Origin: a virus
Taxonomy: Duplodnaviria > Caudoviricetes
DNA: 64,000 nt
Virus record (IMG/VR): IMGVR_UViG_3300047159_000046
Strand: one strand, 5' to 3'
The notes under the pieces are model-generated. The model was not told where the DNA came from, made no database searches, and saw only the letters and a list, made by a program, of their open reading frames with translations. The translations under genes and the position numbers were made by a program. Shown one piece after another: positions 1-64,000 of the stretch (positions within the stretch are counted from its first letter, which is position 1; the number at the start of each line of letters is the position of its first letter).

Positions 1-344
1 CATCCTCCATTACTTTTTATGTCTGGATTTTGATAATCTCCAAGTCCAGCATACTTTTCGTCTGGATTGAATGGACATACAGGTCTGCAACCAGAATAGT
101 TATAAGCCATATAGACTCGTGTCTGTGAATTAAGCTGTTCCTTGATCTTGTTCATGATATCATCAACGGTATCCTTGAATTCGATTGTATCCATACTTCC
201 CTCCACAAACCGCTTTATTTCAAAATTTCTCTGGCATACAATATCATTATTGCAATAAAGCACGAAAGAAAAACGGTCATTCACATGGTTTACAGACTCT
301 CTCGTTTTGACAGAATTGGCTGTATTATTGTTTTTAAAATACAT
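1..344 (-). CDS. Hypothetical protein (partial, runs off the window start)
   Basis: Manual translation from ATG at 344 (MYFKNNNTANSVKTRESVNHVNDRFSFVLYCNNDIVCQRNFEIKRF...) stays open to position 1. Not in the ORF track. Confidence 0.7.
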   Translation of the reverse strand, partial: MYFKNNNTANSVKTRESVNHVNDRFSFVLYCNNDIVCQRNFEIKRFVEGSMDTIEFKDTVDDIMNKIKEQLNSQTRVYMAYNYSGCRPVCPFNPDEKYAGLGDYQNPDIKSNGG

Positions 345-406
345 AAAGTATATAAATTAAATTGTTAAATCATTTAAAAATTAATCAAATATAATTGTTT
401 TTTATA

Positions 407-1567
407 CTAATTGGAATAAAAATATTTAATTTCTTTGTTTTTTATTCTATTGAAATCTCCAAAAAACGCAGCAAACTTATTGGGTGTATTCCAATCCGAC
501 AAACCGTAACTGCTTATAAGTCTGCTGATATTCTTATAATCACGTCCGTCTGGGTCCAATGGGGCATACATCATATCATCAAGCAACTGTATGGCCTCCT
601 TTGTCATCATCTCATCCGTGAAAAGATTTATTATCTTCTCGTTTATCTCATATACCTTTTCTCCCTGAACCCCATCTGTTATCCCGTTCAATATGTTCTC
701 TATTGACTGCAACGGTTTTTTCTTCTCTTCCGAACGCTTGTCATGAAGTATCTTTACTTTGTCAATTACCTCGTTAAGTGTCATTTTGCGTTCCTTTATT
801 TCTGGAACAAGATTTTCAAGAGTCGTTTCTTTTACTCCCTTTATTCCCTTTATGTTATCAGAAACATCTCCGCATATCGTTTTATATAATACCACATTCT
901 CAAAAGGAATACCCATCTGCTCCTTGAAATTTTTATCTGTAATGAAGATTTTTTTTGAAAATGAATAAATACACACGGTTTCATTTATAAGCTGTGTAAG
1001 GTCCCTGTCTGACGACATAATGACTATCTTTTCATTGGGCTTCTTATGACGAACATAATAAGAAATAAGGTCATCACCCTCTACCGAATCAGCAGACACT
1101 GAACGTATGAACAAATCCTCAAGCATGTTTTTCAATATCCCCTCTTGCATGGCGAATATCTCCTCTTCGGATTTCTTCTCTTCTCTTTTTTCGTATTTGT
1201 TCTTATACTTATGACTTAATAGATTATGTATAAAATCACGGGATGTCTTGAAATAATCACTTTCTCCACCCTGTATGAATTTCTTTCCTCTATTGGCCTT
1301 GTATTCTGGATAAAAATTATATCTCAATTGGCCTGAATTCTGTCCGTCAAACATAACGTACACAAAATCAAAATCCTTTTTTCTTAGCATGAGCTTAAGC
1401 TGAAGCATAAATTCAAACAGCATACCATATTCTATACCTGTATAACTTGTTTTTTTACAAACACCGCTTATTTTCATCAGATTGTTTCCGTCAACTATCA
1501 ATGTGTATATTGACGGTTCTTCCGATAATCCAGCTTCAACAATATGTTTTTTTATACTTTGTTGCAT
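407..1567 (-). CDS. 5'-3' exonuclease / flap endonuclease (T4 RNase H or PolI N-terminal family)
   Basis: Motifs LIVDGNNL, FDG, YPEYKANR, EGDDLI, SSDRDLTQL and the H3TH motif GDVSDNIKGIKGV. Confidence 0.92.
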   Translation of the reverse strand: MQQSIKKHIVEAGLSEEPSIYTLIVDGNNLMKISGVCKKTSYTGIEYGMLFEFMLQLKLMLRKKDFDFVYVMFDGQNSGQLRYNFYPEYKANRGKKFIQGGESDYFKTSRDFIHNLLSHKYKNKYEKREEKKSEEEIFAMQEGILKNMLEDLFIRSVSADSVEGDDLISYYVRHKKPNEKIVIMSSDRDLTQLINETVCIYSFSKKIFITDKNFKEQMGIPFENVVLYKTICGDVSDNIKGIKGVKETTLENLVPEIKERKMTLNEVIDKVKILHDKRSEEKKKPLQSIENILNGITDGVQGEKVYEINEKIINLFTDEMMTKEAIQLLDDMMYAPLDPDGRDYKNISRLISSYGLSDWNTPNKFAAFFGDFNRIKNKEIKYFYSN

Positions 1568-1596
1568 TTATGTGTTTTTTTTATTATTGTCTATTT

Positions 1597-1812
1597 TTAA
1601 AAGTAATTTTCACAGTGTAATCCGTTAATGATAACATATACCATTGATATGATAGTCATTACGATAACCATATAAGAAATCATTTTATGTCTATGTTTGA
1701 TGCTGAATTCATTCTCATCTGTCTGAGAATAACAGCATCCCTCTATCAAAATCACCATACAGGCAACGAAGAATACCACTCCGCAAAAGCCATTCAACTT
1801 ATCTATCAGCAT
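1597..1812 (-). CDS. Small membrane protein with two hydrophobic segments
   Basis: Two predicted transmembrane stretches; preceded by a Bacteroidota-type promoter. Confidence 0.6.
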   Translation of the reverse strand: MLIDKLNGFCGVVFFVACMVILIEGCCYSQTDENEFSIKHRHKMISYMVIVMTIISMVYVIINGLHCENYF

Positions 1813-1831
1813 AATATTTTTATGTTAGGCA

Positions 1832-1862
1832 CAAAGTTATTTATTTTATTGATAAATACAAA
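1832..1862 (-). promoter_or_regulatory. Bacteroidota sigma-A promoter (TTTG-N19-TAACTTTG)
   Basis: Plus strand shows caaagtta at 1832-1839 and caaa at 1859-1862. Confidence 0.6.
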
Positions 1863-1873
1863 GCAAATAAAAC

Positions 1874-1911
1874 AAAAAAAACGATGCTGTTATAAAAATA
1901 GCATCGTTTTA
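1874..1911. terminator. Intrinsic terminator
   Basis: Hairpin aaaacgatgct / agcatcgtttt with A/T tails, downstream of 1932-2660. Confidence 0.7.
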
Positions 1912-1931
1912 TAATTGAATTGAAATATTTA

Positions 1932-2660
1932 TCAATAATCACACTTATTGCCATCTGGATCGAACCATCCTTTACCAGGATGCCAGATGTTTTGATGTGT
2001 AGTTATATTCTTGAATGCTTTCATTCCGTCTGTAACATATTTACGATTAGGCATTGATGTAACCGCAGTTGGATCTTTGTCAAAATCAGGATAACTGGTA
2101 GTATAATCTCCATTAGGATGAAAATCATCGTCTAAATAATCTTCATATTTTTTATTCCCATAATATTTCCCATTTATAAAATTATCATGTATATCATACC
2201 ATCTCTTAGCGGGATTCATGGCTTGTGTTCCATAGTCTTTTTGATATGCACTGTACGCATTTGTGGGTCCATCATTCTCGCTATAAAATGCGGTCAACAT
2301 ACGGGACTTTGGATGGTTAGCCTCAACGTAAGAATCATATCTATTGAACCCGTTTTTGTGGAGGTTATTCATAAATGCATCTTTATCGGTTGCCCTATCT
2401 CCATCTACATAGTCTGGATCAACATTACCACCGTGTAAATGAAACTGATATTTGCCACCTTGAGTTGGAAACCGACCATACTTTTTATTATACTCTTGTA
2501 CGAATTTGTCATTAAAAGCATTACCTAAATCATATCTGCCTTGACCAAAAGCTCTTTCTGCAGCATGGTTCCATGTATTCATACTTGCTTCAAGAATTGT
2601 AGAAACAGATTCCTTTATAAGTTTGTGTAATTGATTTTCCGTTAGTCTTACTCTTCTCAT
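1932..2660 (-). CDS. MRRVRLTE-leader family protein, copy 1
   Basis: N-terminus MRRVRLTENQLHKLIKESVSTILE is shared with three other genes; the C-terminal part is unique. Confidence 0.85.
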   Translation of the reverse strand: MRRVRLTENQLHKLIKESVSTILEASMNTWNHAAERAFGQGRYDLGNAFNDKFVQEYNKKYGRFPTQGGKYQFHLHGGNVDPDYVDGDRATDKDAFMNNLHKNGFNRYDSYVEANHPKSRMLTAFYSENDGPTNAYSAYQKDYGTQAMNPAKRWYDIHDNFINGKYYGNKKYEDYLDDDFHPNGDYTTSYPDFDKDPTAVTSMPNRKYVTDGMKAFKNITTHQNIWHPGKGWFDPDGNKCDY

Positions 2661-2768
2661 ATTTTGTTCTTTTTCCTATAAATATCTGCAAAATTTACAT
2701 AAATCACCATTTTCCCGTAAGTACCGTTCCAGACGCAAAACAATGTCAAAATATTTACACAAAAAAAG
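2661..2768 (-). repeat. Conserved ~110-bp upstream element, copy 1
   Basis: ataaatatctgca...cccgtaagtaccgttccagacgcaaaacaatgtcaaaatatttacacaaaaa; close matches at 3168-3277 and 60535-60639. Confidence 0.9.
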
Positions 2769-2822
2769 CGGAAAAATGTTAAGTTTCTCCGCTTCATTTT
2801 ATTCTATCAAATATGATATGTA

Positions 2823-3167
2823 TTAGTCTTCATCATCCATATAATATCCTCTTCCACCCTTTTCGTATTTGTAGTCACCATTAACTTGATGGTCATAGTC
2901 TTTATGAAAGTCACTATACTCTTTCTGTGCTTCTGGAGGCATTTGTGAGGACACAAACGTATGCTTAATTGCTTCATAATAATGTGGATATTTTCTTCTT
3001 AGAGCATCCATTTTTGCTGTTTCCAAAGGCAATGAATCTTGACCATTCTTCAATCTTTTAAGCCTCGCATTATCATACGTCCTCCAATCAATCTCGTTCA
3101 GTATCTTGTTGACAGATTCTCTAATTACATTGTGGAGTTGTCCCTCCGTTAATCTTACTCTTCTCAT
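2823..3167 (-). CDS. MRRVRLTE-leader family protein, copy 2
   Basis: N-terminus MRRVRLTEGQLHNVIRESVNKILNE. Confidence 0.85.
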   Translation of the reverse strand: MRRVRLTEGQLHNVIRESVNKILNEIDWRTYDNARLKRLKNGQDSLPLETAKMDALRRKYPHYYEAIKHTFVSSQMPPEAQKEYSDFHKDYDHQVNGDYKYEKGGRGYYMDDED

Positions 3168-3277
3168 ATTATTTTGTTATTTTACTGATAAATATCTGCA
3201 GAATTTACATAATTTACTCATTTCCCGTAAGGACCGTGCCAGACGTAAAACAATGTCAAAAATATTTACACAAAAAA
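3168..3277 (-). repeat. Conserved upstream element, copy 2
   Basis: Aligns directly with 2661-2768. Confidence 0.9.
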
Positions 3278-3340
3278 GAGGAACATCCAACATAATGTGG
3301 ACATCCCTCCATGAAGTTTATTTAAATCACAAAAACGTCT

Positions 3341-4330
3341 TTAGAATGGAGTATTGTTTTCATAATAGGTGTTGTCATTCTGAGGTGGCTCCTGCATATT
3401 ATTACTTTGCTGATAATAATTCTTATTCTGCTGAACATTATTCTGAACAGGCTGATTCTCATTCACCATGTTGGTTTGAGGAACGCTGTTTTGTTCGTCT
3501 TTTGTCAAATTAGGAACAAAAGTTTTCTTTGAATCATCCCACAATGGCTTTCGTTTTGATACCAATACCGCATTAAGATAATCATAGTTCTTTACAGGGA
3601 AAGCATTTACCCATGTCTTGTTATCATAAAGCCATGCATTGGAAATATCCGTATTCGTATTCAAAGGAGACGAATTCATTACTGGAGTAAGCATAAACGC
3701 ACGCTTGCCGTTTCCATCCACAGATACAGTCACGTTGATATCATATCCATTATTGATATCAAAGATATTTACCCCAACCTCATCCATTACGGACTGATAT
3801 ATTGATTTCAACTTGTCAAAAATTCCATCATTCTTTGCAGATGACGGGAATCTCCAGAATTTCACTCCCTCATCTTCATGTTCCCTGTCAATACATCTTA
3901 TAACATAGAACAATCTTGCATAATATCCTTTTGCTGTGGTATGAATGGTTTCCGCCTTTAATGTGTCCGTTTCTGCTTTTGATTCTTTCAGCAGTTTATC
4001 GTGAGCCTCGCATATAGGGCAAGGACTGGCATTATTTCCTCCAAGCAATGCCAAGCTCTTTGGGCACATAAGTGTTTTCCATTTTCCATTGGAAAAGTTC
4101 TCCGATGGCTCCACCTCTATATTATGGGCATAAATCTCCATAAACGGATCAAGATTATTGATATCTCCCGAAGGCAATATTCTTATCTTCAATTTCTTTT
4201 CTCTTATCCCTTTGGGTGGATAAACATTAAGATATAAATTAGGGTTAAAAGCGTTCTGCTTTTCCCCACCCGAAAATCCAGCTCCCTGATGGCGTGAAAA
4301 CGGGTCCTGATTTTGACTAAATTCTGTCAT
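3341..4330 (-). CDS. Single-stranded DNA-binding protein (T4 gp32-like)
   Basis: Motifs KIRILP, H..C..CPICE zinc site, EGVKFWRF, IFDINNGYD; low-complexity tail ending in PF. Confidence 0.85.
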   Translation of the reverse strand: MTEFSQNQDPFSRHQGAGFSGGEKQNAFNPNLYLNVYPPKGIREKKLKIRILPSGDINNLDPFMEIYAHNIEVEPSENFSNGKWKTLMCPKSLALLGGNNASPCPICEAHDKLLKESKAETDTLKAETIHTTAKGYYARLFYVIRCIDREHEDEGVKFWRFPSSAKNDGIFDKLKSIYQSVMDEVGVNIFDINNGYDINVTVSVDGNGKRAFMLTPVMNSSPLNTNTDISNAWLYDNKTWVNAFPVKNYDYLNAVLVSKRKPLWDDSKKTFVPNLTKDEQNSVPQTNMVNENQPVQNNVQQNKNYYQQSNNMQEPPQNDNTYYENNTPF

Positions 4331-4434
4331 TTTTATAATTGCTTTTAATTATGTTGTAAATATATGTGTTTTTTTTATTGAAACAAAAAAAAGATTGGAT
4401 TTTTTATCCAATCTTTCATTTATTAAAGTGTTGA

Positions 4435-5289
4435 TTAAAATCTTCTTTTTGGCTTAAAGAAATTTGGAGTGTTCTGGTCCTCGTCATCATCATCATCAAA
4501 CGAATCGTATAAATCATTGTCCGAAGCGTGATTGAGGTCTCCTACCGTTATCTCATATTCCTTATCCTCGTCATTCCCCTTTTCGGGTGCCATTCCTCCG
4601 CCATAATCTGGTCGGTCATTATAATCTCCGCCTACCATTATGTCATAATTGTCTTTTCCGCTCTTTATAAAACGTTTCCAATAATCTGAAATATCGGTAT
4701 TGTAAGGATACGAATCAAGACTCCGCAAATACAGTTTCTCTGTAGGTGTCGGATTCCTTTTGATTATATCCTGTTTTAGTCCTGCTATCTCTCGGTTGTT
4801 ATTGTCAATTATCTGTTTCATTGATTCAACCGCATTAAGCAAATCGGATATTCTCTGGTCGGTCTTTCCAAGACCTTTTCCTATGATATTGACCTTGTTG
4901 TTCATTTTCTCCTGAGCATTGGTAAGGTCGTCAACATTAAGAACATCTTCGTCACCATTTCCCTCATCACCAGCAGGAGGCATACCCATTCCGTTATCCA
5001 TAGGAGGCATGTTTCCTCCCATTCCATCATCGGCAGGAGGTGCCATTCCTCCGCCATTAGGATCTTGTCCTCCCATATCTGCTCCTCCAGTCATATCTGG
5101 TGCAGCTGGAGCACCTCCATCCATTCCACCGTTGGGATCATTCGGGTCCCCTGCGGGTGCTCCTCCCATTGCAGTTGGGTCCTGTTGGGCATTCGGATCT
5201 TGCTGAGCATTTGGGTCATCGTCTTCATCGGTGAGTGTGGTCCATTCCCTGATGACAAATCTATCCCATTTAGTCTTTGGTTTATTCAT
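4435..5289 (-). CDS. Acidic G/M/P-rich protein with a coiled coil (possible prohead core or scaffold)
   Basis: DPNAQQ repeats, low complexity, central heptad region. Function is inferred only. Confidence 0.6.
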   Translation of the reverse strand: MNKPKTKWDRFVIREWTTLTDEDDDPNAQQDPNAQQDPTAMGGAPAGDPNDPNGGMDGGAPAAPDMTGGADMGGQDPNGGGMAPPADDGMGGNMPPMDNGMGMPPAGDEGNGDEDVLNVDDLTNAQEKMNNKVNIIGKGLGKTDQRISDLLNAVESMKQIIDNNNREIAGLKQDIIKRNPTPTEKLYLRSLDSYPYNTDISDYWKRFIKSGKDNYDIMVGGDYNDRPDYGGGMAPEKGNDEDKEYEITVGDLNHASDNDLYDSFDDDDDEDQNTPNFFKPKRRF

Positions 5290-5304
5290 TGTATCTGTAT
5301 ATGT

Positions 5305-5487
5305 TTAGTCTGCAAGAATCTGTCTGTTTTCATCAAACATGACTATCTTCTTGCTGTTATCCATTTCTATAAGCTCGTCATTGTTTCCCTTGTCAAATGT
5401 AATTCCATTCTTATTTGACTTTGAACCATTGACATTGTTTTTTGACATCATTTTGTTGATATATGCCAGTTTTGAAGTGTAATCCAT
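5305..5487 (-). CDS. Hypothetical protein (MDYTSKLAY...)
   Basis: The likely ATG at 5487 lies just after the stop of the upstream gene. Confidence 0.6.
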   Translation of the reverse strand: MDYTSKLAYINKMMSKNNVNGSKSNKNGITFDKGNNDELIEMDNSKKIVMFDENRQILAD

Positions 5488-5488
5488 A

Positions 5489-5704
5489 TTATTTGTTTTT
5501 ATCTGCATTATTGTCCGTCTTGTCCTTCTTTGACGAAGTTTCCTTGACGTTTTTTTTTGAAGAATCATCCTTATCCTTGACATCTTTTTCTCCGTGAACA
5601 AGTATTGACGGAGTTCCGACAGGCTGTGTCCTATTTACAACTGGGAAAGGTCTGTTATTGATGCAAGATTCGTTTCTTCTTATTTTCTTTGTTATAAAAG
5701 ACAT
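5489..5704 (-). CDS. Small lysine-rich hypothetical protein
   Basis: ORF preceded by the CTATTTAT motif at 5722-5729. Confidence 0.55.
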   Translation of the reverse strand: MSFITKKIRRNESCINNRPFPVVNRTQPVGTPSILVHGEKDVKDKDDSSKKNVKETSSKKDKTDNNADKNK

Positions 5705-5739
5705 AATTCTCTAATTTTTAAATAAATAGTATCTATATA

Positions 5740-8700
5740 TTATTTTGTTTTGAAATTTATGTATTCTTCTGGGTTACATATATATTGATTGGTATGATTG
5801 TTCTCCTTTGTCTTGGCGATAAAAGAGTTATACCCAGGGAATGTATATTTTCCACTTGAATCCTTTGGCATAAGCCATAACTCAAAATGACAGTGTATTC
5901 CAGTTGACTTTCCACAACTCCCCGCTTTTGCAAGAATATCGCCAGCTTTCACAATCTGTCCAGCCGTACAATAAATACTTTCTGCATCCATGTGAGTATA
6001 TACACCTAACAGAATTGAACCGTCTTTGTTTTCCAGATTGTATGCAACTATGATAACATTGCAGAATCCAGCTGCCTGATGACAGGAAAGCACAATTCCG
6101 TCATGTCCTGCTACAAGTCTATCTCCCTTTACACCCTTTTCAGAGAAATCTATTCCAGAATGAAATTCTGGAGGTGCAGGACTGGTTCTTGCAGGATTCC
6201 ATGGACTACCTTTATGCTGGGAAATTTCCGTCTTGCTGGTATTTCCAAATGGTCCCCAGAAATCGGAGATAGGAGAAGATATGGTTTTCATTTTTATCTT
6301 AGACTGACTGGTCTTGAATATGGAATCCGTATCTTTGTTGGAAAAAGCATATTCATCATTTACCTCATCCCCATTAGCTGGACATGGAATCGCCTTGTCC
6401 TCCAATAAATAGGTTTTTATCTTTTCCCAATATTTCTTTGTGACAGAATCATCTATAAACGCATAAGTATAGGCATTCAAAATTGTATCTGTATCCTTAA
6501 ATGTGGTCTTATCTGCAATGTTTTTACCCATTATTTTCCACCAGTTTTTAGGAACGCTATCCAATCCCGTACCATTGCTATATATCAATTTATTATTATT
6601 ATAAGTATGATTCTGCCATTTATCCAAATCCGATTTTGTAAATGTTGATTTTAATGATTTGATATTGCTGGCTATACTGAATTGGACCGTAATACTTCTC
6701 ATGTTTTTTGTCCCGTCTGTTTTTTCTATCACCTGAACAAGAATATAGTCTGGATATTCCTGTGATTTGGCAGAAGTAAGCCATATAGCATGTTTAAACC
6801 ATCCATAATACCCTTGCGATTCCCCTGCTCCTGTTCGGACTATCATATCAAATAAGGTGGCATTATTCTGAGGAAGCAATTTTTTACTAACAGAATCACA
6901 TGCTGAAATAATGATCCAATTATCGGTTCCTTCCGAACAAACTTTAACATCACAAGCCATGGCTGCTACTGATTGAGAAGTCCTACTTACAGCATTTACA
7001 AACCCGTTTATTAATGTTTCATTATTTCCATTGCTTTTCTTATCATCGGTAGGGACATTTGGATCTTTTTTCATTTCCGCCAAATCTGAATCTGTCCATA
7101 TCGGTTCACTATCATCAGTTCTACACCCCTCGTATATCTGAACAAACTGATTTCTACCATAAGTAAAATAATATTTACTGCTATGATGATTAATACTTGA
7201 ATCAGAAGAGGTATATTCTGGAAATTGGGAATTATTTAATGAATATTGTCCTATTCTATATACAGATGATTTTGTGATTGAATTTTTTTGATCCTTTATT
7301 TTACCTATCGGCTTATTATAAGAATATGCCTGTATGTTTCCATATCTATTGGCATATTGTCCGCTTAAATCAATATCCAACGGCAATTCATCCTTTCCTC
7401 CCAATATGCTTAATGGATTTTCAAATATAGATTTTACATTTGCCTCTGTTCCTGAATTAAAACTTCCTTTTGAACCTTTAAAAGAAGAACTGAATATGTT
7501 ACGCCAACCTCCATTTTTCTTTTTTGAAGCCAATGCATGCTGATTAAACATACAAAGCGCAACCAGCTTTTGAGATAGATTATCAACTCCATTTGAAAAC
7601 TCTCTGTTTATCGTAGAAACAATAGCATCCCATACACTATCATATCCAAGTTTTGTAATATAATCTGGTCTATATGTTTTTAATGCAACTATATTTACCG
7701 TATGTTCATAAGAAGCATTTATTTGTGTCTGCATCAACGGATTATAGAACTTATAAGCACAATCGTTTTCAACAGAAGCAATAGCATTTTCTCTCGTTAT
7801 GCTGTCCTCCTCATCGAAGTTGCCCTGTGTATTCAAAAATGCGTTATCTACAATTCTATTGGCTATTTTTGGCAATCTGCATCCCGTAAATGTGGTTGTC
7901 ATCTCTCCGTTCCTTATTGAATGGGACATTTTACTAATCATATAAGTTCCCCTAAACATAGGGATGTTAGTCAAACAGAAATACATCAAAGGTTGAATCC
8001 AGCAACATCCCATCATTGACACGGTACACTCGTAAGATACGTTTGAGAATATAGTATACAAATCCTGACCTTGAAAGATTACAGCCTTATTTACCTTATC
8101 AGATCCCATTTGGGCTATCTGCATTTGTGCCCCAATAGACCATTCTGTGTTTTGTCCTTTATTGGTATTGACCTTTATGTTATGAAAGTAACTTTGGTAT
8201 TGCTGACCATAAGAAACAGAAAATGCTGGTATCTTTAAATCCTGATAATCATAATCTTTTATTACTTGTGGCAATGAATCATAATTATTAGCCATAAATG
8301 AATCTCCCTTATATTCGGACTCATCTGAATCATCTCCCAGTAAATGGGATGGCTCGTAATTATATACAGTCACAAAATCTGATTGTGTTGCATAATTTGA
8401 AGGCAAAACCATGGAATTATAAGGAACAGGAACAAATGCCTTTTTCATCGTTTCTGGATCTGACAAATTCGCCCAGTTTTGTATCACATTGAACGTCATA
8501 TTTGTTTTCCCCAATACATCCGTGATAAATTGAAGCAAAGTAAAAGCCTGTCCCTGCTTTAGCTGGTCATTATATATTTCCAGCATACTTGACATATCAA
8601 CCAATATTAAATCGCCAATATCGGTAAAGAATGAATCAATAAAGTGGAAATTCTTATCAAACCAGTTGGGAATATTATAATCACTTAATGATGAACCTAC

Positions 8701-11700
8701 CAACCATTTATCCCATAATCGTTTTAATGAATTATATATAGAAATCTTTGTGTCTATCTGCTGATTTGGGTCCTCTTCGTTTACCAAAGAAACGGCGGTA
8801 TCTACTACTTCATTGGTGGCTGCTGATAATGCGTTATTTAGAACAGATGCATTTAAAATTTCGTCTTTTAATTGTTGCATAAAATAAGAACAATACTCAA
8901 CCATATTATTCTTATATCCATTATTCAATACAACTAATGACTCGTTTATTAATAATTCAACATCTTTAGTTAAAGAAGTTACTGCTTCTGATTTTAAAAA
9001 TTCATCAGAAAAAGTATAATCAAAACCTAATACATTATCAAATGCAGATAAATTCCATCCACTTTTACCAGATTTTTTTATTTCATTTTCTATGTTTGTC
9101 TGTAAATCTCCATTCTGTTTGAGAGCAGCATCCATATTAAATTCCAAATTATTTCTAAAATATCCAAATCCATTTCCATCATCCGCCCAATTCATAAAAT
9201 ATTTAGCCAACACAAAATTATCAATTGGAATTATTGTCGGTGTATATTTAACCATACACTTGGAATTTGTAGAATTAACTGTATATAATAGTCCGTCATT
9301 AAACAAATAAGCCCAACATAAAGAACCCAAGTAAAGCAATTCTATTTTAGGATAACTAATATAAGATTGTTTCTTATTAAAACAAGATAACATTATATCT
9401 GTTATATTTATAACTACACTGGACCCGTAATATTGTATCATCGAACCACTTCCTCCCATTTGAGTATTATCTAAGAATAGAGCTGCCCTTTGATACGATC
9501 CCTTGTTCCCATAATAATCAATGTCATTAAATACATTAGCATCCGATTTTATACTTTTAGGATTTCCATTGTCATCCAATATATCATAACGTCTCTCCTT
9601 GCATTCCTGTTGAATGGTCCATCGTTTCATATTTACGAATCTATCATGTAAAAAACCGAATGAACTTGAAGAAATTAAATTTTGAAAAGCTGAACTATTA
9701 ATAATATTACAGTTTTCATCTATGATAACATATTCTTTAAAAGTATCAAGAGTATAAGCATCTGGATGTTCTTTTATCCATGTTTGTACTTCTTGTAAAT
9801 GTGATTTATGGATATACCATCCATTTGACAAGACATCAGGAATAAATACCCATCTCCAACCATTAGAGGGTACTTCACCATTAGTTTCAGAAGATACATT
9901 GGAATCTGTAACCAAAGAATTTATCGTATCTATATTATTTGACGGCTTTATCGCAATATTATATCCTTTTCTATTGAAAAGATTATTATCTTTTGCGACT
10001 AATTTCGATAAATCTCCCTGTTTGTATTTTTTTATTTTATCTCCATCTGTAATGTTTTGTAATCCTTTTCCTTGCATTATATTCAACATGCCTTCTCCAA
10101 GTGTTCCAAAATCACTTACCGCTCCAATCTTATCCTTAAACGAATCCGAAATAATGTCTTTATAAGCATAATAAAAATTTTTAGCATCCATTATACCACA
10201 ATGATATGCATAATCTTTAACATCAGCATATTTGGAATTAATTCTTGTAATATTCATTCCCATTGTGTTATAATAGTTGAATATCAATGAAGCACGAAGA
10301 TATAATTTAAATGACAAAATAGACGGATCCGTTCCAAAGAAATTATCCAAATCAGCATCTGTCAATTCTCCTAAATACTTGTCTGTCGTAAACAAGTCCG
10401 ACATAACAAGAGGCATATAAATGGTAGGAACCTGAGCATTGGTGCTATTTGTATTGTTAGCTCCAGTATTATCTGGTACAATGTTATTCATCTGTGCATT
10501 TGCATATTTTGTGGCATCAATAAGACCAAGAACCAAATCCCGTTCGGGAAACATGGTGGCATTTCCTTTGTTACCAACCCAACCATCTACCTGTTTACCG
10601 TGTTGAATATCATTTACTTTTGGGAAAGGAGGAACAACTGCTTTTGTTATATCAAAATCAGAATCTTCCACCATCATAAAACCACAATCAGACGGAGTTC
10701 TGTTTTTCTTATACACATTTTCAGCACATGAATACATACAATATAACAAAGTCTCAAAATGCTCCATTAATAATTTCATCATGTTTTTGACAGTTGGTCT
10801 AAAACCCAGTCCAGAAACTATTTTTGAATTTCTAACTGCTTTGGCATTATCAATAGCTGCCTGCTTCTTTGATTCTGAATTCTGTTTGATTTTATTCAGA
10901 TAATCATAAAACATTTCTCCAGTCTTGTTATTCATCAATACAAAAACATCATAATTCCATGTCTGATTAAATACTGTATTGGTAGATATATTCTGTAATA
11001 CTATTTCTTTTAAAACCTTATTTACATTCGCTGTTTTAAAGGCTTCTATTGATATAGATACTCCTGATGTGGTAGGATCATACAATACAGAATTTCCAGT
11101 ACCATAAACAATACTAAATTGATTTGCATCTGAATTCCCCATATTGACCAGACCTTGCTTCATGGACTCAAAGTTTTTACTCGTATCCTTATAGTATTGT
11201 TGAGTTAAAACATCCTGTTCTATATTGTCTAAATCTCCCTGATACAGAATAATACATACTCCTCTTCCTACATCGTCAGAAAGAAAATAAGAAGAAGAAT
11301 CATGGTGTAAATTGTTTTTAAATCCGTCAAAAACAGTAGCAAGAGAAGGAATATCTGACTCTATCGCATTTTGTGTATTCTGTGTGTTTGCCACTTCGTT
11401 GTTGGCCTGTTGTAATTCTGTATCTGAATCGACTTCCGAAATAACCTTAAATACCTGCATCAATCCAACAGGAGTCGCCCCATCCAATGAATAATCAGAA
11501 TTGGTACAAATTGTATTTTTCCAATAATCAGCACCTGCAAAAGAACAATACGGAGCACAAACCATAAGATTGACTGGGATATCGTTCAATAAAGAATAGC
11601 GATATCCTATAAGTTCCAAATCCACATTAAAGTTTCCTGTATTATTGTTAAAATCAACATTGACATTTTGGAACGCCAAATCATAAGTTATAGGAGTACC

Positions 11701-12396
11701 ATAATATCCTTTTACAAACATGGTTATGGATGGATTTGGCAATGAGAAAAGACTTCGGAATAACGAACCACTAAGATTTGATTTATCAAATCCTGGTATG
11801 CCATCAACCACCTTGGAATGAGTTCTTTCTTGTGGGGAAAATAATGACGTTCCTCTTACATCAACCAGATTCAACTTAACCTGAGGACAATAATAATTAT
11901 CATAAGTAATATCTATGGATTCTATTCCAAGCATTTCATTGCTTATATTATCCTCATATACATCATAATAGGTATGTTCTGTTCCCTCGTTGGTAAGATA
12001 ATTTATATGCTTATCACTTTTATGTTTTTCGGCATATTCATCTGATTCTGGCTGATTATGTCCGTAATAAAATCTTCTTCCAGACAATATGCTGGCTTTT
12101 CTTCCATTATCTGCTTTCCATGAAATAAGATATATTCTGTTTGATGTTCCATTATTTCCATCACTATCCGAAGTCGGATTTGTAGCCTCTTGAAATCTGC
12201 TTTTTATTTCTATCTGCAAATCAACGGCTATACAATAGTCCGTACCATCCCAAAGCTGATGAATACGTTTCTTTTGTCCGCTAAGGTCATTATACTCCTT
12301 GCTCGAATCGTTTATTGCATTCGGGTCAATATATGATATTTTTCCATTGATATCCTGAACATTAACATTTATATCTGTATTTACTGAATCAGCCAT
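5740..12396 (-). CDS. Large baseplate hub / tail protein with C-terminal M23 peptidase
   Basis: 2218 aa in the tail module; C-terminal HSGIDF, YTHM and STGIHCHFE match M23 HxxxD and HxH motifs. Confidence 0.8.
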   Translation of the reverse strand: MADSVNTDINVNVQDINGKISYIDPNAINDSSKEYNDLSGQKKRIHQLWDGTDYCIAVDLQIEIKSRFQEATNPTSDSDGNNGTSNRIYLISWKADNGRKASILSGRRFYYGHNQPESDEYAEKHKSDKHINYLTNEGTEHTYYDVYEDNISNEMLGIESIDITYDNYYCPQVKLNLVDVRGTSLFSPQERTHSKVVDGIPGFDKSNLSGSLFRSLFSLPNPSITMFVKGYYGTPITYDLAFQNVNVDFNNNTGNFNVDLELIGYRYSLLNDIPVNLMVCAPYCSFAGADYWKNTICTNSDYSLDGATPVGLMQVFKVISEVDSDTELQQANNEVANTQNTQNAIESDIPSLATVFDGFKNNLHHDSSSYFLSDDVGRGVCIILYQGDLDNIEQDVLTQQYYKDTSKNFESMKQGLVNMGNSDANQFSIVYGTGNSVLYDPTTSGVSISIEAFKTANVNKVLKEIVLQNISTNTVFNQTWNYDVFVLMNNKTGEMFYDYLNKIKQNSESKKQAAIDNAKAVRNSKIVSGLGFRPTVKNMMKLLMEHFETLLYCMYSCAENVYKKNRTPSDCGFMMVEDSDFDITKAVVPPFPKVNDIQHGKQVDGWVGNKGNATMFPERDLVLGLIDATKYANAQMNNIVPDNTGANNTNSTNAQVPTIYMPLVMSDLFTTDKYLGELTDADLDNFFGTDPSILSFKLYLRASLIFNYYNTMGMNITRINSKYADVKDYAYHCGIMDAKNFYYAYKDIISDSFKDKIGAVSDFGTLGEGMLNIMQGKGLQNITDGDKIKKYKQGDLSKLVAKDNNLFNRKGYNIAIKPSNNIDTINSLVTDSNVSSETNGEVPSNGWRWVFIPDVLSNGWYIHKSHLQEVQTWIKEHPDAYTLDTFKEYVIIDENCNIINSSAFQNLISSSSFGFLHDRFVNMKRWTIQQECKERRYDILDDNGNPKSIKSDANVFNDIDYYGNKGSYQRAALFLDNTQMGGSGSMIQYYGSSVVINITDIMLSCFNKKQSYISYPKIELLYLGSLCWAYLFNDGLLYTVNSTNSKCMVKYTPTIIPIDNFVLAKYFMNWADDGNGFGYFRNNLEFNMDAALKQNGDLQTNIENEIKKSGKSGWNLSAFDNVLGFDYTFSDEFLKSEAVTSLTKDVELLINESLVVLNNGYKNNMVEYCSYFMQQLKDEILNASVLNNALSAATNEVVDTAVSLVNEEDPNQQIDTKISIYNSLKRLWDKWLVGSSLSDYNIPNWFDKNFHFIDSFFTDIGDLILVDMSSMLEIYNDQLKQGQAFTLLQFITDVLGKTNMTFNVIQNWANLSDPETMKKAFVPVPYNSMVLPSNYATQSDFVTVYNYEPSHLLGDDSDESEYKGDSFMANNYDSLPQVIKDYDYQDLKIPAFSVSYGQQYQSYFHNIKVNTNKGQNTEWSIGAQMQIAQMGSDKVNKAVIFQGQDLYTIFSNVSYECTVSMMGCCWIQPLMYFCLTNIPMFRGTYMISKMSHSIRNGEMTTTFTGCRLPKIANRIVDNAFLNTQGNFDEEDSITRENAIASVENDCAYKFYNPLMQTQINASYEHTVNIVALKTYRPDYITKLGYDSVWDAIVSTINREFSNGVDNLSQKLVALCMFNQHALASKKKNGGWRNIFSSSFKGSKGSFNSGTEANVKSIFENPLSILGGKDELPLDIDLSGQYANRYGNIQAYSYNKPIGKIKDQKNSITKSSVYRIGQYSLNNSQFPEYTSSDSSINHHSSKYYFTYGRNQFVQIYEGCRTDDSEPIWTDSDLAEMKKDPNVPTDDKKSNGNNETLINGFVNAVSRTSQSVAAMACDVKVCSEGTDNWIIISACDSVSKKLLPQNNATLFDMIVRTGAGESQGYYGWFKHAIWLTSAKSQEYPDYILVQVIEKTDGTKNMRSITVQFSIASNIKSLKSTFTKSDLDKWQNHTYNNNKLIYSNGTGLDSVPKNWWKIMGKNIADKTTFKDTDTILNAYTYAFIDDSVTKKYWEKIKTYLLEDKAIPCPANGDEVNDEYAFSNKDTDSIFKTSQSKIKMKTISSPISDFWGPFGNTSKTEISQHKGSPWNPARTSPAPPEFHSGIDFSEKGVKGDRLVAGHDGIVLSCHQAAGFCNVIIVAYNLENKDGSILLGVYTHMDAESIYCTAGQIVKAGDILAKAGSCGKSTGIHCHFELWLMPKDSSGKYTFPGYNSFIAKTKENNHTNQYICNPEEYINFKTK

Positions 12397-12401
12397 TTTT
12401 C

Positions 12402-12710
12402 TTAATAATATTTGTTATACTTATCTATATCGGTATCATACTGTATGAGAACTTGGTCCAAAGGAAGAGGAATTCTTATCCTTTCCCCATCCTGTATATC
12501 AAATTCCATATTTCCTATTGTCGGATTTGCCTGTAAAATAAGCCATCCGTAATTAGGATCTGAATAATACTGGTATGATAACAGATCAAGTCTTGTTTCT
12601 CCTCTTTTGTATAAAATATACGCATCCGATGAACGGACAGGAATTTTAACAAATGGGACCTCGCTTATATTACCGCTTTTCCTAAACTTTTTATATCTAT
12701 CGTAAATCAT
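12402..12710 (-). CDS. Baseplate wedge protein (LysM-like, gp53 / tail X family)
   Basis: RLDLLSYQYYSDPNYGWLILQANP...GERIRIP; probable start at MIYDRY. Confidence 0.8.
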   Translation of the reverse strand: MIYDRYKKFRKSGNISEVPFVKIPVRSSDAYILYKRGETRLDLLSYQYYSDPNYGWLILQANPTIGNMEFDIQDGERIRIPLPLDQVLIQYDTDIDKYNKYY

Positions 12711-12732
12711 TATTAAAAAATAACAAATTGTT

Positions 12733-15700
12733 TTATTGATATATATTTGGAACGAATGTAAATTCCTTTCCATCCGTATCTTTGGTATATCCTATCATTT
12801 CGGATCTATCATCATATACACGCTGATTAGCATAATAATTGAATGACAACGCATTTTGCAATCTGGAAATAGGTCCACCCAAATCACTACCACCAGTAAA
12901 CTTGAATCCTATATTTATTTTGGCATACATTGGCTGAACTCCAGCACCTTCTGGATTCATATCCCATTGGATTCCTCCTCCGACATCATAATTAATTCCC
13001 AATGACGTTATATATATCTTTGTATAATAGAAATCTCCTATTCTCAATACACATACAGGAGGTCTACCAAATGCCATATTTGCAGAATTTTCACCCATTT
13101 CATTTCCGTCAGATACACTATCAGTAGGTCCTTGTCTGGTACACTGATGAAGGAATGACAATCTTGCATTAAAACCCTCTGGAGACATGGAATGAAAAGC
13201 TGGATCGAAATATTTTATTTTGTCAACAATCTTGTTGTGCATGACAGGATCTGTAATTCCAAGATTTCTGAAATAATCAGCTTCTGTTTCGTATCTATGC
13301 GTAGTGACAGCTCCAGTGGTATTGGTTACGTCCGCTGCGGTCTGTTCCGCTTTTTCATTATTATCCTTTTCTTTCGTTTTCTTTGAATTGTCTGTTTTTT
13401 GTGCACTTTGAACCTCTTTCCCTCTGCCATCCATTGTTGCCAATATGGAATTGCTTGTACCAGTAGTTTCACTTTTTGCGGTATTTAAGTCAGTAGCCTT
13501 TTTGGTCGTATCATCATCATCCACATCATCATAAGTAATGCGTATAACTGCAGAGCGATTTATTTTAGCCATTAAATGACTAACATCGACCTGTTTCTTA
13601 TCTCCAACTTCCTTGCTTGGCGTTGATTTTGTAGTTATCTCAGCTGAATCAAGTATTTTATTCTTTTCCATCAGTTCCTTTATGAAAGTAGACATTGTTA
13701 ACGCTCTATGTTTTGCAAGTTGCTGATTTGAAGATTCCGTTTTTTTTCTGGCTGTCTTTGGATGACCATGCTCATTTGAAATTCCTTCAATTTCAATTTT
13801 TACATTTTTCATACCAAATATTTTTTTGAACAAATCAACATTTTCCTGTTTATAATGAATTCCCTCTTTGATATTATAATCAGATATGTTTTTATCTGTT
13901 TCAAACGGACAATATTGATATATAGCCATCACAAAATCAGCATAAGACACCAGCCTTTTCTTTCCATCTTCAGAAACATAAAGTCCTGTTGTATTGGCAC
14001 TTGAAGCACCAAATTCATTAGGAAAAACCTTATCTGCAACTGTTCCAAGACCTTGCTGCGAATTCAAACCATAACTTCTTATGTCAGCATAATCCTTAAA
14101 ATTGACCAGTTTTTCATTTCTCCATAATTCCTCATCTCCAGCTTCATTTACATAATCATAAGATTTCAGCTTTTTCTTTTTCACATTGGTATCTATTCTA
14201 TAAAGCCACTGAATTCTATCTTTCAATGCTTTAGACTCACTTTCCTTTGCAGATAATCTCTCATTGAATGTGCATATATACCAATTTCCGTTTGTAGAGG
14301 CAGAATCTGTTGATTTAGAATCTATATTGACCGCCAAAAAGGAATCGGTCATTTTGTTGGTATCATAAGTATAATATCTGTTCCAATGGTCGGAAACCCT
14401 TGAAACGCCATGATTTGGATTAGGATATGATGCTGATAATGTATCTTGATTGTCAAGTACCATTTCATAACCAAACGTATCCGATGTAACAGGAGCTACT
14501 TTATCATAAGGAAGCCCAGATATTGTTTCATCCACATCAGCATTGTATCCCCTATAATGAGGATCGGTTCCCCATGAAGATATATCATTCACTGTTATTT
14601 TGTCTGAAAATCTCACCAAAATATCATGATAATCGTATGATGATGCTGAAGAATCATTATCAAATTGTAACCCATAACCAGTGCCTATTCCATTTGCAAG
14701 ATACATTATAGGAAAAAATGTTCCATAAGGCTGTTCATTGCTTTTTATATCATAATATCCCGTATAATTATTAGGATAAAATACAGAAAACTCAAGAACA
14801 TGAGGACTTTCATTTTTCGCAGGAGAATCTTCTGGAGTTTCTTTTTTGACTGGCTCCACAACCGTTTCCTTTTGGGCTTTGTTAGGTCTAAGAATATCAC
14901 ATCCTGCGAAAAATCTAAGTAACGTCTGTTCTGTAGAACCAGTATCATCGACAGAATCTGCTTTCACGTTTGCATCCTTTTGATTTCCATAAAACTGTTG
15001 TCTATCCTTATCTATATGATCTATAATAGTCGGATGGTCAATCAGCAGAATAAAATCAAGATTTCCTGTACGTTCTGTATTTTTATAGGTATATAGCTGC
15101 TCTCCTCTTCCTATAAAGTCCTGTCCGCCCCACTGTACCGACACGCTTTCGTTAAATGATAAACCATACGGAGGAAACCACATAATTCTTCCTCCAAGTG
15201 GTCCCTTTTGTTCATCGGACAATAAATTGCTTTTATAATAATCTCTCCATGCCAAATTTTCTATTGAAAACATGCAGTGTTTGATATCAACATTCAAATT
15301 TGCATTTGAGTTGCTTGTAGGAGTGATATTCACCAAACCGTTGTTCTGATTAAGAACAGAATATTTAGCAAGACTATCAGGGCCTTTCATTCCCCCGACT
15401 CCGTCTTTTCTTCTGAATGGATATATTTCTCCCTCTTTATCCTTAAACAACGATCCTGATGCGCTTATTTCGGCAGTATCGTCATCATTGTCCGTATTCT
15501 TTGTTCTGTTGGAGAATGGTCGTATGGTATCTACTATAGTATGATATTCATGATGATAAGTCCACACCCTGCAATAAGGATTATCATACCCATTTGTATT
15601 GGTATCCTTATCAACATCTGCCTTTAGCAGATTTCGGCCATGGCTTAAACCATAATTGACTGATAATGCTGTCTGTATTTGCTGTGGTGTTCTTCCGTCT

Positions 15701-16965
15701 TCTGTTGATGTGTGGAATCTTGAAACCAAAGAATCATATTTACCATGCAGAAAAGCCCTGTTGGTCTTGTTTACCAAATCATTATATTTGTTCTTTTCAT
15801 CATATCCTACATATACTCCGTTTGCGGTTCCTTTGTTTCTGTTTCGTTCAGAGGAATTGTTAACTCCATCCTCGTTTGAACTTACAGTATCATAATGACC
15901 GTCATAATCGTCACCAGAACCCTCATATTCCAGATATTGATAATTATAGTGTCTGTCTTTTATTTTGTTGCCATAATTAAATACAAAGCGTATGGAACGC
16001 TCTCTGTAATCCATATCTCCCAACCCTACAGTTGAAACATCTCCGTCTGTTGTGGATGGATATATGTTGGTAAGAGGAGAATTATACAATGACCTTCCTA
16101 CAGGGAAATAGGTATCTGATGGTGTTATTCCTGGCTTTATGGAATGGGCAAATTTATCGTCATCTTCCGATAATGTATTAAACACATTATACATGGTTCT
16201 GTAAACAAAATCCTTGCTTCTCCACCCTAAATCATTATAATAATCAGCATTAAAAGCATCAATAGGCAGCAATCCGTTATTGTTGTCTGATGCTTCTTTT
16301 GCATAATCAAGAGGTCCTACTATCGTATCTATATATTCCCTATTTATATTTTCTCCAGCTCCTCTGGTATTCAAATCAAGTCCATTTCCATAATTGACAT
16401 CATTAAAATAATATCTTGACATTCTCATGGAAATAGGATCATAATTTTCTCCAAAAGTTCCTGTATTGTCCCATTCTGCAAAAGCGGTCCTCAATCCCTT
16501 GTTTCTGTAAACCGTGGACATATTTGCCAATAATGTATCGGATTTACCGTTATCATTGGTGATTGGACTCTGTATATTATAATTTGTTATTCCTTTATGT
16601 GTATCATCCAATATATACGGAGATTCCAATGATTTTGGAAATGTAAAAGGCTTATCCCCGATGGTATATGAACCAAGATACATACTTATATCAAATGACG
16701 GTCTGTCAGAATATACTCTTCGTATGTAATCTACATAATCAAAGGAATTAGACCGCTGATAATCACTTACATATCTTGGAACAACGTGTTCGTAATCATA
16801 GGGGTTCAGGATTGTTCCTGGACCTACTCCTAATGTATGACTTCCCGTATATTGCTTAACTCCATAATCTTTTCTTATGGAATTGGCAATATAATTATAA
16901 TCTTTTATTATTATTCCTACATTTGCATAGGTTTGTAAATGTTTTTCGTCTAACAATTCTGCCAT
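12733..16965 (-). CDS. Baseplate / tail-tube initiator-like protein with an internal OmpA-like domain
   Basis: Segments W....FIGRGEQLYTY.NTERTG and RPPVCVLRIGDFYYTKIYITSL; OmpA-like IEIEG...NQQLAKHRA...NRSA; lies just after the tape measure gene. Confidence 0.65.
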   Translation of the reverse strand: MAELLDEKHLQTYANVGIIIKDYNYIANSIRKDYGVKQYTGSHTLGVGPGTILNPYDYEHVVPRYVSDYQRSNSFDYVDYIRRVYSDRPSFDISMYLGSYTIGDKPFTFPKSLESPYILDDTHKGITNYNIQSPITNDNGKSDTLLANMSTVYRNKGLRTAFAEWDNTGTFGENYDPISMRMSRYYFNDVNYGNGLDLNTRGAGENINREYIDTIVGPLDYAKEASDNNNGLLPIDAFNADYYNDLGWRSKDFVYRTMYNVFNTLSEDDDKFAHSIKPGITPSDTYFPVGRSLYNSPLTNIYPSTTDGDVSTVGLGDMDYRERSIRFVFNYGNKIKDRHYNYQYLEYEGSGDDYDGHYDTVSSNEDGVNNSSERNRNKGTANGVYVGYDEKNKYNDLVNKTNRAFLHGKYDSLVSRFHTSTEDGRTPQQIQTALSVNYGLSHGRNLLKADVDKDTNTNGYDNPYCRVWTYHHEYHTIVDTIRPFSNRTKNTDNDDDTAEISASGSLFKDKEGEIYPFRRKDGVGGMKGPDSLAKYSVLNQNNGLVNITPTSNSNANLNVDIKHCMFSIENLAWRDYYKSNLLSDEQKGPLGGRIMWFPPYGLSFNESVSVQWGGQDFIGRGEQLYTYKNTERTGNLDFILLIDHPTIIDHIDKDRQQFYGNQKDANVKADSVDDTGSTEQTLLRFFAGCDILRPNKAQKETVVEPVKKETPEDSPAKNESPHVLEFSVFYPNNYTGYYDIKSNEQPYGTFFPIMYLANGIGTGYGLQFDNDSSASSYDYHDILVRFSDKITVNDISSWGTDPHYRGYNADVDETISGLPYDKVAPVTSDTFGYEMVLDNQDTLSASYPNPNHGVSRVSDHWNRYYTYDTNKMTDSFLAVNIDSKSTDSASTNGNWYICTFNERLSAKESESKALKDRIQWLYRIDTNVKKKKLKSYDYVNEAGDEELWRNEKLVNFKDYADIRSYGLNSQQGLGTVADKVFPNEFGASSANTTGLYVSEDGKKRLVSYADFVMAIYQYCPFETDKNISDYNIKEGIHYKQENVDLFKKIFGMKNVKIEIEGISNEHGHPKTARKKTESSNQQLAKHRALTMSTFIKELMEKNKILDSAEITTKSTPSKEVGDKKQVDVSHLMAKINRSAVIRITYDDVDDDDTTKKATDLNTAKSETTGTSNSILATMDGRGKEVQSAQKTDNSKKTKEKDNNEKAEQTAADVTNTTGAVTTHRYETEADYFRNLGITDPVMHNKIVDKIKYFDPAFHSMSPEGFNARLSFLHQCTRQGPTDSVSDGNEMGENSANMAFGRPPVCVLRIGDFYYTKIYITSLGINYDVGGGIQWDMNPEGAGVQPMYAKINIGFKFTGGSDLGGPISRLQNALSFNYYANQRVYDDRSEMIGYTKDTDGKEFTFVPNIYQ

Positions 16966-16983
16966 TTTTTAAAATATAACATT

Positions 16984-19900
16984 TTAATTGAATCTTTCTT
17001 TCACACTTGAACCACCCGCCGAGTGCATTTTTGCTATACAGTTCTTTACTGCCTGCTGGAATCCATGGTCATTGGCTAACTCCCTATAATTAATTATTTT
17101 TGAATTACCATTTCCAAAATCTATCTTTATCGTTCCTCCGACATTCACGTTTCCGCTGCCTGCATTTGGAACATTATATCCATTATTTGACTGTCCATTA
17201 TTTCCAGCTCCTCCTTTTTGTCCTCCGTTTCCTGATGTCGGACTGGATGCCATGTGAGCATTTGCTGTCGCATTGGTTTGATGAGCAACAACCGTCATTT
17301 CGCTTTTATTGAATTTGTAAGCCAACAATTCGTGTATTTTGATTGTTGACAACGCTGCCTTTACAAGTATGTCTGGATCGTTGATATCAACAGCTCCCTC
17401 TACCTGACTGGCATATTTATTTAAGTCCTTATTTCTAACATCATTCGGATTATCATGAAAAGCCTTTGCAATCCAACTTCCAGCAGCAGCTCCGATTCCG
17501 CTACCTAAACTGGCTCCTGCAACAGTTCCAGCACCTGGTATCAAACTACCTAAGAAACCTCCGATTAACGTTCCAGCCAAACTTCCCATGGTCATTCCTT
17601 TTTGGTCGGTTTTCTCATTCATCTTAGCAGATTTTTGTATATAATAATCGGGATTATTAATAAAACCATCCACTTTCCCTGCTTGATATTCTTTCTTTTT
17701 ATCCAAAGCTTTTATTGCGGAATCATCGTAAGCATCATGTAACAAATAAGCATCGGAAGCCAAACTCAAAGCCAATCCAATTCCTGGGATTTTTTTCAAT
17801 GCCCCCATTGACATTGATTTCATTACCCCCTTGGATCTAATGGCAGATGCCAATGCTTTTACTCCTCCTGCTGATTGTATTCCTTTATATGTGGATTTTA
17901 CACCAGTCAATGACAAGGCTGACATTAATCCAACCGCACCATATTTGTCAACAAAAGATCCATCATTTGCTTGAATATACCCATTTCCAAAAATAGTATT
18001 TTTTGATTCCGAAGCTCCCCTAATACCTGCTACACGACTATCAATAGATACCAAAACATTATAAATATCATTTAATGGATTCATACTTGCAATTGCTGTC
18101 TGATTGGCAGCGTTTAATTGAAAGTTGGTTTGTGTAGGACTTGATATGTTTTCTCCTGTTCCTGATGATGGTTCTTGTTCTTCATCACCATCACTATCAG
18201 AATCCGATCCTGTTAGTTTTGAAATTCCATATCCTGCTGCAGTCAAAGCAAGACCTATATATCCTGCTTTTTTTAATCCTTTGGGAATTTTTATTTTTCT
18301 AAGAAAAGATAAGATTCCCTTACTTTTACCTGCTGCACCTGCCGCTCTTCCTGTATTTCCAGCTACACTTCCCGCACCAGCAGCTGCAGCTCCTCCTGCT
18401 GATCCCGCTGCACCAGCCGAACCAGCTGCGCCAGCCGCACCCGCTGCTCCTCCCGCACCACCAGCAGCTCCTGCTCCTGCTCCTACGGCTGTTCCTGCAC
18501 CTCCTTCCGCTTGAATTATATCTTGTGAAGTCTGCGGATTGTTCCTTTCAGCAAATTTTCCCAGCATACGTTTCACTCTTTTGTATGCCAAAAAAGACCC
18601 TCCTCCAGCAGCGACCGATGGCAATAGAGCAGCAGCTCCCAAAATAGCAGGATGATTTTTTATCGTTTCAATAAAAGACTGTCCCGCATCTATTACTCCT
18701 TTTATGTGATTCGGTCCATTGTGCAGTTTGTGCACGTCCCTCCTTTCCTGCTGAATCCCAAGTCTCATTCTTTGACATCTCGTTTCTCGCCTTATCCTGT
18801 CCCTCTTTCTCAAAATGAAGCCACAGATTATGAACATCATTTTCTATATTTTTTGTTTCAGCAGAAGGAGAATACAAATCACCCAGACTTTTTGCGTTTA
18901 AACTACTTATATCCACCTCTTTAGCAGCTCCACCACCCTCAGTATGATTATTAAGGTTAATCATAAACTTTTGTTTGGATGGATCGTAATAAGCCCTGCT
19001 TGCAATTAACGCTTTCTGGTCTGCATTAAACTTATTTCCAAGTTGAGAGCTTATCGCATTTGATTGAGCCTCACGAGTAGCCATATTGGTCAATTCGGCA
19101 GCATCAAAACCTGTCGCTTCGGATTCTGCCTTGATTAACTGTTTCCCTATAGGGACTTATTTCAACCGTTCCTGATTTTTTGTTAAATCTTCCCATGTGG
19201 GCAACCGTACCTACCAATTTTTTGGTAAGTGCTTCCATATCATAGTTGGCTTCATATTGCAAAGACAAAGGATTAGACATATTGGATGCCATACTTCCTC
19301 CAAGCATATTCATCTTTGCCGACATTTCTATCGCACCCTGAATACTGCTTGCTTTATCTGCGACTCCAGCCACGCTGGTCATATTGAATTTCAAACGTTC
19401 CGAAAGAATGGTCATTTTTTCCATACCAGATACTCCCTCACTGAATGTTACCTTATTCATCAGCGCAAGATTTTCTGTTACCTTCTTGGTATAATTGGAT
19501 AAGTCTATTCCGTATTTTTCAGAATTTTTCTGTAACTGCAAAAAGTTGGCAGAAGCAACTTTTACCGAACCACCTACGGCATCGAATCCAGAAACCAATG
19601 CAGTGGCATTTTCCCCAGCATAATGCTGAACATAAGCCATTGACTTGATTTCCGTTTCATTGAAAAGACGTGCGCTATTTGTTCCAGAGGCATAAGATGT
19701 GACCATGGCTTTCAGGTCCTCTGATGACATATTGTAATATTTTGCAATATCAATAGATGCCTTGACCATAGTGGAACGCAATGCCTCCATATTGTCCTTA
19801 TTCATACCTATCTGTCGTCCAGACTGATAAGCTATATCATCAAACTCTCTCCATGTTTTTGTAGCTTCCTTGGCAATATTCCATATTGCCATCATGGTGT

Positions 19901-20627
19901 TTTTTATCTTACTCCATGTTTCATTGCCTTTCTGAATAAGTTCATTCCCAGCCTTTTCAAGATCGTTTTCCTCTCTCTTGTCATCTATAATTCCCTTGAC
20001 TAATTTCGCTTTTTCCTTGGTTAGCAAAAAAGATTTATGTCCCGTCTCATATTCTTCTTTTGTAAGAAGATTTGACATTTTTTCAAAAAGTTCCAGCTGG
20101 TCTGTTGTGGTTTTTAAATGCTCCAAATCCTTAGGATCTGTTGATTTTGCATATTTGTCGTGTTCAGCTTGAACTTCCGCTTTCTTTTTTTGTAAACTTT
20201 CATAGGAATTCTCCTCCAACAAATGAGTCATTTTACTAAAATCCGAATCAGATATGCCTTTGTTTCTGGCATCCTGAGCAAATTTGTTCATAAACACATT
20301 TTGACTGGAAATAGCCTTCATCAAATCGGGCATTACCTTTGTAAGAGCAGGTATTTCACGAAGAGTTTTTGCAACTTCACTATCGGTTCTTCCAAGACGT
20401 TCATACGCCTCCACACCTTTTCTCAGAAACGTTCCCTGTTCCTCGTAAGGATTTCTATCCTCACGTCTAAGGAATTGTTTGCTGAATTGTCCTTGGAATC
20501 TAATATCACCAAGATAGTCACCTTTTCCCTTTCCAGAAAGATTCGCATGATACAAAGCATCGTCAATCCGCTTTCGTATCAATTCGTCGAGTTCCTCTTG
20601 TGTGAGTTCTATTTTTTGTGATGACAT
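16984..20627 (-). CDS. Tape measure protein interrupted by two +1 frame breaks (about 1213 aa if joined)
   Basis: Three successive ORFs (19104-20627, 18668-19093, 16984-18840) read as one helical Ala/Gly-rich protein with G-rich transmembrane-like repeats; lies between the chaperone-like gene and the baseplate genes. Confidence 0.75.
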
Positions 20628-20710
20628 GTTATTACGATAGTTTTATTATAGATAAATAGAAAAAAAACGAAATTAGAATACACTAACTTCGTTTTATTAA
20701 TATGTTTGTT

Positions 20711-20938
20711 TTATTGGTTATTTACGGTCTTGTTGAAATTTTCAGCATTCATCATTTCTTTACCATCAAGTCCGTTTTTCTCCTCCTCACATTTCTTGTT
20801 ATGCCATGAAATAAAGAATCTTCTATCTCTTACAGGCATTCTTCTAAGCTCTTCAAAAGGGATATTCATGTATTTCTGGCAACTTGCAAGTTCTGCTTTC
20901 AGATTTATTTCATACATTGGCGATATTAGTGAAAACAT
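20711..20938 (-). CDS. Small tail/baseplate assembly protein (gp51-like or chaperone extension)
   Basis: Motif LRRMPVRDRRFFI; overlaps the end of 20910-22604 in the +1 frame. Confidence 0.6.
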   Translation of the reverse strand: MFSLISPMYEINLKAELASCQKYMNIPFEELRRMPVRDRRFFISWHNKKCEEEKNGLDGKEMMNAENFNKTVNNQ

Positions 20939-22604
20939 ACTTGTCCCATTCAAGAAAGGTTTTAAGAGAACCACCTCCGAGATTCTTCGGCTTCTCAATT
21001 TCCACACTAAAATCTACACCAGGCTCATTGTCGGTCATATATTTTCTAAATTTCAAAGAATCAAGAGCAGGCATATTCATAACAAAGTTATCCACAAAAG
21101 TTCTGTCTGTATTTCCATCAACAGCAACAATGGCAAGTTTGTAGAAATCGGTTATAGTTCTCAAAAAAGGATTTTTATCTATTTCGGCAGTATCATCAGA
21201 CCATTTTGATACCACTCCCAAAGATTCGGTGAGAGCCTTTTTGTTCTTTTCGCTCAGATTCTTCTCCATTTTGATGGCGTTTTTAAGTCTTGAAATGGAA
21301 GATACAACGACAGAATGTCTGATATTATTGTTATCCATTTCGTATTTGGAATCAAGAGTATCTTGGTCATATAATGACAGAAATCTGAATTTCAATACTG
21401 CCTTTGATACGGGACATTCAAAATCAAACAAACCATTTTCGTCTGATACCAAATCAAAAGGCTTATATTTGATTGTGGATAAATCTATAACCGAATCAAA
21501 AGGTGTATTGGTATCTGGATCGGTCACTGAAATAGGATAATCACTTCCGTAACTGTTTATTCTAAGCCACAATGTTATAGCATCAACATCTCCCTTGCAT
21601 AACTTTTTAGGATTATCAAAATCCTTATCTATCACCTTGGCATTCAGCAGATATTCTATAATCTTGTTGTTTTCATACAGGTTCGGGGATGTTATCATAT
21701 CCTCGTCACTGGCATTGATATAAGCCACGGCAATAGAATCTTTCTTGTTGCCATAACACTGTCCCTTGGACGGCAAAGAAATGACATCATACGGAGGGAT
21801 TATGCCATTAACAGTCTTCACATCAGTCACTGGTCTTTGTTTCATCATGTTCAAACGAATCTCTTCCACATCAACACTGCTTGAATTGTGTTTTGTTGAA
21901 ACATAATCTTCTGTTGACTGTTTGCTATTTTCAGATTCTTTTTTTTCTGTGATTGTATCTTTAACTTTTTCCGTAGTTTCTTGGCTTCTGTTAAGATTTA
22001 ATTTTGAGAATAAATCATTTGCAAAAGAAGAATAATCAGGCTCCTCTTTCTGTTTTGACTCGTTTTGTTTCATGTTATTTTCAACAGGAATCTGAACATC
22101 TTTATCCAATCGTTGAACTGGATTGATATTACCAGTATTGGAAAGAACCATATCGTTTATTCTCTTACTTTGCTCAACTCCGCCCTTGTCATAATACTTT
22201 GTGATTTTCTTTCCATCTTTTGACATAACTGAATATTCCTCAAACTTATGCTCCTCATCCTCTATTTCATTTATTTTATCATCTATATTACTATAAACGA
22301 CAAACGGTTTAAAATTGGGATCTAACTGAGCAATTTTAGCTTCATTCTCCTTAATTGCAACTCTTAATGTCTCTTCTGTGTCTTTATACTTTGGCATATC
22401 CTGACCATTATTGGCCTCACGATATTTTTCGTTTTTCTTATGCAACCCTTTTAAAGACTGCAATATCATGACGGAAGAAAAATTGATTGATTTTATATCT
22501 TTTATATCCTGTTCTTTTTTGTTAATAGTGGTTCGAGTATCGGAAACACCTCCCTTTGAACCAAAACTTTCAATATTTGTTGGCTGCGATGTATTATTAT
22601 CCAT
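20910..22604 (-). CDS. gp26-like baseplate hub / tail assembly chaperone with a long N-terminal extension
   Basis: C-terminal half has LPSKG..Y, DEDMIT, GDVDAITLWLRINSYG and DSLKFRKYM...EPGVDF. Confidence 0.7.
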   Translation of the reverse strand: MDNNTSQPTNIESFGSKGGVSDTRTTINKKEQDIKDIKSINFSSVMILQSLKGLHKKNEKYREANNGQDMPKYKDTEETLRVAIKENEAKIAQLDPNFKPFVVYSNIDDKINEIEDEEHKFEEYSVMSKDGKKITKYYDKGGVEQSKRINDMVLSNTGNINPVQRLDKDVQIPVENNMKQNESKQKEEPDYSSFANDLFSKLNLNRSQETTEKVKDTITEKKESENSKQSTEDYVSTKHNSSSVDVEEIRLNMMKQRPVTDVKTVNGIIPPYDVISLPSKGQCYGNKKDSIAVAYINASDEDMITSPNLYENNKIIEYLLNAKVIDKDFDNPKKLCKGDVDAITLWLRINSYGSDYPISVTDPDTNTPFDSVIDLSTIKYKPFDLVSDENGLFDFECPVSKAVLKFRFLSLYDQDTLDSKYEMDNNNIRHSVVVSSISRLKNAIKMEKNLSEKNKKALTESLGVVSKWSDDTAEIDKNPFLRTITDFYKLAIVAVDGNTDRTFVDNFVMNMPALDSLKFRKYMTDNEPGVDFSVEIEKPKNLGGGSLKTFLEWDKYVFTNIANV

Positions 22605-22651
22605 TGTTTTTATTTTAATTTTATTTTATTCATATAAAAAATAACATTTTT

Positions 22652-22683
22652 TTTGTTTTTTTGCGTTTATATACATATCTTTG
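22652..22683 (+). promoter_or_regulatory. Bacteroidota sigma-A promoter for the HU gene
   Basis: TTTG (22652-22655), 20-nt spacer, TATCTTTG (22676-22683). Confidence 0.75.
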
Positions 22684-22737
22684 CTTCAAAGAACATTATT
22701 CTTTTAATAGTAAATATATAATTTTAATTTTTTCAAT

Positions 22738-23004
22738 ATGAATAAAGCAGAATTGATTAGCGAGATCGCAAAGCAGACAAGTCTGACAAAGACAGACACA
22801 GAAAAATTCCTTAACGCCTTAGTATCAACCATCTCTTCTTCTATGAAGAATGATGAACAAGTACAGTTGTTCGGTTTGGGAACATTCAAGACAATTACCC
22901 GTGCTGCAAGACATGGAGTAAACCCAATCACCCATAAGCAGATGGATATTCCTGCAAAGAAAGCTGTAAAGTTCAAGGCTTCAAAGAATATCCTTGACGC
23001 TTAA
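22738..23004 (+). CDS. hup: HU family DNA-binding protein
   Basis: MNKAELISEIA, VQLFGLGTF, ARHGVNPIT, IPAKKAVKFKAS. Confidence 0.95.
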   Translation: MNKAELISEIAKQTSLTKTDTEKFLNALVSTISSSMKNDEQVQLFGLGTFKTITRAARHGVNPITHKQMDIPAKKAVKFKASKNILDA

Positions 23005-23073
23005 TTCTTTTTGTGATATCAATCACTTGGATATCAAACTAAAAGCGAACACATTTATTTGTGCTCGCTTTTT

Positions 23074-23502
23074 TTATTTCACATTTTCCAATATGAGATT
23101 TACTTTTTGGGGATTATTTCGGATATCATTCTCCCAAATTCTAATCAGTTTTATTCCATGCAGTTTAGCCCAGTTGTCTTTTATGGTATCAACGATTCCG
23201 CTCTTATATTGAACAAGATTTTTCTTCTTGAACTTTATAGGATTACAATGCCAATAATCACCATCAACCTCAATCAAAGTGTTTCTGTCTGGAAGATAAA
23301 AATCATAATAGCGATGGATATCCTTGGCTTCAAATTGATAGATATATTTTATATCATTCTTTTTTAAAAAGTCATTGGCAAACAATTCTTCCAATTTTGA
23401 TGTCCCGTATTTCTGCTTTTCTTCTCCGTCATATCCGTTTTTAATATCTTCAATAATGGCTTTTTGTATGCTATCATTTTTTCTCTTTGTTCCCTGTTTC
23501 AT
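23074..23502 (-). CDS. DUF559 / Vsr-like PD-(D/E)XK endonuclease
   Basis: YYDFYLPDRNTLIEVDGDYWH and GIKLIRIWE; probable start at MKQGTK. Confidence 0.8.
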   Translation of the reverse strand: MKQGTKRKNDSIQKAIIEDIKNGYDGEEKQKYGTSKLEELFANDFLKKNDIKYIYQFEAKDIHRYYDFYLPDRNTLIEVDGDYWHCNPIKFKKKNLVQYKSGIVDTIKDNWAKLHGIKLIRIWENDIRNNPQKVNLILENVK

Positions 23503-23567
23503 GATAATAAATAAAAAAGAGAGGAAAATATTCGTTTCCCCCTCTTTTAATATTATATAATTTTTGA

Positions 23568-24056
23568 TTAGTAAGCCAATATACAATAATCCATCTGAAT
23601 TCCAAGTGTAATATCAGCAAGGGCATCCTGACTATAATTAAGCTGACCGCCATCGAAACTGGTTATCATGCAATTTTTCAGAATCCACTTGCTCACACAA
23701 ACACCCGTAGGATCCGACATTTCAAGTTCCAAATCACGTTTGTAACCTGCTGCATATCCCTGTCTTCCAGTAACGGATTCAGAATGTAATCTCACCCACT
23801 CCATAACAGCCTGTGATGCGGAAGGTCCCTGCGGATCATGTAACTGAACCGTCATAGATTCCCACTTATATCTACCTACAACATAAGTTGAAGTATTAAA
23901 GAATGGTATCTCCACGGCACTTTGTGTCATGTGCGGTCTGGCAGCAGAAGCAACCCACCATTCCATAATTCCCAAATCAGAAGGGAATCTTAATATGAAT
24001 CTATTTTGTCTTAACGGCTCATAATTGAGCGGGACTTTATTTAATAAATCACCCAT
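23568..24056 (-). CDS. Tail tube protein (gp19-like)
   Basis: EPLRQNRF, YVVGRYKWE, VMEW, GYAAGYKRD, DPTG...KWILKNC; next to the sheath gene. Confidence 0.9.
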   Translation of the reverse strand: MGDLLNKVPLNYEPLRQNRFILRFPSDLGIMEWWVASAARPHMTQSAVEIPFFNTSTYVVGRYKWESMTVQLHDPQGPSASQAVMEWVRLHSESVTGRQGYAAGYKRDLELEMSDPTGVCVSKWILKNCMITSFDGGQLNYSQDALADITLGIQMDYCILAY

Positions 24057-24076
24057 TGTTTTTTAATTTTTAATGT

Positions 24077-24493
24077 TTATTCGTTTGATATTTCGTCATC
24101 ATCTGGTTGCTGTGCCTTGTCGCACATAATCCATACTTTTTTGAACAATTCATAAGCTGGATTTTCAATATCGTTTGCAAGTAATTCCAGTCCCTGCAAA
24201 GCCATGCTTCTTATCTGGATAACAAGACCATCAGCATTATCAGCAGCATTTTGCTGTCCGTTATTTCCTCCATTTGGCTGTTGGCCTCCCATGTTTCCCA
24301 TATCCATGTCCATATCCATATCTTCGGAACCGTCATCATACTGTTGCTGATTTCCATTGGGAGCACCATTGTCATTCATATCATTTCCCGATTCGGAATT
24401 GTAATAACTTTCATTTATTCCATATCTGCGGAAACGAGGAGCAAATCTTTTAGATTCGCAAAATCTCGAAAATCTATTATTTTTTCTTAGCAT
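24077..24493 (-). CDS. Hypothetical protein (basic N-terminus, N/Q/D-rich middle)
   Basis: Preceded by CTATTTAT; the basic leader ends in GINE. Confidence 0.7.
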   Translation of the reverse strand: MLRKNNRFSRFCESKRFAPRFRRYGINESYYNSESGNDMNDNGAPNGNQQQYDDGSEDMDMDMDMGNMGGQQPNGGNNGQQNAADNADGLVIQIRSMALQGLELLANDIENPAYELFKKVWIMCDKAQQPDDDEISNE

Positions 24494-24547
24494 AATTTAC
24501 GTTCTTTTAAAATAAATAGTATAAATTTAAGATTTTATATAAAATCA

Positions 24548-24586
24548 AAAAAAAAGCGGAAATATATTGAATATCTCCGCTTTTTA
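24548..24586. terminator. Bidirectional intrinsic terminator after the sheath gene
   Basis: aaaaaagcgga...tccgctttttt. Confidence 0.7.
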
Positions 24587-24601
24587 TTAAAATATTAATG
24601 T

Positions 24602-27600
24602 TTACAAATCCTCAAACGAAACTCCCTGCTGAGTTATCATAAAGTCGATAGAGAAGTACTCAATCTGGGTGGTAGGCTTGATCCATATCTTGATTGGCAT
24701 TTCTCTTCTGTCCTTATCCTCATCAGAAGAAGAAATCTCAATCTTATATTGAACAATACCTCTATTCTCCTTTATAACCGACATTATGTTATTCAGCAAA
24801 CCATAAACCTTGTCTACCTCTGTCTGGTCATACTGGTCAAATACCAAAGGATTCAACGCATCAACAACGCTCTTTCTTACATAAAGCATCAAACGTCTAA
24901 TGGCGATTCTTGTTAATGGCATTCTGTCATCGTCTGCATCATAAAGTGTCTTTTGTCCGAATACCTTGCATCCGTCTGTGGTAAAGTTGATAATAGGATT
25001 AATTCTATTATTAGCCAAAGCATCACGTTCTCCGATATTCAAAGATTTCTTGACTTTGATACAGTCCACATTTCCATTCTGGAATCCTGCAGGAGAGTAC
25101 CAAGGGAAAGAGAAATTGTCTATCTTTGCCATATTACGGACAATATCACGAGTTACTGGCAAATAGATATACATATTATTGGTACTGTCAAGATACTTGG
25201 CCCAAGGATAATATACTGCAGCATATTTGGTATCAATGGTAGAATCATCAACCACATCAGATACATCGTCTGCCGAATACATTTCGTCTTTGCTATCATC
25301 AGCTCCATAAGGTTTATCAGGAAGTGTAGGCAGATACAATGTATCCTGTCTTTCCTCCTCTACCATTTCTATAACACTCTTAACCAATAAGTTCTGATTT
25401 TCTATATCAATTCCAGGAGTTGCCAGCAAATTGATATATATATCATTAGGATTAGAGAATTTTCTAATGGCAGCCAGATAAGCGTAATAGTCAGAAGTGA
25501 TAGAGTTTCCAGTCAATCCAAGACTTTCAGCATCTGAAATACCCTTGAAATTACTTCCCTCGTTATTAACGCTATTTACACGTCCCTTATAGTTTGCATA
25601 AGTAAAGTCATCGGTGTTGGTTCTATCTGCACGATAAACATCCCATCCATCAAAACCTCCGTAGAACATAACGGTAAATTTACGCATATTTACATCCGAA
25701 TAGATAGTATTTGACATATCCTCTTCGGTAGCTATAATAGGAGCGTCATCCTTATCTTCTGTTCTTGCCTGTGAATTGACGGTTGTAAATGTATAACCCG
25801 ATTCTCCCTCGACTGTTATTGATACTCCGCTATATTCACTGTTATCAGAATAAGAATCCTCATTTACTCTGCAATCCAAATGGAAACCATTTCCGAGTAT
25901 TCTATTATCACCCTCAATGTAATATCTATCTCCCTTGAATGTAAATGTATCTACATCAATTCCAGCCAAATCGGAAAGTCCAAAATACTGTTTCTTTGCC
26001 TTTAATTCTGTATATACATCTGAATTATAAGGTATTGTAGGAGAAGATACAGCATCAACCGCATTTCCAACCGTAGGATAACCATTATAGAAATTGATAG
26101 GATATCCTATGAAACCAGCAGGAACCGACAATTTGGTAGTGGTTGTTTCATTTACCTCAACGGTAACATAGTTCGATTTTGATTCATAAGTACCATCATA
26201 AGAACCTATCTTGTAAGCTATATAATTGGCACTTCCTGGTTCAAGATTACATTTAGAGTATTTCTCCAAAACAACAGGATTGGCATCGGTATCATTGATA
26301 TCACGAAGAACAACAGTAAATGTCAAATCATCTGGCTTGATATCTGTAATAGATACCTTGAACATGTTATTTGCATTATCTCCATCAGATATTGTGTGGA
26401 ATCTAAACAGCTTATGAAGTTCAATATGTGTTCTATCACCCTTGGCGTTTGAAACGATCCATGGTGTTGATGCAAATCTGTAAGAAGATTTATAATCATT
26501 CAAATCAACCGTGACAGGAACTATAGACTTTACTCCATTTTCATCAAGCAATCTATAATAATATCCATCAGCCTCGTTCTTGACAATAGCCATCTTGTTG
26601 ATATTATAATTGCTTTCCTGTACTGATGTTCCAGCAGATGTGTATCTAAGCTGGTCCAATATAGGAACGACATTATTATCAATAGATACTTTTGCAGCAG
26701 TGGTATTCAGGTTCTCCAACCATACACTTCCTTTTGAATAGAATGAATATACATAATGTCTTACTCCATTATAAGTAAACTGTTTGACAACTAAAACCTG
26801 ACCGATAAAATCAGCAGAACGTACACAAACAGAATATGTCTTAGGATCAATATACAATGTTATTCCAGTATCTCCAGTTTCTCCAAGGAATACTCTTTGG
26901 CCCTTTGTCGTGGCGGTAAATATTCCGTCATCTCCCGCTGTAAACTTGAAAGTCTCTTGTGTCGCTGAATATGGTGCAGACTCTGTAACAGCTGAATCAT
27001 AACCCGTATAAGAAGTTACAGTAAAGGTATAAGAAGTTATATTTTCTTTTGCATCCTTATCCGCAATCAGAGTGTATTTGGTAATAGCGGAAGAAGAATT
27101 ATCCGACAAGACATAAGGTCTGTTATTCACATAATTATACAAATGTACATTTACATTTGCTCCCTCATCAGCAAGATAACGTTTTCCAACATATTTCTTC
27201 GTAAGAGCCTCTTCCGATATAGGAACAAAATCAGAAACAGATTTCATACCACAATAATCGTATGTGTTAAATACATCATAAGCGGTAAGTTTATTGCTGA
27301 TGAAAGTGATACTTCCGTCATTGATTCCATTCTGCAGTGCTACATCATAAAGACTCTCACAATATATAGGTGCATTTGCGGCATCCATGTTTCCTCCTAT
27401 AACTTTAAGAATATAATTCTTATCAGCAGGATTCAAAGATAATGAATACTTGAAATAACCCTCGCTCATCTCTCTTGAAACAGGCTTTACATATATTGTG
27501 TTGTCTCCATATTTGACAGCAATATATCCAGTATCTGCAGTTGTTATAGCTGATTTTGAAGTAAAATACAAACCGTTAGCATCTGGATAAACTATTATTT

Positions 27601-28369
27601 TCTGAGGATTTTTTGCGTCTCCAGAAGTTACATAAGTATCTCCAGTACATGTAGAAAACACCTCGTTTACTTTAAGATAATGTCCCTCTGATGTGGTTCC
27701 TTCAAGACAGAACAAACCATAATTGTTTGCGCTTACATACATCTGAACAGGAACTCCGTTAATGGTATATCCGTCACATTCGTTTCCGCTATCTTCAAGA
27801 GAAACGAAATTGCTTATACCAAGGGCATCCATATTATATGAAGAAGGAGCGGTACAATCATAAGCATCATCATCCCATTCTCCAATATCATATCTTATCT
27901 TATCATAAACCGAACCTGCACATTTGCAATCATTAGCTATTGTAGGTACATATTTATGATATTTCTCATAATGTCCTCTTGAACGAATAACCGCAATAAC
28001 TGTAGGCTTGTTTCCAGTAGCTCCATTTCCTGCAGTTATAAGCCATGCTGGTCCTGCATTATATCCACTCAAACCAAGAACTCTTACAACATCAAGCTGC
28101 TGTGACTGTTCAAAGTATGATTTTGCGATATAAGGCAATTCATATTTAGGAAATTTACTTCCTTTGTATGTAGTAACATCGGTGCCTCCAAAAACCTTCT
28201 TAAAAGAAGCCCAATCGCTTACTTTTATAGGCTCAAATGCAGGCCCTTGTAGTGTCTCTCCAACCACTCCCAAAGTAGTGATTCCAAGACTCTTAACATT
28301 CGCTGCAACCTCAAACTCCCTCGTATAAACGCCAGGAGCGGTATGCGAACCTCTTGCTGTATCTGCCAT
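24602..28369 (-). CDS. Tail sheath protein (gp18-like)
   Basis: APGVYTRE, GETLQGPAFEP, LLATPG, YYPW, PWYSPAGFQNG, NRINPI, FGQKTL, RIAIRRL. Confidence 0.95.
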   Translation of the reverse strand: MADTARGSHTAPGVYTREFEVAANVKSLGITTLGVVGETLQGPAFEPIKVSDWASFKKVFGGTDVTTYKGSKFPKYELPYIAKSYFEQSQQLDVVRVLGLSGYNAGPAWLITAGNGATGNKPTVIAVIRSRGHYEKYHKYVPTIANDCKCAGSVYDKIRYDIGEWDDDAYDCTAPSSYNMDALGISNFVSLEDSGNECDGYTINGVPVQMYVSANNYGLFCLEGTTSEGHYLKVNEVFSTCTGDTYVTSGDAKNPQKIIVYPDANGLYFTSKSAITTADTGYIAVKYGDNTIYVKPVSREMSEGYFKYSLSLNPADKNYILKVIGGNMDAANAPIYCESLYDVALQNGINDGSITFISNKLTAYDVFNTYDYCGMKSVSDFVPISEEALTKKYVGKRYLADEGANVNVHLYNYVNNRPYVLSDNSSSAITKYTLIADKDAKENITSYTFTVTSYTGYDSAVTESAPYSATQETFKFTAGDDGIFTATTKGQRVFLGETGDTGITLYIDPKTYSVCVRSADFIGQVLVVKQFTYNGVRHYVYSFYSKGSVWLENLNTTAAKVSIDNNVVPILDQLRYTSAGTSVQESNYNINKMAIVKNEADGYYYRLLDENGVKSIVPVTVDLNDYKSSYRFASTPWIVSNAKGDRTHIELHKLFRFHTISDGDNANNMFKVSITDIKPDDLTFTVVLRDINDTDANPVVLEKYSKCNLEPGSANYIAYKIGSYDGTYESKSNYVTVEVNETTTTKLSVPAGFIGYPINFYNGYPTVGNAVDAVSSPTIPYNSDVYTELKAKKQYFGLSDLAGIDVDTFTFKGDRYYIEGDNRILGNGFHLDCRVNEDSYSDNSEYSGVSITVEGESGYTFTTVNSQARTEDKDDAPIIATEEDMSNTIYSDVNMRKFTVMFYGGFDGWDVYRADRTNTDDFTYANYKGRVNSVNNEGSNFKGISDAESLGLTGNSITSDYYAYLAAIRKFSNPNDIYINLLATPGIDIENQNLLVKSVIEMVEEERQDTLYLPTLPDKPYGADDSKDEMYSADDVSDVVDDSTIDTKYAAVYYPWAKYLDSTNNMYIYLPVTRDIVRNMAKIDNFSFPWYSPAGFQNGNVDCIKVKKSLNIGERDALANNRINPIINFTTDGCKVFGQKTLYDADDDRMPLTRIAIRRLMLYVRKSVVDALNPLVFDQYDQTEVDKVYGLLNNIMSVIKENRGIVQYKIEISSSDEDKDRREMPIKIWIKPTTQIEYFSIDFMITQQGVSFEDL

Positions 28370-28452
28370 CTTATTCTTATTTTATTTCTTTATTTTATTA
28401 TAAATAGATACCTACATTTGTAAATCATTTATTTTTATTTTTTTTGACAAAT

Positions 28453-29637
28453 TTAAGATATCTTGATATTTATATCTTCTGGATTATCATCGTCAAGCAC
28501 AGTTTCTGCATTATTCTCCTTTTCTGTATCTATTATCACATTATTGTCATAACCTATTATAGTCATGTTTCCTTCTTGCATTACATCTTTTCGCTTACAT
28601 GAAATTCGTATTTTATCTCCATTCAGAAAATACACCTCTTCATTAAAATCAATCTGCTCCTCATTAATGAACATTGTGAATTCTGTAATATTTTCAGTAT
28701 CTATAGTTTGCAAAACGAATGCGCTTCCAGATAAATCAAAAACAAATTCCACATCTTTATTACACAACCCAAAGGTCATGGTAAACGTTATGCCCCTGTA
28801 TTCATATTGAGAATCATCTTTTTGTTCTGGACATCTATCATCATATTCTGCAATAACAGAATTTTCCTTTTTGTTATCCTTATCGCCCCGTATTCCAATA
28901 ACCTGTCTAAATCGGGAAGCAACATGACGAACCCTAAAATCTTTTTCTGTTATTATATAAGCCCTCACCAATATGGAATAAGATTGGGAATAAAATTTTC
29001 TGTCATCTATTGAATATTCCGATTTATCAGATATGTCATTTAACTTCATTGACATCGGATGCTGCTGAGGAAATATATAACATTGCAGTGACTTGAATTC
29101 ATTGTTTACAATAAGGTTAAAATCATTCAGCAAATCAAATTTATTGGTTATTATTGATAATGTATATGTAAAATCGATAGACATTGGCTGTTTCATTTCA
29201 TATACATCATAAGCCTGCTGACCATTTTCCTGTAATACAGGAGTGGAATATAATGGAAAGTATATATCTTTTGGTATGTTATAAGAATCTCCATATATGG
29301 TCCCTTTTTTAGGATTGTTATCCCTTGTTATGGTTTTGAAATTCATTTCCATATTTCCATTTTTATCCTGATGCGACCAGTTCTGTGCAAATTCTGATAT
29401 CCTCTGATTGGAATATAATTCCATTGTCGGGAGTTTTTTCCCGTTATATGATATTTCGAGTTTGTTATCAACCCACTCCTTGAATGAGGCGTCAATATCC
29501 TTATAACCAACCGTATTAGGGAAAGGCTTCGATTTATCAAGTATTTTCTTTGACATATTAAGCCTGTCCTCTTTTCCTATGGCATGGTTTCTTAAATCCA
29601 TATAATGAAGAAATGGTTTTGCTTGTATTACAGACAT
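28453..29637 (-). CDS. Tail terminator / sheath stabiliser (gp15-like)
   Basis: Directly upstream of the sheath gene; segment P.SIDFTYTLSI. Confidence 0.6.
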   Translation of the reverse strand: MSVIQAKPFLHYMDLRNHAIGKEDRLNMSKKILDKSKPFPNTVGYKDIDASFKEWVDNKLEISYNGKKLPTMELYSNQRISEFAQNWSHQDKNGNMEMNFKTITRDNNPKKGTIYGDSYNIPKDIYFPLYSTPVLQENGQQAYDVYEMKQPMSIDFTYTLSIITNKFDLLNDFNLIVNNEFKSLQCYIFPQQHPMSMKLNDISDKSEYSIDDRKFYSQSYSILVRAYIITEKDFRVRHVASRFRQVIGIRGDKDNKKENSVIAEYDDRCPEQKDDSQYEYRGITFTMTFGLCNKDVEFVFDLSGSAFVLQTIDTENITEFTMFINEEQIDFNEEVYFLNGDKIRISCKRKDVMQEGNMTIIGYDNNVIIDTEKENNAETVLDDDNPEDINIKIS

Positions 29638-29678
29638 ATTGTTCTTTTTTACTATAAATAGCTTTTATTTATATAAAC

Positions 29679-29719
29679 TAAAAGGCAGATGAACAGTTAA
29701 GTTCATCCGCCTTTTTTTA
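29679..29719. terminator. Intrinsic terminator
   Basis: aaaaggcagatgaac...gttcatccgccttttt. Confidence 0.65.
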
Positions 29720-29804
29720 TAAACTGTATAATTAATGTTGGCAATAATATACCTATTGAACTTTTTGTGGTTCTTCCGCTTTTTTTAATAAAATTAAGAC
29801 AGAA

Positions 29805-29999
29805 CTAAAATTGGCAATTCAATTTATTTTTAGTCAGTACTGCATCCACATCAGACATATTGCAGACGTATTCCTTGTACTCTGAAACAAGTATACCTGT
29901 ATTGTATTGCTTTAGTAATTTCCAATCTTTTTCTAAAGATTCTGATGTTGTTTTTGATAAATGTTCTAAAAATGCGTTATATAATTCTTTAGATGTCAT
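29805..29999 (-). CDS. Small hypothetical protein
   Basis: 64-aa ORF divergent from the HTH gene. Confidence 0.5.
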   Translation of the reverse strand: MTSKELYNAFLEHLSKTTSESLEKDWKLLKQYNTGILVSEYKEYVCNMSDVDAVLTKNKLNCQF

Positions 30000-30067
30000 A
30001 CTATTTAATTATTTAAAATTCACACTATAAACAATATTATAGAAATACAAATTTATAATATTTTTTA

Positions 30068-30289
30068 ATGGATGAACTTAATAGATTGAAGGTAGTTCTT
30101 GTTGAACAGAAACGAACAGGCAAATGGTTGGCAGAACAACTTGGTGTGAGTGTAACTACAACAAGTCGTTGGTGTTCTAATGCGGCACAGCCAGACCTTC
30201 AGACGTTGAATAGAATTGCAAAACTCTTAAATGTTTCAATTCTTGATTTAATTAAAAATAATAATCAAACGTATGGCAAGAAAGATTAA
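30068..30289 (+). CDS. XRE-family helix-turn-helix regulator
   Basis: NRLKVVLVEQKRTGKWLAEQLG...SRWCSN..QPDL, a type common upstream of Bacteroidota restriction and defence loci. Confidence 0.9.
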   Translation: MDELNRLKVVLVEQKRTGKWLAEQLGVSVTTTSRWCSNAAQPDLQTLNRIAKLLNVSILDLIKNNNQTYGKKD

Positions 30290-31727
30290 GACTTTAATCG
30301 GAGAAGATGGTATTGACAGAAGAGAAGTGGGATATTATTCTACTCCTGATTTTGTTGCAAGATATATTACAGAAGAAATGCTGAGACTCAACCCAAACGG
30401 AAACTGTGTTTTGGATCCAGCGACAGGCAAAGAAGAACTCCTTCCATACTTTCATGCAGCAAATAAAAGAATAGATTCTTTTGACATAATCGATCACGGT
30501 AATCATAACTACTCGGATTTTCACTGCGCAGATTTTCTTGAATACTATATTAGTAGACTTCAATGTTTGCCAATTGAATGTCAAGAATATGACTATATGA
30601 TTGCCAACCCTCCCTATAATTGTCATGAAGTTTCATATATAAAAGACAATAAAAAAAGGTTGTCATCAGCTTTTTCCGTTGGTGCTTATAATATGTATTC
30701 AATGTTTTTATCTGCTATGATTAGCCTCGCAAAAGATGGATGTTTGATAGGAGTTATTATATCAGATTCCTTTTTGACAGCAACACTTCATGCAAAACTT
30801 CGTGAACAAATCTTTACTCAATGCACAATACATCAACTAATATTATGTCCTAACAATCTATTTTGGTCACAAGGTGCAGACGTAAGGACTTGCATCATGA
30901 TATTACAAAAGGGAACGCAATATCAAAGAAATATTCAAATATCAAATCGATCAAATTCGGTTGAGGAATTTCAGGAAATATTATCAACAAGAAGATTTAA
31001 GCGTATTAGTCTTGACGAAATACGACTGGGAAAGGATAAGTCTGTCGATCAATTTATTATTGACATAGAGCCTGATATTGTATCACTCTTCAAAGCGAAC
31101 AAACCTTTAGGAGATATATTTAAGTGCGTTACGTGCATATCAACAGGTAACGACGAGAAATATCTGTCCAAAGAAAAGAAGGAAGGATTTAGCGTGCCTT
31201 TTTATAAAAACCCTGCAAAAAGAAAATTCAAGACCGAACCTGATGCCTTCATTATTGATGATTATATGGAAGAATCTCTGAAGGTCAAGGACTTTATGGT
31301 TCGTAATAAAGGTTTTCTTAGAGATGAAGGAATTGCTTGTTCTTCAATGGGGTTGCCTTTCAGTGCGGCATATAAACCGAAAGATGCAGTGTCGGGTGTT
31401 AATGCAACCATATTCCCTGGCAGCAATAATATATTTTGGCTTATTTCTTATCTCAACAGTAGTTTGGTTACATATCTTGTAAGAGGTATCTTGATAAGGT
31501 CAAACATGATTACATCTGGGTATGTTTCTCGAATTCCTATTATTGAATTAACACATGAAGAAAAACAACAACTTGATGAGGTCGCGCAAAATGTTGTTTC
31601 TGGAATCCTGTCGGAAAGAAGAGCAATTGAGATAATCGATATTATCGTATTTAATGCCTCAAAAATATCATCCCAGAGTAGAGAAAAAATATTAGAGTTT
31701 GTAGACAATTTAGGGAAGGCTGTTTAA
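30273..31727 (+). CDS. N6-adenine DNA methyltransferase (gamma class, TaqI/Eco57I-like) with C-terminal target recognition domain
   Basis: Motif X GYYSTP, motif I VLDPATG, motif IV IANPPY, then LYxxF-like MYSMF and YLNS. Confidence 0.88.
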   Translation: MARKIKTLIGEDGIDRREVGYYSTPDFVARYITEEMLRLNPNGNCVLDPATGKEELLPYFHAANKRIDSFDIIDHGNHNYSDFHCADFLEYYISRLQCLPIECQEYDYMIANPPYNCHEVSYIKDNKKRLSSAFSVGAYNMYSMFLSAMISLAKDGCLIGVIISDSFLTATLHAKLREQIFTQCTIHQLILCPNNLFWSQGADVRTCIMILQKGTQYQRNIQISNRSNSVEEFQEILSTRRFKRISLDEIRLGKDKSVDQFIIDIEPDIVSLFKANKPLGDIFKCVTCISTGNDEKYLSKEKKEGFSVPFYKNPAKRKFKTEPDAFIIDDYMEESLKVKDFMVRNKGFLRDEGIACSSMGLPFSAAYKPKDAVSGVNATIFPGSNNIFWLISYLNSSLVTYLVRGILIRSNMITSGYVSRIPIIELTHEEKQQLDEVAQNVVSGILSERRAIEIIDIIVFNASKISSQSREKILEFVDNLGKAV

Positions 31728-31856
31728 GCCTCCCCTAAACCTTACTTTTTATTTTTCTTTTTTTCTAATGCAACCGCTATTTCTTTATTGAGCTCAACGA
31801 TATATTTTTTTGATAATATGATTTTTTTTAGAGAAAATATATAACGGACAAGTCCC

Positions 31857-32186
31857 TTAAAGTTTATAACGTTTTGTATAACTATCTATATTTCCTTTAA
31901 CATAATCGTCTCTTTTTGTTCTCGGAATACACTCGTCATACATCCATTTCTCAAAAGTTCTTCTATCATGCGCATCATTAGCTCTATTCTTATAATCATG
32001 CCTTTTGTCATTTGAATCATAATCCAAATCGAGCCAGTCTGCATCCATTTGTTCTTTTCTCGTGTTGGTAGGAAGGCCAAATTTCTCATGCCAAGATTCT
32101 GTTCTATAATCTTCATTGATGGCCTGATTGACAGCGTTTCTAATTATGTTATGGAGCTGTCCCTCTGTTAATCTTACTCTTCTCAT
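31857..32186 (-). CDS. MRRVRLTE-leader family protein, copy 3
   Basis: MRRVRLTEGQLHNIIRNAVNQAINE; ATG at 32186; CTATTTAT at 32206-32213. Confidence 0.85.
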   Translation of the reverse strand: MRRVRLTEGQLHNIIRNAVNQAINEDYRTESWHEKFGLPTNTRKEQMDADWLDLDYDSNDKRHDYKNRANDAHDRRTFEKWMYDECIPRTKRDDYVKGNIDSYTKRYKL

Positions 32187-32282
32187 ATTGTTATTCTTTT
32201 TAAATATAAATAGCAATATGAATAAAAAAAGGAAGATTTAATAAAAATCTCCCTTTTAAGCAAATGAACACTGAATTATATA

Positions 32283-33452
32283 TTATTCATCAGATGATGT
32301 ATTTTCCTCCTCGAAACGGACTTCACTGGCTTCAAAATTGCTATTGTTGGCTTCATTCATCGCCTTTACAATATTCAACAGATGCGTTTTCTTATAAGCA
32401 TCAAGATTTTCTGGAGCGATAATTCCATCACTTACACAATCCATTCTTCCCTCCGCAGAAGCATTAAATGGTTTGTCAAGTTGGTTTTTATCAATCTTTA
32501 TTCTTGTTTCTGTTCCATAATTATACTTGACACCTCCACAAACAGCATTGAGCTTTGATATTGCAGATTTAGACTCTCCTCCAACCTTGATAATAAGTCT
32601 TGCTGCAAACGATAATGATTCTCCGTTAGTAAGAACCATAGTCGGATGTCCCATACTTCCCATGTTATCATTCCAAACTTTGTTTACAAAGAACATGGTA
32701 TCTGTATATTTTGAACTTACATATCTTGTTAATCCCAATTTGAGCAATATATCTGTAAATGATGCTTTTAATTGAGCTGCGTCACGCATATTCTGTTTAC
32801 TCTTTGCCAAAAAAGATTCATAACTTTCAACCGATCCGACACTATCCCATATAAACAAAATATCTCTATCCAGTTCACCGTTACTCTGGGCGTTTAAAAA
32901 TCTTCTTATACATTCTGCAACATCTTCTATTACAGGTATATCTCTTTTTTCTTTGGTCTTTGATGCTCCTGTTCTATCGGCATAATTTATATCACCATAA
33001 AGATTGATAAGATCATTATTTCCGACATACACAAAATCTCCTTCCCAATGTGTTATTTCATTTGTTGTAACTTCTTTAACCTCTCCTGTTTCTGGATCAA
33101 CCACAGATCTTTTTACATCACCATAAACAGGTTCAGCTTTCATTCCAAAACTCCTTGCATAAGTAAAAGAAAAATTTCCCTCCGTATCTATAATGACTGG
33201 AAGAACATTTTTCTTTTGCGCTCCAACAATAGCAGCACAAACCAAAGAAGACTTACCCGTATTCGTATGTCCTCCAACCAATGTCAAAATACCTTCTGGA
33301 ATTCCAGGAAGTTTTGTTGCTTTGACAAAACCATCAGACATTGTTATCCAAGAAAGTTCTTTTAATGCTTGATCTCCAAGAGATGCCTTGAAATTAGCTA
33401 AAAATGAAGATGAACTTGCAGAATCTTTTTTCTTTATTGCTTGTTTAGCCAT
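32283..33452 (-). CDS. recA: RecA / UvsX recombinase
   Basis: Walker A GGHTNTGKS, IIDTEG, Walker B FIWDSVGS, KIDKNQL; TATCTTTG promoter at 33477-33484. Confidence 0.9.
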   Translation of the reverse strand: MAKQAIKKKDSASSSSFLANFKASLGDQALKELSWITMSDGFVKATKLPGIPEGILTLVGGHTNTGKSSLVCAAIVGAQKKNVLPVIIDTEGNFSFTYARSFGMKAEPVYGDVKRSVVDPETGEVKEVTTNEITHWEGDFVYVGNNDLINLYGDINYADRTGASKTKEKRDIPVIEDVAECIRRFLNAQSNGELDRDILFIWDSVGSVESYESFLAKSKQNMRDAAQLKASFTDILLKLGLTRYVSSKYTDTMFFVNKVWNDNMGSMGHPTMVLTNGESLSFAARLIIKVGGESKSAISKLNAVCGGVKYNYGTETRIKIDKNQLDKPFNASAEGRMDCVSDGIIAPENLDAYKKTHLLNIVKAMNEANNSNFEASEVRFEEENTSSDE

Positions 33453-33598
33453 GAATCTTATTTTTTATGTTTGAAGCAAAGATATGTGTTTTTAACATAT
33501 ATTATTTCTTTTTAACAGATTTTTTTTGAAAATAAAATTCAAATAAAAAAAGTGATGAATAACTCATCACTTTTAAAACATTAAAAAAATAAGAATCG

Positions 33599-34846
33599 TT
33601 ATTGATGACGCTCGTCATATATCTTTTTATAGAAGTTGAAACGTTTGGCAGTTACAGTTTCTATATCATAAGTATGACGAACAGTAGTAAACAAGTTAAA
33701 TCCCATTTTGGATACATATTCTGGATTATCAGCCAATTTTTTTATGTATTTTACCCATTGTTTATGATCCTTTCCACTATCTACCAACAATCCATTTCCT
33801 AATGGGTTTATATTTCCATTTTTATCAAAGAAATTTGTCAGATCCAAAGTATATGGACCAAAATTTGATGCAATAATAGCTTTTCCGAACCAACCTGCCT
33901 CAATCACTTTAAGCTGAGACTTTACAAGATTAAAATCACATGGCAATAATGGAGCAAGCAATACGTCAATGTCGTTATATAATGTGGCATATTCAGAAAT
34001 AGGCTTATTCCATATTCTTCTGTATGGTTGATCTGATACATTTGGATAATCCTCCATTTGCATATACTGTTTTAGATATGCGACATAATTTGGGTCCTTG
34101 ATTATTTTATAATCATTTGTCAGAATACTTTCATATTTGCACCATACGCTTTCACTTGGCTTAATTGGCTTTACCGTTCTCTCTTTTGTTTCAGGATTGG
34201 TATAAATGGTATTTCCTCTTGTATCGAATCCACACAAAACAATTTGAATTTTATCAAGTGTTTCATTATCAAGTTTGGTAGCAATAGAGGATAACAATTC
34301 TATATCATGCAGATGAGAACTTCCGCATATAAGTCCTATTCTAAGTCTTTTATGTGGAGAAGAAGGTGCAGGTCTGAATTGTGGCTCATAAGGATTAAGG
34401 GCATTTGGAACCACCTCGACATTCTTATTGACAACCTGTCTTACTCTCTTTGCAAATAAAGGAGTGGTTGTAGTTACATAATCAGCAGCTCTAAGATTTT
34501 TTAGAATAGGCTCTTTCCAGTTCTCCACCTTTGCAGCCAAACTCATCGGATGATAATTTCCCAAGTCCCAATTATCGTCAACATCTCCAATGGTGATTAT
34601 GCCCATTTTCTTGGCTTCGTTTACAATAACCGCATTAGGGTCCAAAGCCTTATGAAAATGAATGATATCATATCCTTTTATAAACTCAGCAAAATTATTC
34701 ATTATTCCCAAGTCATAACAGATATCCACATTTACCTCATCATCAAACATGGCTTTCATGAATATATGTGGAGATGTACTTCTGAAATATCCTACTCCCG
34801 CCCTGTCTGATGGACATACCAATATGTTTATTTTTTTAACTGACAT
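33599..34846 (-). CDS. Glycosyltransferase (GT-B fold, GT4-like)
   Basis: GVGYFR, DVDD, ADYVTTTT, VVPNA, DVLLAPL...FN..KSQLKVIEAG...IIAS..GPY. Confidence 0.85.
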   Translation of the reverse strand: MSVKKINILVCPSDRAGVGYFRSTSPHIFMKAMFDDEVNVDICYDLGIMNNFAEFIKGYDIIHFHKALDPNAVIVNEAKKMGIITIGDVDDNWDLGNYHPMSLAAKVENWKEPILKNLRAADYVTTTTPLFAKRVRQVVNKNVEVVPNALNPYEPQFRPAPSSPHKRLRIGLICGSSHLHDIELLSSIATKLDNETLDKIQIVLCGFDTRGNTIYTNPETKERTVKPIKPSESVWCKYESILTNDYKIIKDPNYVAYLKQYMQMEDYPNVSDQPYRRIWNKPISEYATLYNDIDVLLAPLLPCDFNLVKSQLKVIEAGWFGKAIIASNFGPYTLDLTNFFDKNGNINPLGNGLLVDSGKDHKQWVKYIKKLADNPEYVSKMGFNLFTTVRHTYDIETVTAKRFNFYKKIYDERHQ

Positions 34847-34915
34847 TTAAAACTAATTTACTAAAAAATAATACATTTTATTTTATTTGAAACAAATATA
34901 TTAAAAAGTTACTAT

Positions 34916-35160
34916 AAAAAAACGCAGGGCCCGATACATATCTTGACGTATCGGACCCCGAAGCTCTGTCCATTTATGGAGGAGACGTTTTTACTTTTAA
35001 AATTCATTAATCATAAATATCATGATTAGGTATCTGAATCATTATAAATTTCACTTAAATTTCTCATTTCTTAAAGAGGCTTAACCTTTACAGCCCTTAG
35101 GTTTAAATCGCCTCAATCAGTGAGGCTGCAGATTGTTGAATACGTTTCGTTCGTTTCAAC
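34916..35160 (-). ncRNA. Candidate structured non-coding RNA, about 245 nt
   Basis: Consensus promoter upstream, several hairpins, GC-rich terminator with a T7 run, no meaningful ORF. Confidence 0.65.
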
Positions 35161-35164
35161 ACAG

Positions 35165-35196
35165 CAAAGATAGGGCAAAATATTCAGACTACCAAA
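35165..35196 (-). promoter_or_regulatory. Bacteroidota sigma-A promoter (TTTG-N20-TATCTTTG)
   Basis: Plus strand shows caaagata at 35165-35172 and caaa at 35193-35196. Confidence 0.8.
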
Positions 35197-35220
35197 CTTT
35201 TTATCAATTATTATCATAAT

Positions 35221-36066
35221 TTACAAAAGAATTGCATAATGAGATTTTCCATCTGGCCCTTTCACTTTTATCCTTTTCTTTCCCTCGTACATGTCCTTTT
35301 GAGCAGGTTCTTCATTCTCCTCTCTTTCGTCATTCCCCATGAGATTGTCAATCTTGTTATTCAAAGCATCTATTTCCTTGAACATTTCATCAAAATTTTC
35401 CTGAACAGATGTGTTCAGTTTATCAACATAATCAAAAACTATTTCATTTACAATCTCATCAACATCCTTTCTGCTTAAAGAGCCATTTGGTTGCTTGGCT
35501 TCCGTCAACTGACGTCTTTCTGATACGGCAAATCCTTTATTCTGTTGTGGCATTTCATTATTCATTATCATATTGGCATTTTCATCTCTTTCCATCAAAG
35601 CTTTTGCTCTTCCTACATTCATGATATTGTTGGCATTTTGGGTATCTAAAATAGATTTACACCCAATGGATTGCAACTCCGATGTATCAAGTTCTGGTGT
35701 CGGATTCTCTAAAAAAGCCTCTTGTATTGCAGGTTCAAGTCCAGAATTTCTAATTGCAGCTTCTGAAATATTTGACAATGAATTCATCATATTACATTCA
35801 TCAACCACAGACATACTTGTATTATTTGCTACTGGCATCGCTGGCATCATATTGTTCATGTTTGCCATATTGACATGTGGAGCATTTTCACTGATTAGAG
35901 TATTGGCTGCACTTGTTCTCATATTACGCATCTTGCTTTCAAAATCAGCACCTGCGTTTTGATTTGAACTTATATTATCCATACTGTTCATCAATGCCAA
36001 AGATGCATTGATTGACGAATTTTGTGTTCTATTTATATTGCCCATTATTAATTCTGCTTTTAACAA
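35221..36066 (-). CDS. Hypothetical N/M-rich protein
   Basis: 281-aa ORF in the same strand run as its neighbours. Confidence 0.7.
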   Translation of the reverse strand: MLKAELIMGNINRTQNSSINASLALMNSMDNISSNQNAGADFESKMRNMRTSAANTLISENAPHVNMANMNNMMPAMPVANNTSMSVVDECNMMNSLSNISEAAIRNSGLEPAIQEAFLENPTPELDTSELQSIGCKSILDTQNANNIMNVGRAKALMERDENANMIMNNEMPQQNKGFAVSERRQLTEAKQPNGSLSRKDVDEIVNEIVFDYVDKLNTSVQENFDEMFKEIDALNNKIDNLMGNDEREENEEPAQKDMYEGKKRIKVKGPDGKSHYAILL

Positions 36067-36076
36067 AAAATAAACT

Positions 36077-36634
36077 CTATTTTATCAATTTTAGATTATA
36101 CCTCAAAAGTTTTTCAAAACTTTCATTTTCTATTTCCTCTTCATTCTCGTCATTTGTATCCATAGAATGAATATTATCCTCCAGATTATTTGAATTTCCA
36201 TCGTTTTTAGGAGTTGTCGGCTGTTCCTGTTTTGGAGTTGATTCCCAACGGGAGAAATTTGCATAATTGGAAACATAACTCATGGTCTTATCCATTGGAT
36301 TATATTTTCCAAAAGTGAAAGCATCAGGCAAATGGAACCTATGAAATCTTTTTGCACTGTTTTTTGAAATATCTGGCTGCAAATCTCTAATTCTGTCCAG
36401 TCTGAAAAACTTCCATGCTCTTGGCTTTTTACTTGCAGAATCCCCATAAAGTTGGAAAGCTCTTACAACATCATTACCCGATTTTGATTTTCCCAATGCC
36501 ACTGGAACTATCTCTCTCTTTACCAAATCATGTTTTTTAGGGCCGTTATAAGTCATGATAAGATAATCCTTATCATTTATTGCTTTTATCAAATCATCTT
36601 GTACGCCCTCATCTAACATCAAATCAAACAGCAT
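36077..36634 (-). CDS. WYL-domain protein
   Basis: Y.G....REIVPVALG...VRAFQ...WKFFRLDRI matches the WYL pattern. Confidence 0.7.
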   Translation of the reverse strand: MLFDLMLDEGVQDDLIKAINDKDYLIMTYNGPKKHDLVKREIVPVALGKSKSGNDVVRAFQLYGDSASKKPRAWKFFRLDRIRDLQPDISKNSAKRFHRFHLPDAFTFGKYNPMDKTMSYVSNYANFSRWESTPKQEQPTTPKNDGNSNNLEDNIHSMDTNDENEEEIENESFEKLLRYNLKLIK

Positions 36635-36666
36635 GGTAAAGTGTTTTTAAGATAAATACTAACAAA

Positions 36667-37767
36667 TTAGAAAATTGAAATTTTAGAAAGCTCTTTTTTC
36701 AAATCCTCCTGTTTCTGTATATCTCCACTTTGTATGATTCTTACAAGATAATCTGCAATATCTTCTTTTCCAGAAACTCCTTCTTTGCCTTTCCACCAAT
36801 CATAAGTCTTGATATTCAATCCATCTTCAAAGATTGAATCCGATTTAGCTTTCCATGATTTCATTCCATCAATATCTGGAAAAGCTATAAAATATTTTTT
36901 GCTTAAAGATTTCAGCAATCTTGTTTTAAGATTCCCTATTCCTCCCGTTGCCATCCAAATGACATTTTCATCGAAAAAAGTGGAACATATAATTGCTGTT
37001 TTTTCACTTTCTACAAGAAAAATTCTATTTGTATCTATAATCGATGAAATATTTTCCCCAAAAAGGCATTGTTTGAATATATAATCGCTTGGCAGCTTTT
37101 CTTTTGCCAATGAATGTACCCAATTGGCTCCTGTAGTCTTTATTCTGTGACCATCGGTCCCGTATTGAATGATTTTTCCATCTCTGCATATCCCATTTTT
37201 ATCTATTTGCCAAAAAATCGTTTCATGTTTATTTTTTGTTCCTCCAACTTTATACATTGAGAATGTGGATATTACATGGCTTTTACGATTTGGAAACAAA
37301 TTTTCCATAAAACTATAAAGATTGGAATTATCACACATACAAAAAGATTTTGAAACAAACACATCTGGAATTCCGCAATTTTTATCTATTTCGTTACTTT
37401 CAAGTTCGTCTGTATGATATTTTTGAGGATTAAACACATAGCTCAAATCTGTATAAAATGGCGTTTTTTTATAAACATCACTCACGTCTATTCCTGCTGT
37501 CTTAGCCATATAAACCAAAGACGATATGGAAACTTTCTTCCCTGTTCTCAGGGCATTATCATATTTTTTCTTGTTTTCCTCAATGGAAAATCCAGAATAC
37601 ATTGATGCAATTTTGTAAAAATAACCTCTTCCGTTTTCTCCATATTCGGAAGCAATAGCAAAGGCAACCTTGGTCCAATCCTCAAAAGAGGATGCAATAC
37701 TTTTACCAGAAACCTCAATATTCCCGATAAGTTTGTCTATGTCAAATTCACAGAAATTGTTATCCAT
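36667..37767 (-). CDS. Primase-related protein (PriCT-2 plus DUF6371/TOPRIM-like domains)
   Basis: N-terminal FEDWTKVAFAIASEYGENGRGYF; C-terminal IFWQID, QCLFGE, LVESEKTA, WMATGG, FPDID, DIAD; probable start at MDNNF. Confidence 0.75.
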   Translation of the reverse strand: MDNNFCEFDIDKLIGNIEVSGKSIASSFEDWTKVAFAIASEYGENGRGYFYKIASMYSGFSIEENKKKYDNALRTGKKVSISSLVYMAKTAGIDVSDVYKKTPFYTDLSYVFNPQKYHTDELESNEIDKNCGIPDVFVSKSFCMCDNSNLYSFMENLFPNRKSHVISTFSMYKVGGTKNKHETIFWQIDKNGICRDGKIIQYGTDGHRIKTTGANWVHSLAKEKLPSDYIFKQCLFGENISSIIDTNRIFLVESEKTAIICSTFFDENVIWMATGGIGNLKTRLLKSLSKKYFIAFPDIDGMKSWKAKSDSIFEDGLNIKTYDWWKGKEGVSGKEDIADYLVRIIQSGDIQKQEDLKKELSKISIF

Positions 37768-37817
37768 TTCTTTATTTTTAAAAAACTTCTGCAAATATAA
37801 AACAAAAAATTCAAAAA

Positions 37818-38201
37818 TCACACAACATTGATAAATAATTTTTCTCCTATCGGCAAAATAAGATTTCCTTTCGGATAAGAATAATCATTACATTCTATAT
37901 TTCCATTGAATTTTACGTTAAATTCTCCCTCGAAAACGCCATATTCATCAACATCGTACTTTTTCCAATTATAACAAATTAAATATTTTTCTTCGCAACT
38001 ATCGTCATCCGCACGCTTGATATAACATTTTGCATTGGCAACTTTGACAATTCCTGTATTTAAATTCCGCATGGAAAAATAAATTTCGGAATCTTGCAAA
38101 ATTTCGTAAAAATGTAAAAATGGTTTGTTTCTTCCTGTCTGTATGGCTTCCACTCGCAAAATCGGATTCAGGGAGCCTTTTTTGATATAAAATTCACTCA
38201 T
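37818..38201 (-). CDS. Hypothetical beta-rich virion protein (BppU N-terminal-like)
   Basis: FYIKKG..P.L, YNW...D....G.FEGEF. Confidence 0.5.
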   Translation of the reverse strand: MSEFYIKKGSLNPILRVEAIQTGRNKPFLHFYEILQDSEIYFSMRNLNTGIVKVANAKCYIKRADDDSCEEKYLICYNWKKYDVDEYGVFEGEFNVKFNGNIECNDYSYPKGNLILPIGEKLFINVV

Positions 38202-38212
38202 GATTTAAATTT

Positions 38213-39349
38213 TTAAGCAATAAAAGTTCCTAATGGAGTATATTTCAGTGCATTAACCGTATTTTCAACAAGTTTTGCATTATTCTCGGCAACATTCCAT
38301 GGCAGCATGGCTTCAAGTCTTTTATCCAGATTTTCAAGAGCTTTATCTCTTTCCGTTTTTCCAATATCCATCAAATCGGAAGTATTAAGCGTCACTTCCG
38401 AACTCGGAATGCTGACTTTTCCACTGAATTTTCCTCGAATTAAAGCTAAAGTTATAAAACATTGAGCTATAAACAGTTGTCTTACAGTGACTTTTGACGG
38501 TTCATTCATATACTCGAACTGCATCTGATCCATTGGGACTTGATCTGGTGAAATCAGCACGCTGGTATTTTTCTTCTTACAATCTCCGCTATCCTCTTTT
38601 GTGGCGTCATAGTATGTATACCAAACGTAACTATTTGCATATCTGTTCCATCCCCAATTATCATCCAACGAAATTCCTCCTGCTGAATTAAAACTTCCTG
38701 GAGTTGACATCAGATGAACAAGTCTTGTTCCGTCAGGTCCTGCTGTGACCTTGTAAGCCAAATCGCTTCGTATCATCTGGTTTTTATATTTCAAATCAGC
38801 AGCCAATAATGTCGTATCATAAGCACTTCCGATGAAAAATCCTCCAAGTCCGACTCCGTTTCCCATACTTCCCAATTGGCTATATCCTCCTCCAATTCCT
38901 GTATCCAAAGTTCCCATTGAACCATACAAGGCAGCTTTTGTCGTTGACGGAGTGACATACATCACTTCGTTTATTTCTCGATTTGGAGGTAAAACATAAA
39001 CCTGTTTTCCTCTCTCAACCTTGAAAAAATCCTTCTTCAATTCCCATGGGCCTCTTTGCTGAAGTCCAACTTCTTTTGAGAAAAAATACGACAAATCGAC
39101 AGACATATCCAACGTTCTGACAGTCAATGCATAAACCATATCAGCAGCATTCTGAAAATTTTTTCCATACAAAGTGCTCCACTGCGACTGAATCACAAAA
39201 TTCTGAATTCTTTCGGCATAATCTCCGATTGAAAGACTCAGCAAATCACACATTTGTTCCTGTGTCAATTCTACGGTTCTAATCGGAGCACCGAGCCTTG
39301 ACAATGCCATGCTAAAAATATTCTGGACTTCCTCACTAACTTCGGTCAT
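38213..39349 (-). CDS. Neck protein (T4 gp13-like)
   Basis: LSRLGAPIRTVELTQEQ...; RGKFSG...P....TLN. Confidence 0.8.
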   Translation of the reverse strand: MTEVSEEVQNIFSMALSRLGAPIRTVELTQEQMCDLLSLSIGDYAERIQNFVIQSQWSTLYGKNFQNAADMVYALTVRTLDMSVDLSYFFSKEVGLQQRGPWELKKDFFKVERGKQVYVLPPNREINEVMYVTPSTTKAALYGSMGTLDTGIGGGYSQLGSMGNGVGLGGFFIGSAYDTTLLAADLKYKNQMIRSDLAYKVTAGPDGTRLVHLMSTPGSFNSAGGISLDDNWGWNRYANSYVWYTYYDATKEDSGDCKKKNTSVLISPDQVPMDQMQFEYMNEPSKVTVRQLFIAQCFITLALIRGKFSGKVSIPSSEVTLNTSDLMDIGKTERDKALENLDKRLEAMLPWNVAENNAKLVENTVNALKYTPLGTFIA

Positions 39350-39379
39350 TTTTGTGCTTTTTAGATAAATAGCAAGCTC

Positions 39380-40110
39380 TGCAAAGAAACGTGTTTTTTT
39401 TCATTTTTTGCGAAAATTTTCATAAAATTTTTTCAGCAAGACAGAGTTTCCGTTTAAAAATTAACGATGAAATTCCAAAAAACCGAACTTTTTTCAAAAA
39501 AAACGCAATTTTTATTTTTTCAGCAAGGAAAAAAATTGGGGATTTTTCCTGAATTTTTTCCTGAATTCGATTTTTATTTAAAAAATCCGCTGATCGAACC
39601 GTGGCTTTTCTGCGTTTTTTCAGCAAGCTCAAGTTTCCAGAATTCCAACTTTTTTCCTGAATTTTTTCCTGAATTCGATTTTTATTTAAAAAATCCGCTG
39701 ATCGAACCGTGGCTTTTCTGCGTTTTTTCAGCAAGCTCAAGTTTCCAGAATTCCAACTTTTTTCCTGAATTTTTTCCTGAATTCGATTTTTATTTAAAAA
39801 ATCCGCTGATCGAACCGTGGCTTTTCTGCAAAAATCGAAAATCGTTTTTTTGCAGATTTTTTTCTTTTTTACTTTTTCTTTTCTGAGTACAGATACTGTA
39901 ACTCTTAAGTACTTTCTTTTCTTTTTCTTTTCTTATATATTCTTTTCTTTTACTTTTCTTCTTAAGTTCTTCTTAGCTTGAGCAGAATTTTTTCTTTTTT
40001 TAATTCAGTGTAACATCCAAGAACTATAGCTCTCCATACTTGCGCACGCACGCATGCATGCACGTGCGATGAATAAGGTGTAAAAAAAATTTCGATTTTG
40101 CTGAAAAAAA
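39380..40110. other. Putative replication origin
   Basis: Non-coding region at the coding-strand switch, with tandem repeats, iterons, a pyrimidine tract and an alternating purine-pyrimidine tract. Confidence 0.6.
39543..39829. repeat. 108-bp perfect tandem repeat, about 2.7 copies
   Basis: atcgaaccgtggcttttctgc starts at 39593, 39701 and 39809. Confidence 0.95.
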
Positions 40111-40113
40111 TCA

Positions 40114-41016
40114 TTGAAAACGTTATTTTTTCTGAAAGGATTTTTTGTTATGATGGATTTTAAAAATTTTGATTTTTCAAACATCGAGTTGAAACTTTGT
40201 TTTATTGCTGAAAAAGGGGAAAATGAAGGCTTGTTTTCTTACGAGTTTTGGTTTGGAAATGATATCGAAAATTTCTGGGGAAATGATTTTGAACAAAAAC
40301 CTGCATCTATTTGCAATTTGCTGATACCAGATAACGAGGATTCTTTCACGAAAATAAATGTTAATTCGGACCAGAAATTAACACTTGCTGAAAAATCAAG
40401 CGTTTTTTCTTTTCAAGATGCCATAGACGGATGTGTTTCGTTGGCTTTTATTGATGCTGATAATTATCCTGTCAAATTCGATTTTGGGGAAGCATTTCAG
40501 AACGTCAAACAAAAAATTTCAAATTCCGATTTTATGAACATTCAGGACCTCAATGAAACTTGTGATTTTGAAGATGAGGATTTTACTAATTCCGATGATG
40601 AACATTCTGCTGATTTAAGCCTTGATACGGAAGAAGAAAAACTTTTGTTCGTAAGAAAAATCAATTATTCGCAGGAACAAAAATCAATATACAAGTTCTA
40701 TTTTGGTTCCGATGCTGATAAATTCAAAGAAGCCAACGCTTGGTTCGGTAGCAAAAGAGCCTCTTTGTATTCTCCGTTTAACTTTCAAAGCAACACATAC
40801 GCATCATCTTTTTCGGTAACATCAGATATCCCTTTTGATACTGCTGAAAATCAATCTGAATATTCGATGAATGACGCATTTAACGGGTTTATAGCATTGG
40901 TTTCGGAAAATCTTGACAATAGAGAATATCCAGATTACAGAATGATTTTACATTTTGGAGATGCCAAATCCTATGTAAAATCGTGTATTTTGAAAAAAAA
41001 TATGGAAATTGACTAA
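40114..41016 (+). CDS. Hypothetical protein with an internally duplicated domain
   Basis: KLCFI...YEFWFG...FSFQDAIDG.VSLA versus KLLFV...YKFYFG...YSMNDAFNG.IAL. Confidence 0.75.
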   Translation: MKTLFFLKGFFVMMDFKNFDFSNIELKLCFIAEKGENEGLFSYEFWFGNDIENFWGNDFEQKPASICNLLIPDNEDSFTKINVNSDQKLTLAEKSSVFSFQDAIDGCVSLAFIDADNYPVKFDFGEAFQNVKQKISNSDFMNIQDLNETCDFEDEDFTNSDDEHSADLSLDTEEEKLLFVRKINYSQEQKSIYKFYFGSDADKFKEANAWFGSKRASLYSPFNFQSNTYASSFSVTSDIPFDTAENQSEYSMNDAFNGFIALVSENLDNREYPDYRMILHFGDAKSYVKSCILKKNMEID

Positions 41017-41032
41017 AAAAAACATTAAAAAG

Positions 41033-41064
41033 TTTGCATATCATAAAAATTCAGTTTATATTTG
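41033..41064 (+). promoter_or_regulatory. Bacteroidota sigma-A promoter (TTTG-N20-TATATTTG)
   Basis: Exact consensus upstream of 41105. Confidence 0.75.
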
Positions 41065-41104
41065 CAGCCGAAGTTTCAATTTCATATAAATAAAAATAAA
41101 AAAA

Positions 41105-43417
41105 ATGAGCAAAAACGACAATTTGACTTTCGATTTTGATTATATTCATGCGCTTTATAGCTATATCACAAGCGTAAAGGCTTATAGCGTACAGAAACAG
41201 GCTATGGATATTTACGGATTGAATGAAAAAAATCTTCAGGACAGCTACAATTTCATAAAAAAGGCACTTGGAACAATTTCCGTAGAAAACATTGCCGAGC
41301 AGAATAAGATTTTTATGTCGTTTGATGAAAAAAATCTGGAAACGATGCCAGCCTCTTTTCTTGATGCAGAAAACTATTACGCACTAAGTTTCGATATGCT
41401 CGATTTGATGATATTTTTGAAGATTATTTATGCAAAATACCACATCACCGATGTTGCAGAAATGACCGAACAGAAATTGAGATTCTTCAGACGTGTTGAA
41501 AATATGATTGTCAGAGATTCAAAACTCGATGCTGTTATGGCATATATGGATGCTCTGGGACGTTCGATAGTTGTCGTTTTTAAAGTAAAAGACGGAGAAA
41601 ATAAATTTGATTCTGCGATTAGGAATATCACTTATATTGCGAATCATATCGGAATAAGAAAAGCCATAAAACCAAGAAATCTTGGAAGTATAACATCTGT
41701 GAATGAAGTAGTTGCATCTTATGATGAAACGCCAGTATTCTTTGATTCAAGCTATATGACGAAAGTGGATGGAGCAATAGATAGCTATTTCGTTACAGAA
41801 TTAAACAAGATAAGTCCCAACTTTGCAGAAGAATGCAGATTAAACAGAAAAAAAGATTTAGCAACAAGCAGTATTGCATTTTTGATAGAGAAAGAGCCTC
41901 AATTCGACAGAGGAAAGTATCTGTATGATATGAATCCTGTAATTGGAGTGATATATATCCGTTATACCGAAACGGAGCCAGGATTGCGACACAAAGAAGG
42001 ATTTAAACAGATTGCATCATTGCTTGATGACGACAACGTTTCAAAGCAGAATAGCGATATTTATGACTTCTATGTTTACACGTCAGACCACCTGATGACT
42101 AACAGGGTAATTAACTGTTTGGCTAATGAAACGGACAAAGATAAATCGACTATTGATTGGTCCAAATTTGATACATTCAAACAGGATTTTTATGAATTTA
42201 AAAATCTATCTATCAATAACTTAAAAGACAATCAGATTATTGATGATACAATTATTTCCTGCAAATGGAATGATTGGTGCAGAAAAGCAAATGAGATAAT
42301 CAGACACGCCAAAGAATATCCTTATCAGCCAGAAAGTGAGGACTGTTCTATTCCTCAAACAGAATCGGATATTCTTAAAAGCGGGTTAAAACGTTTTGAA
42401 CAAGCCAAGAATGAGCAGTCAAATGAAAATGTTTCAGATGCTGATTTGATTGCCGAGGTTAATCCTCCTACTTTTGAACGTAATGGCATAAAATGTATTT
42501 ATCGTGATATGGATATCAATTCTGATATAAAGTTTGTTACCAACGAACAGATAAAGGATCTGGAAGATCAGTACGGAAAAGATGGCAACATATTTACGAT
42601 ATATAACCTTGACGGAACGGTAGAACCTTGCAATATGGCAAAATTCAAGGAGTTGATAGAAAATCATAAAGATTTCAAATCGACATCCGATTTTCCAATG
42701 ATTAACGTTTGCGGATATCGTAACGAAAGAAAAGAGTATGTATCAAGCAATTATCTATATCTGCATATCAGAGATATAGACGTAAATATGATTGAAACAT
42801 ATAAAAAGCAGTTAATGGCGATTGATACATTATGCCCATTGATGATATTCAAAAACAACAATGAGGAAAGCATGTCATTTATCTGCAACGTTTACGACAA
42901 GAGCAGAGATTACAAGCCACAGTTCGATTTTGTATACGATACGGCTGTTGAAGTGGTGAAAGACAGTACTATTTCTGTAAACAGTCGAGATGGCTATTGT
43001 ATGTTTGAATTACCACAGGACACAAACAATTATCTAAAACTCGTACATGAAAATACAGAAGTTGATGATGATTCCAACGATGAGGTAGAAGAGGATGATG
43101 ATTCGACAGAAGAGGAACCGAAAGTCGTATTATCGGATGATAAAGATATTGAAAAAGAAGAAAAAACGTCTGAAACCACAGAAGTCGTGAATAAATCACA
43201 AGAAGTGGAATCAGACGCTAAAAATATAGTTTCTAAAAATTCAGATAATTTAGAGAAAAGTAACGTTACGACAAATGTTTCTGAACCTAAGAAAAAGACA
43301 GTAAGGAAAAAATCACTTAGCCGAAAATCGGTCAGTGTAATTATTCCTAAAAAGACCAACATGAACGATGATGACGATGAGTCATGTGGTTTCACAGGAA
43401 ATTCACCTCCAAGATGA
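41105..43417 (+). CDS. Hypothetical 770-aa protein, possibly with a degenerate VirE-N/BT4734-like domain
   Basis: Long ORF with an acidic disordered tail; the domain resemblance is weak. Confidence 0.7.
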   Translation: MSKNDNLTFDFDYIHALYSYITSVKAYSVQKQAMDIYGLNEKNLQDSYNFIKKALGTISVENIAEQNKIFMSFDEKNLETMPASFLDAENYYALSFDMLDLMIFLKIIYAKYHITDVAEMTEQKLRFFRRVENMIVRDSKLDAVMAYMDALGRSIVVVFKVKDGENKFDSAIRNITYIANHIGIRKAIKPRNLGSITSVNEVVASYDETPVFFDSSYMTKVDGAIDSYFVTELNKISPNFAEECRLNRKKDLATSSIAFLIEKEPQFDRGKYLYDMNPVIGVIYIRYTETEPGLRHKEGFKQIASLLDDDNVSKQNSDIYDFYVYTSDHLMTNRVINCLANETDKDKSTIDWSKFDTFKQDFYEFKNLSINNLKDNQIIDDTIISCKWNDWCRKANEIIRHAKEYPYQPESEDCSIPQTESDILKSGLKRFEQAKNEQSNENVSDADLIAEVNPPTFERNGIKCIYRDMDINSDIKFVTNEQIKDLEDQYGKDGNIFTIYNLDGTVEPCNMAKFKELIENHKDFKSTSDFPMINVCGYRNERKEYVSSNYLYLHIRDIDVNMIETYKKQLMAIDTLCPLMIFKNNNEESMSFICNVYDKSRDYKPQFDFVYDTAVEVVKDSTISVNSRDGYCMFELPQDTNNYLKLVHENTEVDDDSNDEVEEDDDSTEEEPKVVLSDDKDIEKEEKTSETTEVVNKSQEVESDAKNIVSKNSDNLEKSNVTTNVSEPKKKTVRKKSLSRKSVSVIIPKKTNMNDDDDESCGFTGNSPPR

Positions 43418-43420
43418 TTA

Positions 43421-43972
43421 TTATTCTCCGTTGAATTCGTTTTTATCAACAGAAGCTGCTGATATGGTTCTGAAAAATGGCTTATATCCATTCATGTTTT
43501 GGGTATTTGCAAAATTAACTCGGCCATCATTGAACACGGAAAAATATTCCATGTGATTGGTATCTGTTTGTATTCCGATATAATCACCCTTTTTGATATC
43601 GCATTTATTTCTATCAAGTTCATCCTGATAGATATTTACGGTCAATGTTCCTACCTTTTGATAGGTTCCCAGTGATTTATCCTGATTATAACTTTTCAAT
43701 TCAGCATCCTTTATTTCATAAAGACATTTCAATTCTACTGGAGCGAAGAATGATATGTTATTCTTACCGCTTTCGTGGTATATGTTATCCAGATTCGTTT
43801 TGGATAAATCAACGGAGAACAATACTATTTTTTGGTTTGTATCATGCGAGAAGTATTCTTCTCCTATGCTTTTTTCAAGCTGAAAATCGCCCTCCGAATA
43901 GAACAGTCCATTTCTTGTAATTGGAACATTTTTCTTTTTGGAGCTTATGTTGAAATTAAAATTGTTAATCAT
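43421..43972 (-). CDS. Head completion / neck protein (gp14-like)
   Basis: DNIYHES...F..PVEL, IKKGDYI pattern; late motif upstream. Confidence 0.6.
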   Translation of the reverse strand: MINNFNFNISSKKKNVPITRNGLFYSEGDFQLEKSIGEEYFSHDTNQKIVLFSVDLSKTNLDNIYHESGKNNISFFAPVELKCLYEIKDAELKSYNQDKSLGTYQKVGTLTVNIYQDELDRNKCDIKKGDYIGIQTDTNHMEYFSVFNDGRVNFANTQNMNGYKPFFRTISAASVDKNEFNGE

Positions 43973-44046
43973 TGCTTTTTTTATGATAAATATTTTTGTT
44001 TTTCAATAAAATTCACTATTTTTGTTGATTAATAATTCAGTAAGCA

Positions 44047-46083
44047 ATGACATCTAATTTGTTAGGACAATCAAAGACTTTTGACGCTATTGACGCATTA
44101 AGGTCTTATGCTGGTTCGGACCCTTATATTTTATGGCTTAAAACACAGGTCATAGACAAAAAGGACTTGAAGCAACTTAACAAACTCACTATTGATTATA
44201 TAGTTAAGAACAAAACCACCAAGGATATTGTTCTTAACAAGGGAGTTGTGTTTGAACAATGGTTCGCCCAAAAGAAACAGGAACAATGGAATTGCGAATT
44301 TCTTCCTAACAGGTTCTTCATATCCAGAATAATAGGAGAAAGCGATAACGCATTCGGAGTATATGGGAAATACAGAGGGAGTCTGCCTAATGATATTTTT
44401 TGTCTTATTCCTAAAAATGCTTTGCTTACCAATATTGATTTGGATCGGGGACAAAATCTAAATATTGATTTTGATAAATATGATGCCATATCATCAAAAA
44501 AAGGAATATCTCTTATGCCTCATCAAAAAGAGGCAATAAGATTTCTTGTAAAAAAAAGAAAAGCCATACTGGCTGACGGATGCGGATTGGGAAAGACTCT
44601 TACAACCATTGTTTCATCACTTGAAGGTGGTTATAAGAAAATACTTATTATCTGTCCTGCATCAATCAAATCAACATGGAAACGGGAACTGTTGACTTAC
44701 GTTGATGAATCCGAAATTTCAATAGTGAATGGAAGAAACTGGAATGAAGCAAAGTTCACAATCATAAATTATGATATCCTTAAAAACTTTTATGAAATAG
44801 CAGAAGAGCCATCTTTCAAAAAGATAAAAGAACCCATGCCAGATGGAACCATAATTGAAAAGAAAATACAGGAATGGAAAGTAAAACCTGTATATGATGA
44901 ACATGGAATGATTGTTACGGAGGGAATCCCTAAAATGAAACAATCAAAAAACAAGGAATTGATAAGACAAGCTCTGGAAAATTCACAATTATATCAATCT
45001 AATTTTGATTTGGTTATCATTGATGAATGTCATAGACTTTCTAACAATACCAGCGGAATATTCAAGATAACTTCCGATTTGCTGAAACATCTTAAACCAG
45101 AAGGAATATTCGCCATAACAGGAACTCCCATGACAAACAGACCAATGAATCTGTATAATATTCTTAGACTGATAAATCATCCAATTGCAGATAACTGGGA
45201 AAATTATGTCAAAAGATATTGTGAGGGAACCAAATTTCCTTTAAAGGGTGAATGGCAAAAGTTTCTTACTCCATATCTTTATAGACATCATAAATCTGCA
45301 TATAATGAACTTTCTTTTGAGGAAAAAGCTGATTTTAAGGCATATTTTGAGAAGAACGGAAGATTTATATGGAAAACAAGCGGAGCATCAAATCTTGATG
45401 AACTGAGCGAAAAGATAAAAAGCTGCTATATCAGACGAATAAATACTGAAATTGCAGGTATGGTTAAAAAGGAAATTATAGTCAAGTCGTATGATTTATC
45501 AGCAAAACAGGAGGTTGACTATAATAAAGTATGGGACCAGTACGAAAAACAATGCAAAGAAAAGGGATTCAATGCCAATGAGGAATATCGTATGTTGACA
45601 GAGGGAGTCATGCTGAGAATGTACCTGTCAAAAGAAATGATTCAGCATACAATAGACTTGGCGGAAGAACATATAGAAAACGGATCCAAGGTTCTGCTTT
45701 TATGCAATTATAATGACGAGTTATATGAATTGCAAAAACATTTTGGAAAAATGGCTGTTATATATAATGGCAGCATGAACGCAAAGGATAAGGATAAATC
45801 CGAATATGAATTTATGCACAATGACAACATAAAAGTGTTTGTCGGCAACATAGAGGCATGCGGTGTGGGACTTACATTGACTGCTGGAAATATTGCCATA
45901 TTCAATTCTTTTAGTTGGGTTCCTGCTGATAATAACCAAGCCATGGACCGAGTATTCCGTATAACACAAAAAGAAGATGTCAAGATTTATTTCCAGATTT
46001 ACAACAATACAGCATCTTCTGATATGTGGGATAAAATAAATGATAAGACGAAAGTAATTGATAATGTGGTAGTTAGGAGCTAA
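44047..46083 (+). CDS. SNF2-family helicase (HARP-like)
   Basis: PHQKEA, ILADGCGLGKT, IICPAS, IDECH, TGTP, GVGLTLT, QAMDRVFRITQ. Confidence 0.92.
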   Translation: MTSNLLGQSKTFDAIDALRSYAGSDPYILWLKTQVIDKKDLKQLNKLTIDYIVKNKTTKDIVLNKGVVFEQWFAQKKQEQWNCEFLPNRFFISRIIGESDNAFGVYGKYRGSLPNDIFCLIPKNALLTNIDLDRGQNLNIDFDKYDAISSKKGISLMPHQKEAIRFLVKKRKAILADGCGLGKTLTTIVSSLEGGYKKILIICPASIKSTWKRELLTYVDESEISIVNGRNWNEAKFTIINYDILKNFYEIAEEPSFKKIKEPMPDGTIIEKKIQEWKVKPVYDEHGMIVTEGIPKMKQSKNKELIRQALENSQLYQSNFDLVIIDECHRLSNNTSGIFKITSDLLKHLKPEGIFAITGTPMTNRPMNLYNILRLINHPIADNWENYVKRYCEGTKFPLKGEWQKFLTPYLYRHHKSAYNELSFEEKADFKAYFEKNGRFIWKTSGASNLDELSEKIKSCYIRRINTEIAGMVKKEIIVKSYDLSAKQEVDYNKVWDQYEKQCKEKGFNANEEYRMLTEGVMLRMYLSKEMIQHTIDLAEEHIENGSKVLLLCNYNDELYELQKHFGKMAVIYNGSMNAKDKDKSEYEFMHNDNIKVFVGNIEACGVGLTLTAGNIAIFNSFSWVPADNNQAMDRVFRITQKEDVKIYFQIYNNTASSDMWDKINDKTKVIDNVVVRS

Positions 46084-46201
46084 AAGAATCTTGTAAGTTT
46101 CTAAAGTTTTTACAAGAAAAATACAAGAACTCACAAGTGTTTTTCCTAAGTTTTTCATAAGTCTTTCATAAGATGGAATTTATAAACAAAACAAATATAA
46201 T

Positions 46202-46522
46202 ATGAAGTTTAATTTAAAAGATTGCTTTATCTGCGATTATTGTAGGAATATCTGCAAGAGTTCCTGTAACGATATTAAAGAGAAGATTATTTCAGGAAAA
46301 TATAAGGTCGGTAGCAAAGAATATAACGACAATTTGGATTTGACCACCGACAGAAAACAAATTATTCACTGTCTTGGAAAATTCTGCGATAAGCCTTGTA
46401 AATACAATAAAGAGGATGCGTATAAGGAAATACCTTATGAAGTTTTATTTAACAGCATAAAATTTCTGGGACAAAAATTGAATGACGAACTGTTGTATAA
46501 AAACAAAGAAAGTGACAAATAA
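46202..46522 (+). CDS. Small cysteine-rich hypothetical protein
   Basis: CxxC clusters; followed by a perfect terminator. Confidence 0.65.
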   Translation: MKFNLKDCFICDYCRNICKSSCNDIKEKIISGKYKVGSKEYNDNLDLTTDRKQIIHCLGKFCDKPCKYNKEDAYKEIPYEVLFNSIKFLGQKLNDELLYKNKESDK

Positions 46523-46525
46523 ATG

Positions 46526-46570
46526 AAACAAAAAACCTGATAGAGTAAATTTCTATCAGGTTTTTTGTTT
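46526..46570. terminator. Bidirectional terminator
   Basis: aaacaaaaaacctgataga / tctatcaggttttttgttt between convergent genes. Confidence 0.85.
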
Positions 46571-46596
46571 TTAAAGATAAAGTCTATTTGGTTATT

Positions 46597-46842
46597 TTAT
46601 TCTTCATCGTCATCAAACAACTGATAATCCTCATTAAACCAACCAAGTATTTTCACTATTTGGTCTTCTGACAGATATTCAAATAGATCATCAATCATTT
46701 TTGATGCGCCCAAACTATCTTTTACTTCCTGCCATTTGTCTATAACATCGGAATCGGTAGTTCCCTCGTTTACCATTCTTCTCATAGAGTTGTTTATAGC
46801 TCTATTGATTACAGATTCTGAAATTCTACGTTGTCTTCTCAT
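46597..46842 (-). CDS. Divergent leader-family protein (MRRQRRISES...MVNE)
   Basis: Leader resembles MRRVRLTE; CTATTTAT upstream. Confidence 0.7.
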   Translation of the reverse strand: MRRQRRISESVINRAINNSMRRMVNEGTTDSDVIDKWQEVKDSLGASKMIDDLFEYLSEDQIVKILGWFNEDYQLFDDDEE

Positions 46843-46957
46843 AATATAAAAAAGTTAAAATTAATTTTATTTCTAAATAAATAGCAACAAGATATTGTTT
46901 TTATCATTTTTTGTATGTATCTTTGTAACTGTAAAACATAAAACAACTATTACTATT

Positions 46958-47530
46958 ATGGCACAGGAAATTATCAAAACAGTCGTTGAAAACAAAGTAT
47001 CAGAATCAGATGCTTTAATCAACAAGATGAAGGAATATCTTCCAGAGTCTTTTTTCGAGAAGTATATAGACAATATCAAGCATGATTCATTTCTTATGAA
47101 TTCAGACACCAATCTGGCTCATGAAGGAGATTATGTACGATTTGTAAAAGCATTCACAAACAATGCGGTTCTATTGTTTAACTCCAATCCTAATTTTTCT
47201 AAATACATAGACATCAAGTCATTAGTAAGAATTTGTGTCCTGATGTTTATCGGGAATCTTGGCATGTTCCAATACGATCCGATTGGAGAAAGAAAAGGGC
47301 ATCCATACAAGTTCGCAGATAACAACAAGTTTGCCTTGTTCTTTGCAGATAGAACGATTGCAAGACTTATGGAAAATGGAGTTATCATGTGTGAGCGTGA
47401 TATAGAAATTATCAACTGTATCAAACGATTCAATGAAGGAGAAAAGATGACCACTTGTTTTGCATCCCCATCTTCAAGATTGATAAAGTTGGCATACGAT
47501 AAAACCATTTTGGAATTTATGATTAAGTAG
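46958..47530 (+). CDS. Hypothetical protein (possible degenerate HD-fold)
   Basis: Start at MAQEII, after TATCTTTG at 46918-46925. Confidence 0.65.
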   Translation: MAQEIIKTVVENKVSESDALINKMKEYLPESFFEKYIDNIKHDSFLMNSDTNLAHEGDYVRFVKAFTNNAVLLFNSNPNFSKYIDIKSLVRICVLMFIGNLGMFQYDPIGERKGHPYKFADNNKFALFFADRTIARLMENGVIMCERDIEIINCIKRFNEGEKMTTCFASPSSRLIKLAYDKTILEFMIK

Positions 47531-49290
47531 CAAAAACGTTCAAAAAAATCTAATAAACATTAGATTTTCGGCAAACCTTGAAGTTCGCTTGAACGATACG
47601 ATAACAGGGCATCCTTTACCTTGTCACGAGACATCGGTATAGGCTTGTATGCTCCGTTATCAAGTTTTTTTAAGAGCTTGGTCCGTAGCACGGCTACGGA
47701 TACTCTGTTCCTTATATTTATTGATGCATTGACATCGGCATTATGCTTATGACCGCACTCGACACATTCAAAGGTCTCCTGGTTCGGACGGTTCTCATCC
47801 TCTATGCATCCGCAAATCGGACACATCTTGGATGTATAGCAAGCATGAACCGTGGATATCGCAATGTCGTAATTCCTTGCAATATGCTCGAACTCCTGCT
47901 TCAACGAACTGATGCCAAGGAAATGAACAATATCATTGAAGTTGATGTCATTCAGATTCTTCTCTTTGACAAATGATTTTCCGAAGCCATTATCCAAGTC
48001 CTCCATCGCTATATGTCTTACTCCCTGATTCTGCAAATCTTTGCATACATTGGAAATAAGCTGCTGATTGGACTTGCGGATTTTGTTTCGCAATGTGTCA
48101 AGTTTCCGTTGGAATTTCTTTCCGACAACTGGAAGAGTGTCCGTATGACGTTTGAGTTTACAATAATCAGCAACAAGTTCCCTGTCATAGTCATAGGTTT
48201 TGCCGTTTGACAAACTGAACAGATTGTGCTTTATATTGACATCAATACCTACAACGTTTTCATTTTCAGTCACTTCTGGTATATATCTCGTCCCATCCTT
48301 GACTATGTTTATTCTGACCTGCTTGTGTCGTTCGTCAAAGCATAGGACATACTCATAATCGTTTGAACTTTTCTTGTAGTCACTCATCTTACCGTGGTAA
48401 TCCTTGCTGAACTTGACAGGTATGTCAAAGGTCTTTCTGTTCGGCATGCTCAACGAAATAAAGGCATTGATTACCGATTGGTAATTCTTGTTATAGCCAA
48501 CTATGTATTTCTTTCTTGAACGGCCACCAAAACTCAAAGACCTGAAAACTATCGGATGTTCCGCATATCGTTTCATCATCCTTTCCCTTTTTGACAATGC
48601 GAGTTTGAACAGCCTGTCAAATCCGAACTTGTCACATTTTTCTATAATGTTCCTATAGAAATCGACTTGCGATTGTTTCAAGTCGGTTCTTTCAAGCTGG
48701 CTGTTGATGTATTCAAGTATATTGTCCGTTCCATATCTGGCGAGATATGTCATGCAAGAGCACAATGGTGTTGTTCGGTGAACGATTACAGACTTCTTGA
48801 ATTCTCCTTTCTTATGGCCCTTGCAGTTTCTTTTATATACCTCAATACCCTTGTACTCAATATGTTCAAAGGTCAATTTTTTTTGCAGAGCCTTAAACTT
48901 GTTCTCGTACATATCAATCACCTGCCGATACATCTGCGTGTCAAAGTTACTGCTTATAACACCCTTGAAACGGGCATGCATCTCGGTCACAAAGTCAAAT
49001 GGCTTAGTATTGAGATACTTAAACAGATCCTTGCATACAAGTTCACTGATTCTGTTTTTCTCTTCGTTTATGGACACGGCAAGTCTGTACAACTCGTCAT
49101 ATTTTATGCGAGTCATATTGTCACTCATAAAAAACTTGCAGTATTTGCTTGCTATGTCCATATTAGTTACTTGCTTATTTTCTTTCTCCTGTTAGCACCA
49201 TCTATGATAAATAGTGCCACAAAGGTACGTATTTTTTATTATTTATTCCTATTTTTTTTAAATTTTCAGTTTACTGTCACCACCCCTTAA
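47531..49290 (-). mobile_element. Solo tnpB element without tnpA; ends approximate
   Basis: Opposite strand to its neighbours, visibly more GC-rich, hairpin aaaatctaat/attagatttt over the stop codon. Confidence 0.55.
47560..49161 (-). CDS. tnpB: TnpB-family RNA-guided nuclease, 533 aa
   Basis: RuvC-I VGIDVN, RuvC-II AMEDL, zinc ribbon YTSKMCPICG...FECVECG, RuvC-III NADVNASINI. Confidence 0.92.
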   Translation of the reverse strand: MDIASKYCKFFMSDNMTRIKYDELYRLAVSINEEKNRISELVCKDLFKYLNTKPFDFVTEMHARFKGVISSNFDTQMYRQVIDMYENKFKALQKKLTFEHIEYKGIEVYKRNCKGHKKGEFKKSVIVHRTTPLCSCMTYLARYGTDNILEYINSQLERTDLKQSQVDFYRNIIEKCDKFGFDRLFKLALSKRERMMKRYAEHPIVFRSLSFGGRSRKKYIVGYNKNYQSVINAFISLSMPNRKTFDIPVKFSKDYHGKMSDYKKSSNDYEYVLCFDERHKQVRINIVKDGTRYIPEVTENENVVGIDVNIKHNLFSLSNGKTYDYDRELVADYCKLKRHTDTLPVVGKKFQRKLDTLRNKIRKSNQQLISNVCKDLQNQGVRHIAMEDLDNGFGKSFVKEKNLNDINFNDIVHFLGISSLKQEFEHIARNYDIAISTVHACYTSKMCPICGCIEDENRPNQETFECVECGHKHNADVNASINIRNRVSVAVLRTKLLKKLDNGAYKPIPMSRDKVKDALLSYRSSELQGLPKI

Positions 49291-49309
49291 AACCAATATA
49301 TATTATCCA

Positions 49310-49348
49310 GCGAGGACATGGCATATCAACCATGTTCCCGCTTTTTTT
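49310..49348 (+). terminator. Intrinsic terminator
   Basis: gcgaggacatgg...ccatgttcccgc followed by a T run. Confidence 0.65.
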
Positions 49349-49430
49349 GTTGATAATATAAAATTAAGTAAATATTAAATTTATCTAAAAAATGATAAAT
49401 AAAATAGAATAATTATTATTTTTTAATAAA

Positions 49431-50279
49431 TTGATTAATATGTTATCAGCAAGCGATATATCAGGAGAACAAATTAAGGAGAACAAAACATTGGCTGTCG
49501 TAATAAACTCACGCAAAAATCAATCTGAATGTTTTGATGCAATACGATTGCTACAAATGACAGCGTTGTTCCCTATTCACGTTTATTTCTATAAGAACAA
49601 CGGAGTCTCTCTTACAAGTGTTTACAACGAAATACAAAAACAGATTACAGAAGAAAGAATATTGTTTATTCATGACGATGTTCAGATTCTGACTGTCGGA
49701 TGGGCAAAAGAATTGGATAGACTGTTCAATGATAATCCAGAATACGGAATCATAGGGGTTGCTGGAAGCAGGGATTTTGATTCAGACGGAGCATGGTGGA
49801 TATATAAGAACATTTATGGTCAAGTCGTTCATACAAAACAAATTAAAGATGAAAAAACAGGTCAACAAGGCACAACTGCTTTCATTACAAAATTCTCAGA
49901 AAAAATTGATAATGACTTGAATGAGGTTGCTGTTATTGACGGACTGTTCATGGCAATTGACAGAGCCAAAGCATCAACAAACTTTGATGAACACGTATCA
50001 GGATTCAATTTCTACGATATAGATTTTTGCCTGTCAAATTATACCACCAATACCACAAAAATAGGAGTTACTACCAAGATAAAAGTTCAGCATGGAGGAG
50101 TTGGAGTAATAAAACCAGAATGGTTTGAAAATAGAAATCTTGTTCTGTCAAAATACAAGGAATATCTTCCAATTTCAGACTTAAACAACTCTACACAACC
50201 AGAAAAAAAGGATATGGCGTTTTTCCATAACGAACACTTCCCTGTTCAGAACACAGAAACAAACACCGAAAATAAATAA
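49431..50279 (+). CDS. Glycosyltransferase-like protein (GT-A fold)
   Basis: SLTSVYN, LFIHDDV, GIIGVAG, IDGLFMA, FDE...F.FYDIDFC. Confidence 0.85.
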   Translation: MINMLSASDISGEQIKENKTLAVVINSRKNQSECFDAIRLLQMTALFPIHVYFYKNNGVSLTSVYNEIQKQITEERILFIHDDVQILTVGWAKELDRLFNDNPEYGIIGVAGSRDFDSDGAWWIYKNIYGQVVHTKQIKDEKTGQQGTTAFITKFSEKIDNDLNEVAVIDGLFMAIDRAKASTNFDEHVSGFNFYDIDFCLSNYTTNTTKIGVTTKIKVQHGGVGVIKPEWFENRNLVLSKYKEYLPISDLNNSTQPEKKDMAFFHNEHFPVQNTETNTENK

Positions 50280-50286
50280 TATTATT

Positions 50287-51240
50287 ATGCTGATTATCAA
50301 AAGATTAATCTACAAAATAAATATATATATAAAGCTGTTTTTCTATGGTTTTAAGGCTGGAGATGTGCTGGTACATTCAAATTCAGACAAGTCTATTATC
50401 AACGGATTTAAAACATACCAAACAAAAGAACAGTCCAATGTCATAAGAGACCTGCTTAGAGGAATAATAACAGAGGAGGTTAAACATTTAAGATATTCAT
50501 TGTATAAGATATCACAGGCTGCTGATTTATATACAGTAGATAAATGTACGGCCGTAAAACATACCATTGAAGAAAAACCATGGCTTGATTACAGTAAGGG
50601 AATTATTCGTCAGCTGAATGTTCTTATTGATGATAAGGGTTATATGTTCGATGATAAACCAACATATTCAATCAATCTTAAATACAAAAATTTTCCAATG
50701 TTTGATTTTTCCCGATTGTTCAAGGAGGTTTATGTCGATTTGAACAAAAAAAACGGATTTGTTCTTATTACTACAGAACTTATTTCCAAAACTCCTGGAT
50801 TTTCGGCAGGAGAAAAAGGAGCATCAAGGGAATTGAACAAATGGATAACAGAATATAACAAAACCGTTAATGATAACCAGAAAACAACATTGATAAACAA
50901 CTGTCCGTTTTTAGGGAATCTGTTATCAATATGTTTTGAAACATACAAGGCTGATGGAAATGTTGATGGAGTATCTTATGAATTGTTTGATTTGAAATTC
51001 TCAAAGGTCGCTTTTAATATAACAACCAATGATGCCAAGTATTTCTCCAACAAAAACGAAAAGATGCCAAATATATGTATGGCTACATTCAGTTATGGTG
51101 ACATCGCTGTAAAGAATGACAGAATTGAGTATGTTGATGATATCATGGAAGAGAACTATAAGGAGCATAAACGGAGAGCCAATAGTATAGGCAGAGTTTA
51201 CAGCGATATTAATATGTTTGCAGATACAAATAAAAAATGA
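50287..51240 (+). CDS. Hypothetical protein
   Basis: 317-aa ORF within the operon. Confidence 0.7.
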   Translation: MLIIKRLIYKINIYIKLFFYGFKAGDVLVHSNSDKSIINGFKTYQTKEQSNVIRDLLRGIITEEVKHLRYSLYKISQAADLYTVDKCTAVKHTIEEKPWLDYSKGIIRQLNVLIDDKGYMFDDKPTYSINLKYKNFPMFDFSRLFKEVYVDLNKKNGFVLITTELISKTPGFSAGEKGASRELNKWITEYNKTVNDNQKTTLINNCPFLGNLLSICFETYKADGNVDGVSYELFDLKFSKVAFNITTNDAKYFSNKNEKMPNICMATFSYGDIAVKNDRIEYVDDIMEENYKEHKRRANSIGRVYSDINMFADTNKK

Positions 51241-51252
51241 AAAGATAAATAA

Positions 51253-51846
51253 ATGAATATAGCGATAGACATAAATACTTTAAGAAATCTTAACAAACAG
51301 ATTAATATCTGTTATGAAAAGGAAACAGGAAAACCTTTTGTGGATAATGAAGAACTTATCAAGCATGATTTGAAGAGGGAAATAAAATTTGATTCCGTAC
51401 AGGCAAGAAGCAAGTTTTATTTTGAAAATTATCCATTCGAGATTTTTGGGTGCGCTCCTTGTATGACAAATGAATGTCCGTTGGACTTTGAACAATGGGT
51501 TGAAGAATCCGAGAATTTCGACAAGGACACGATAAATATCATGCTTGTTTCTCCGTTTGAAAGCGGATTGTCAATCAAGGCAACAATGTTTTTTCTTTCT
51601 AAATGGTTCCCTTGCAGAGAAATGTATTTTCCAAAGCAATCAACACAAATATGGGACAGATGTGACGTTCTTGTAACATCAGACGAAAAGCTGTCAAAGA
51701 ACAAGCCTGATGGTAAAATTCTTATTTTAATAGAGAACGGGACAAATAAGGATTTGGAACAATATGCTGATTTGTCTTATGAAACAATAGATAATATGAT
51801 ATCTGATAATTTTGATTTTAATAAACTTTATAAAAAAATAAAATGA
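51253..51846 (+). CDS. HAD-like 5'(3')-deoxyribonucleotidase homologue with degenerate motif I
   Basis: MNIAIDIN, FEIFG.A, T.FFLSK, CDVLV; the second Asp of DxD is missing. Confidence 0.55.
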   Translation: MNIAIDINTLRNLNKQINICYEKETGKPFVDNEELIKHDLKREIKFDSVQARSKFYFENYPFEIFGCAPCMTNECPLDFEQWVEESENFDKDTINIMLVSPFESGLSIKATMFFLSKWFPCREMYFPKQSTQIWDRCDVLVTSDEKLSKNKPDGKILILIENGTNKDLEQYADLSYETIDNMISDNFDFNKLYKKIK

Positions 51847-53018
51847 CCGATAAAGAGCAAAAAATAGTAGAGAATATAGACAAGGAGATTGAAAGAATAG
51901 ACAATTCCCAATCAAATGTATATTTCTTTGTATTGGATACCAAAGGTGTTCCAGACGGTTCAGTTGAGTATATATACAAACTGGCAAAAATATTGTCCGA
52001 TAACGGAAAGAATGTCACTATGCTGTATCAGGAAAATCTGATTGACAAGAAAGACGACAAGGGAGTTATTGTCAAAGACGAGAATGGAAACAATATGAAA
52101 GAAGATCCTTTTGTTGGCGTTGAGAAATGGCTCGGAAAGGAATATTCTGAACTTCCCCATGTCAATACAATAAGCACAAATATTAATGTAAAATCATCTG
52201 ATATTCTGTTTATTCCAGAATTGTTCGCTTCTGTCATGAAAGAGACAAGAAAATTTCCATGCGAAAGAATTGTAATTGCACAAAATTATAATTTTATTGC
52301 CGAATCAATGCCTTTGGGTGACCAGTGGGGAGATTATGGAATTATCAAAGCGATAGTCCCTACACAAACAAATGCGGACCTTATAAAGGATTTGTTCCCG
52401 TATGTTTCCACTACGGTTATTGATCCTTATCTTGATGACTTATCATCCAAAACCGAAGAACTCCCAGAGTGTCTGGTTAATGTGGTATCAAAGAATGAAG
52501 AGGATATGCATAGAGTTATCAAACCATTTTATTGGAAATACCCTATGTTTAAGTGGATTACATTTAGAGAACTTAGAAATCTCCCTCAAAACGAGTTTAT
52601 AGACAGTCTTAAAAAAGCAGCATTTACTTTGTGGATTGATGATGATGACAATTTTGCATTGACACCGTTACAGGCCATGAACGCAGGTGCTATTGTTATA
52701 GGCAAAGTTCCAGATATATTGCCAGAATGGCTTGTTGAAAAGAAAGAGAACGGTTCTTTGAATGTCAAAAAATGCGGATATTGGTTCTCGGACCTGAAAG
52801 AAGCTCCAATTGCATTGGCTAATGTCATCAAGGATTGGATTACTGATAATATTCCGTCAGAAATAGGCAAAGCCCAGTATGATGCGTGGAATTCATATAA
52901 TGATAAAGGTAGAACCACAAAGGAAATTTATGATTATGTGAACAAGATATTTGATGATCATAAAAAGACGTTGTTAGAAATTAAAAACCAAATTGTAAAT
53001 AAAAATGAGAACAAGTAA
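51843..53018 (+). CDS. Glycosyltransferase-like protein (GT-B fold)
   Basis: DILFIPE, LWIDDDDNFALTPLQAMNAGAIVIG (GT4-like signature). Confidence 0.7.
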   Translation: MTDKEQKIVENIDKEIERIDNSQSNVYFFVLDTKGVPDGSVEYIYKLAKILSDNGKNVTMLYQENLIDKKDDKGVIVKDENGNNMKEDPFVGVEKWLGKEYSELPHVNTISTNINVKSSDILFIPELFASVMKETRKFPCERIVIAQNYNFIAESMPLGDQWGDYGIIKAIVPTQTNADLIKDLFPYVSTTVIDPYLDDLSSKTEELPECLVNVVSKNEEDMHRVIKPFYWKYPMFKWITFRELRNLPQNEFIDSLKKAAFTLWIDDDDNFALTPLQAMNAGAIVIGKVPDILPEWLVEKKENGSLNVKKCGYWFSDLKEAPIALANVIKDWITDNIPSEIGKAQYDAWNSYNDKGRTTKEIYDYVNKIFDDHKKTLLEIKNQIVNKNENK

Positions 53019-53817
53019 AAAAATAGCATCAAAACAAAACATAAGCATCATCATTCCTGTTCATGAAATGAATGATACCGTAAAACCATTATATGAAAGA
53101 AGTCTTGAATCTGCAATAGCTACTGATTGTAATATTCTGGTTGTATCTGCAACAAATAAAATAAATGATGAGCTTCTCACTATTAAAAATGCGTTCAACA
53201 AGAATATCACTTATGCCATAAAGAACGATGAAAAGACAGATTTCTGTTCCATGGTGAATTTTGGAGTGGAGCATCTTGATAGTTCTTCTGATTATTTTAT
53301 GATACTTGAAATGGATGATGTGATAAATCCACAGGTGTTTAAACAGAATATCTATTCTTATATGAATGCCAAAAAAGATTATTCTGTATTTATTCCGCTT
53401 ACCTATTTGTTTAACAGTAAAGGCGATAAGTTTGAGGGATTTATTAATGAGCTTCCATTAACTCCATCTTTTTCAAAGGAGATTGGGTGTATAGACAAAG
53501 ACAGTCTTTCGGATGTGTTTGTATTTAATTTAACTGGTGCGGTATTCAGCAAAGAAGTCTGGAATAGACTTGGTGGACTTAAAAGCTCAATAAAGGTTTA
53601 TTTCTGGTATGAGCTTATGCTGAGATATACAAGTCATGATGTCAATTTCTTCGTATATCCTAAAGTGGCATATCATCATTATCTGCAACGTGAAAACTCA
53701 TTGTTTGATACTTATGTTAAAACCGTAAGCGAAAAGGAAAACAAGTTCTGGCTGGATGTGGCAAAGAACAATTACACAAATAACGATGACGCTTTTGTGT
53801 ATAACAATAAGGATTAA
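53005..53817 (+). CDS. GT2-family glycosyltransferase
   Basis: ISIIIPVH, NFGV, ILEMDD, LGGLK. Confidence 0.8.
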   Translation: MRTSKKIASKQNISIIIPVHEMNDTVKPLYERSLESAIATDCNILVVSATNKINDELLTIKNAFNKNITYAIKNDEKTDFCSMVNFGVEHLDSSSDYFMILEMDDVINPQVFKQNIYSYMNAKKDYSVFIPLTYLFNSKGDKFEGFINELPLTPSFSKEIGCIDKDSLSDVFVFNLTGAVFSKEVWNRLGGLKSSIKVYFWYELMLRYTSHDVNFFVYPKVAYHHYLQRENSLFDTYVKTVSEKENKFWLDVAKNNYTNNDDAFVYNNKD

Positions 53818-53892
53818 AAAGTCCTGAATAAAAAGAATTGTTATGCCATGTTTGTGAAAATATGACATCAATTCTTTTTTTTATTTAAAAAT

Positions 53893-54615
53893 ATGCCAAG
53901 AAAAAAGAAACAAAATGGCTACTTCTATGAAAGAGAAGAAAAAGCCGTGTCTGATTACAATAAGGCAGATACATTTGAGGAGAAAAATAAGATTTATAGT
54001 GAAATCTTACATCCAGCACTTACGAAAATGGTAGAGTCAATTATCCGAAGATATAGACTCTATATTCCAGACGAAGAATATGATTTAACATTCACTGATT
54101 GTTTGAGCTTTCTTATGGTACAGATTGAAAAATTCAATCCAGAAAGAGGACACAAGGCTTATTCGTATCTTGGAACAATATGTAAAAATCATCTTATATT
54201 CAAGATAAAAAAATTCAAAGAAGAAGAAAAGAAATATACATCTTTTGAAAGCAATCAGGATGTTTACGAGAATGATGAAAATCTTACGGAGGAAACCGAT
54301 TTTCTTGGAGAAAATTCTTTTTTTGACGATCTTATCATCAATACCAAGAAAAAAATTCAGTTTATGCTTGACAACAAAAATAAATTCGGTTTGAACATGG
54401 ATGAATACAAGATTGGAAGCAGCCTGATATTCCTACTTGAACATTGGGATGATATTTTTAGCAGCAATATGGGATCAAATAAGTTTAACAAGGCAACGGT
54501 ATTGTTTTTCTTGAAAGAGAACACTCTTATGGACACAAAAGAAGTAAGAAAAAATCTCAAAAAATACAAGGATGTTTATGTTGAAATAAAGAAAAAAATG
54601 TTAAAAAATGACTAA
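53893..54615 (+). CDS. Phage sigma factor (gp55-like, late transcription)
   Basis: Region-2-like segment KMVESIIRRY...KFNPERGHKAYSYLGTICKN. Confidence 0.7.
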   Translation: MPRKKKQNGYFYEREEKAVSDYNKADTFEEKNKIYSEILHPALTKMVESIIRRYRLYIPDEEYDLTFTDCLSFLMVQIEKFNPERGHKAYSYLGTICKNHLIFKIKKFKEEEKKYTSFESNQDVYENDENLTEETDFLGENSFFDDLIINTKKKIQFMLDNKNKFGLNMDEYKIGSSLIFLLEHWDDIFSSNMGSNKFNKATVLFFLKENTLMDTKEVRKNLKKYKDVYVEIKKKMLKND

Positions 54616-54643
54616 TTATCAATAGAATATAAACACTAAAAAT

Positions 54644-55042
54644 ATGGGCAAAAAAGTTGATTATAGAATTGAGTTGAATTCATTATCCAATCTGCAGAAT
54701 CTGTTGCAGGAATCGTATGATATCACAACCGAACAGATTAATAGCGCACAACAGGAAATGAACAAATTGACCGCATCCACAGACTTAAAAGAAGAACTTA
54801 TGGATGGAAAGGCAAAGTATTCAAAGGCTTTGCACGATTTTATGACAGACAAGGACAGGGCATTGTCAAGAAGAATAGAAATAGCCAAACTTATGGCAGA
54901 AGTCATAAAAGAGAATGGAAATTCAAAAAGAGCTTTTGATGAGATAGAAGGAGAAAACGCTTTCAATGTAGACGTTAATTCTCTGAATGAATTGCTCAGA
55001 AACTCTCCAAAAGAAACACCAAAGAAAGAAAGACTTTATTAA
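54644..55042 (+). CDS. Hypothetical coiled-coil protein
   Basis: 132-aa ORF within the operon. Confidence 0.7.
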   Translation: MGKKVDYRIELNSLSNLQNLLQESYDITTEQINSAQQEMNKLTASTDLKEELMDGKAKYSKALHDFMTDKDRALSRRIEIAKLMAEVIKENGNSKRAFDEIEGENAFNVDVNSLNELLRNSPKETPKKERLY

Positions 55043-55053
55043 TATAAAAACAA

Positions 55054-57698
55054 ATGCAGACAATATACGAAAAGAAAGAAGAAACGATAGGAATGATAGA
55101 CGCTTTTTTATCAATGATAGAAAAGCTAAAGGCAACCTATGAAAACACTTCATTGTCTCTTCATTATACCAATAATAGTTCACTGCGCTATCTATTTGAT
55201 TTATACAAATCAATAGCTGGCAATACAGAAGGACTGCAATCATTGATATTGAAGATTCTTACCAATTCGTTGCCTGCGTTTGAAGCAGCCGTAAAGGCTT
55301 ATCTTTTAGCCAATATAAAAACAAGCATCAGCTGCGGAAGCGATCCTATCATACCAGACGATATGAGGGAATTTTACTATGATTCCAACTATACATTGTA
55401 TCGGGTACAATATTTCAACACCAAAGTCCAATCCGACTGGGTGAATTCAAAAGTCATAGAATTGGATAATGTGCATTTTGGGAAAGGACTTGATTTCAGC
55501 GTAACAAGCCTTGATTTTTGTGATAAGCTGGATGTAAGTCCTTTCGATTCTGGAAAAAAGGGCAATCTGATGTATTTTGGAATCAATGAGCATACCACTC
55601 CATACGATTTATGCAGAAGCAATGATTTTGACGCTTTTATATGGTACACAATGAACAAGGCTGTTTACTATTCTGCTTACCAATATTATGATACCAAAAA
55701 CGATACCGCAACCGCAAAAGAAAAATCATTTTCATTATTTACAAACTCCAATTATATATGTTGCTACGAAGCAGAAGGTAAAAAGTATAAGGATATAACA
55801 TCGGATTCGGACCAAAGTTTTAATTTGTTGAGCTATTTCTATATCAAGAATACCAATGACGGGGAAATATTAAAGAATGTAGCCCCAGGAACAGCTTATA
55901 AATATCATAATGGTTCAAGTATATTGCTTTGTACTGAAACGCTTGCAGACGAAAGCGGAAACACTAAATATGCAAGATTTTTCCCTGCCACTGATGATTA
56001 TAAAGGTTCTATCTGGCATATAGACAGTTTCTGTTATGCAGGGAATGATCTTAAACCACAATTCTCACAATCAACGGAAAATGTATATGCCAAAAGTACA
56101 GCAACTCCAGCAGAGGCGATTGAATTGGAAAAAACAGGAGCAAACAGTAACAGTCATGCCCGTGAATACAACAAGGAAAAAGGAATATTGAAACTTGAAT
56201 ACTATGGAATAACCAATAATCTATCAAGAAATTATGCATTTACGGAATCATCCGTTTCAATGGGAACACATGCGGTTAAAAATAACAGCAAGCTGAATTT
56301 CAAGATACTGCCTAAACCGTTTATTCATTATCCTTGCGTTGATAAGAGATTCCCAGAAAATCCGCTTGATACAAAGAAAATATTGTTTAACGCCAAGGGA
56401 AAACCAGATAAGAATGGCAATTTTTCATGCTTGGTTGATCCTACCTATACGGCAAATACCAATTATAATTATTGTGACGATTCTGGTTCCACATGGTCAC
56501 CTACGGATATCAACTCACAGATTCAGGACCCAACATCTCCATCAGGAAGTATAAAGACAAATTATGATATCATAAACACGAGTACAGCATCTACAGAAAA
56601 TCCAATATATGAATTGAGATATAGAATTCTTGATTATAAAACATTTAAAGACTATGCTAATGGAATTGCATCGGAAGCGGATGTGGCATCCAATTACATA
56701 GGGTGGTTATACTTTACAAAAGACGGATCTTATTTTTTGAAAATGAACGATGGACATAGAATACAGGAATGTCTGTATGAATGTTATACGGGATTGACAA
56801 TTTATCAGTTCAATTATGATTATGTGATGGGAATGCAGCTTTTTGATGCCAAAAACATACTTTCTACTGCGTTTGATTTGACATTCAATCTGGGGGCTTC
56901 TTATTCATTAAATCTCACCACCAAACAATATATGGACAGACAAAAAATAATTTCCATAATAAAAAGCATGTGTGATGCGGATTCAAGCGTTGCGAGTGAT
57001 TGCTTCTATTCATTCAGCAATACCAAATATGAATCAATGTTGAATGATGCGGAAACAAAAAGAAAAATGGATATAAATTTAATGGTTCTGATTACGGTAA
57101 TGTTAATGTTGATTTCAGCGGAGTAAAAGATATTCTTGATGAATATGACGATAATGCCACTCTAAATGAAAGGGTTGATGTGTTGTCCCGTGCACTGACA
57201 CAGGCTAATGTATCTGTTACAGAAATAGGTACAGATCAGGCGGATGAGGTAAATCCTACGGCTTCTCTTGAATTTGTTGAGAATTTGATAAACAACCTTG
57301 TTGCCGCTTTGGTATATTCAATCATAACACCTAAAATAGTCATGCTTCTGTCTGTAAATAAGGCTCTTATGGGAGACCATTCCGATTATAGCTCGGTAGA
57401 ATCCTTTTTGAAAGCAATACAGAATATCATACTTGGACTTGTACAGAAAATATACGAGATGGTTCTTGAAGAAGTATTGGCTTTTGTCATGGAAAAGTTG
57501 AAAGTTATAATTGATTTATGGAGCAGCATATTGTTGCAGGAATATACAGCCAAATACAGACGTTTGATAGAACTTATGAAACTTGATTGTACTGGTGACT
57601 GGATGCATAGAAGAACGTTGAATGTTCAAATAGGAGATGTCAATTATGCTGATATAGACAACACCAACACTCCTGTTGATGATTCATGTCCAGAATAA
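55054..57698 (+). CDS. Probable single structural protein (about 881 aa) split by a -1 frame break near 57060
   Basis: The frame of 57180-57698 is open from 57048 and reads NGYKFNGSDYGNVNVDFSGVKDIL... Confidence 0.65.
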
Positions 57699-57720
57699 CA
57701 AGATATAAATATTTATTAAT

Positions 57721-58119
57721 ATGGCCACAACAATAGAAAATATAGTAAATAAGATTAAATCGGCATTGAATAGCGCAAGACCGAAAGCAATGAATATTCC
57801 TGGTATTTTTATGCTTTGTTCTTTGGCAAAAAGACCTGGATTGTCCGTTTCTGTAAGTACCTCAATTACAGTAAGCAAATTAAAGGTTCTTGGATTTCCG
57901 ACTGGGACACTTCCAGACGGTCAGGAAAATATGACGGTTAATTTTGTTCATTCTTTGTTTGAGGAAAATTACAGGGCAATAAATGAAGATGCGGTCATGC
58001 AGGGCAGACTTGGAATAGGCGATATAACCATACAGGCAACGGGAGCCAATGCAGGAGGTCCTGTGACGGTAGTTGGAAACAATATGCTCCCTGTTGATTT
58101 TAAAGGATTGCTGAAATAA
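57721..58119 (+). CDS. Hypothetical protein (baseplate region)
   Basis: RPGLS and GANAGGPV motifs; directly upstream of the spike gene. Confidence 0.7.
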   Translation: MATTIENIVNKIKSALNSARPKAMNIPGIFMLCSLAKRPGLSVSVSTSITVSKLKVLGFPTGTLPDGQENMTVNFVHSLFEENYRAINEDAVMQGRLGIGDITIQATGANAGGPVTVVGNNMLPVDFKGLLK

Positions 58120-58148
58120 TAATATAATTAAATTAAATTAAATAAAAT

Positions 58149-59051
58149 ATGCCAATATTACATGATAATCAAAATCCAATCATGTGTTTTATCGGTAAAG
58201 TCATTAGTGTTGATGACGAATCCGATGGAATGAGAATTAAAGCTTTTATTTCTGGTGATTTGGCTAACAATATACCTTATGCCTTTCCTTTGCTTCCAAA
58301 GATGTTTCAGGTCAGACCAAAAGTTGGAGAGGCGGTTATGGTTTTTCTATCAAAACTGAATGATAGAAGAAGCGATAGGTTTTATGTCGGTCCAATTGTA
58401 AGTCAACCTCAATTTTTACAGAATGCACAATATGAATCTTCTTTGTCTTTATTCAAGGATAAAATCCTGCAACCTCTTGAATCCATCAAAAAGGAAGATG
58501 GAATAACCAAAGGAGCTTTTCCTCCAGAAGATAATGTTTCATTGGTAGGAAGAGATTCGGAAGACTTGTCAATGGGTAATGGTACGGTCACATTGAGGGC
58601 TGGAGCAAGAAAAGCCATGGACAATATGGATAATAAATCCTTAATCGGGAATGTGGCTTTTGATAATGACAAGGCTTCGTTCATTATGCTTAGGAAAAAA
58701 GATGGACTCATTCCAGACACTGTTGAAAATACAGATAATGGTGCTGATAGTGTGGCTGTTATTGCTGCTGATAAGTTCGCATTTATGTCAAAGAAACAAA
58801 AAGATGCCTCCTTTGAAAAGTATGATAATGAAAGCATGATTAAAGATGAGGATTTTGACAAGATTATGCAGAAACTGCATCAGATTCCGTATGGAGATAA
58901 GTTGGTGGAGGTTCTTAAAGATATGCGTTCTGCAATATCCAATCATGTTCACCCTTGGGCTGGACTACCCCCATGTAACGATGAGACGGTAAAAAGAATG
59001 AATGAATACAATCTTGACGATATCTTGTCAAAGAATGCGAGGATAAGCTAA
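58149..59051 (+). CDS. Baseplate spike (gp5 / gpV-like)
   Basis: OB-fold GKVISVDD...RIKA...AFPLLP...PKVGEAV; C-terminal HVHP (HxH metal tip). Confidence 0.8.
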   Translation: MPILHDNQNPIMCFIGKVISVDDESDGMRIKAFISGDLANNIPYAFPLLPKMFQVRPKVGEAVMVFLSKLNDRRSDRFYVGPIVSQPQFLQNAQYESSLSLFKDKILQPLESIKKEDGITKGAFPPEDNVSLVGRDSEDLSMGNGTVTLRAGARKAMDNMDNKSLIGNVAFDNDKASFIMLRKKDGLIPDTVENTDNGADSVAVIAADKFAFMSKKQKDASFEKYDNESMIKDEDFDKIMQKLHQIPYGDKLVEVLKDMRSAISNHVHPWAGLPPCNDETVKRMNEYNLDDILSKNARIS

Positions 59052-59156
59052 ATATATGCGTATACGGTATGTTTTTCGTGTAATTAACGAATTTCATACC
59101 TGAAAAATATCAATTTTTATAGATATATTATCTATTTATAATAAAAGTAAACAAAA

Positions 59157-60113
59157 ATGAGAAGAAGAAATTTAGACCGAATTATTGATGAGTGTATCAA
59201 TAGAGAGGTTATGAATAGTAGACGATATGCCAATAATTATGGATATATCGATGAGGGCTTTATGGATACCAGAATGGGAAAGGCCATGGGACGTGGAATA
59301 TCCAAAGCAGGAATGGGGATAGGAAATAGACTCTCAAAATGGGGAAACAGTCTGAGTAATGTAGCATCAAACTATGGAAGAAGATTTGCCAACACTGGAT
59401 CTAATGGAGGAAATCAGACAGGTAATCAACCTTCTTATCAAGAAAATCCACTTCCTACAGGCAATAATAACACCAATTATAATGATCCTGATGATGATGA
59501 CGAAGAAGAAATGACTAATCAGACAAATTCAGATAACGGTGCTAATTATGATGAGGAGGATACCGATAATAATCAAGCAGGTTCCGATAATGCTTCTAAT
59601 TATGATGAGGGTGATGATGATAATACTCAAGCAGGTTCCGATGATTATGGACAACCACAAGGAAATGCTAATGGTTACTCCAATGATGATGAAGATGATT
59701 ATGATGAAGATGATAATGACGCAGGTTATGGGGAAGCAGGGAATGTTGCTCCTCAGCAGCGAGTAAGAACACCAAGAGGACCTCGTATGACTCCAGATCA
59801 ACGCAAATATAAAGGAATGATCAGAAGGGTTGACAAAAATATACCTGTCATGGATCAGGATATAACAGATTTGACACACGATGGATATATCAATAGAAAT
59901 ATAGGTAATTATGCCATAAATGGTCTCAAAAAGGTTAAAAAGAATATTGATTTGGCCAATAATAGAAATATGGGAACGGAGAAAAGACAAAGAGCGCAAA
60001 GACAACCAGATTATCAACATATACAAGCAAGAAAATTTGAGCAGCAATGGCGTCAGCAGCAGAAAGCTAATCAAATGTCAAACAATCAAATGTCAGATTC
60101 AATGAGATGGTAA
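59157..60113 (+). CDS. Low-complexity protein with a basic leader and acidic repeats
   Basis: MRRRNLDRIIDECINRE leader; NYDE..D.NQAGSD repeats with 54-bp period; CTATTTAT at 59132-59139. Confidence 0.8.
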   Translation: MRRRNLDRIIDECINREVMNSRRYANNYGYIDEGFMDTRMGKAMGRGISKAGMGIGNRLSKWGNSLSNVASNYGRRFANTGSNGGNQTGNQPSYQENPLPTGNNNTNYNDPDDDDEEEMTNQTNSDNGANYDEEDTDNNQAGSDNASNYDEGDDDNTQAGSDDYGQPQGNANGYSNDDEDDYDEDDNDAGYGEAGNVAPQQRVRTPRGPRMTPDQRKYKGMIRRVDKNIPVMDQDITDLTHDGYINRNIGNYAINGLKKVKKNIDLANNRNMGTEKRQRAQRQPDYQHIQARKFEQQWRQQQKANQMSNNQMSDSMRW

Positions 60114-60146
60114 TGATGATTAATCTTATTTAATAGCTTATAATAT

Positions 60147-60184
60147 AAAAAGGCGGAACAATTAATGTTGTTCCGCCTTTTTTG
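60147..60184. terminator. Bidirectional terminator
   Basis: aaaaaggcggaaca...tgttccgcctttttt between convergent genes. Confidence 0.85.
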
Positions 60185-60201
60185 TGGTATATATATTCTA
60201 T

Positions 60202-60534
60202 TTATTGCATTTCTTTCAAGTGTTGAATTTCACTTGAAATACACTTAAAATAAGCCCATATATAATCTTTAATATATTGACCAAATTGTTCATTTTCGTT
60301 TTCCATTAATGATTGACTACTGTTTACTCCCATTTGTGCATATTGTTGAATAGAATCAATCAATTGTTGTTTCTGGTGCTGATTCTGCTGATCATTATCC
60401 ATTTGATCTTGTCCTTTACGAAAACCTTGATAAGCTCCTTTCATCTTATCCATAAAACCTTCGTTCAAGATATTATTGACAGATTCTCTTATTACATTGT
60501 GGAGCTGTCCCTCCGTTAATCTTACTCTTCTCAT
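60202..60534 (-). CDS. MRRVRLTE-leader family protein, copy 4
   Basis: MRRVRLTEGQLHNVIRESVNNILNE; ATG at 60534. Confidence 0.85.
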   Translation of the reverse strand: MRRVRLTEGQLHNVIRESVNNILNEGFMDKMKGAYQGFRKGQDQMDNDQQNQHQKQQLIDSIQQYAQMGVNSSQSLMENENEQFGQYIKDYIWAYFKCISSEIQHLKEMQ

Positions 60535-60639
60535 ATTTTTATTTCTTTTCCTATAAATATCTGCAAAATTATGATAATTCGCCCCCCCCCGCAAATACCG
60601 TGCCAGACGTGAAACAATGTTAAAATATTTACACAAAAA
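60535..60639 (-). repeat. Conserved upstream element, copy 3
   Basis: Aligns with 2661-2768 and 3168-3277. Confidence 0.85.
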
Positions 60640-60748
60640 TAGTTGCAATTTGTGTAATTATAGTATTTATAAATCGTTTTATCAAACAGAGAAAACACAT
60701 TGAAAAGTATTATTTTCTGTTACTATTTATGATAAAACGATAACAAAC

Positions 60749-62200
60749 ATGAATATCATTACCCGTTTAAGCAAAGTAAACGTATTGGTTCAGAATAGCG
60801 ATTACAATATAGGAATAAATCCAGTTGCAGAACTTATATATGGAAACGGAATCAGCAGAATAATAGCCTATTTCGATATGGAAAAACTTATAAATCAATA
60901 TAAAGACAAAACCATTATTGATTTGAAAAAGTTGACGCATCGTCTGTTTATGAAAAATTGCGGAAGTATAGACTATACGCAGCTTCATCAGGTTTATTCA
61001 TCATCGACCAACAGTTCTGATAAACTAAGAGCATCCTCTTTTGATTTGATATTCTTTCTTGTTCCTATGGAATGGGATGGTGGAAAAGGATTCGATTATC
61101 AATCATCCTATTTCAACAAGTCTTATATAAAACAGAATGATATGGAAATGGATGGTAGAAAATTGCTTTCCAAAGACGGAGCAACATGGTTTAAAGCCAG
61201 AAACGGATATCAATGGGATAATGACGGAATATATACAAATGATTATTTATCAGAACAATACGACAAATTTGCTCAAGGACAGGATAGTATAGTAATAGCA
61301 AGACAACATTTTGATATAGGAAATGAAGATATAAATGTTGATATTACAGATACCGTTAATAAATTCATAGAGGGGAAATTATGCAATTATGGAATAGGAA
61401 TAGCATATTCCCCAATGCTGGAAATACAGGAAACGAAAATGCAAAATTATGTCGGATTCTTTACCAACAAAACCAATACATTTTTTGAGCCTGCTTTAAT
61501 TTCCAACTATAATGATATTGTCGATGATTCACGTTCCAATTTTTGTCTAAATAAGACAAACAGGTTATATCTATATTCAAATATCAATGGAATGCTTGAA
61601 AATCTTGATGAAATGCCCAAATGCTCAATAAGCGGGAAAGATTATGATGTCAAACAATCATCCAAAGGAATATATTATATTGAGGTTAAATTGTCATCAT
61701 CTGATGGATACGAGGGAGGAACCATGTATCGTGATATATGGACCAATCTTAAATACAACGGAGACGAAATAGAAGATGCTGAATTGTATTTTACCACCAA
61801 GCCAGCAAAGATCGCATTCAATGTGGGTTCATCAATAGAAACCAAACCTGCTTTTGTCCTGAATGCTTACGGAATAACAAACGATGAAAAGATTCACAGG
61901 GGGGATATTAGAAAAATTGGAATATCAGCACGAGTTCCATATACCAATGAGGAATGTCAGCTGGTGGATAAAATGGAATTGCGATTATATGTAAAAGACG
62001 GTGAATCCGAAATAGATGTTTTCCCATTTGACAGCGTGAACAAATCATATCTCGAAAATTATTATATGATAGATACATCTTCTTTAATTCCTTCTACTTA
62101 TTATATTGATATTCGATTGAATTATAATATGGAGAAAAGAGTTCATAAGGATGTATTGCATTTTGAGGTGATAAATGATGAGACTCATAAGTATTTTTAA
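60749..62200 (+). CDS. Probable virion structural protein
   Basis: CTATTTAT at 60723-60730; beta-rich sequence with WDGGKG and FFT..TNTFFEP.L. Confidence 0.65.
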   Translation: MNIITRLSKVNVLVQNSDYNIGINPVAELIYGNGISRIIAYFDMEKLINQYKDKTIIDLKKLTHRLFMKNCGSIDYTQLHQVYSSSTNSSDKLRASSFDLIFFLVPMEWDGGKGFDYQSSYFNKSYIKQNDMEMDGRKLLSKDGATWFKARNGYQWDNDGIYTNDYLSEQYDKFAQGQDSIVIARQHFDIGNEDINVDITDTVNKFIEGKLCNYGIGIAYSPMLEIQETKMQNYVGFFTNKTNTFFEPALISNYNDIVDDSRSNFCLNKTNRLYLYSNINGMLENLDEMPKCSISGKDYDVKQSSKGIYYIEVKLSSSDGYEGGTMYRDIWTNLKYNGDEIEDAELYFTTKPAKIAFNVGSSIETKPAFVLNAYGITNDEKIHRGDIRKIGISARVPYTNEECQLVDKMELRLYVKDGESEIDVFPFDSVNKSYLENYYMIDTSSLIPSTYYIDIRLNYNMEKRVHKDVLHFEVINDETHKYF

Positions 62201-62203
62201 TTT

Positions 62204-63172
62204 ATGCTTCATAACAAGTTTTTCATAATATCAATGACATCATGGAGGAAAAGAATAGGAATTGTTTGTAATACCATCAACAGTCTTTTTAACCAATCTT
62301 TTCCTCCAGACCGAATTGTGTTCAATTTATCTAAAGATGAATTTCCGAGTGGTTATGCAGAACTTCCTGAAAATCTAATATCATTGATTAACAGGGGACT
62401 TGAAATAGAATGGGTGCAAGCGAATTCAAAATCATTCAAGAAATTAATTCCGACACTGGACAAATACAGGGATGCAATAGTAATGACAGCTGATGATGAT
62501 TTGATATATCCTTATAATTTTGTTCAGAACATAGCTAATAATTATAATGACAGACCTTTGTCGTTGAACTTAGGAAGAACATGGATGAGCGGATATGCTT
62601 CTGTCTATGAATACAGATTCTTCGGAAAATACCTACATGCTTTCGATAGGTGGGAGGTTTGGAGGACAAATGAAGATGATATAGCTTATGGAGTTTTAAT
62701 GATGTTAAACGGCTTTTCTTGCGATTTTTGTCATGATCCTTATTGGCAATATATGCACCAAGTGGATGAGGGCAATGGATTGGGAAGGACAGGAGCCTAT
62801 AATTCAAAAAGAAATGATATATGGTTTAACGGATATATATCAAGGAGATATGGTGTCGATTATAATTGGCTTAGAAACAATATATCACAACATAACAGTT
62901 TTGAATTAAATGATAAGGAACCATATTCTGATGATACGGCAATACAAACATATATAGACATACAGTTTAATCCCGTAGAAGAACAACCAATCACTGTGCC
63001 TATGGAGGTGCCAGTAATAATAGTGGAACCTCCTAAACCTCAACCTGAACCTAAACCGAAACCGAAACCACAGGAATTCAAGGACGGGAAAAAGGTTATC
63101 AGCAAGAATACAACCATAGTGATTAACAACAGTAGTAAAAAATTGAGAAAAATCATAACAAAAGGAGCTTAA
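62204..63172 (+). CDS. GT2-like glycosyltransferase with a Pro-rich tail
   Basis: ISMTSW..RI, SLFNQS..PD, KKLIP, TADDDLIYP, NEDD. Confidence 0.8.
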   Translation: MLHNKFFIISMTSWRKRIGIVCNTINSLFNQSFPPDRIVFNLSKDEFPSGYAELPENLISLINRGLEIEWVQANSKSFKKLIPTLDKYRDAIVMTADDDLIYPYNFVQNIANNYNDRPLSLNLGRTWMSGYASVYEYRFFGKYLHAFDRWEVWRTNEDDIAYGVLMMLNGFSCDFCHDPYWQYMHQVDEGNGLGRTGAYNSKRNDIWFNGYISRRYGVDYNWLRNNISQHNSFELNDKEPYSDDTAIQTYIDIQFNPVEEQPITVPMEVPVIIVEPPKPQPEPKPKPKPQEFKDGKKVISKNTTIVINNSSKKLRKIITKGA

Positions 63173-63221
63173 TGTTAAATAATATTCATTATATTTGCCA
63201 TGTTAATAAATATGTATGATA

Positions 63222-64000
63222 ATGCTGCACGATAAGGAATTTATTGTTTCATTGACTTCTTGGAAAAAACGTATTGATATAGTTCATAATGCTATTGAAA
63301 GTATTATGAACCAAACAGTTAAACCAGATAAAATAGTTCTTAATCTTTCTTTGGATGAATTTCCATCTGGAAATGATGAACTTCCAGAAAATCTAACATC
63401 ACTGATTGAAAATGGTTTGGAAATAGGATGGGTGAAAAAAAACTCCCGTTCATTTAAAAAATTGATTCCTACTCTTGACAAGTATAGAGATGCGATTGTT
63501 ATGACTATAGATGATGATATCGTTTATCCTAACGATTTTATTGAGAAAAAAATTCCATTATATCATGACAAGCCTCTATCTTTTGATAACGGACATTTGT
63601 TTATGACTGGTTATTGCTCTTTTTATGAATATCGTTTCTTCGGTGATTATCTCCATAAATTTGACAATGAACTTGTTTGGTATTCAAATGAGGATGATAT
63701 GGCATACGGTATATTAATGATGCTGAATTCAACAGAAATTGATTATCAGATAGATAAATATCATGATACAATAATCGAGGTGGATGACGAAAATAGTATG
63801 TCCCGCAATAATAAATATAACACGTTTGAAAATTACAGATGGTTTTATGCTTATTTGAAAAAACGTTTTGGATTGACTCTTGCCGAACTTATAGCAAACA
63901 ATACCAAACATATAGTCAAGACGTACAAAGATAATACACCAATGATTAATTTGGATACATTGATGATTTATGAATATATGAAAGAAAGATATCCTCTTGT
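63222..64000 (+). CDS. GT2-like glycosyltransferase, tandem paralogue (partial)
   Basis: Manual translation MLHDKEFIVSLTSWKKRI...FKKLIPTLDKYRDAIVMTIDDDIVYP...NEDD stays open to the window end. Not in the ORF track. Confidence 0.85.
   Translation, partial: MLHDKEFIVSLTSWKKRIDIVHNAIESIMNQTVKPDKIVLNLSLDEFPSGNDELPENLTSLIENGLEIGWVKKNSRSFKKLIPTLDKYRDAIVMTIDDDIVYPNDFIEKKIPLYHDKPLSFDNGHLFMTGYCSFYEYRFFGDYLHKFDNELVWYSNEDDMAYGILMMLNSTEIDYQIDKYHDTIIEVDDENSMSRNNKYNTFENYRWFYAYLKKRFGLTLAELIANNTKHIVKTYKDNTPMINLDTLMIYEYMKERYPL

Follow-up and report, generated by a model that had tools for sequence, protein, structure and literature searches.

Four small genes in the 64,000-nucleotide stretch of DNA analysed here (the window), which comes from a giant T4-like phage, begin with the same 25-residue peptide, after which their products are unrelated, and this peptide, the tag, heads thousands of unrelated small proteins in large Bacteroidales phages and in some transposons. 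The modular reading, in which a tag is joined to interchangeable cargo, had been put forward in a preliminary description of the sequence and is well supported by the sequence comparisons set out below, which point to selection on the tag as a protein, to exchange of cargo inside the tag, and to many unrelated cargo families behind it. By best explanation the 25-residue N-terminus is a portable docking tag, whose likeliest role is that of an address for loading proteins into the phage head; this capsid explanation as a whole is offered tentatively, as one that could prove wrong slightly more readily than right.

Four tag genes and their surroundings

All four genes lie on the minus strand (1932-2660, 2823-3167, 31857-32186 and 60202-60534) and start MRRVRLTE[GN]QLH..I..[SA]V, so that coordinates, strand and leader are exactly as first described; they score 42-66 bits against a profile of the tag (copy 1, 42; copy 3, 51.7; copy 4, 64.9), which finds no further match in the rest of the window at E<=10. 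Copy 1 (1932-2660; 242 aa) has its tag coded by 2586-2660, ending STILE before AS, and a D/N/Y/G/K-rich cargo of pI 6.1 for which only three homologues were found, all tag-bearing. Copy 2 (2823-3167; 114 aa; tag coded by 3093-3167, ending KILNE before I) carries the cargo of a 'DWKTY...KYEKGGRGY' family with about 66 orthologues at 47-57% identity and a nearly invariant tag. Copy 3 (31857-32186; 109 aa) has its tag at 32112-32186, ending QAINE before D, while copy 4 (60202-60534; 110 aa; tag at 60460-60534, ending NILNE before GFMD) has a Q/N-rich cargo and is inverted amid plus-strand genes. The endings ILE, ILNE and AINE that had been read from the leaders thus agree with [IL]-x-E in four of four copies (ILE-A, LNE-I, INE-D and LNE-G), and the claim that the proteins are unrelated thereafter is borne out by BLASTP, which run pairwise without composition correction on the residues past 25 gave no significant similarity (best E 0.02-0.07).

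Upstream of the coding sequences, about 105 nt of DNA are common to copies 1, 2 and 4; in copy 3 the likeness is limited to about 20 nt and the heptamer TATTTAT. The copy 1 cassette (2661-2765, minus strand), which is kept in relatives, comprises a T-run/TGTGTAAATATTTTGACATTG, TGGAACGGTACTTAC, and then TAAATTTTGCAG with ATATTTATAGG 24 nt before the ATG; an intrinsic-terminator-like hairpin (2765-2795, minus strand) ends copy 2 and extends its T-run into this cassette. The copy 2 cassette (3168-3276, minus strand) contains TGGCACGGTCCTTAC (3227-3241), similar to a sigma-54 -24/-12 element, as well as ATATTTATCAG, and a further terminator-like hairpin (3277-3310) lies ahead of it, after the gp32-like gene. 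At copy 4 the cassette (60535-60640, minus strand) holds a perfect TGGCAC-N5-TTGC (60591-60605), a G9 run, the Bacteroidetes -7-box-like TAATTTTG, and ATATTTATAGG; at copy 3 the long cassette is absent and CTATTTATATT stands 26 nt before the ATG. An Rfam scan of the window returned no family. TATTTAT occurs 12-45 nt before the ATG of all seven genes named in the preliminary description, which had said that each carries a putative late motif. In all, 14 of the window's 54 genes have it there. Shuffling predicts 2.5 such genes and gave no more than 8 in 1000 rounds; the antisense strand has 3 and shifted windows 1. In the window it also stands upstream of genes in the tail/baseplate block, the one for the sheath included.

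Three of those seven genes had been proposed to bear divergent leaders (24077-24493 with a 'perhaps'), a claim that is not confirmed: none matches the tag profile, and BLASTP relates them to the tag only at E=0.016-0.76. They encode an 81-aa acidic protein (46597-46842, minus strand; MRRQRRISESVINRAI...MVNE; TATTTAT at -41), a 138-aa acidic protein whose gene is flanked by those for tail sheath and tail tube (24077-24493, minus strand; TATTTAT at -25), and a 318-aa acidic low-complexity protein (59157-60113, plus strand; TATTTAT at -24) with the N-terminus MRRR[NS]LDRIIDE...YIDE before GFMD. The last had been likened to copy 4 through GFMD, and EGFMD is indeed common to both, but it is their only overlap, and the 70-residue N-terminus of 59157-60113 is otherwise its own and invariant across eight of eight homologues. 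Two other candidate kinships were rejected: that of 59157-60113 with a scaffold-like gene upstream of the capsid gene of G012, alike only in low-complexity or tag regions, and that of copy 4 with the tag protein encoded beside the protease gene of G011, where likeness is similarly restricted to the tag or to low-complexity regions.

The tag has no counterpart in Pfam, PHROGs, the PDB or the literature. For the seven window proteins Pfam and PHROGs yielded no real match, nor did Pfam for 111 tag proteins and 10 multi-tag proteins; a PDB sequence-profile search gave chance matches only, a literature search with tag motif strings found no paper, and GenBank phages had no match to copy 2, to the DNA of the window or to a gut-type tag protein. 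A WG-repeat protein considered as a partner was set aside, the likeness being generic repeat similarity only.

Conservation of the tag and exchange of its cargo

Across 15 distinct tag DNAs, L6, T7, E8, Q10, L11, H12, I15 and V19 are invariant yet written with 2-4 synonymous codons each; the tag is therefore conserved as a protein, and judged by these codons it is under protein-level selection. Conservation of the DNA or RNA, by which promoter, 5' UTR and first codons would form a mobile regulatory cassette of the PeSL kind, kept by gene conversion or for the start of transcription or translation with the peptide as a by-product, is ruled out by the same codons as a sole explanation, and in any form it has only a very slight probability. 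A repeat of about 105 upstream and 75 coding nt recurs at three loci of the window and in relatives, recombination breakpoints fall inside it, and the 5' UTR is also kept in gut and rumen versions, all of which would suit such a cassette. Against it, copy 3 and many relatives have the peptide without the cassette, internal copies devoid of start codon and UTR retain the peptide (P0100, P0101 and P0102, for example), and one peptide persists against very different DNA backgrounds in the 2,640 protein clusters matched by the tag profile. A count of members by profile had been suggested for the leader in the preliminary description; complete phage genomes hold 7-28 tag genes each.

The position and company of the tag are equally varied. 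At phage loci it is N-terminal in 85% of 160 instances and internal or C-terminal in about 15%; it can form a bare tail at the C-terminus or follow an unrelated domain of 190 aa, and a 667-aa protein bears it at both ends, with SLSE before S preceding the C-terminal copy. At least six clearly different continuations follow it, among them IGDT.KGQ, GGHLTW, GFMD/GWFG, ADFK.VDN and acidic runs. Exchange of cargo can be followed between close relatives: window positions 1-1930 (99%) and 3105-4885 (97%) are identical to L003, in which 1931-3104 is replaced by different cargo, and in L085 positions 2774-3111 are absent. In both comparisons the breakpoints lie within the tag or the cassette; the gp32-like and exonuclease genes bracket the place at which cargo was replaced or lost, and the flanking DNA is still 97-99% identical. 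The contigs of the relatives stop at glycosyltransferase genes; a scan of viral contigs with the glycosyltransferase gave no match, and the nearest record, a fragment of 33 kb, contains no head genes.

These observations bear on whether the tag proteins are instead a single fast-diverging paralogue family derived from one small helical domain (the tag helix plus a 'DWKTY..NAA.K' helix), of which the leader would be the conserved first helix, the C-terminal parts having changed too fast to align. In build, the tag begins with a basic tip (MRRVR), followed by a textbook helix cap (L-T-E-x-x-L) and an amphipathic helix of 18 residues that ends [IV][LI]-x-E, and the AF2 model of copy 2, a single confident one (pLDDT 87, pTM 0.71), shows the tag helix followed by four more helices. 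ESM-Atlas relatives align across residues 1-97, tag included, and a 'DWKTY/NTWNHAA' continuation recurs behind many tags, those of copies 1 and 2 among them, as a paralogue family would predict. In AF2 and ESM-Atlas models of the copy 2 family, moreover, the position of the tag helix is fixed relative to the cargo, which fits an integral helix and counts against the capsid reading. If the helix were integral, however, its sequence should change along with the fold; the tag hardly varies from one cargo to another, even where orthologous cargo drops to about 50% identity; and the number of different continuations, the bare C-terminal tails, the copy behind the unrelated 190-aa domain and the swaps broken within the tag between near-identical flanks likewise speak against common descent of the whole proteins, which we consider improbable. 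In a 342-aa protein composed of an N-domain, the tag and a tail, AF2 places the tag helix at 211-231 (pLDDT 73-84) between disordered stretches. Foldseek found no match in the PDB for the copy 2 model or the N-domain model, and VIA-align gave the N-domain a Z of 5.0 at most, which is noise level.

Could the tag bind DNA? Its basic, strand-like 'KK.IRLTE' followed by a helix resembles the strand and helix A of a ribbon-helix-helix (RHH) protein, the copy 2 model has the topology strand, helix 8-24, helix 28-40, and tag and upstream DNA are conserved together, as though the cassettes were autoregulated through that DNA. This proposal is hardly credible, for neither Pfam (E<=1) nor the PDB profile search nor fold searches yielded an RHH match (though the dimeric fold would not be visible in a model of a single chain), many tags are C-terminal or have no second helix, and copy 3 dispenses with the cassette.

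A possible address for the phage head

A gp21-type protease (Peptidase_S77) is encoded by five of five complete tag-bearing phages (295-412 kb), as is a Gp23-type capsid protein in which ...LIYE before ATASD... (I-x-E) stands where gp23 of T4 is cut; this co-occurrence was read in the relatives, beyond the 64,000-nt window. Among 15 fragmentary contigs (24-80% complete), S77 exceeds the Pfam cut-off in seven, about as completeness predicts. From these sequences the tag seems, as far as viral contigs go, to be restricted to large phages whose heads are of the T4 type, and their complete genomes hold 7-28 tag genes. The protease gene has four tag genes next to it in G012 and two at a distance of no more than 2 kb in G008; in G011 a tag gene on its strand follows it immediately downstream. 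A promoter-like motif, ATATTTAT, is found in relatives upstream of capsid, protease and tag genes; taking window and relatives together, (A)TATTTAT is common to tag, sheath, capsid and protease genes. At the tag's end, [LIVM]-x-E occupies tag positions 23-25 in 357 of 425 distinct instances (84%). With this circumstantial evidence the capsid-targeting interpretation originally advanced is consistent, but it is set back by the internal and C-terminal copies, by the presence of the tag on IS1595 transposons and by the dissimilarity of the tag to the 10-residue CTS of T4, none of which the preliminary description had foreseen. Hydrophobic-x-E is, in addition, a common tripeptide in helices; before internal tags it is unenriched (44 of 134 against 36 expected), and a modest enrichment (25 against 13 expected) is confined to sites where S, G or A comes next.

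On the best explanation each tag gene of this phage is built as an autonomous cassette with its own upstream region, tag, cargo and terminator, and new cargo enters by recombination within the tag. In the mechanism that we infer, which encompasses late timing, prohead binding, cleavage, packaging, injection and any anti-defence role, tag genes would be expressed together with head genes, the tag would bind a common partner in the assembling prohead core, the gp21-type prohead protease of the phage would cut behind the terminal Glu of the tag, and the varied cargo would stay in the capsid and exit with the DNA. The whole would constitute a longer, lineage-specific counterpart of the T4 CTS, enlarged in large Bacteroidales phages to 7-28 genes per genome. 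An anti-defence function of the cargo is purely conjectural, no cargo having matched a known domain.

Several features would be accommodated if the tag were a docking or oligomerisation helix on unpackaged cytoplasmic proteins, active in host takeover, in anti-defence or as mobile-element accessories, that binds one putative common partner (a host factor conserved in Bacteroidales, for instance, or the tag itself) while the variable part binds diverse targets and no cleavage takes place. Host-type (-33/-7-like) and sigma-54-like elements are present in the long cassette as well and would permit early or dual expression, contrary to the capsid reading. The window cargoes are mildly acidic (pI 5.2-6.3), whereas T4 IPII and IPIII are basic, which again counts against packaging; acidic or low-complexity rather than DNA-condensing cargo, a tag that works at the N-terminus, internally or at the C-terminus, and an autonomous tag helix flanked by disorder would all befit a docking helix. 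The same is true of tag genes in the transposons of bacterial chromosomes, isolates included, and of the want of a detectable S77 protease in those genomes. Such a helix would, however, leave the near-constant [IV][LI]-x-E end (84%) with no role, and would not account for the seeming limitation of the tag, in viral contigs, to large phages with T4-type heads, for the clustering of tag genes beside the protease gene in several genomes or for the promoter-like motif that they have in common with capsid and protease genes. On balance we regard it as unlikely.

The transposon association deserves separate consideration. An IS1595 transposase is the neighbour of the tag gene at about 23 of 50 loci in Bacteroidales chromosomes, and in two of three related copies checked, terminal inverted repeats of 24-36 nt enclose tag gene and transposase together. 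Two of these IS1595-associated loci are in isolate genomes, and tag genes number 1-3 copies per genome. A search for Peptidase_S77 in five IS1595-tag bacterial genomes, run without a positive control, gave no match, and neither an IS1595 transposase nor an inverted repeat was found in the window. It is conceivable, as a distinctly long shot, that the tag is a clade-wide capsid-loading address, in use by many large Bacteroidales phages of the T4 type, and that IS1595 transposons of the host chromosomes carry tagged passengers and leave remnants in phage genomes; transposon- or host-encoded proteins would then be loadable into heads, perhaps sabotaging progeny or shuttling new cargo modules to phages.

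Significance and comparison with known systems

If the tag is a capsid address, the three-protein system of T4 has a far larger counterpart, with dozens of swappable packaged proteins per genome, in a clade of abundant gut, rumen and sludge phages. Thousands of unannotated proteins would become candidate injected effectors, anti-defence candidates included, and foreign proteins could be packaged in Bacteroidales phages by means of the tag. Even if the mechanism is another, a motif of 25 residues that occurs in 2,640 clusters and has no database or literature record amounts to a sizeable piece of unannotated phage biology, linked moreover with IS1595 transposons.

The closest known parallel is the CTS of T4, carried by IPI, IPII, IPIII and Alt and processed by the prohead protease gp21 (Mullaney & Black 1996; reviewed PMC9026906, PMC3012670). 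The hypervariable internal proteins of T4 have only the CTS in common, and Alt has both N- and C-terminal propeptides (PMC3012670, PMC9026906), so that propeptide-type positions at either terminus have precedent. Like the CTS, the tag is a short shared N-terminal peptide on unrelated, fast-changing proteins that ends in hydrophobic-x-Glu, both a gp21-family protease and a capsid protein of the gp23 family are found in related tag-bearing phages, and its cargo genes, like those of the T4 internal proteins, are swapped between close relatives. In contrast, the T4 CTS is 10 residues long (PMC9026906) whereas the tag has 25 and forms a strongly capped amphipathic helix; by direct reading the tag has no sequence similarity to the CTS (MKTYQEFIAE). 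Tag genes number 7-28 per genome against 3-4 in T4, and the tag, unlike the CTS, occurs in internal and tandem copies and on IS1595 transposons; packaging and cleavage of tag proteins are, by comparison with T4, only predicted.

In giant phages of the phiKZ and SPN3US types, many head-internal proteins, paralogue families included, are cut after Glu by a gp21-related protease, with several cleavage sites per protein and polyprotein-like substrates (PMC5694885, PMC10052503). Their propeptides, unlike the tag, are not one near-invariant sequence on unrelated cargo. The cleavage motif in those phages is S/A/G-x-E rather than L/I-x-E.

Insertion sequences of the IS1595 family reportedly carry passenger genes, and the Bacteroidales tag genes that lie between inverted repeats with an IS1595 transposase resemble them; the tag genes of the window adjoin no such element, however, and although the passenger varies between copies, the tag upon it is always the same. 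Similarly, T4-type phages are said to contain PeSL cassettes, in which repeated promoter DNA flanks variable small genes and modules are shuffled by recombination. Repeated promoter-containing DNA beside variable small genes, shuffled by recombination, is equally a feature of the tag loci, but here the first 75 nt of the gene belong to the repeat as well, and this coding part is under selection as a peptide and is retained where the upstream DNA is missing.

Four tag genes within a large family

The tag, a helical leader of 25 residues, opens four minus-strand genes of the window (copies 1 to 4, at 1932-2660, 2823-3167, 31857-32186 and 60202-60534), whose coordinates and leaders are exactly as the preliminary description gave them and whose mildly acidic cargo parts (pI 5.2-6.3) are as unrelated to one another as it had claimed. 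Its further proposal, that genes with divergent leaders at 46597-46842, 59157-60113 and 24077-24493 are also members, did not hold: none reaches E=10 with the tag profile, and BLASTP similarity is marginal only. Copies 1 to 4 are the sole matches to that profile in the window, at 42-66 bits, and the product of 59157-60113 has an N-terminus of its own, 70 residues long and invariant in 8/8 homologues.

The tag family is real, large and undescribed. With a 30-position profile of the tag, 2,640 clusters at the 50% identity level were retrieved (E<=0.001) from 1.84 billion representatives, and neither tag nor cargo was found on record in Pfam, PHROG, PDB or the literature. The consensus reads [KR][KR]-x-I-R-L-T-E-S-D-L-H-R-I-[IV]-K-E-S-V-N-[KR]-I-L-[NK]-E; AF2 places a helix at residues 8 to 24, and L-T-E-x-x-L has the look of a helix N-cap plus hydrophobic staple. 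Two or three tag copies are present in many proteins, whether internal, C-terminal or one per end, and a single module is found alone or fused (P0108 versus P0242 and P0112 versus P0257 among the tag-bearing proteins compared). Recurring continuations include LDWKTY..NAA.K, seen in copy 2 and more weakly in copy 1; G[FWL]F[GD], seen in copy 4; and IGDT.KGQ, GGHLTW and ADFK.VDN.

Selection acts on the tag as a peptide, and the tag is genuinely modular. Explanations at the level of DNA only, or by DNA binding, have little probability; invariant tag residues are encoded by two to four synonymous codons across 15 distinct tag DNAs, which argues against the former. Among the ~66 orthologues of copy 2, cargo is 47-57% identical and the tag nearly unchanged. 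The modular leader-plus-cargo arrangement proposed earlier is thus borne out both by this codon use and by cargo exchange between near-identical genomes. The JGI contig L003 shares 99% identity with window 1-1930 and 97% with 3105-4885, and carries a different single cargo (L003:1779-2255) where the window has 1931-3104; in L085, the nearest IMG/VR record, window 2774-3111, the cargo of copy 2, is missing. This swap site lies between the gp32-like and exonuclease genes, with breakpoints in the tag or its upstream cassette and at the gene end, and near-identical genomes differ there solely in cargo identity and cassette number.

Phage setting and promoter-like motifs

The window belongs to an uncultured large myophage that carries T4-type genes, for which a protein collection records a 241.5-kb contig; no close relative was found in GenBank. 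The T4-type set of the window comprises a gp19-like tube, a T4 baseplate protein, a UvsX-like recombinase, a gp32-like SSB and a 5'-3' exonuclease. The tail sheath (24602-28369, minus strand; 1255 aa) is about twice the usual size, its sheath-family match is limited to the C-terminal 520 residues, and it is ~28% identical to cyanomyophage sheaths. In the tail/baseplate block, a protein of 2218 aa (5740-12396, minus strand) that carries a Peptidase_M23 domain at its C-terminus, neighboured by proteins of 1410 and 618 aa, may be a tail-associated lysin or a tape-measure-like protein. A 533-aa transposase-like protein (phrog_506, phrog_12300) is encoded at 47560-49161 on the minus strand; the small acidic gene 46597-46842 is ~700 bp away.

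Copies 1, 2 and 4 have ~105 nt of upstream DNA in common (the long cassette), whereas for copy 3 the similarity is confined to the final ~20 nt. A terminator-like hairpin marks the point where the cassette begins in copies 1 and 2, and a hairpin followed by a T-run can be read after copies 1, 2 and 4; a terminator scan made no call beside copy 4. The long cassette also holds G-runs and a Bacteroidetes -7-box-like TAATTTTG. The sigma-54 -24/-12 consensus (TGGCAC-N5-TT[AG]C) has two sites in the window against 0.11 expected, one in the copy 2 cassette (3227-3241, minus strand) and a perfect one in the copy 4 cassette (60591-60605, minus strand), where a G9 run follows; the element is kept in relatives, with a G-run varying from G8 to G12. 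Given these elements, expression of the tag genes need not be late.

The putative late motif previously ascribed to all seven candidates is indeed present on each, TATTTAT standing 12-45 nt before the ATG, as it does in 14/54 window genes against 2.5 expected from shuffles, the sheath gene and others of the tail/baseplate block included. In relatives, ATATTTAT lies upstream of capsid, protease and tag genes alike, and matches the motif common to the window's tag genes and sheath gene. Replication-type genes have a Bacteroidetes-type box, TAnnTTTG(CAG), and not TATTTAT (upstream of 32283-33452, 36667-37767, 41105-43417, 51253-51846 and others), a difference in sequence that suggests two putative promoter classes in the window, host-type early and phage-type late.

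The helix and its bacterial occurrences

That a single fast-diverging family simply has the tag as its integral helix is quite improbable, yet copy 2 gives the idea some substance: AF2 returns one confident model (pLDDT 87, pTM 0.71) and ESM-Atlas relatives align across residues 1-97, tag included, on which grounds the tag helix of this family may pack on its cargo. Against this, a 342-aa chromosomal protein runs from an unrelated 180-residue N-domain through the tag to a tail, its tag helix (211-231) being confident in AF2 with disorder on both sides, and bare C-terminal tag copies were found. By these two observations the helix appears to be an autonomous element, one that most likely binds a common partner. 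Proteins often have, fused ahead of the tag, a domain of ~190 residues that contains an R-x-S-N-H motif (locus L053:5383-5960; proteins P0179:1-200, P0191, P0203, P0139, P0124); no known-fold match to its confident AF2 model was found, the best Z being 5.0.

A bacterial scan of one genome per species gave 50 tag loci, nearly all Bacteroidales and including the isolates Prevotella sp. MA2016 and Segatella bryantii DSM 11371, with one to three tag genes per tag-bearing genome. At ~23 of the 50, an IS1595-family transposase lies convergent with, and directly after, the tag gene. Two IS1595-family transposons of ~2.5 kb (L048:5269-7724, in a Prevotellaceae MAG and flanked by housekeeping genes, and L064:4889-7485) have terminal inverted repeats of 24-36 nt, perfect or near-perfect (GGCAATGATATAGCTGTTGGCCCA), enclosing the transposase and one or two tag-gene passengers; between IS1595 copies the transposase (DNA 90-94% identical) and repeats are conserved and the passenger differs. 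Among IMG/VR contigs, full transposases adjoin tag genes in two (L075, L076) and lie ~2 kb away in a third (L136); remnants (the last 30-45 codons) sit just downstream of tag genes in ~ten others, among them L079 (complete 401-kb genome G009), L130 (complete 349-kb genome G011), L118, L097, L090, L113, L101 and L114. No S77 match was found in five tag-bearing bacterial genomes, in a search run without a positive control. It is hard to see what use a chromosomal transposon would have for a capsid address: either IS1595 elements carry cargo modules back and forth between host and phage genomes, or the partner of the tag is not capsid-specific. A docking helix shared by proteins that are not packaged is an unlikely reading, albeit one that deserves some weight.

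Head genes and the capsid-targeting reading

The mechanism that we infer, tentatively but with reasonable plausibility, is that of a CTS-like prohead tag trimmed by a gp21-type protease. At least 194 IMG/VR stretches contain the tag, many of them within genomes of 295-412 kb. A Peptidase_S77 (gp21-type) protease and a Gp23-type capsid protein of 650-680 aa are encoded in 5/5 complete tag-bearing genomes, which have 7, 8, 17, 17 and 28 tag genes; among fragmentary contigs (24-80% complete) the protease exceeds the Pfam cut-off in 7/15, about as completeness predicts. The capsid N-terminus, ...AKHLIYE followed by ATASDNSGSFETVVFP..., can be lined up visually with the site after L-T-E at which T4 gp23 is cut, which puts a candidate cut after ...LIYE. 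[LIVM]-x-E ends 84% of 425 distinct tag instances. Tag genes also lie close to the protease gene, with four within 3 kb in genome G012, two within 2 kb in G008, one for a 179-aa protein 32 bp downstream in the same orientation in G011, and others similarly near in G013, G018 and G023, although this proximity is modest evidence because some of the genomes are mutually related. The protease match itself falls in two stretches within a 600-609-aa open frame (G011:C1:265878-267536, G023:C1:125480-127138, G022:C1:111833-113368), a split that suggests that in some relatives the protease contains an insertion, which may be an intein.

New here are the size and spread of the family, its internal and C-terminal tag copies, direct evidence of cargo swap, the head-gene census of complete relatives, the promoter-like motif common to tag, capsid and protease genes, and the connection to IS1595. 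The precedent for the capsid-targeting reading comes from T4, whose internal proteins are diverse and have in common only a CTS, which docks them into the scaffolding core; the first ten residues are enough, and Alt has a propeptide at either end (PMC3012670, PMC9026906).

Follow-up and report, generated by a model that had tools for sequence, protein, structure and literature searches.

A candidate chimeric leader transcript in an allelic 3' UTR of an uncultured giant phage from wastewater

In the 6S (pR' to tR') and oop RNAs of phage lambda, a strong promoter is followed 80-250 nt on by an intrinsic terminator, giving a small and abundant non-coding RNA, and RNAs of this type adjoin structural or replication genes. 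The 5' stabilizer hairpins of bacterial and phage mRNAs, such as that of the ompA 5' UTR, are stem-loops that open at the first transcribed nucleotide or no more than a few bases from it. A promoter, a 5'-terminal hairpin and an intrinsic terminator also follow one another on the minus strand of the phage sequence analyzed here (64,000 nt, IMG/VR record IMGVR_UViG_3300047159_000046; referred to below as the window). The RNA unit that they delimit fills a 374-nt gap at 34847-35220, one of the two largest within the window, between a gene of unassigned function encoding a 274-aa protein (35221-36045, minus strand) and a gene for a GT4-like glycosyltransferase (33599-34846, minus strand). The original prediction took it for a single stand-alone structured ncRNA gene. 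All of the motifs on which it drew (35196-34893, minus strand) were observed in place; their distribution among closely related strains gives a different picture of how they came together.

The window is AT-rich (34% G+C), with genes for a tail sheath, a T4 gp13-like protein, a primase, a RecA-like protein and several glycosyltransferases. Contigs identical or nearly identical to it come from activated-sludge and wastewater metagenomes, Danish and Dutch wastewater series among them. Since the nearest virus record (G001, which does not contain this locus) is rated only 9% complete at 33 kb, and since the thousands of relatives of the GT4-like glycosyltransferase lie on contigs of up to about 400 kb, the source is an uncultured giant phage of wastewater; its promoters point to a host among the Bacteroidota. 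A search of 50,697 phage records with the spacer (blastn, sensitive mode) gave no match, and where the glycosyltransferase is related at 64-65% identity the spacer is not kept and the gene order is different. Homologues of the glycosyltransferase itself number more than 5,500 at E <= 0.001, with many on 200-400 kb contigs; it shares 34% identity with a gene from the 735-kb phage LR756501 and looks like a widespread huge-phage gene.

Strain variation was also noticed at two other places in the window. A 2.37-kb segment of plus-strand genes at 29821-32193, encoding a 73-aa HTH protein and a 484-aa N6-methyltransferase/Eco57I-like protein, is missing from contig L001 (Ga0208695_1001005) and looks like a strain-variable methylase or restriction-type insert. 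The spacer between the glycosyltransferase and RecA-like genes (33453-33598) is likewise variable, directly past its terminator (L026:2748-3055, L028:2748-2987, L151:5026-5277): L026 and L030 have 161 nt with an inverted TATCTTTG box, L028 has a different insert of about 93 nt, and L151 has an 83-aa ORF. In this phage, the spacers that directly follow terminators seem to serve generally as sites of insertion.

The sigma-A(Bfr) consensus of the Bacteroidota consists of a -7 box, TAHHTTTG, and a -33 element, TTTG, about 19-21 nt upstream (PMC6847099). The candidate promoter of the unit (35196-35165, minus strand) fits this pattern, with a -33 TTTG (within GTTTGGTAGT), a 20-nt spacer and the -7 box TATCTTTG; this is the host-type promoter of the original prediction, present where it was described and further supported by the enrichment of the motif in the window and its placement relative to genes, its activity being a prediction. 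Because the G of the -7 box sits at -5 in Flavobacterium promoters (PMC6847099), the transcription start is predicted to be G35160, which is the first base of the 5' hairpin. That the unit is transcribed, and from this base, we infer from sequence, as we would any function that it may have.

The window has 12 occurrences of the full motif, TTTG-N18-22-TAnnTTTG, where shuffled versions have 4.1 +/- 2.2, and five of the six intergenic copies lie 23-55 nt upstream of a start codon, the sixth being the promoter of the unit; TAnnTTTG alone is not enriched (98 observed, 87 +/- 9 in shuffles). The pair GTTTGGTAGT...CCCTATCTTTG, with 21-nt spacing and differing spacers, is found in the loose ends of related RNA-library contigs (described below), and this extended promoter is present as well in four other AT-rich large-phage contigs (L158:6322-6354, L159:1387-1419, L160:11974-12006 and L161:439-471 (-)). 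Such contigs from IMG/VR, of up to 295 kb, bear it as GTTTGGTAGTGTCA...CCTATCTTTG; in L158-L160 only 5 nt separate the -7 box from the ATG that follows, a spacing suggestive of leaderless or nearly leaderless mRNAs. The combination of promoter and first hairpin had no true match in IMG/VR (six chance matches), and a second case of a promoter followed by a C(C/U)GAU hairpin was not found in the window or in the loci retrieved from the phage and its relatives.

These counts bear on the reading in which there is no separate transcript, only a long, variable 3' UTR with the terminator of the 274-aa gene and a promoter-like motif that is inactive. Such a motif might well turn up in an AT-rich genome where TAnnTTTG alone is at background frequency, and both the terminator and an 82-nt module exist without a promoter in other alleles; however, enrichment is seen for the full -33/-7 motif, whose other intergenic copies lie just upstream of genes, and the extended promoter recurs, its spacing conserved, in related copies and other phages. 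We regard the reading as improbable.

About 40 contigs with the same two flanking genes at 96-100% identity were compared, and among them the spacer that separates the 274-aa gene from the glycosyltransferase gene was observed as four discrete alleles of 152, 234, 347 and 371 nt. Allele A (152-153 nt, 4 contigs) consists of the stop codon, a short A-rich stretch and the terminator; allele B (234-236 nt, 15 contigs) is A plus an 82-nt module with a TAATCAT/ATGATTA hairpin; allele C (347 nt, 11 contigs) is B plus an unrelated 113-nt insert; and allele D (371 nt, or 374 to the start codon; 10 contigs and the window) is the form described above. The host-type promoter and 5' hairpins are found only in D. 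Their absence from three of the four alleles, in strains that are nearly identical, speaks against the single conserved stand-alone ncRNA gene first proposed, and, because most strains are without D (29-30 of about 40 contigs), the D unit would be dispensable. The 113-nt insert of allele C (L023:1153-1265) has two hairpins, a CTATTTTA motif and a 27-codon ORF (MVFPLFVLKDFWKRTRVNRYIIPYDNL) with one amino-acid difference (V/F) between strains. In a further three ENA scaffolds, gaps of 100 N lie exactly at the spacer (L016:1300-1400, with L017 and L022 at the same locus), consistent with assembly breaks from alleles coexisting in one sample.

Contigs from four wastewater RNA libraries (three studies) were also aligned to the locus; being assembled contigs, of depths 1-8, they inform on joints between sequences rather than on transcript ends, strand or level, and neither their cover nor the gaps in it are counted as evidence on transcription. 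One of them joins 34998 to 35219, which is the promoter-less joint of the A type, and the C-type junction is likewise seen among them.

What sets D apart is a 5' module at 35046-35218 (minus strand), comprising promoter, leader and gene start, which is missing or replaced in the other alleles. It begins two to three bases past the stop codon of the 274-aa gene and ends at 35046. Its borders share with the 234-nt allele no more than short A/T-rich microhomology (TGATAAT, AATTT); a MITE-like or other small mobile element was considered and rejected, as the borders at 35218 and 35046 have no inverted repeat. The direction of change at the spacer, insertion or deletion, is unrooted, the relatives with a 65%-identical glycosyltransferase having another gene order.

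Allele D differs from the other alleles by 14 substitutions per 100 nt from 35099 to 34900, against 0-5 in most flanking bins; in the terminator segment there are 10 differences in 64 positions between D and A/B/C and none in 64 inside each group. The flanks vary by 1-4% in all comparisons, independently of the allele, and reassort freely, such that a D contig and a C contig differ at only 3 positions in 801 nt of the upstream gene. All 11 copies of D are identical, and their flanks differ by up to 3%. Judged from these alignments, allele D is one linked haplotype block, which probably either came from a relative further removed or has persisted as an allele over a long time, and its invariance would be expected equally of a neutral remnant and of a functional unit that is under constraint or has recently been spreading.

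The 3' part of the unit is shared more widely. The terminator (34960-34916, minus strand) is present in all four alleles and consists of a stem-loop at 34960-34925, with a 15-bp stem and a 6-nt loop, followed by GCG and U7 to 34916; with 8 G-C pairs among the 15 it qualifies as rho-independent, and a consensus scan picked it up independently. Between the two haplotypes, at whose 10 differing positions in 64 this segment can be compared, covariation was observed: seven of the eight stem changes keep pairing, three pairs have changed on both sides (G-C/A-U, U-G/A-U and C-G/U-A), and 94% of cells are paired. Because the stem changes preserve pairing, the terminator is functional and old, and the strong terminator of the original prediction, 15 bp followed by GCG and U7, gains in this way a history of compensatory change. 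Upstream of it, the segment at 34999-35045 (minus strand) is part of the older 82-nt spacer module common to the 234-, 347- and 371-nt alleles and contains the predicted TAATCAT/ATGATTA hairpin (35028-35008, minus strand), a 7-bp helix that is 100% paired among the alleles, with one C-G to U-G change. Since the terminator and this hairpin both exist in alleles that have no promoter, they are best read as the 3' UTR of the 274-aa gene. The CTCCTCC at 34984-34978 (minus strand), which had been singled out as anti-SD-like, is there in the window but is not conserved, the other alleles having CTCATCC. Neither the terminator nor a conserved 24-mer had a true match in IMG/VR.

The 5' module has relatives of a different kind. 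Contigs from the RNA libraries, in runs of all three studies, match 35046-35179 at about 90-93% with other flanks on both sides, the loose ends lying at 35045/35046, 35078, 35139/35140, 35175/35179, 35197 and 35216; these related copies are known as 30-nt loose ends and lists of differences. They were observed ahead of genes: two depart at 35078 into ATG-initiated frames (ATGACAACAACAACT... and ATGACAACTAATTC..., also given as ATGACAACAACA... and ATGACAACTAAT...), and two others, from different studies, depart at 35046 in a manner that extends the short ORF of the window in frame, MRNLSEI being followed across the junction by FSKFEGV(V/K)T... (runs from two studies), with a synonymous GGA/GGG difference between the two. 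Because related copies run into ATG-initiated or extended frames, the 5' module looks like a promoter, leader and gene start of the sort that normally precedes protein genes; under a copy model, which draws on short sequences, its source would be a paralogous phage gene beginning MRNLSEIFSKFEG. A 20-mer of the ORF continuation had no true match in IMG/VR, nor did the leader motif AACGG-GCCCCA-TGGGGC (73 chance matches). In species genomes the same motif gave 26 matches, all of them in coding sequence of genomes with 51-76% G+C, and these were set aside, exact matching being a weak negative.

Folding adds a more qualified picture of this module. The whole 266-nt stretch folds at z = -4.0, a stability that none of 200 shuffles reached, with the 15-bp terminator accounting for most of the signal; taken separately, the 5' module has z = -2.15 (7 of 200 shuffles folded at least as well) and the middle part z = -1.1. 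The 5'-terminal hairpin (35160-35135, minus strand; 9 bp with one bulge), which starts at the predicted first transcribed base, is kept in an RNA-library variant with one loop change and one T deleted. A second hairpin, GCCUCA-CUGAU-UGAGGC (35126-35110, minus strand), competes with a possible long-range pairing of TGCAGCC (35130-35124) with GGCTGTA (35095-35089, minus strand). The long stem of the original prediction (35114-35099 with 35087-35076, minus strand) can be written from sequences that are indeed present, but it is 4.2 kcal/mol worse than the best fold, which contains the GCCUCA/UGAGGC hairpin instead; a fold with TGCAGCC/GGCTGTA as a nested long-range helix comes within 1.2 kcal/mol of the best.

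In the window copy, the promoter is followed by AAUCUGCA and then by GCCUCA-CUGAU-UGAGGC, while RNA-library variants about 93% alike have AACGGCA and CAACAACGGCA-GCCCCA-CCGAU and then ATG-initiated frames. The second hairpin appears among the RNA-library contigs as GCCCCA-CCGAU-UGAGGC (one mismatch) and as AGCCC-GCUGAUUA-GGGCU, so that across related copies the stem varies and the C(C/U)GAU loop is kept. One U-to-C change weakens this hairpin and strengthens the competing long-range helix, and because of it the two cannot be ranked. The covariation asked of the stems by the original prediction is thus found in the terminator, with its three compensatory pairs, but not for the 5' helices at this locus, where the 11 D copies are identical.

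The only ORF of the unit is the 13-codon one first reported (MRNLSEIYNDSDT*, 35067-35026, minus strand), and no longer ORF opens under genetic codes 11 or 4 or with TAG read as Q; the frames that do open under code 4 and TAG=Q are not kept across alleles, and a 31-aa frame through the terminator, also considered, is shortened to 10 aa in other alleles. Codons 1-7 belong to the imported module and the remainder to the older spacer. The hydrophilic 13-aa peptide as the product of a micro-protein gene is very hard to credit: its ATG lies in an A-rich context, 9 nt beyond the point where the long stem ends (35076) and roughly where real ORFs start in related copies, but the peptide is a fusion spanning the recombination junction, its tail comes from spacer which the remaining alleles leave untranslated or read in a different frame, and its hydrophilic composition has no toxin-like character. 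A type I toxin-antitoxin system or other small toxic peptide was rejected, as the only ORF gives this hydrophilic 13-aa peptide and no other is kept across alleles. A 17-aa peptide, MRNLSEIFSKFEGVVTK, is, like the 13-aa MRNLSEIYNDSDT, below workable length for homologue searches.

The same geometry, a promoter, a leader of about 244 nt with a mini-ORF, a terminator and same-strand genes beyond it, would suit a cis-acting leader for the glycosyltransferase and RecA-like genes, working by antitermination read-through in the manner of the 6S RNA of lambda pR'-tR' or by leader-peptide attenuation. We give this reading very little credence. The glycosyltransferase has a promoter and leader of its own outside the RNA unit (34847-34915, minus strand), with the -7 box TATATTTG at 34900-34893 that the original prediction had already pointed out, and this region is retained in all alleles with 0-3 differences in 75 nt; it resembles a promoter region near 49397-49432 (blastn, word size 7, within the window). 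Three alleles are without the upstream promoter; by inspection and in the folds, no segment besides the terminator's own 3' arm complements the 5' arm; and the mini-ORF stops 65 nt before the terminator. With its own conserved promoter, no antiterminator pairing and an ORF end 65 nt away, attenuation of the glycosyltransferase is unlikely, and the attenuator that had been offered as a lesser alternative loses its footing.

Family tests gave no assignment, and the original prediction had made none. No Rfam 15 family reached its gathering threshold anywhere in the window, and a permissive search in E-value mode gave at best 18 bits (E > 1) where the threshold is 91; ARAGORN detected no tRNA or tmRNA in the window. 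For the suggested capture of a host sRNA, 185,579 species genomes were scanned for an exact 23-mer of the module without a match, which with exact matching is a weak negative, and for an antitoxin mimic we found no evidence.

The proposed decoy is part of a broader reading, in which the unit is a functional trans-acting small RNA exapted from a leader, for example to titrate a factor that binds the C(C/U)GAU hairpin of early-gene leaders. Possible though unlikely in our estimation, it accounts well for the completeness of the unit, in which a strong promoter, a flush 5' hairpin and a strong terminator are all present, for a block that is one linked haplotype, invariant in 11 contigs, and for a second hairpin whose stem changes in related copies while the loop is kept. 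Against an essential role of this kind is the absence from 29-30 of about 40 contigs, by which the unit is dispensable; covariation, moreover, is missing for the 5' helices at this locus, a search of the window for complementary targets (blastn, word size 7) gave nothing for the RNA unit above chance level, and the 5' module folds only modestly better than shuffles (z = -2.15). A more specific version, to which we attach a low probability, makes D a functional leader-mimic sRNA gene exchanged between strains, a leader copy cut from its gene whose hairpins would compete for an early-leader factor; were this true, it would be a new RNA family of giant Bacteroidota phages.

The explanation that we favor, at slightly better than even chances, is that the D unit is a chimeric orphan leader transcript made by recombination, dispensable, and using an older 3' UTR terminator. 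The spacer would serve as an allelic slot within the 3' UTR of the 274-aa gene, a slot whose basic content, as in the 152-nt allele, is the terminator that ends a primase-WYL-274aa operon; in D, a copy of about 170 nt comprising a host-type promoter, a structured leader and the first seven codons of another phage gene would have come to lie immediately past the stop codon. Initiation at G35160 would be by host RNA polymerase carrying the housekeeping sigma factor of the Bacteroidota, and the RNA would open with the flush 5' hairpin, the usual form of a 5' stabilizer, and go on through the C(C/U)GAU-loop hairpin common to related leaders and the 13-codon fusion ORF, fused at codon 8 to the old spacer. 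Transcription would then cross that spacer and end at the terminator, giving an RNA of about 244 nt, any activity of which would presumably stem from the leader hairpins.

What is new here is the origin and the allelic behavior of the unit rather than a mechanism. If this chimeric-leader reading is true, it illustrates how a giant phage can gain a new small transcription unit: recombination puts a promoter-leader copy into the 3' UTR of another gene, where the copy borrows the resident terminator. The four alleles circulating in wastewater plants form a natural with/without comparison for orphan leader RNAs. They also carry a caution, that a tidy series of promoter, hairpin and terminator in one genome can be a chimera of parts of different ages.

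Set beside the known systems, the D unit is like the 6S and oop RNAs of lambda in being a short phage unit that runs from promoter to terminator; unlike them, it has a downstream gene with its own promoter and is present in one of four alleles, it is without sequence or Rfam relation to them, and no antitermination signal was seen at this locus. Its resemblance to the bar minigenes of lambda lies in a very short ORF in a small, separately transcribed phage unit; bar ORFs, however, have two to three codons and cause peptidyl-tRNA drop-off, to which nothing at the window ORF points, and the latter has 13 codons and spans a recombination junction. With 5' stabilizers of the ompA type it would share the placement of a hairpin whose first base, going by promoter geometry alone, is the predicted transcription start, G35160.
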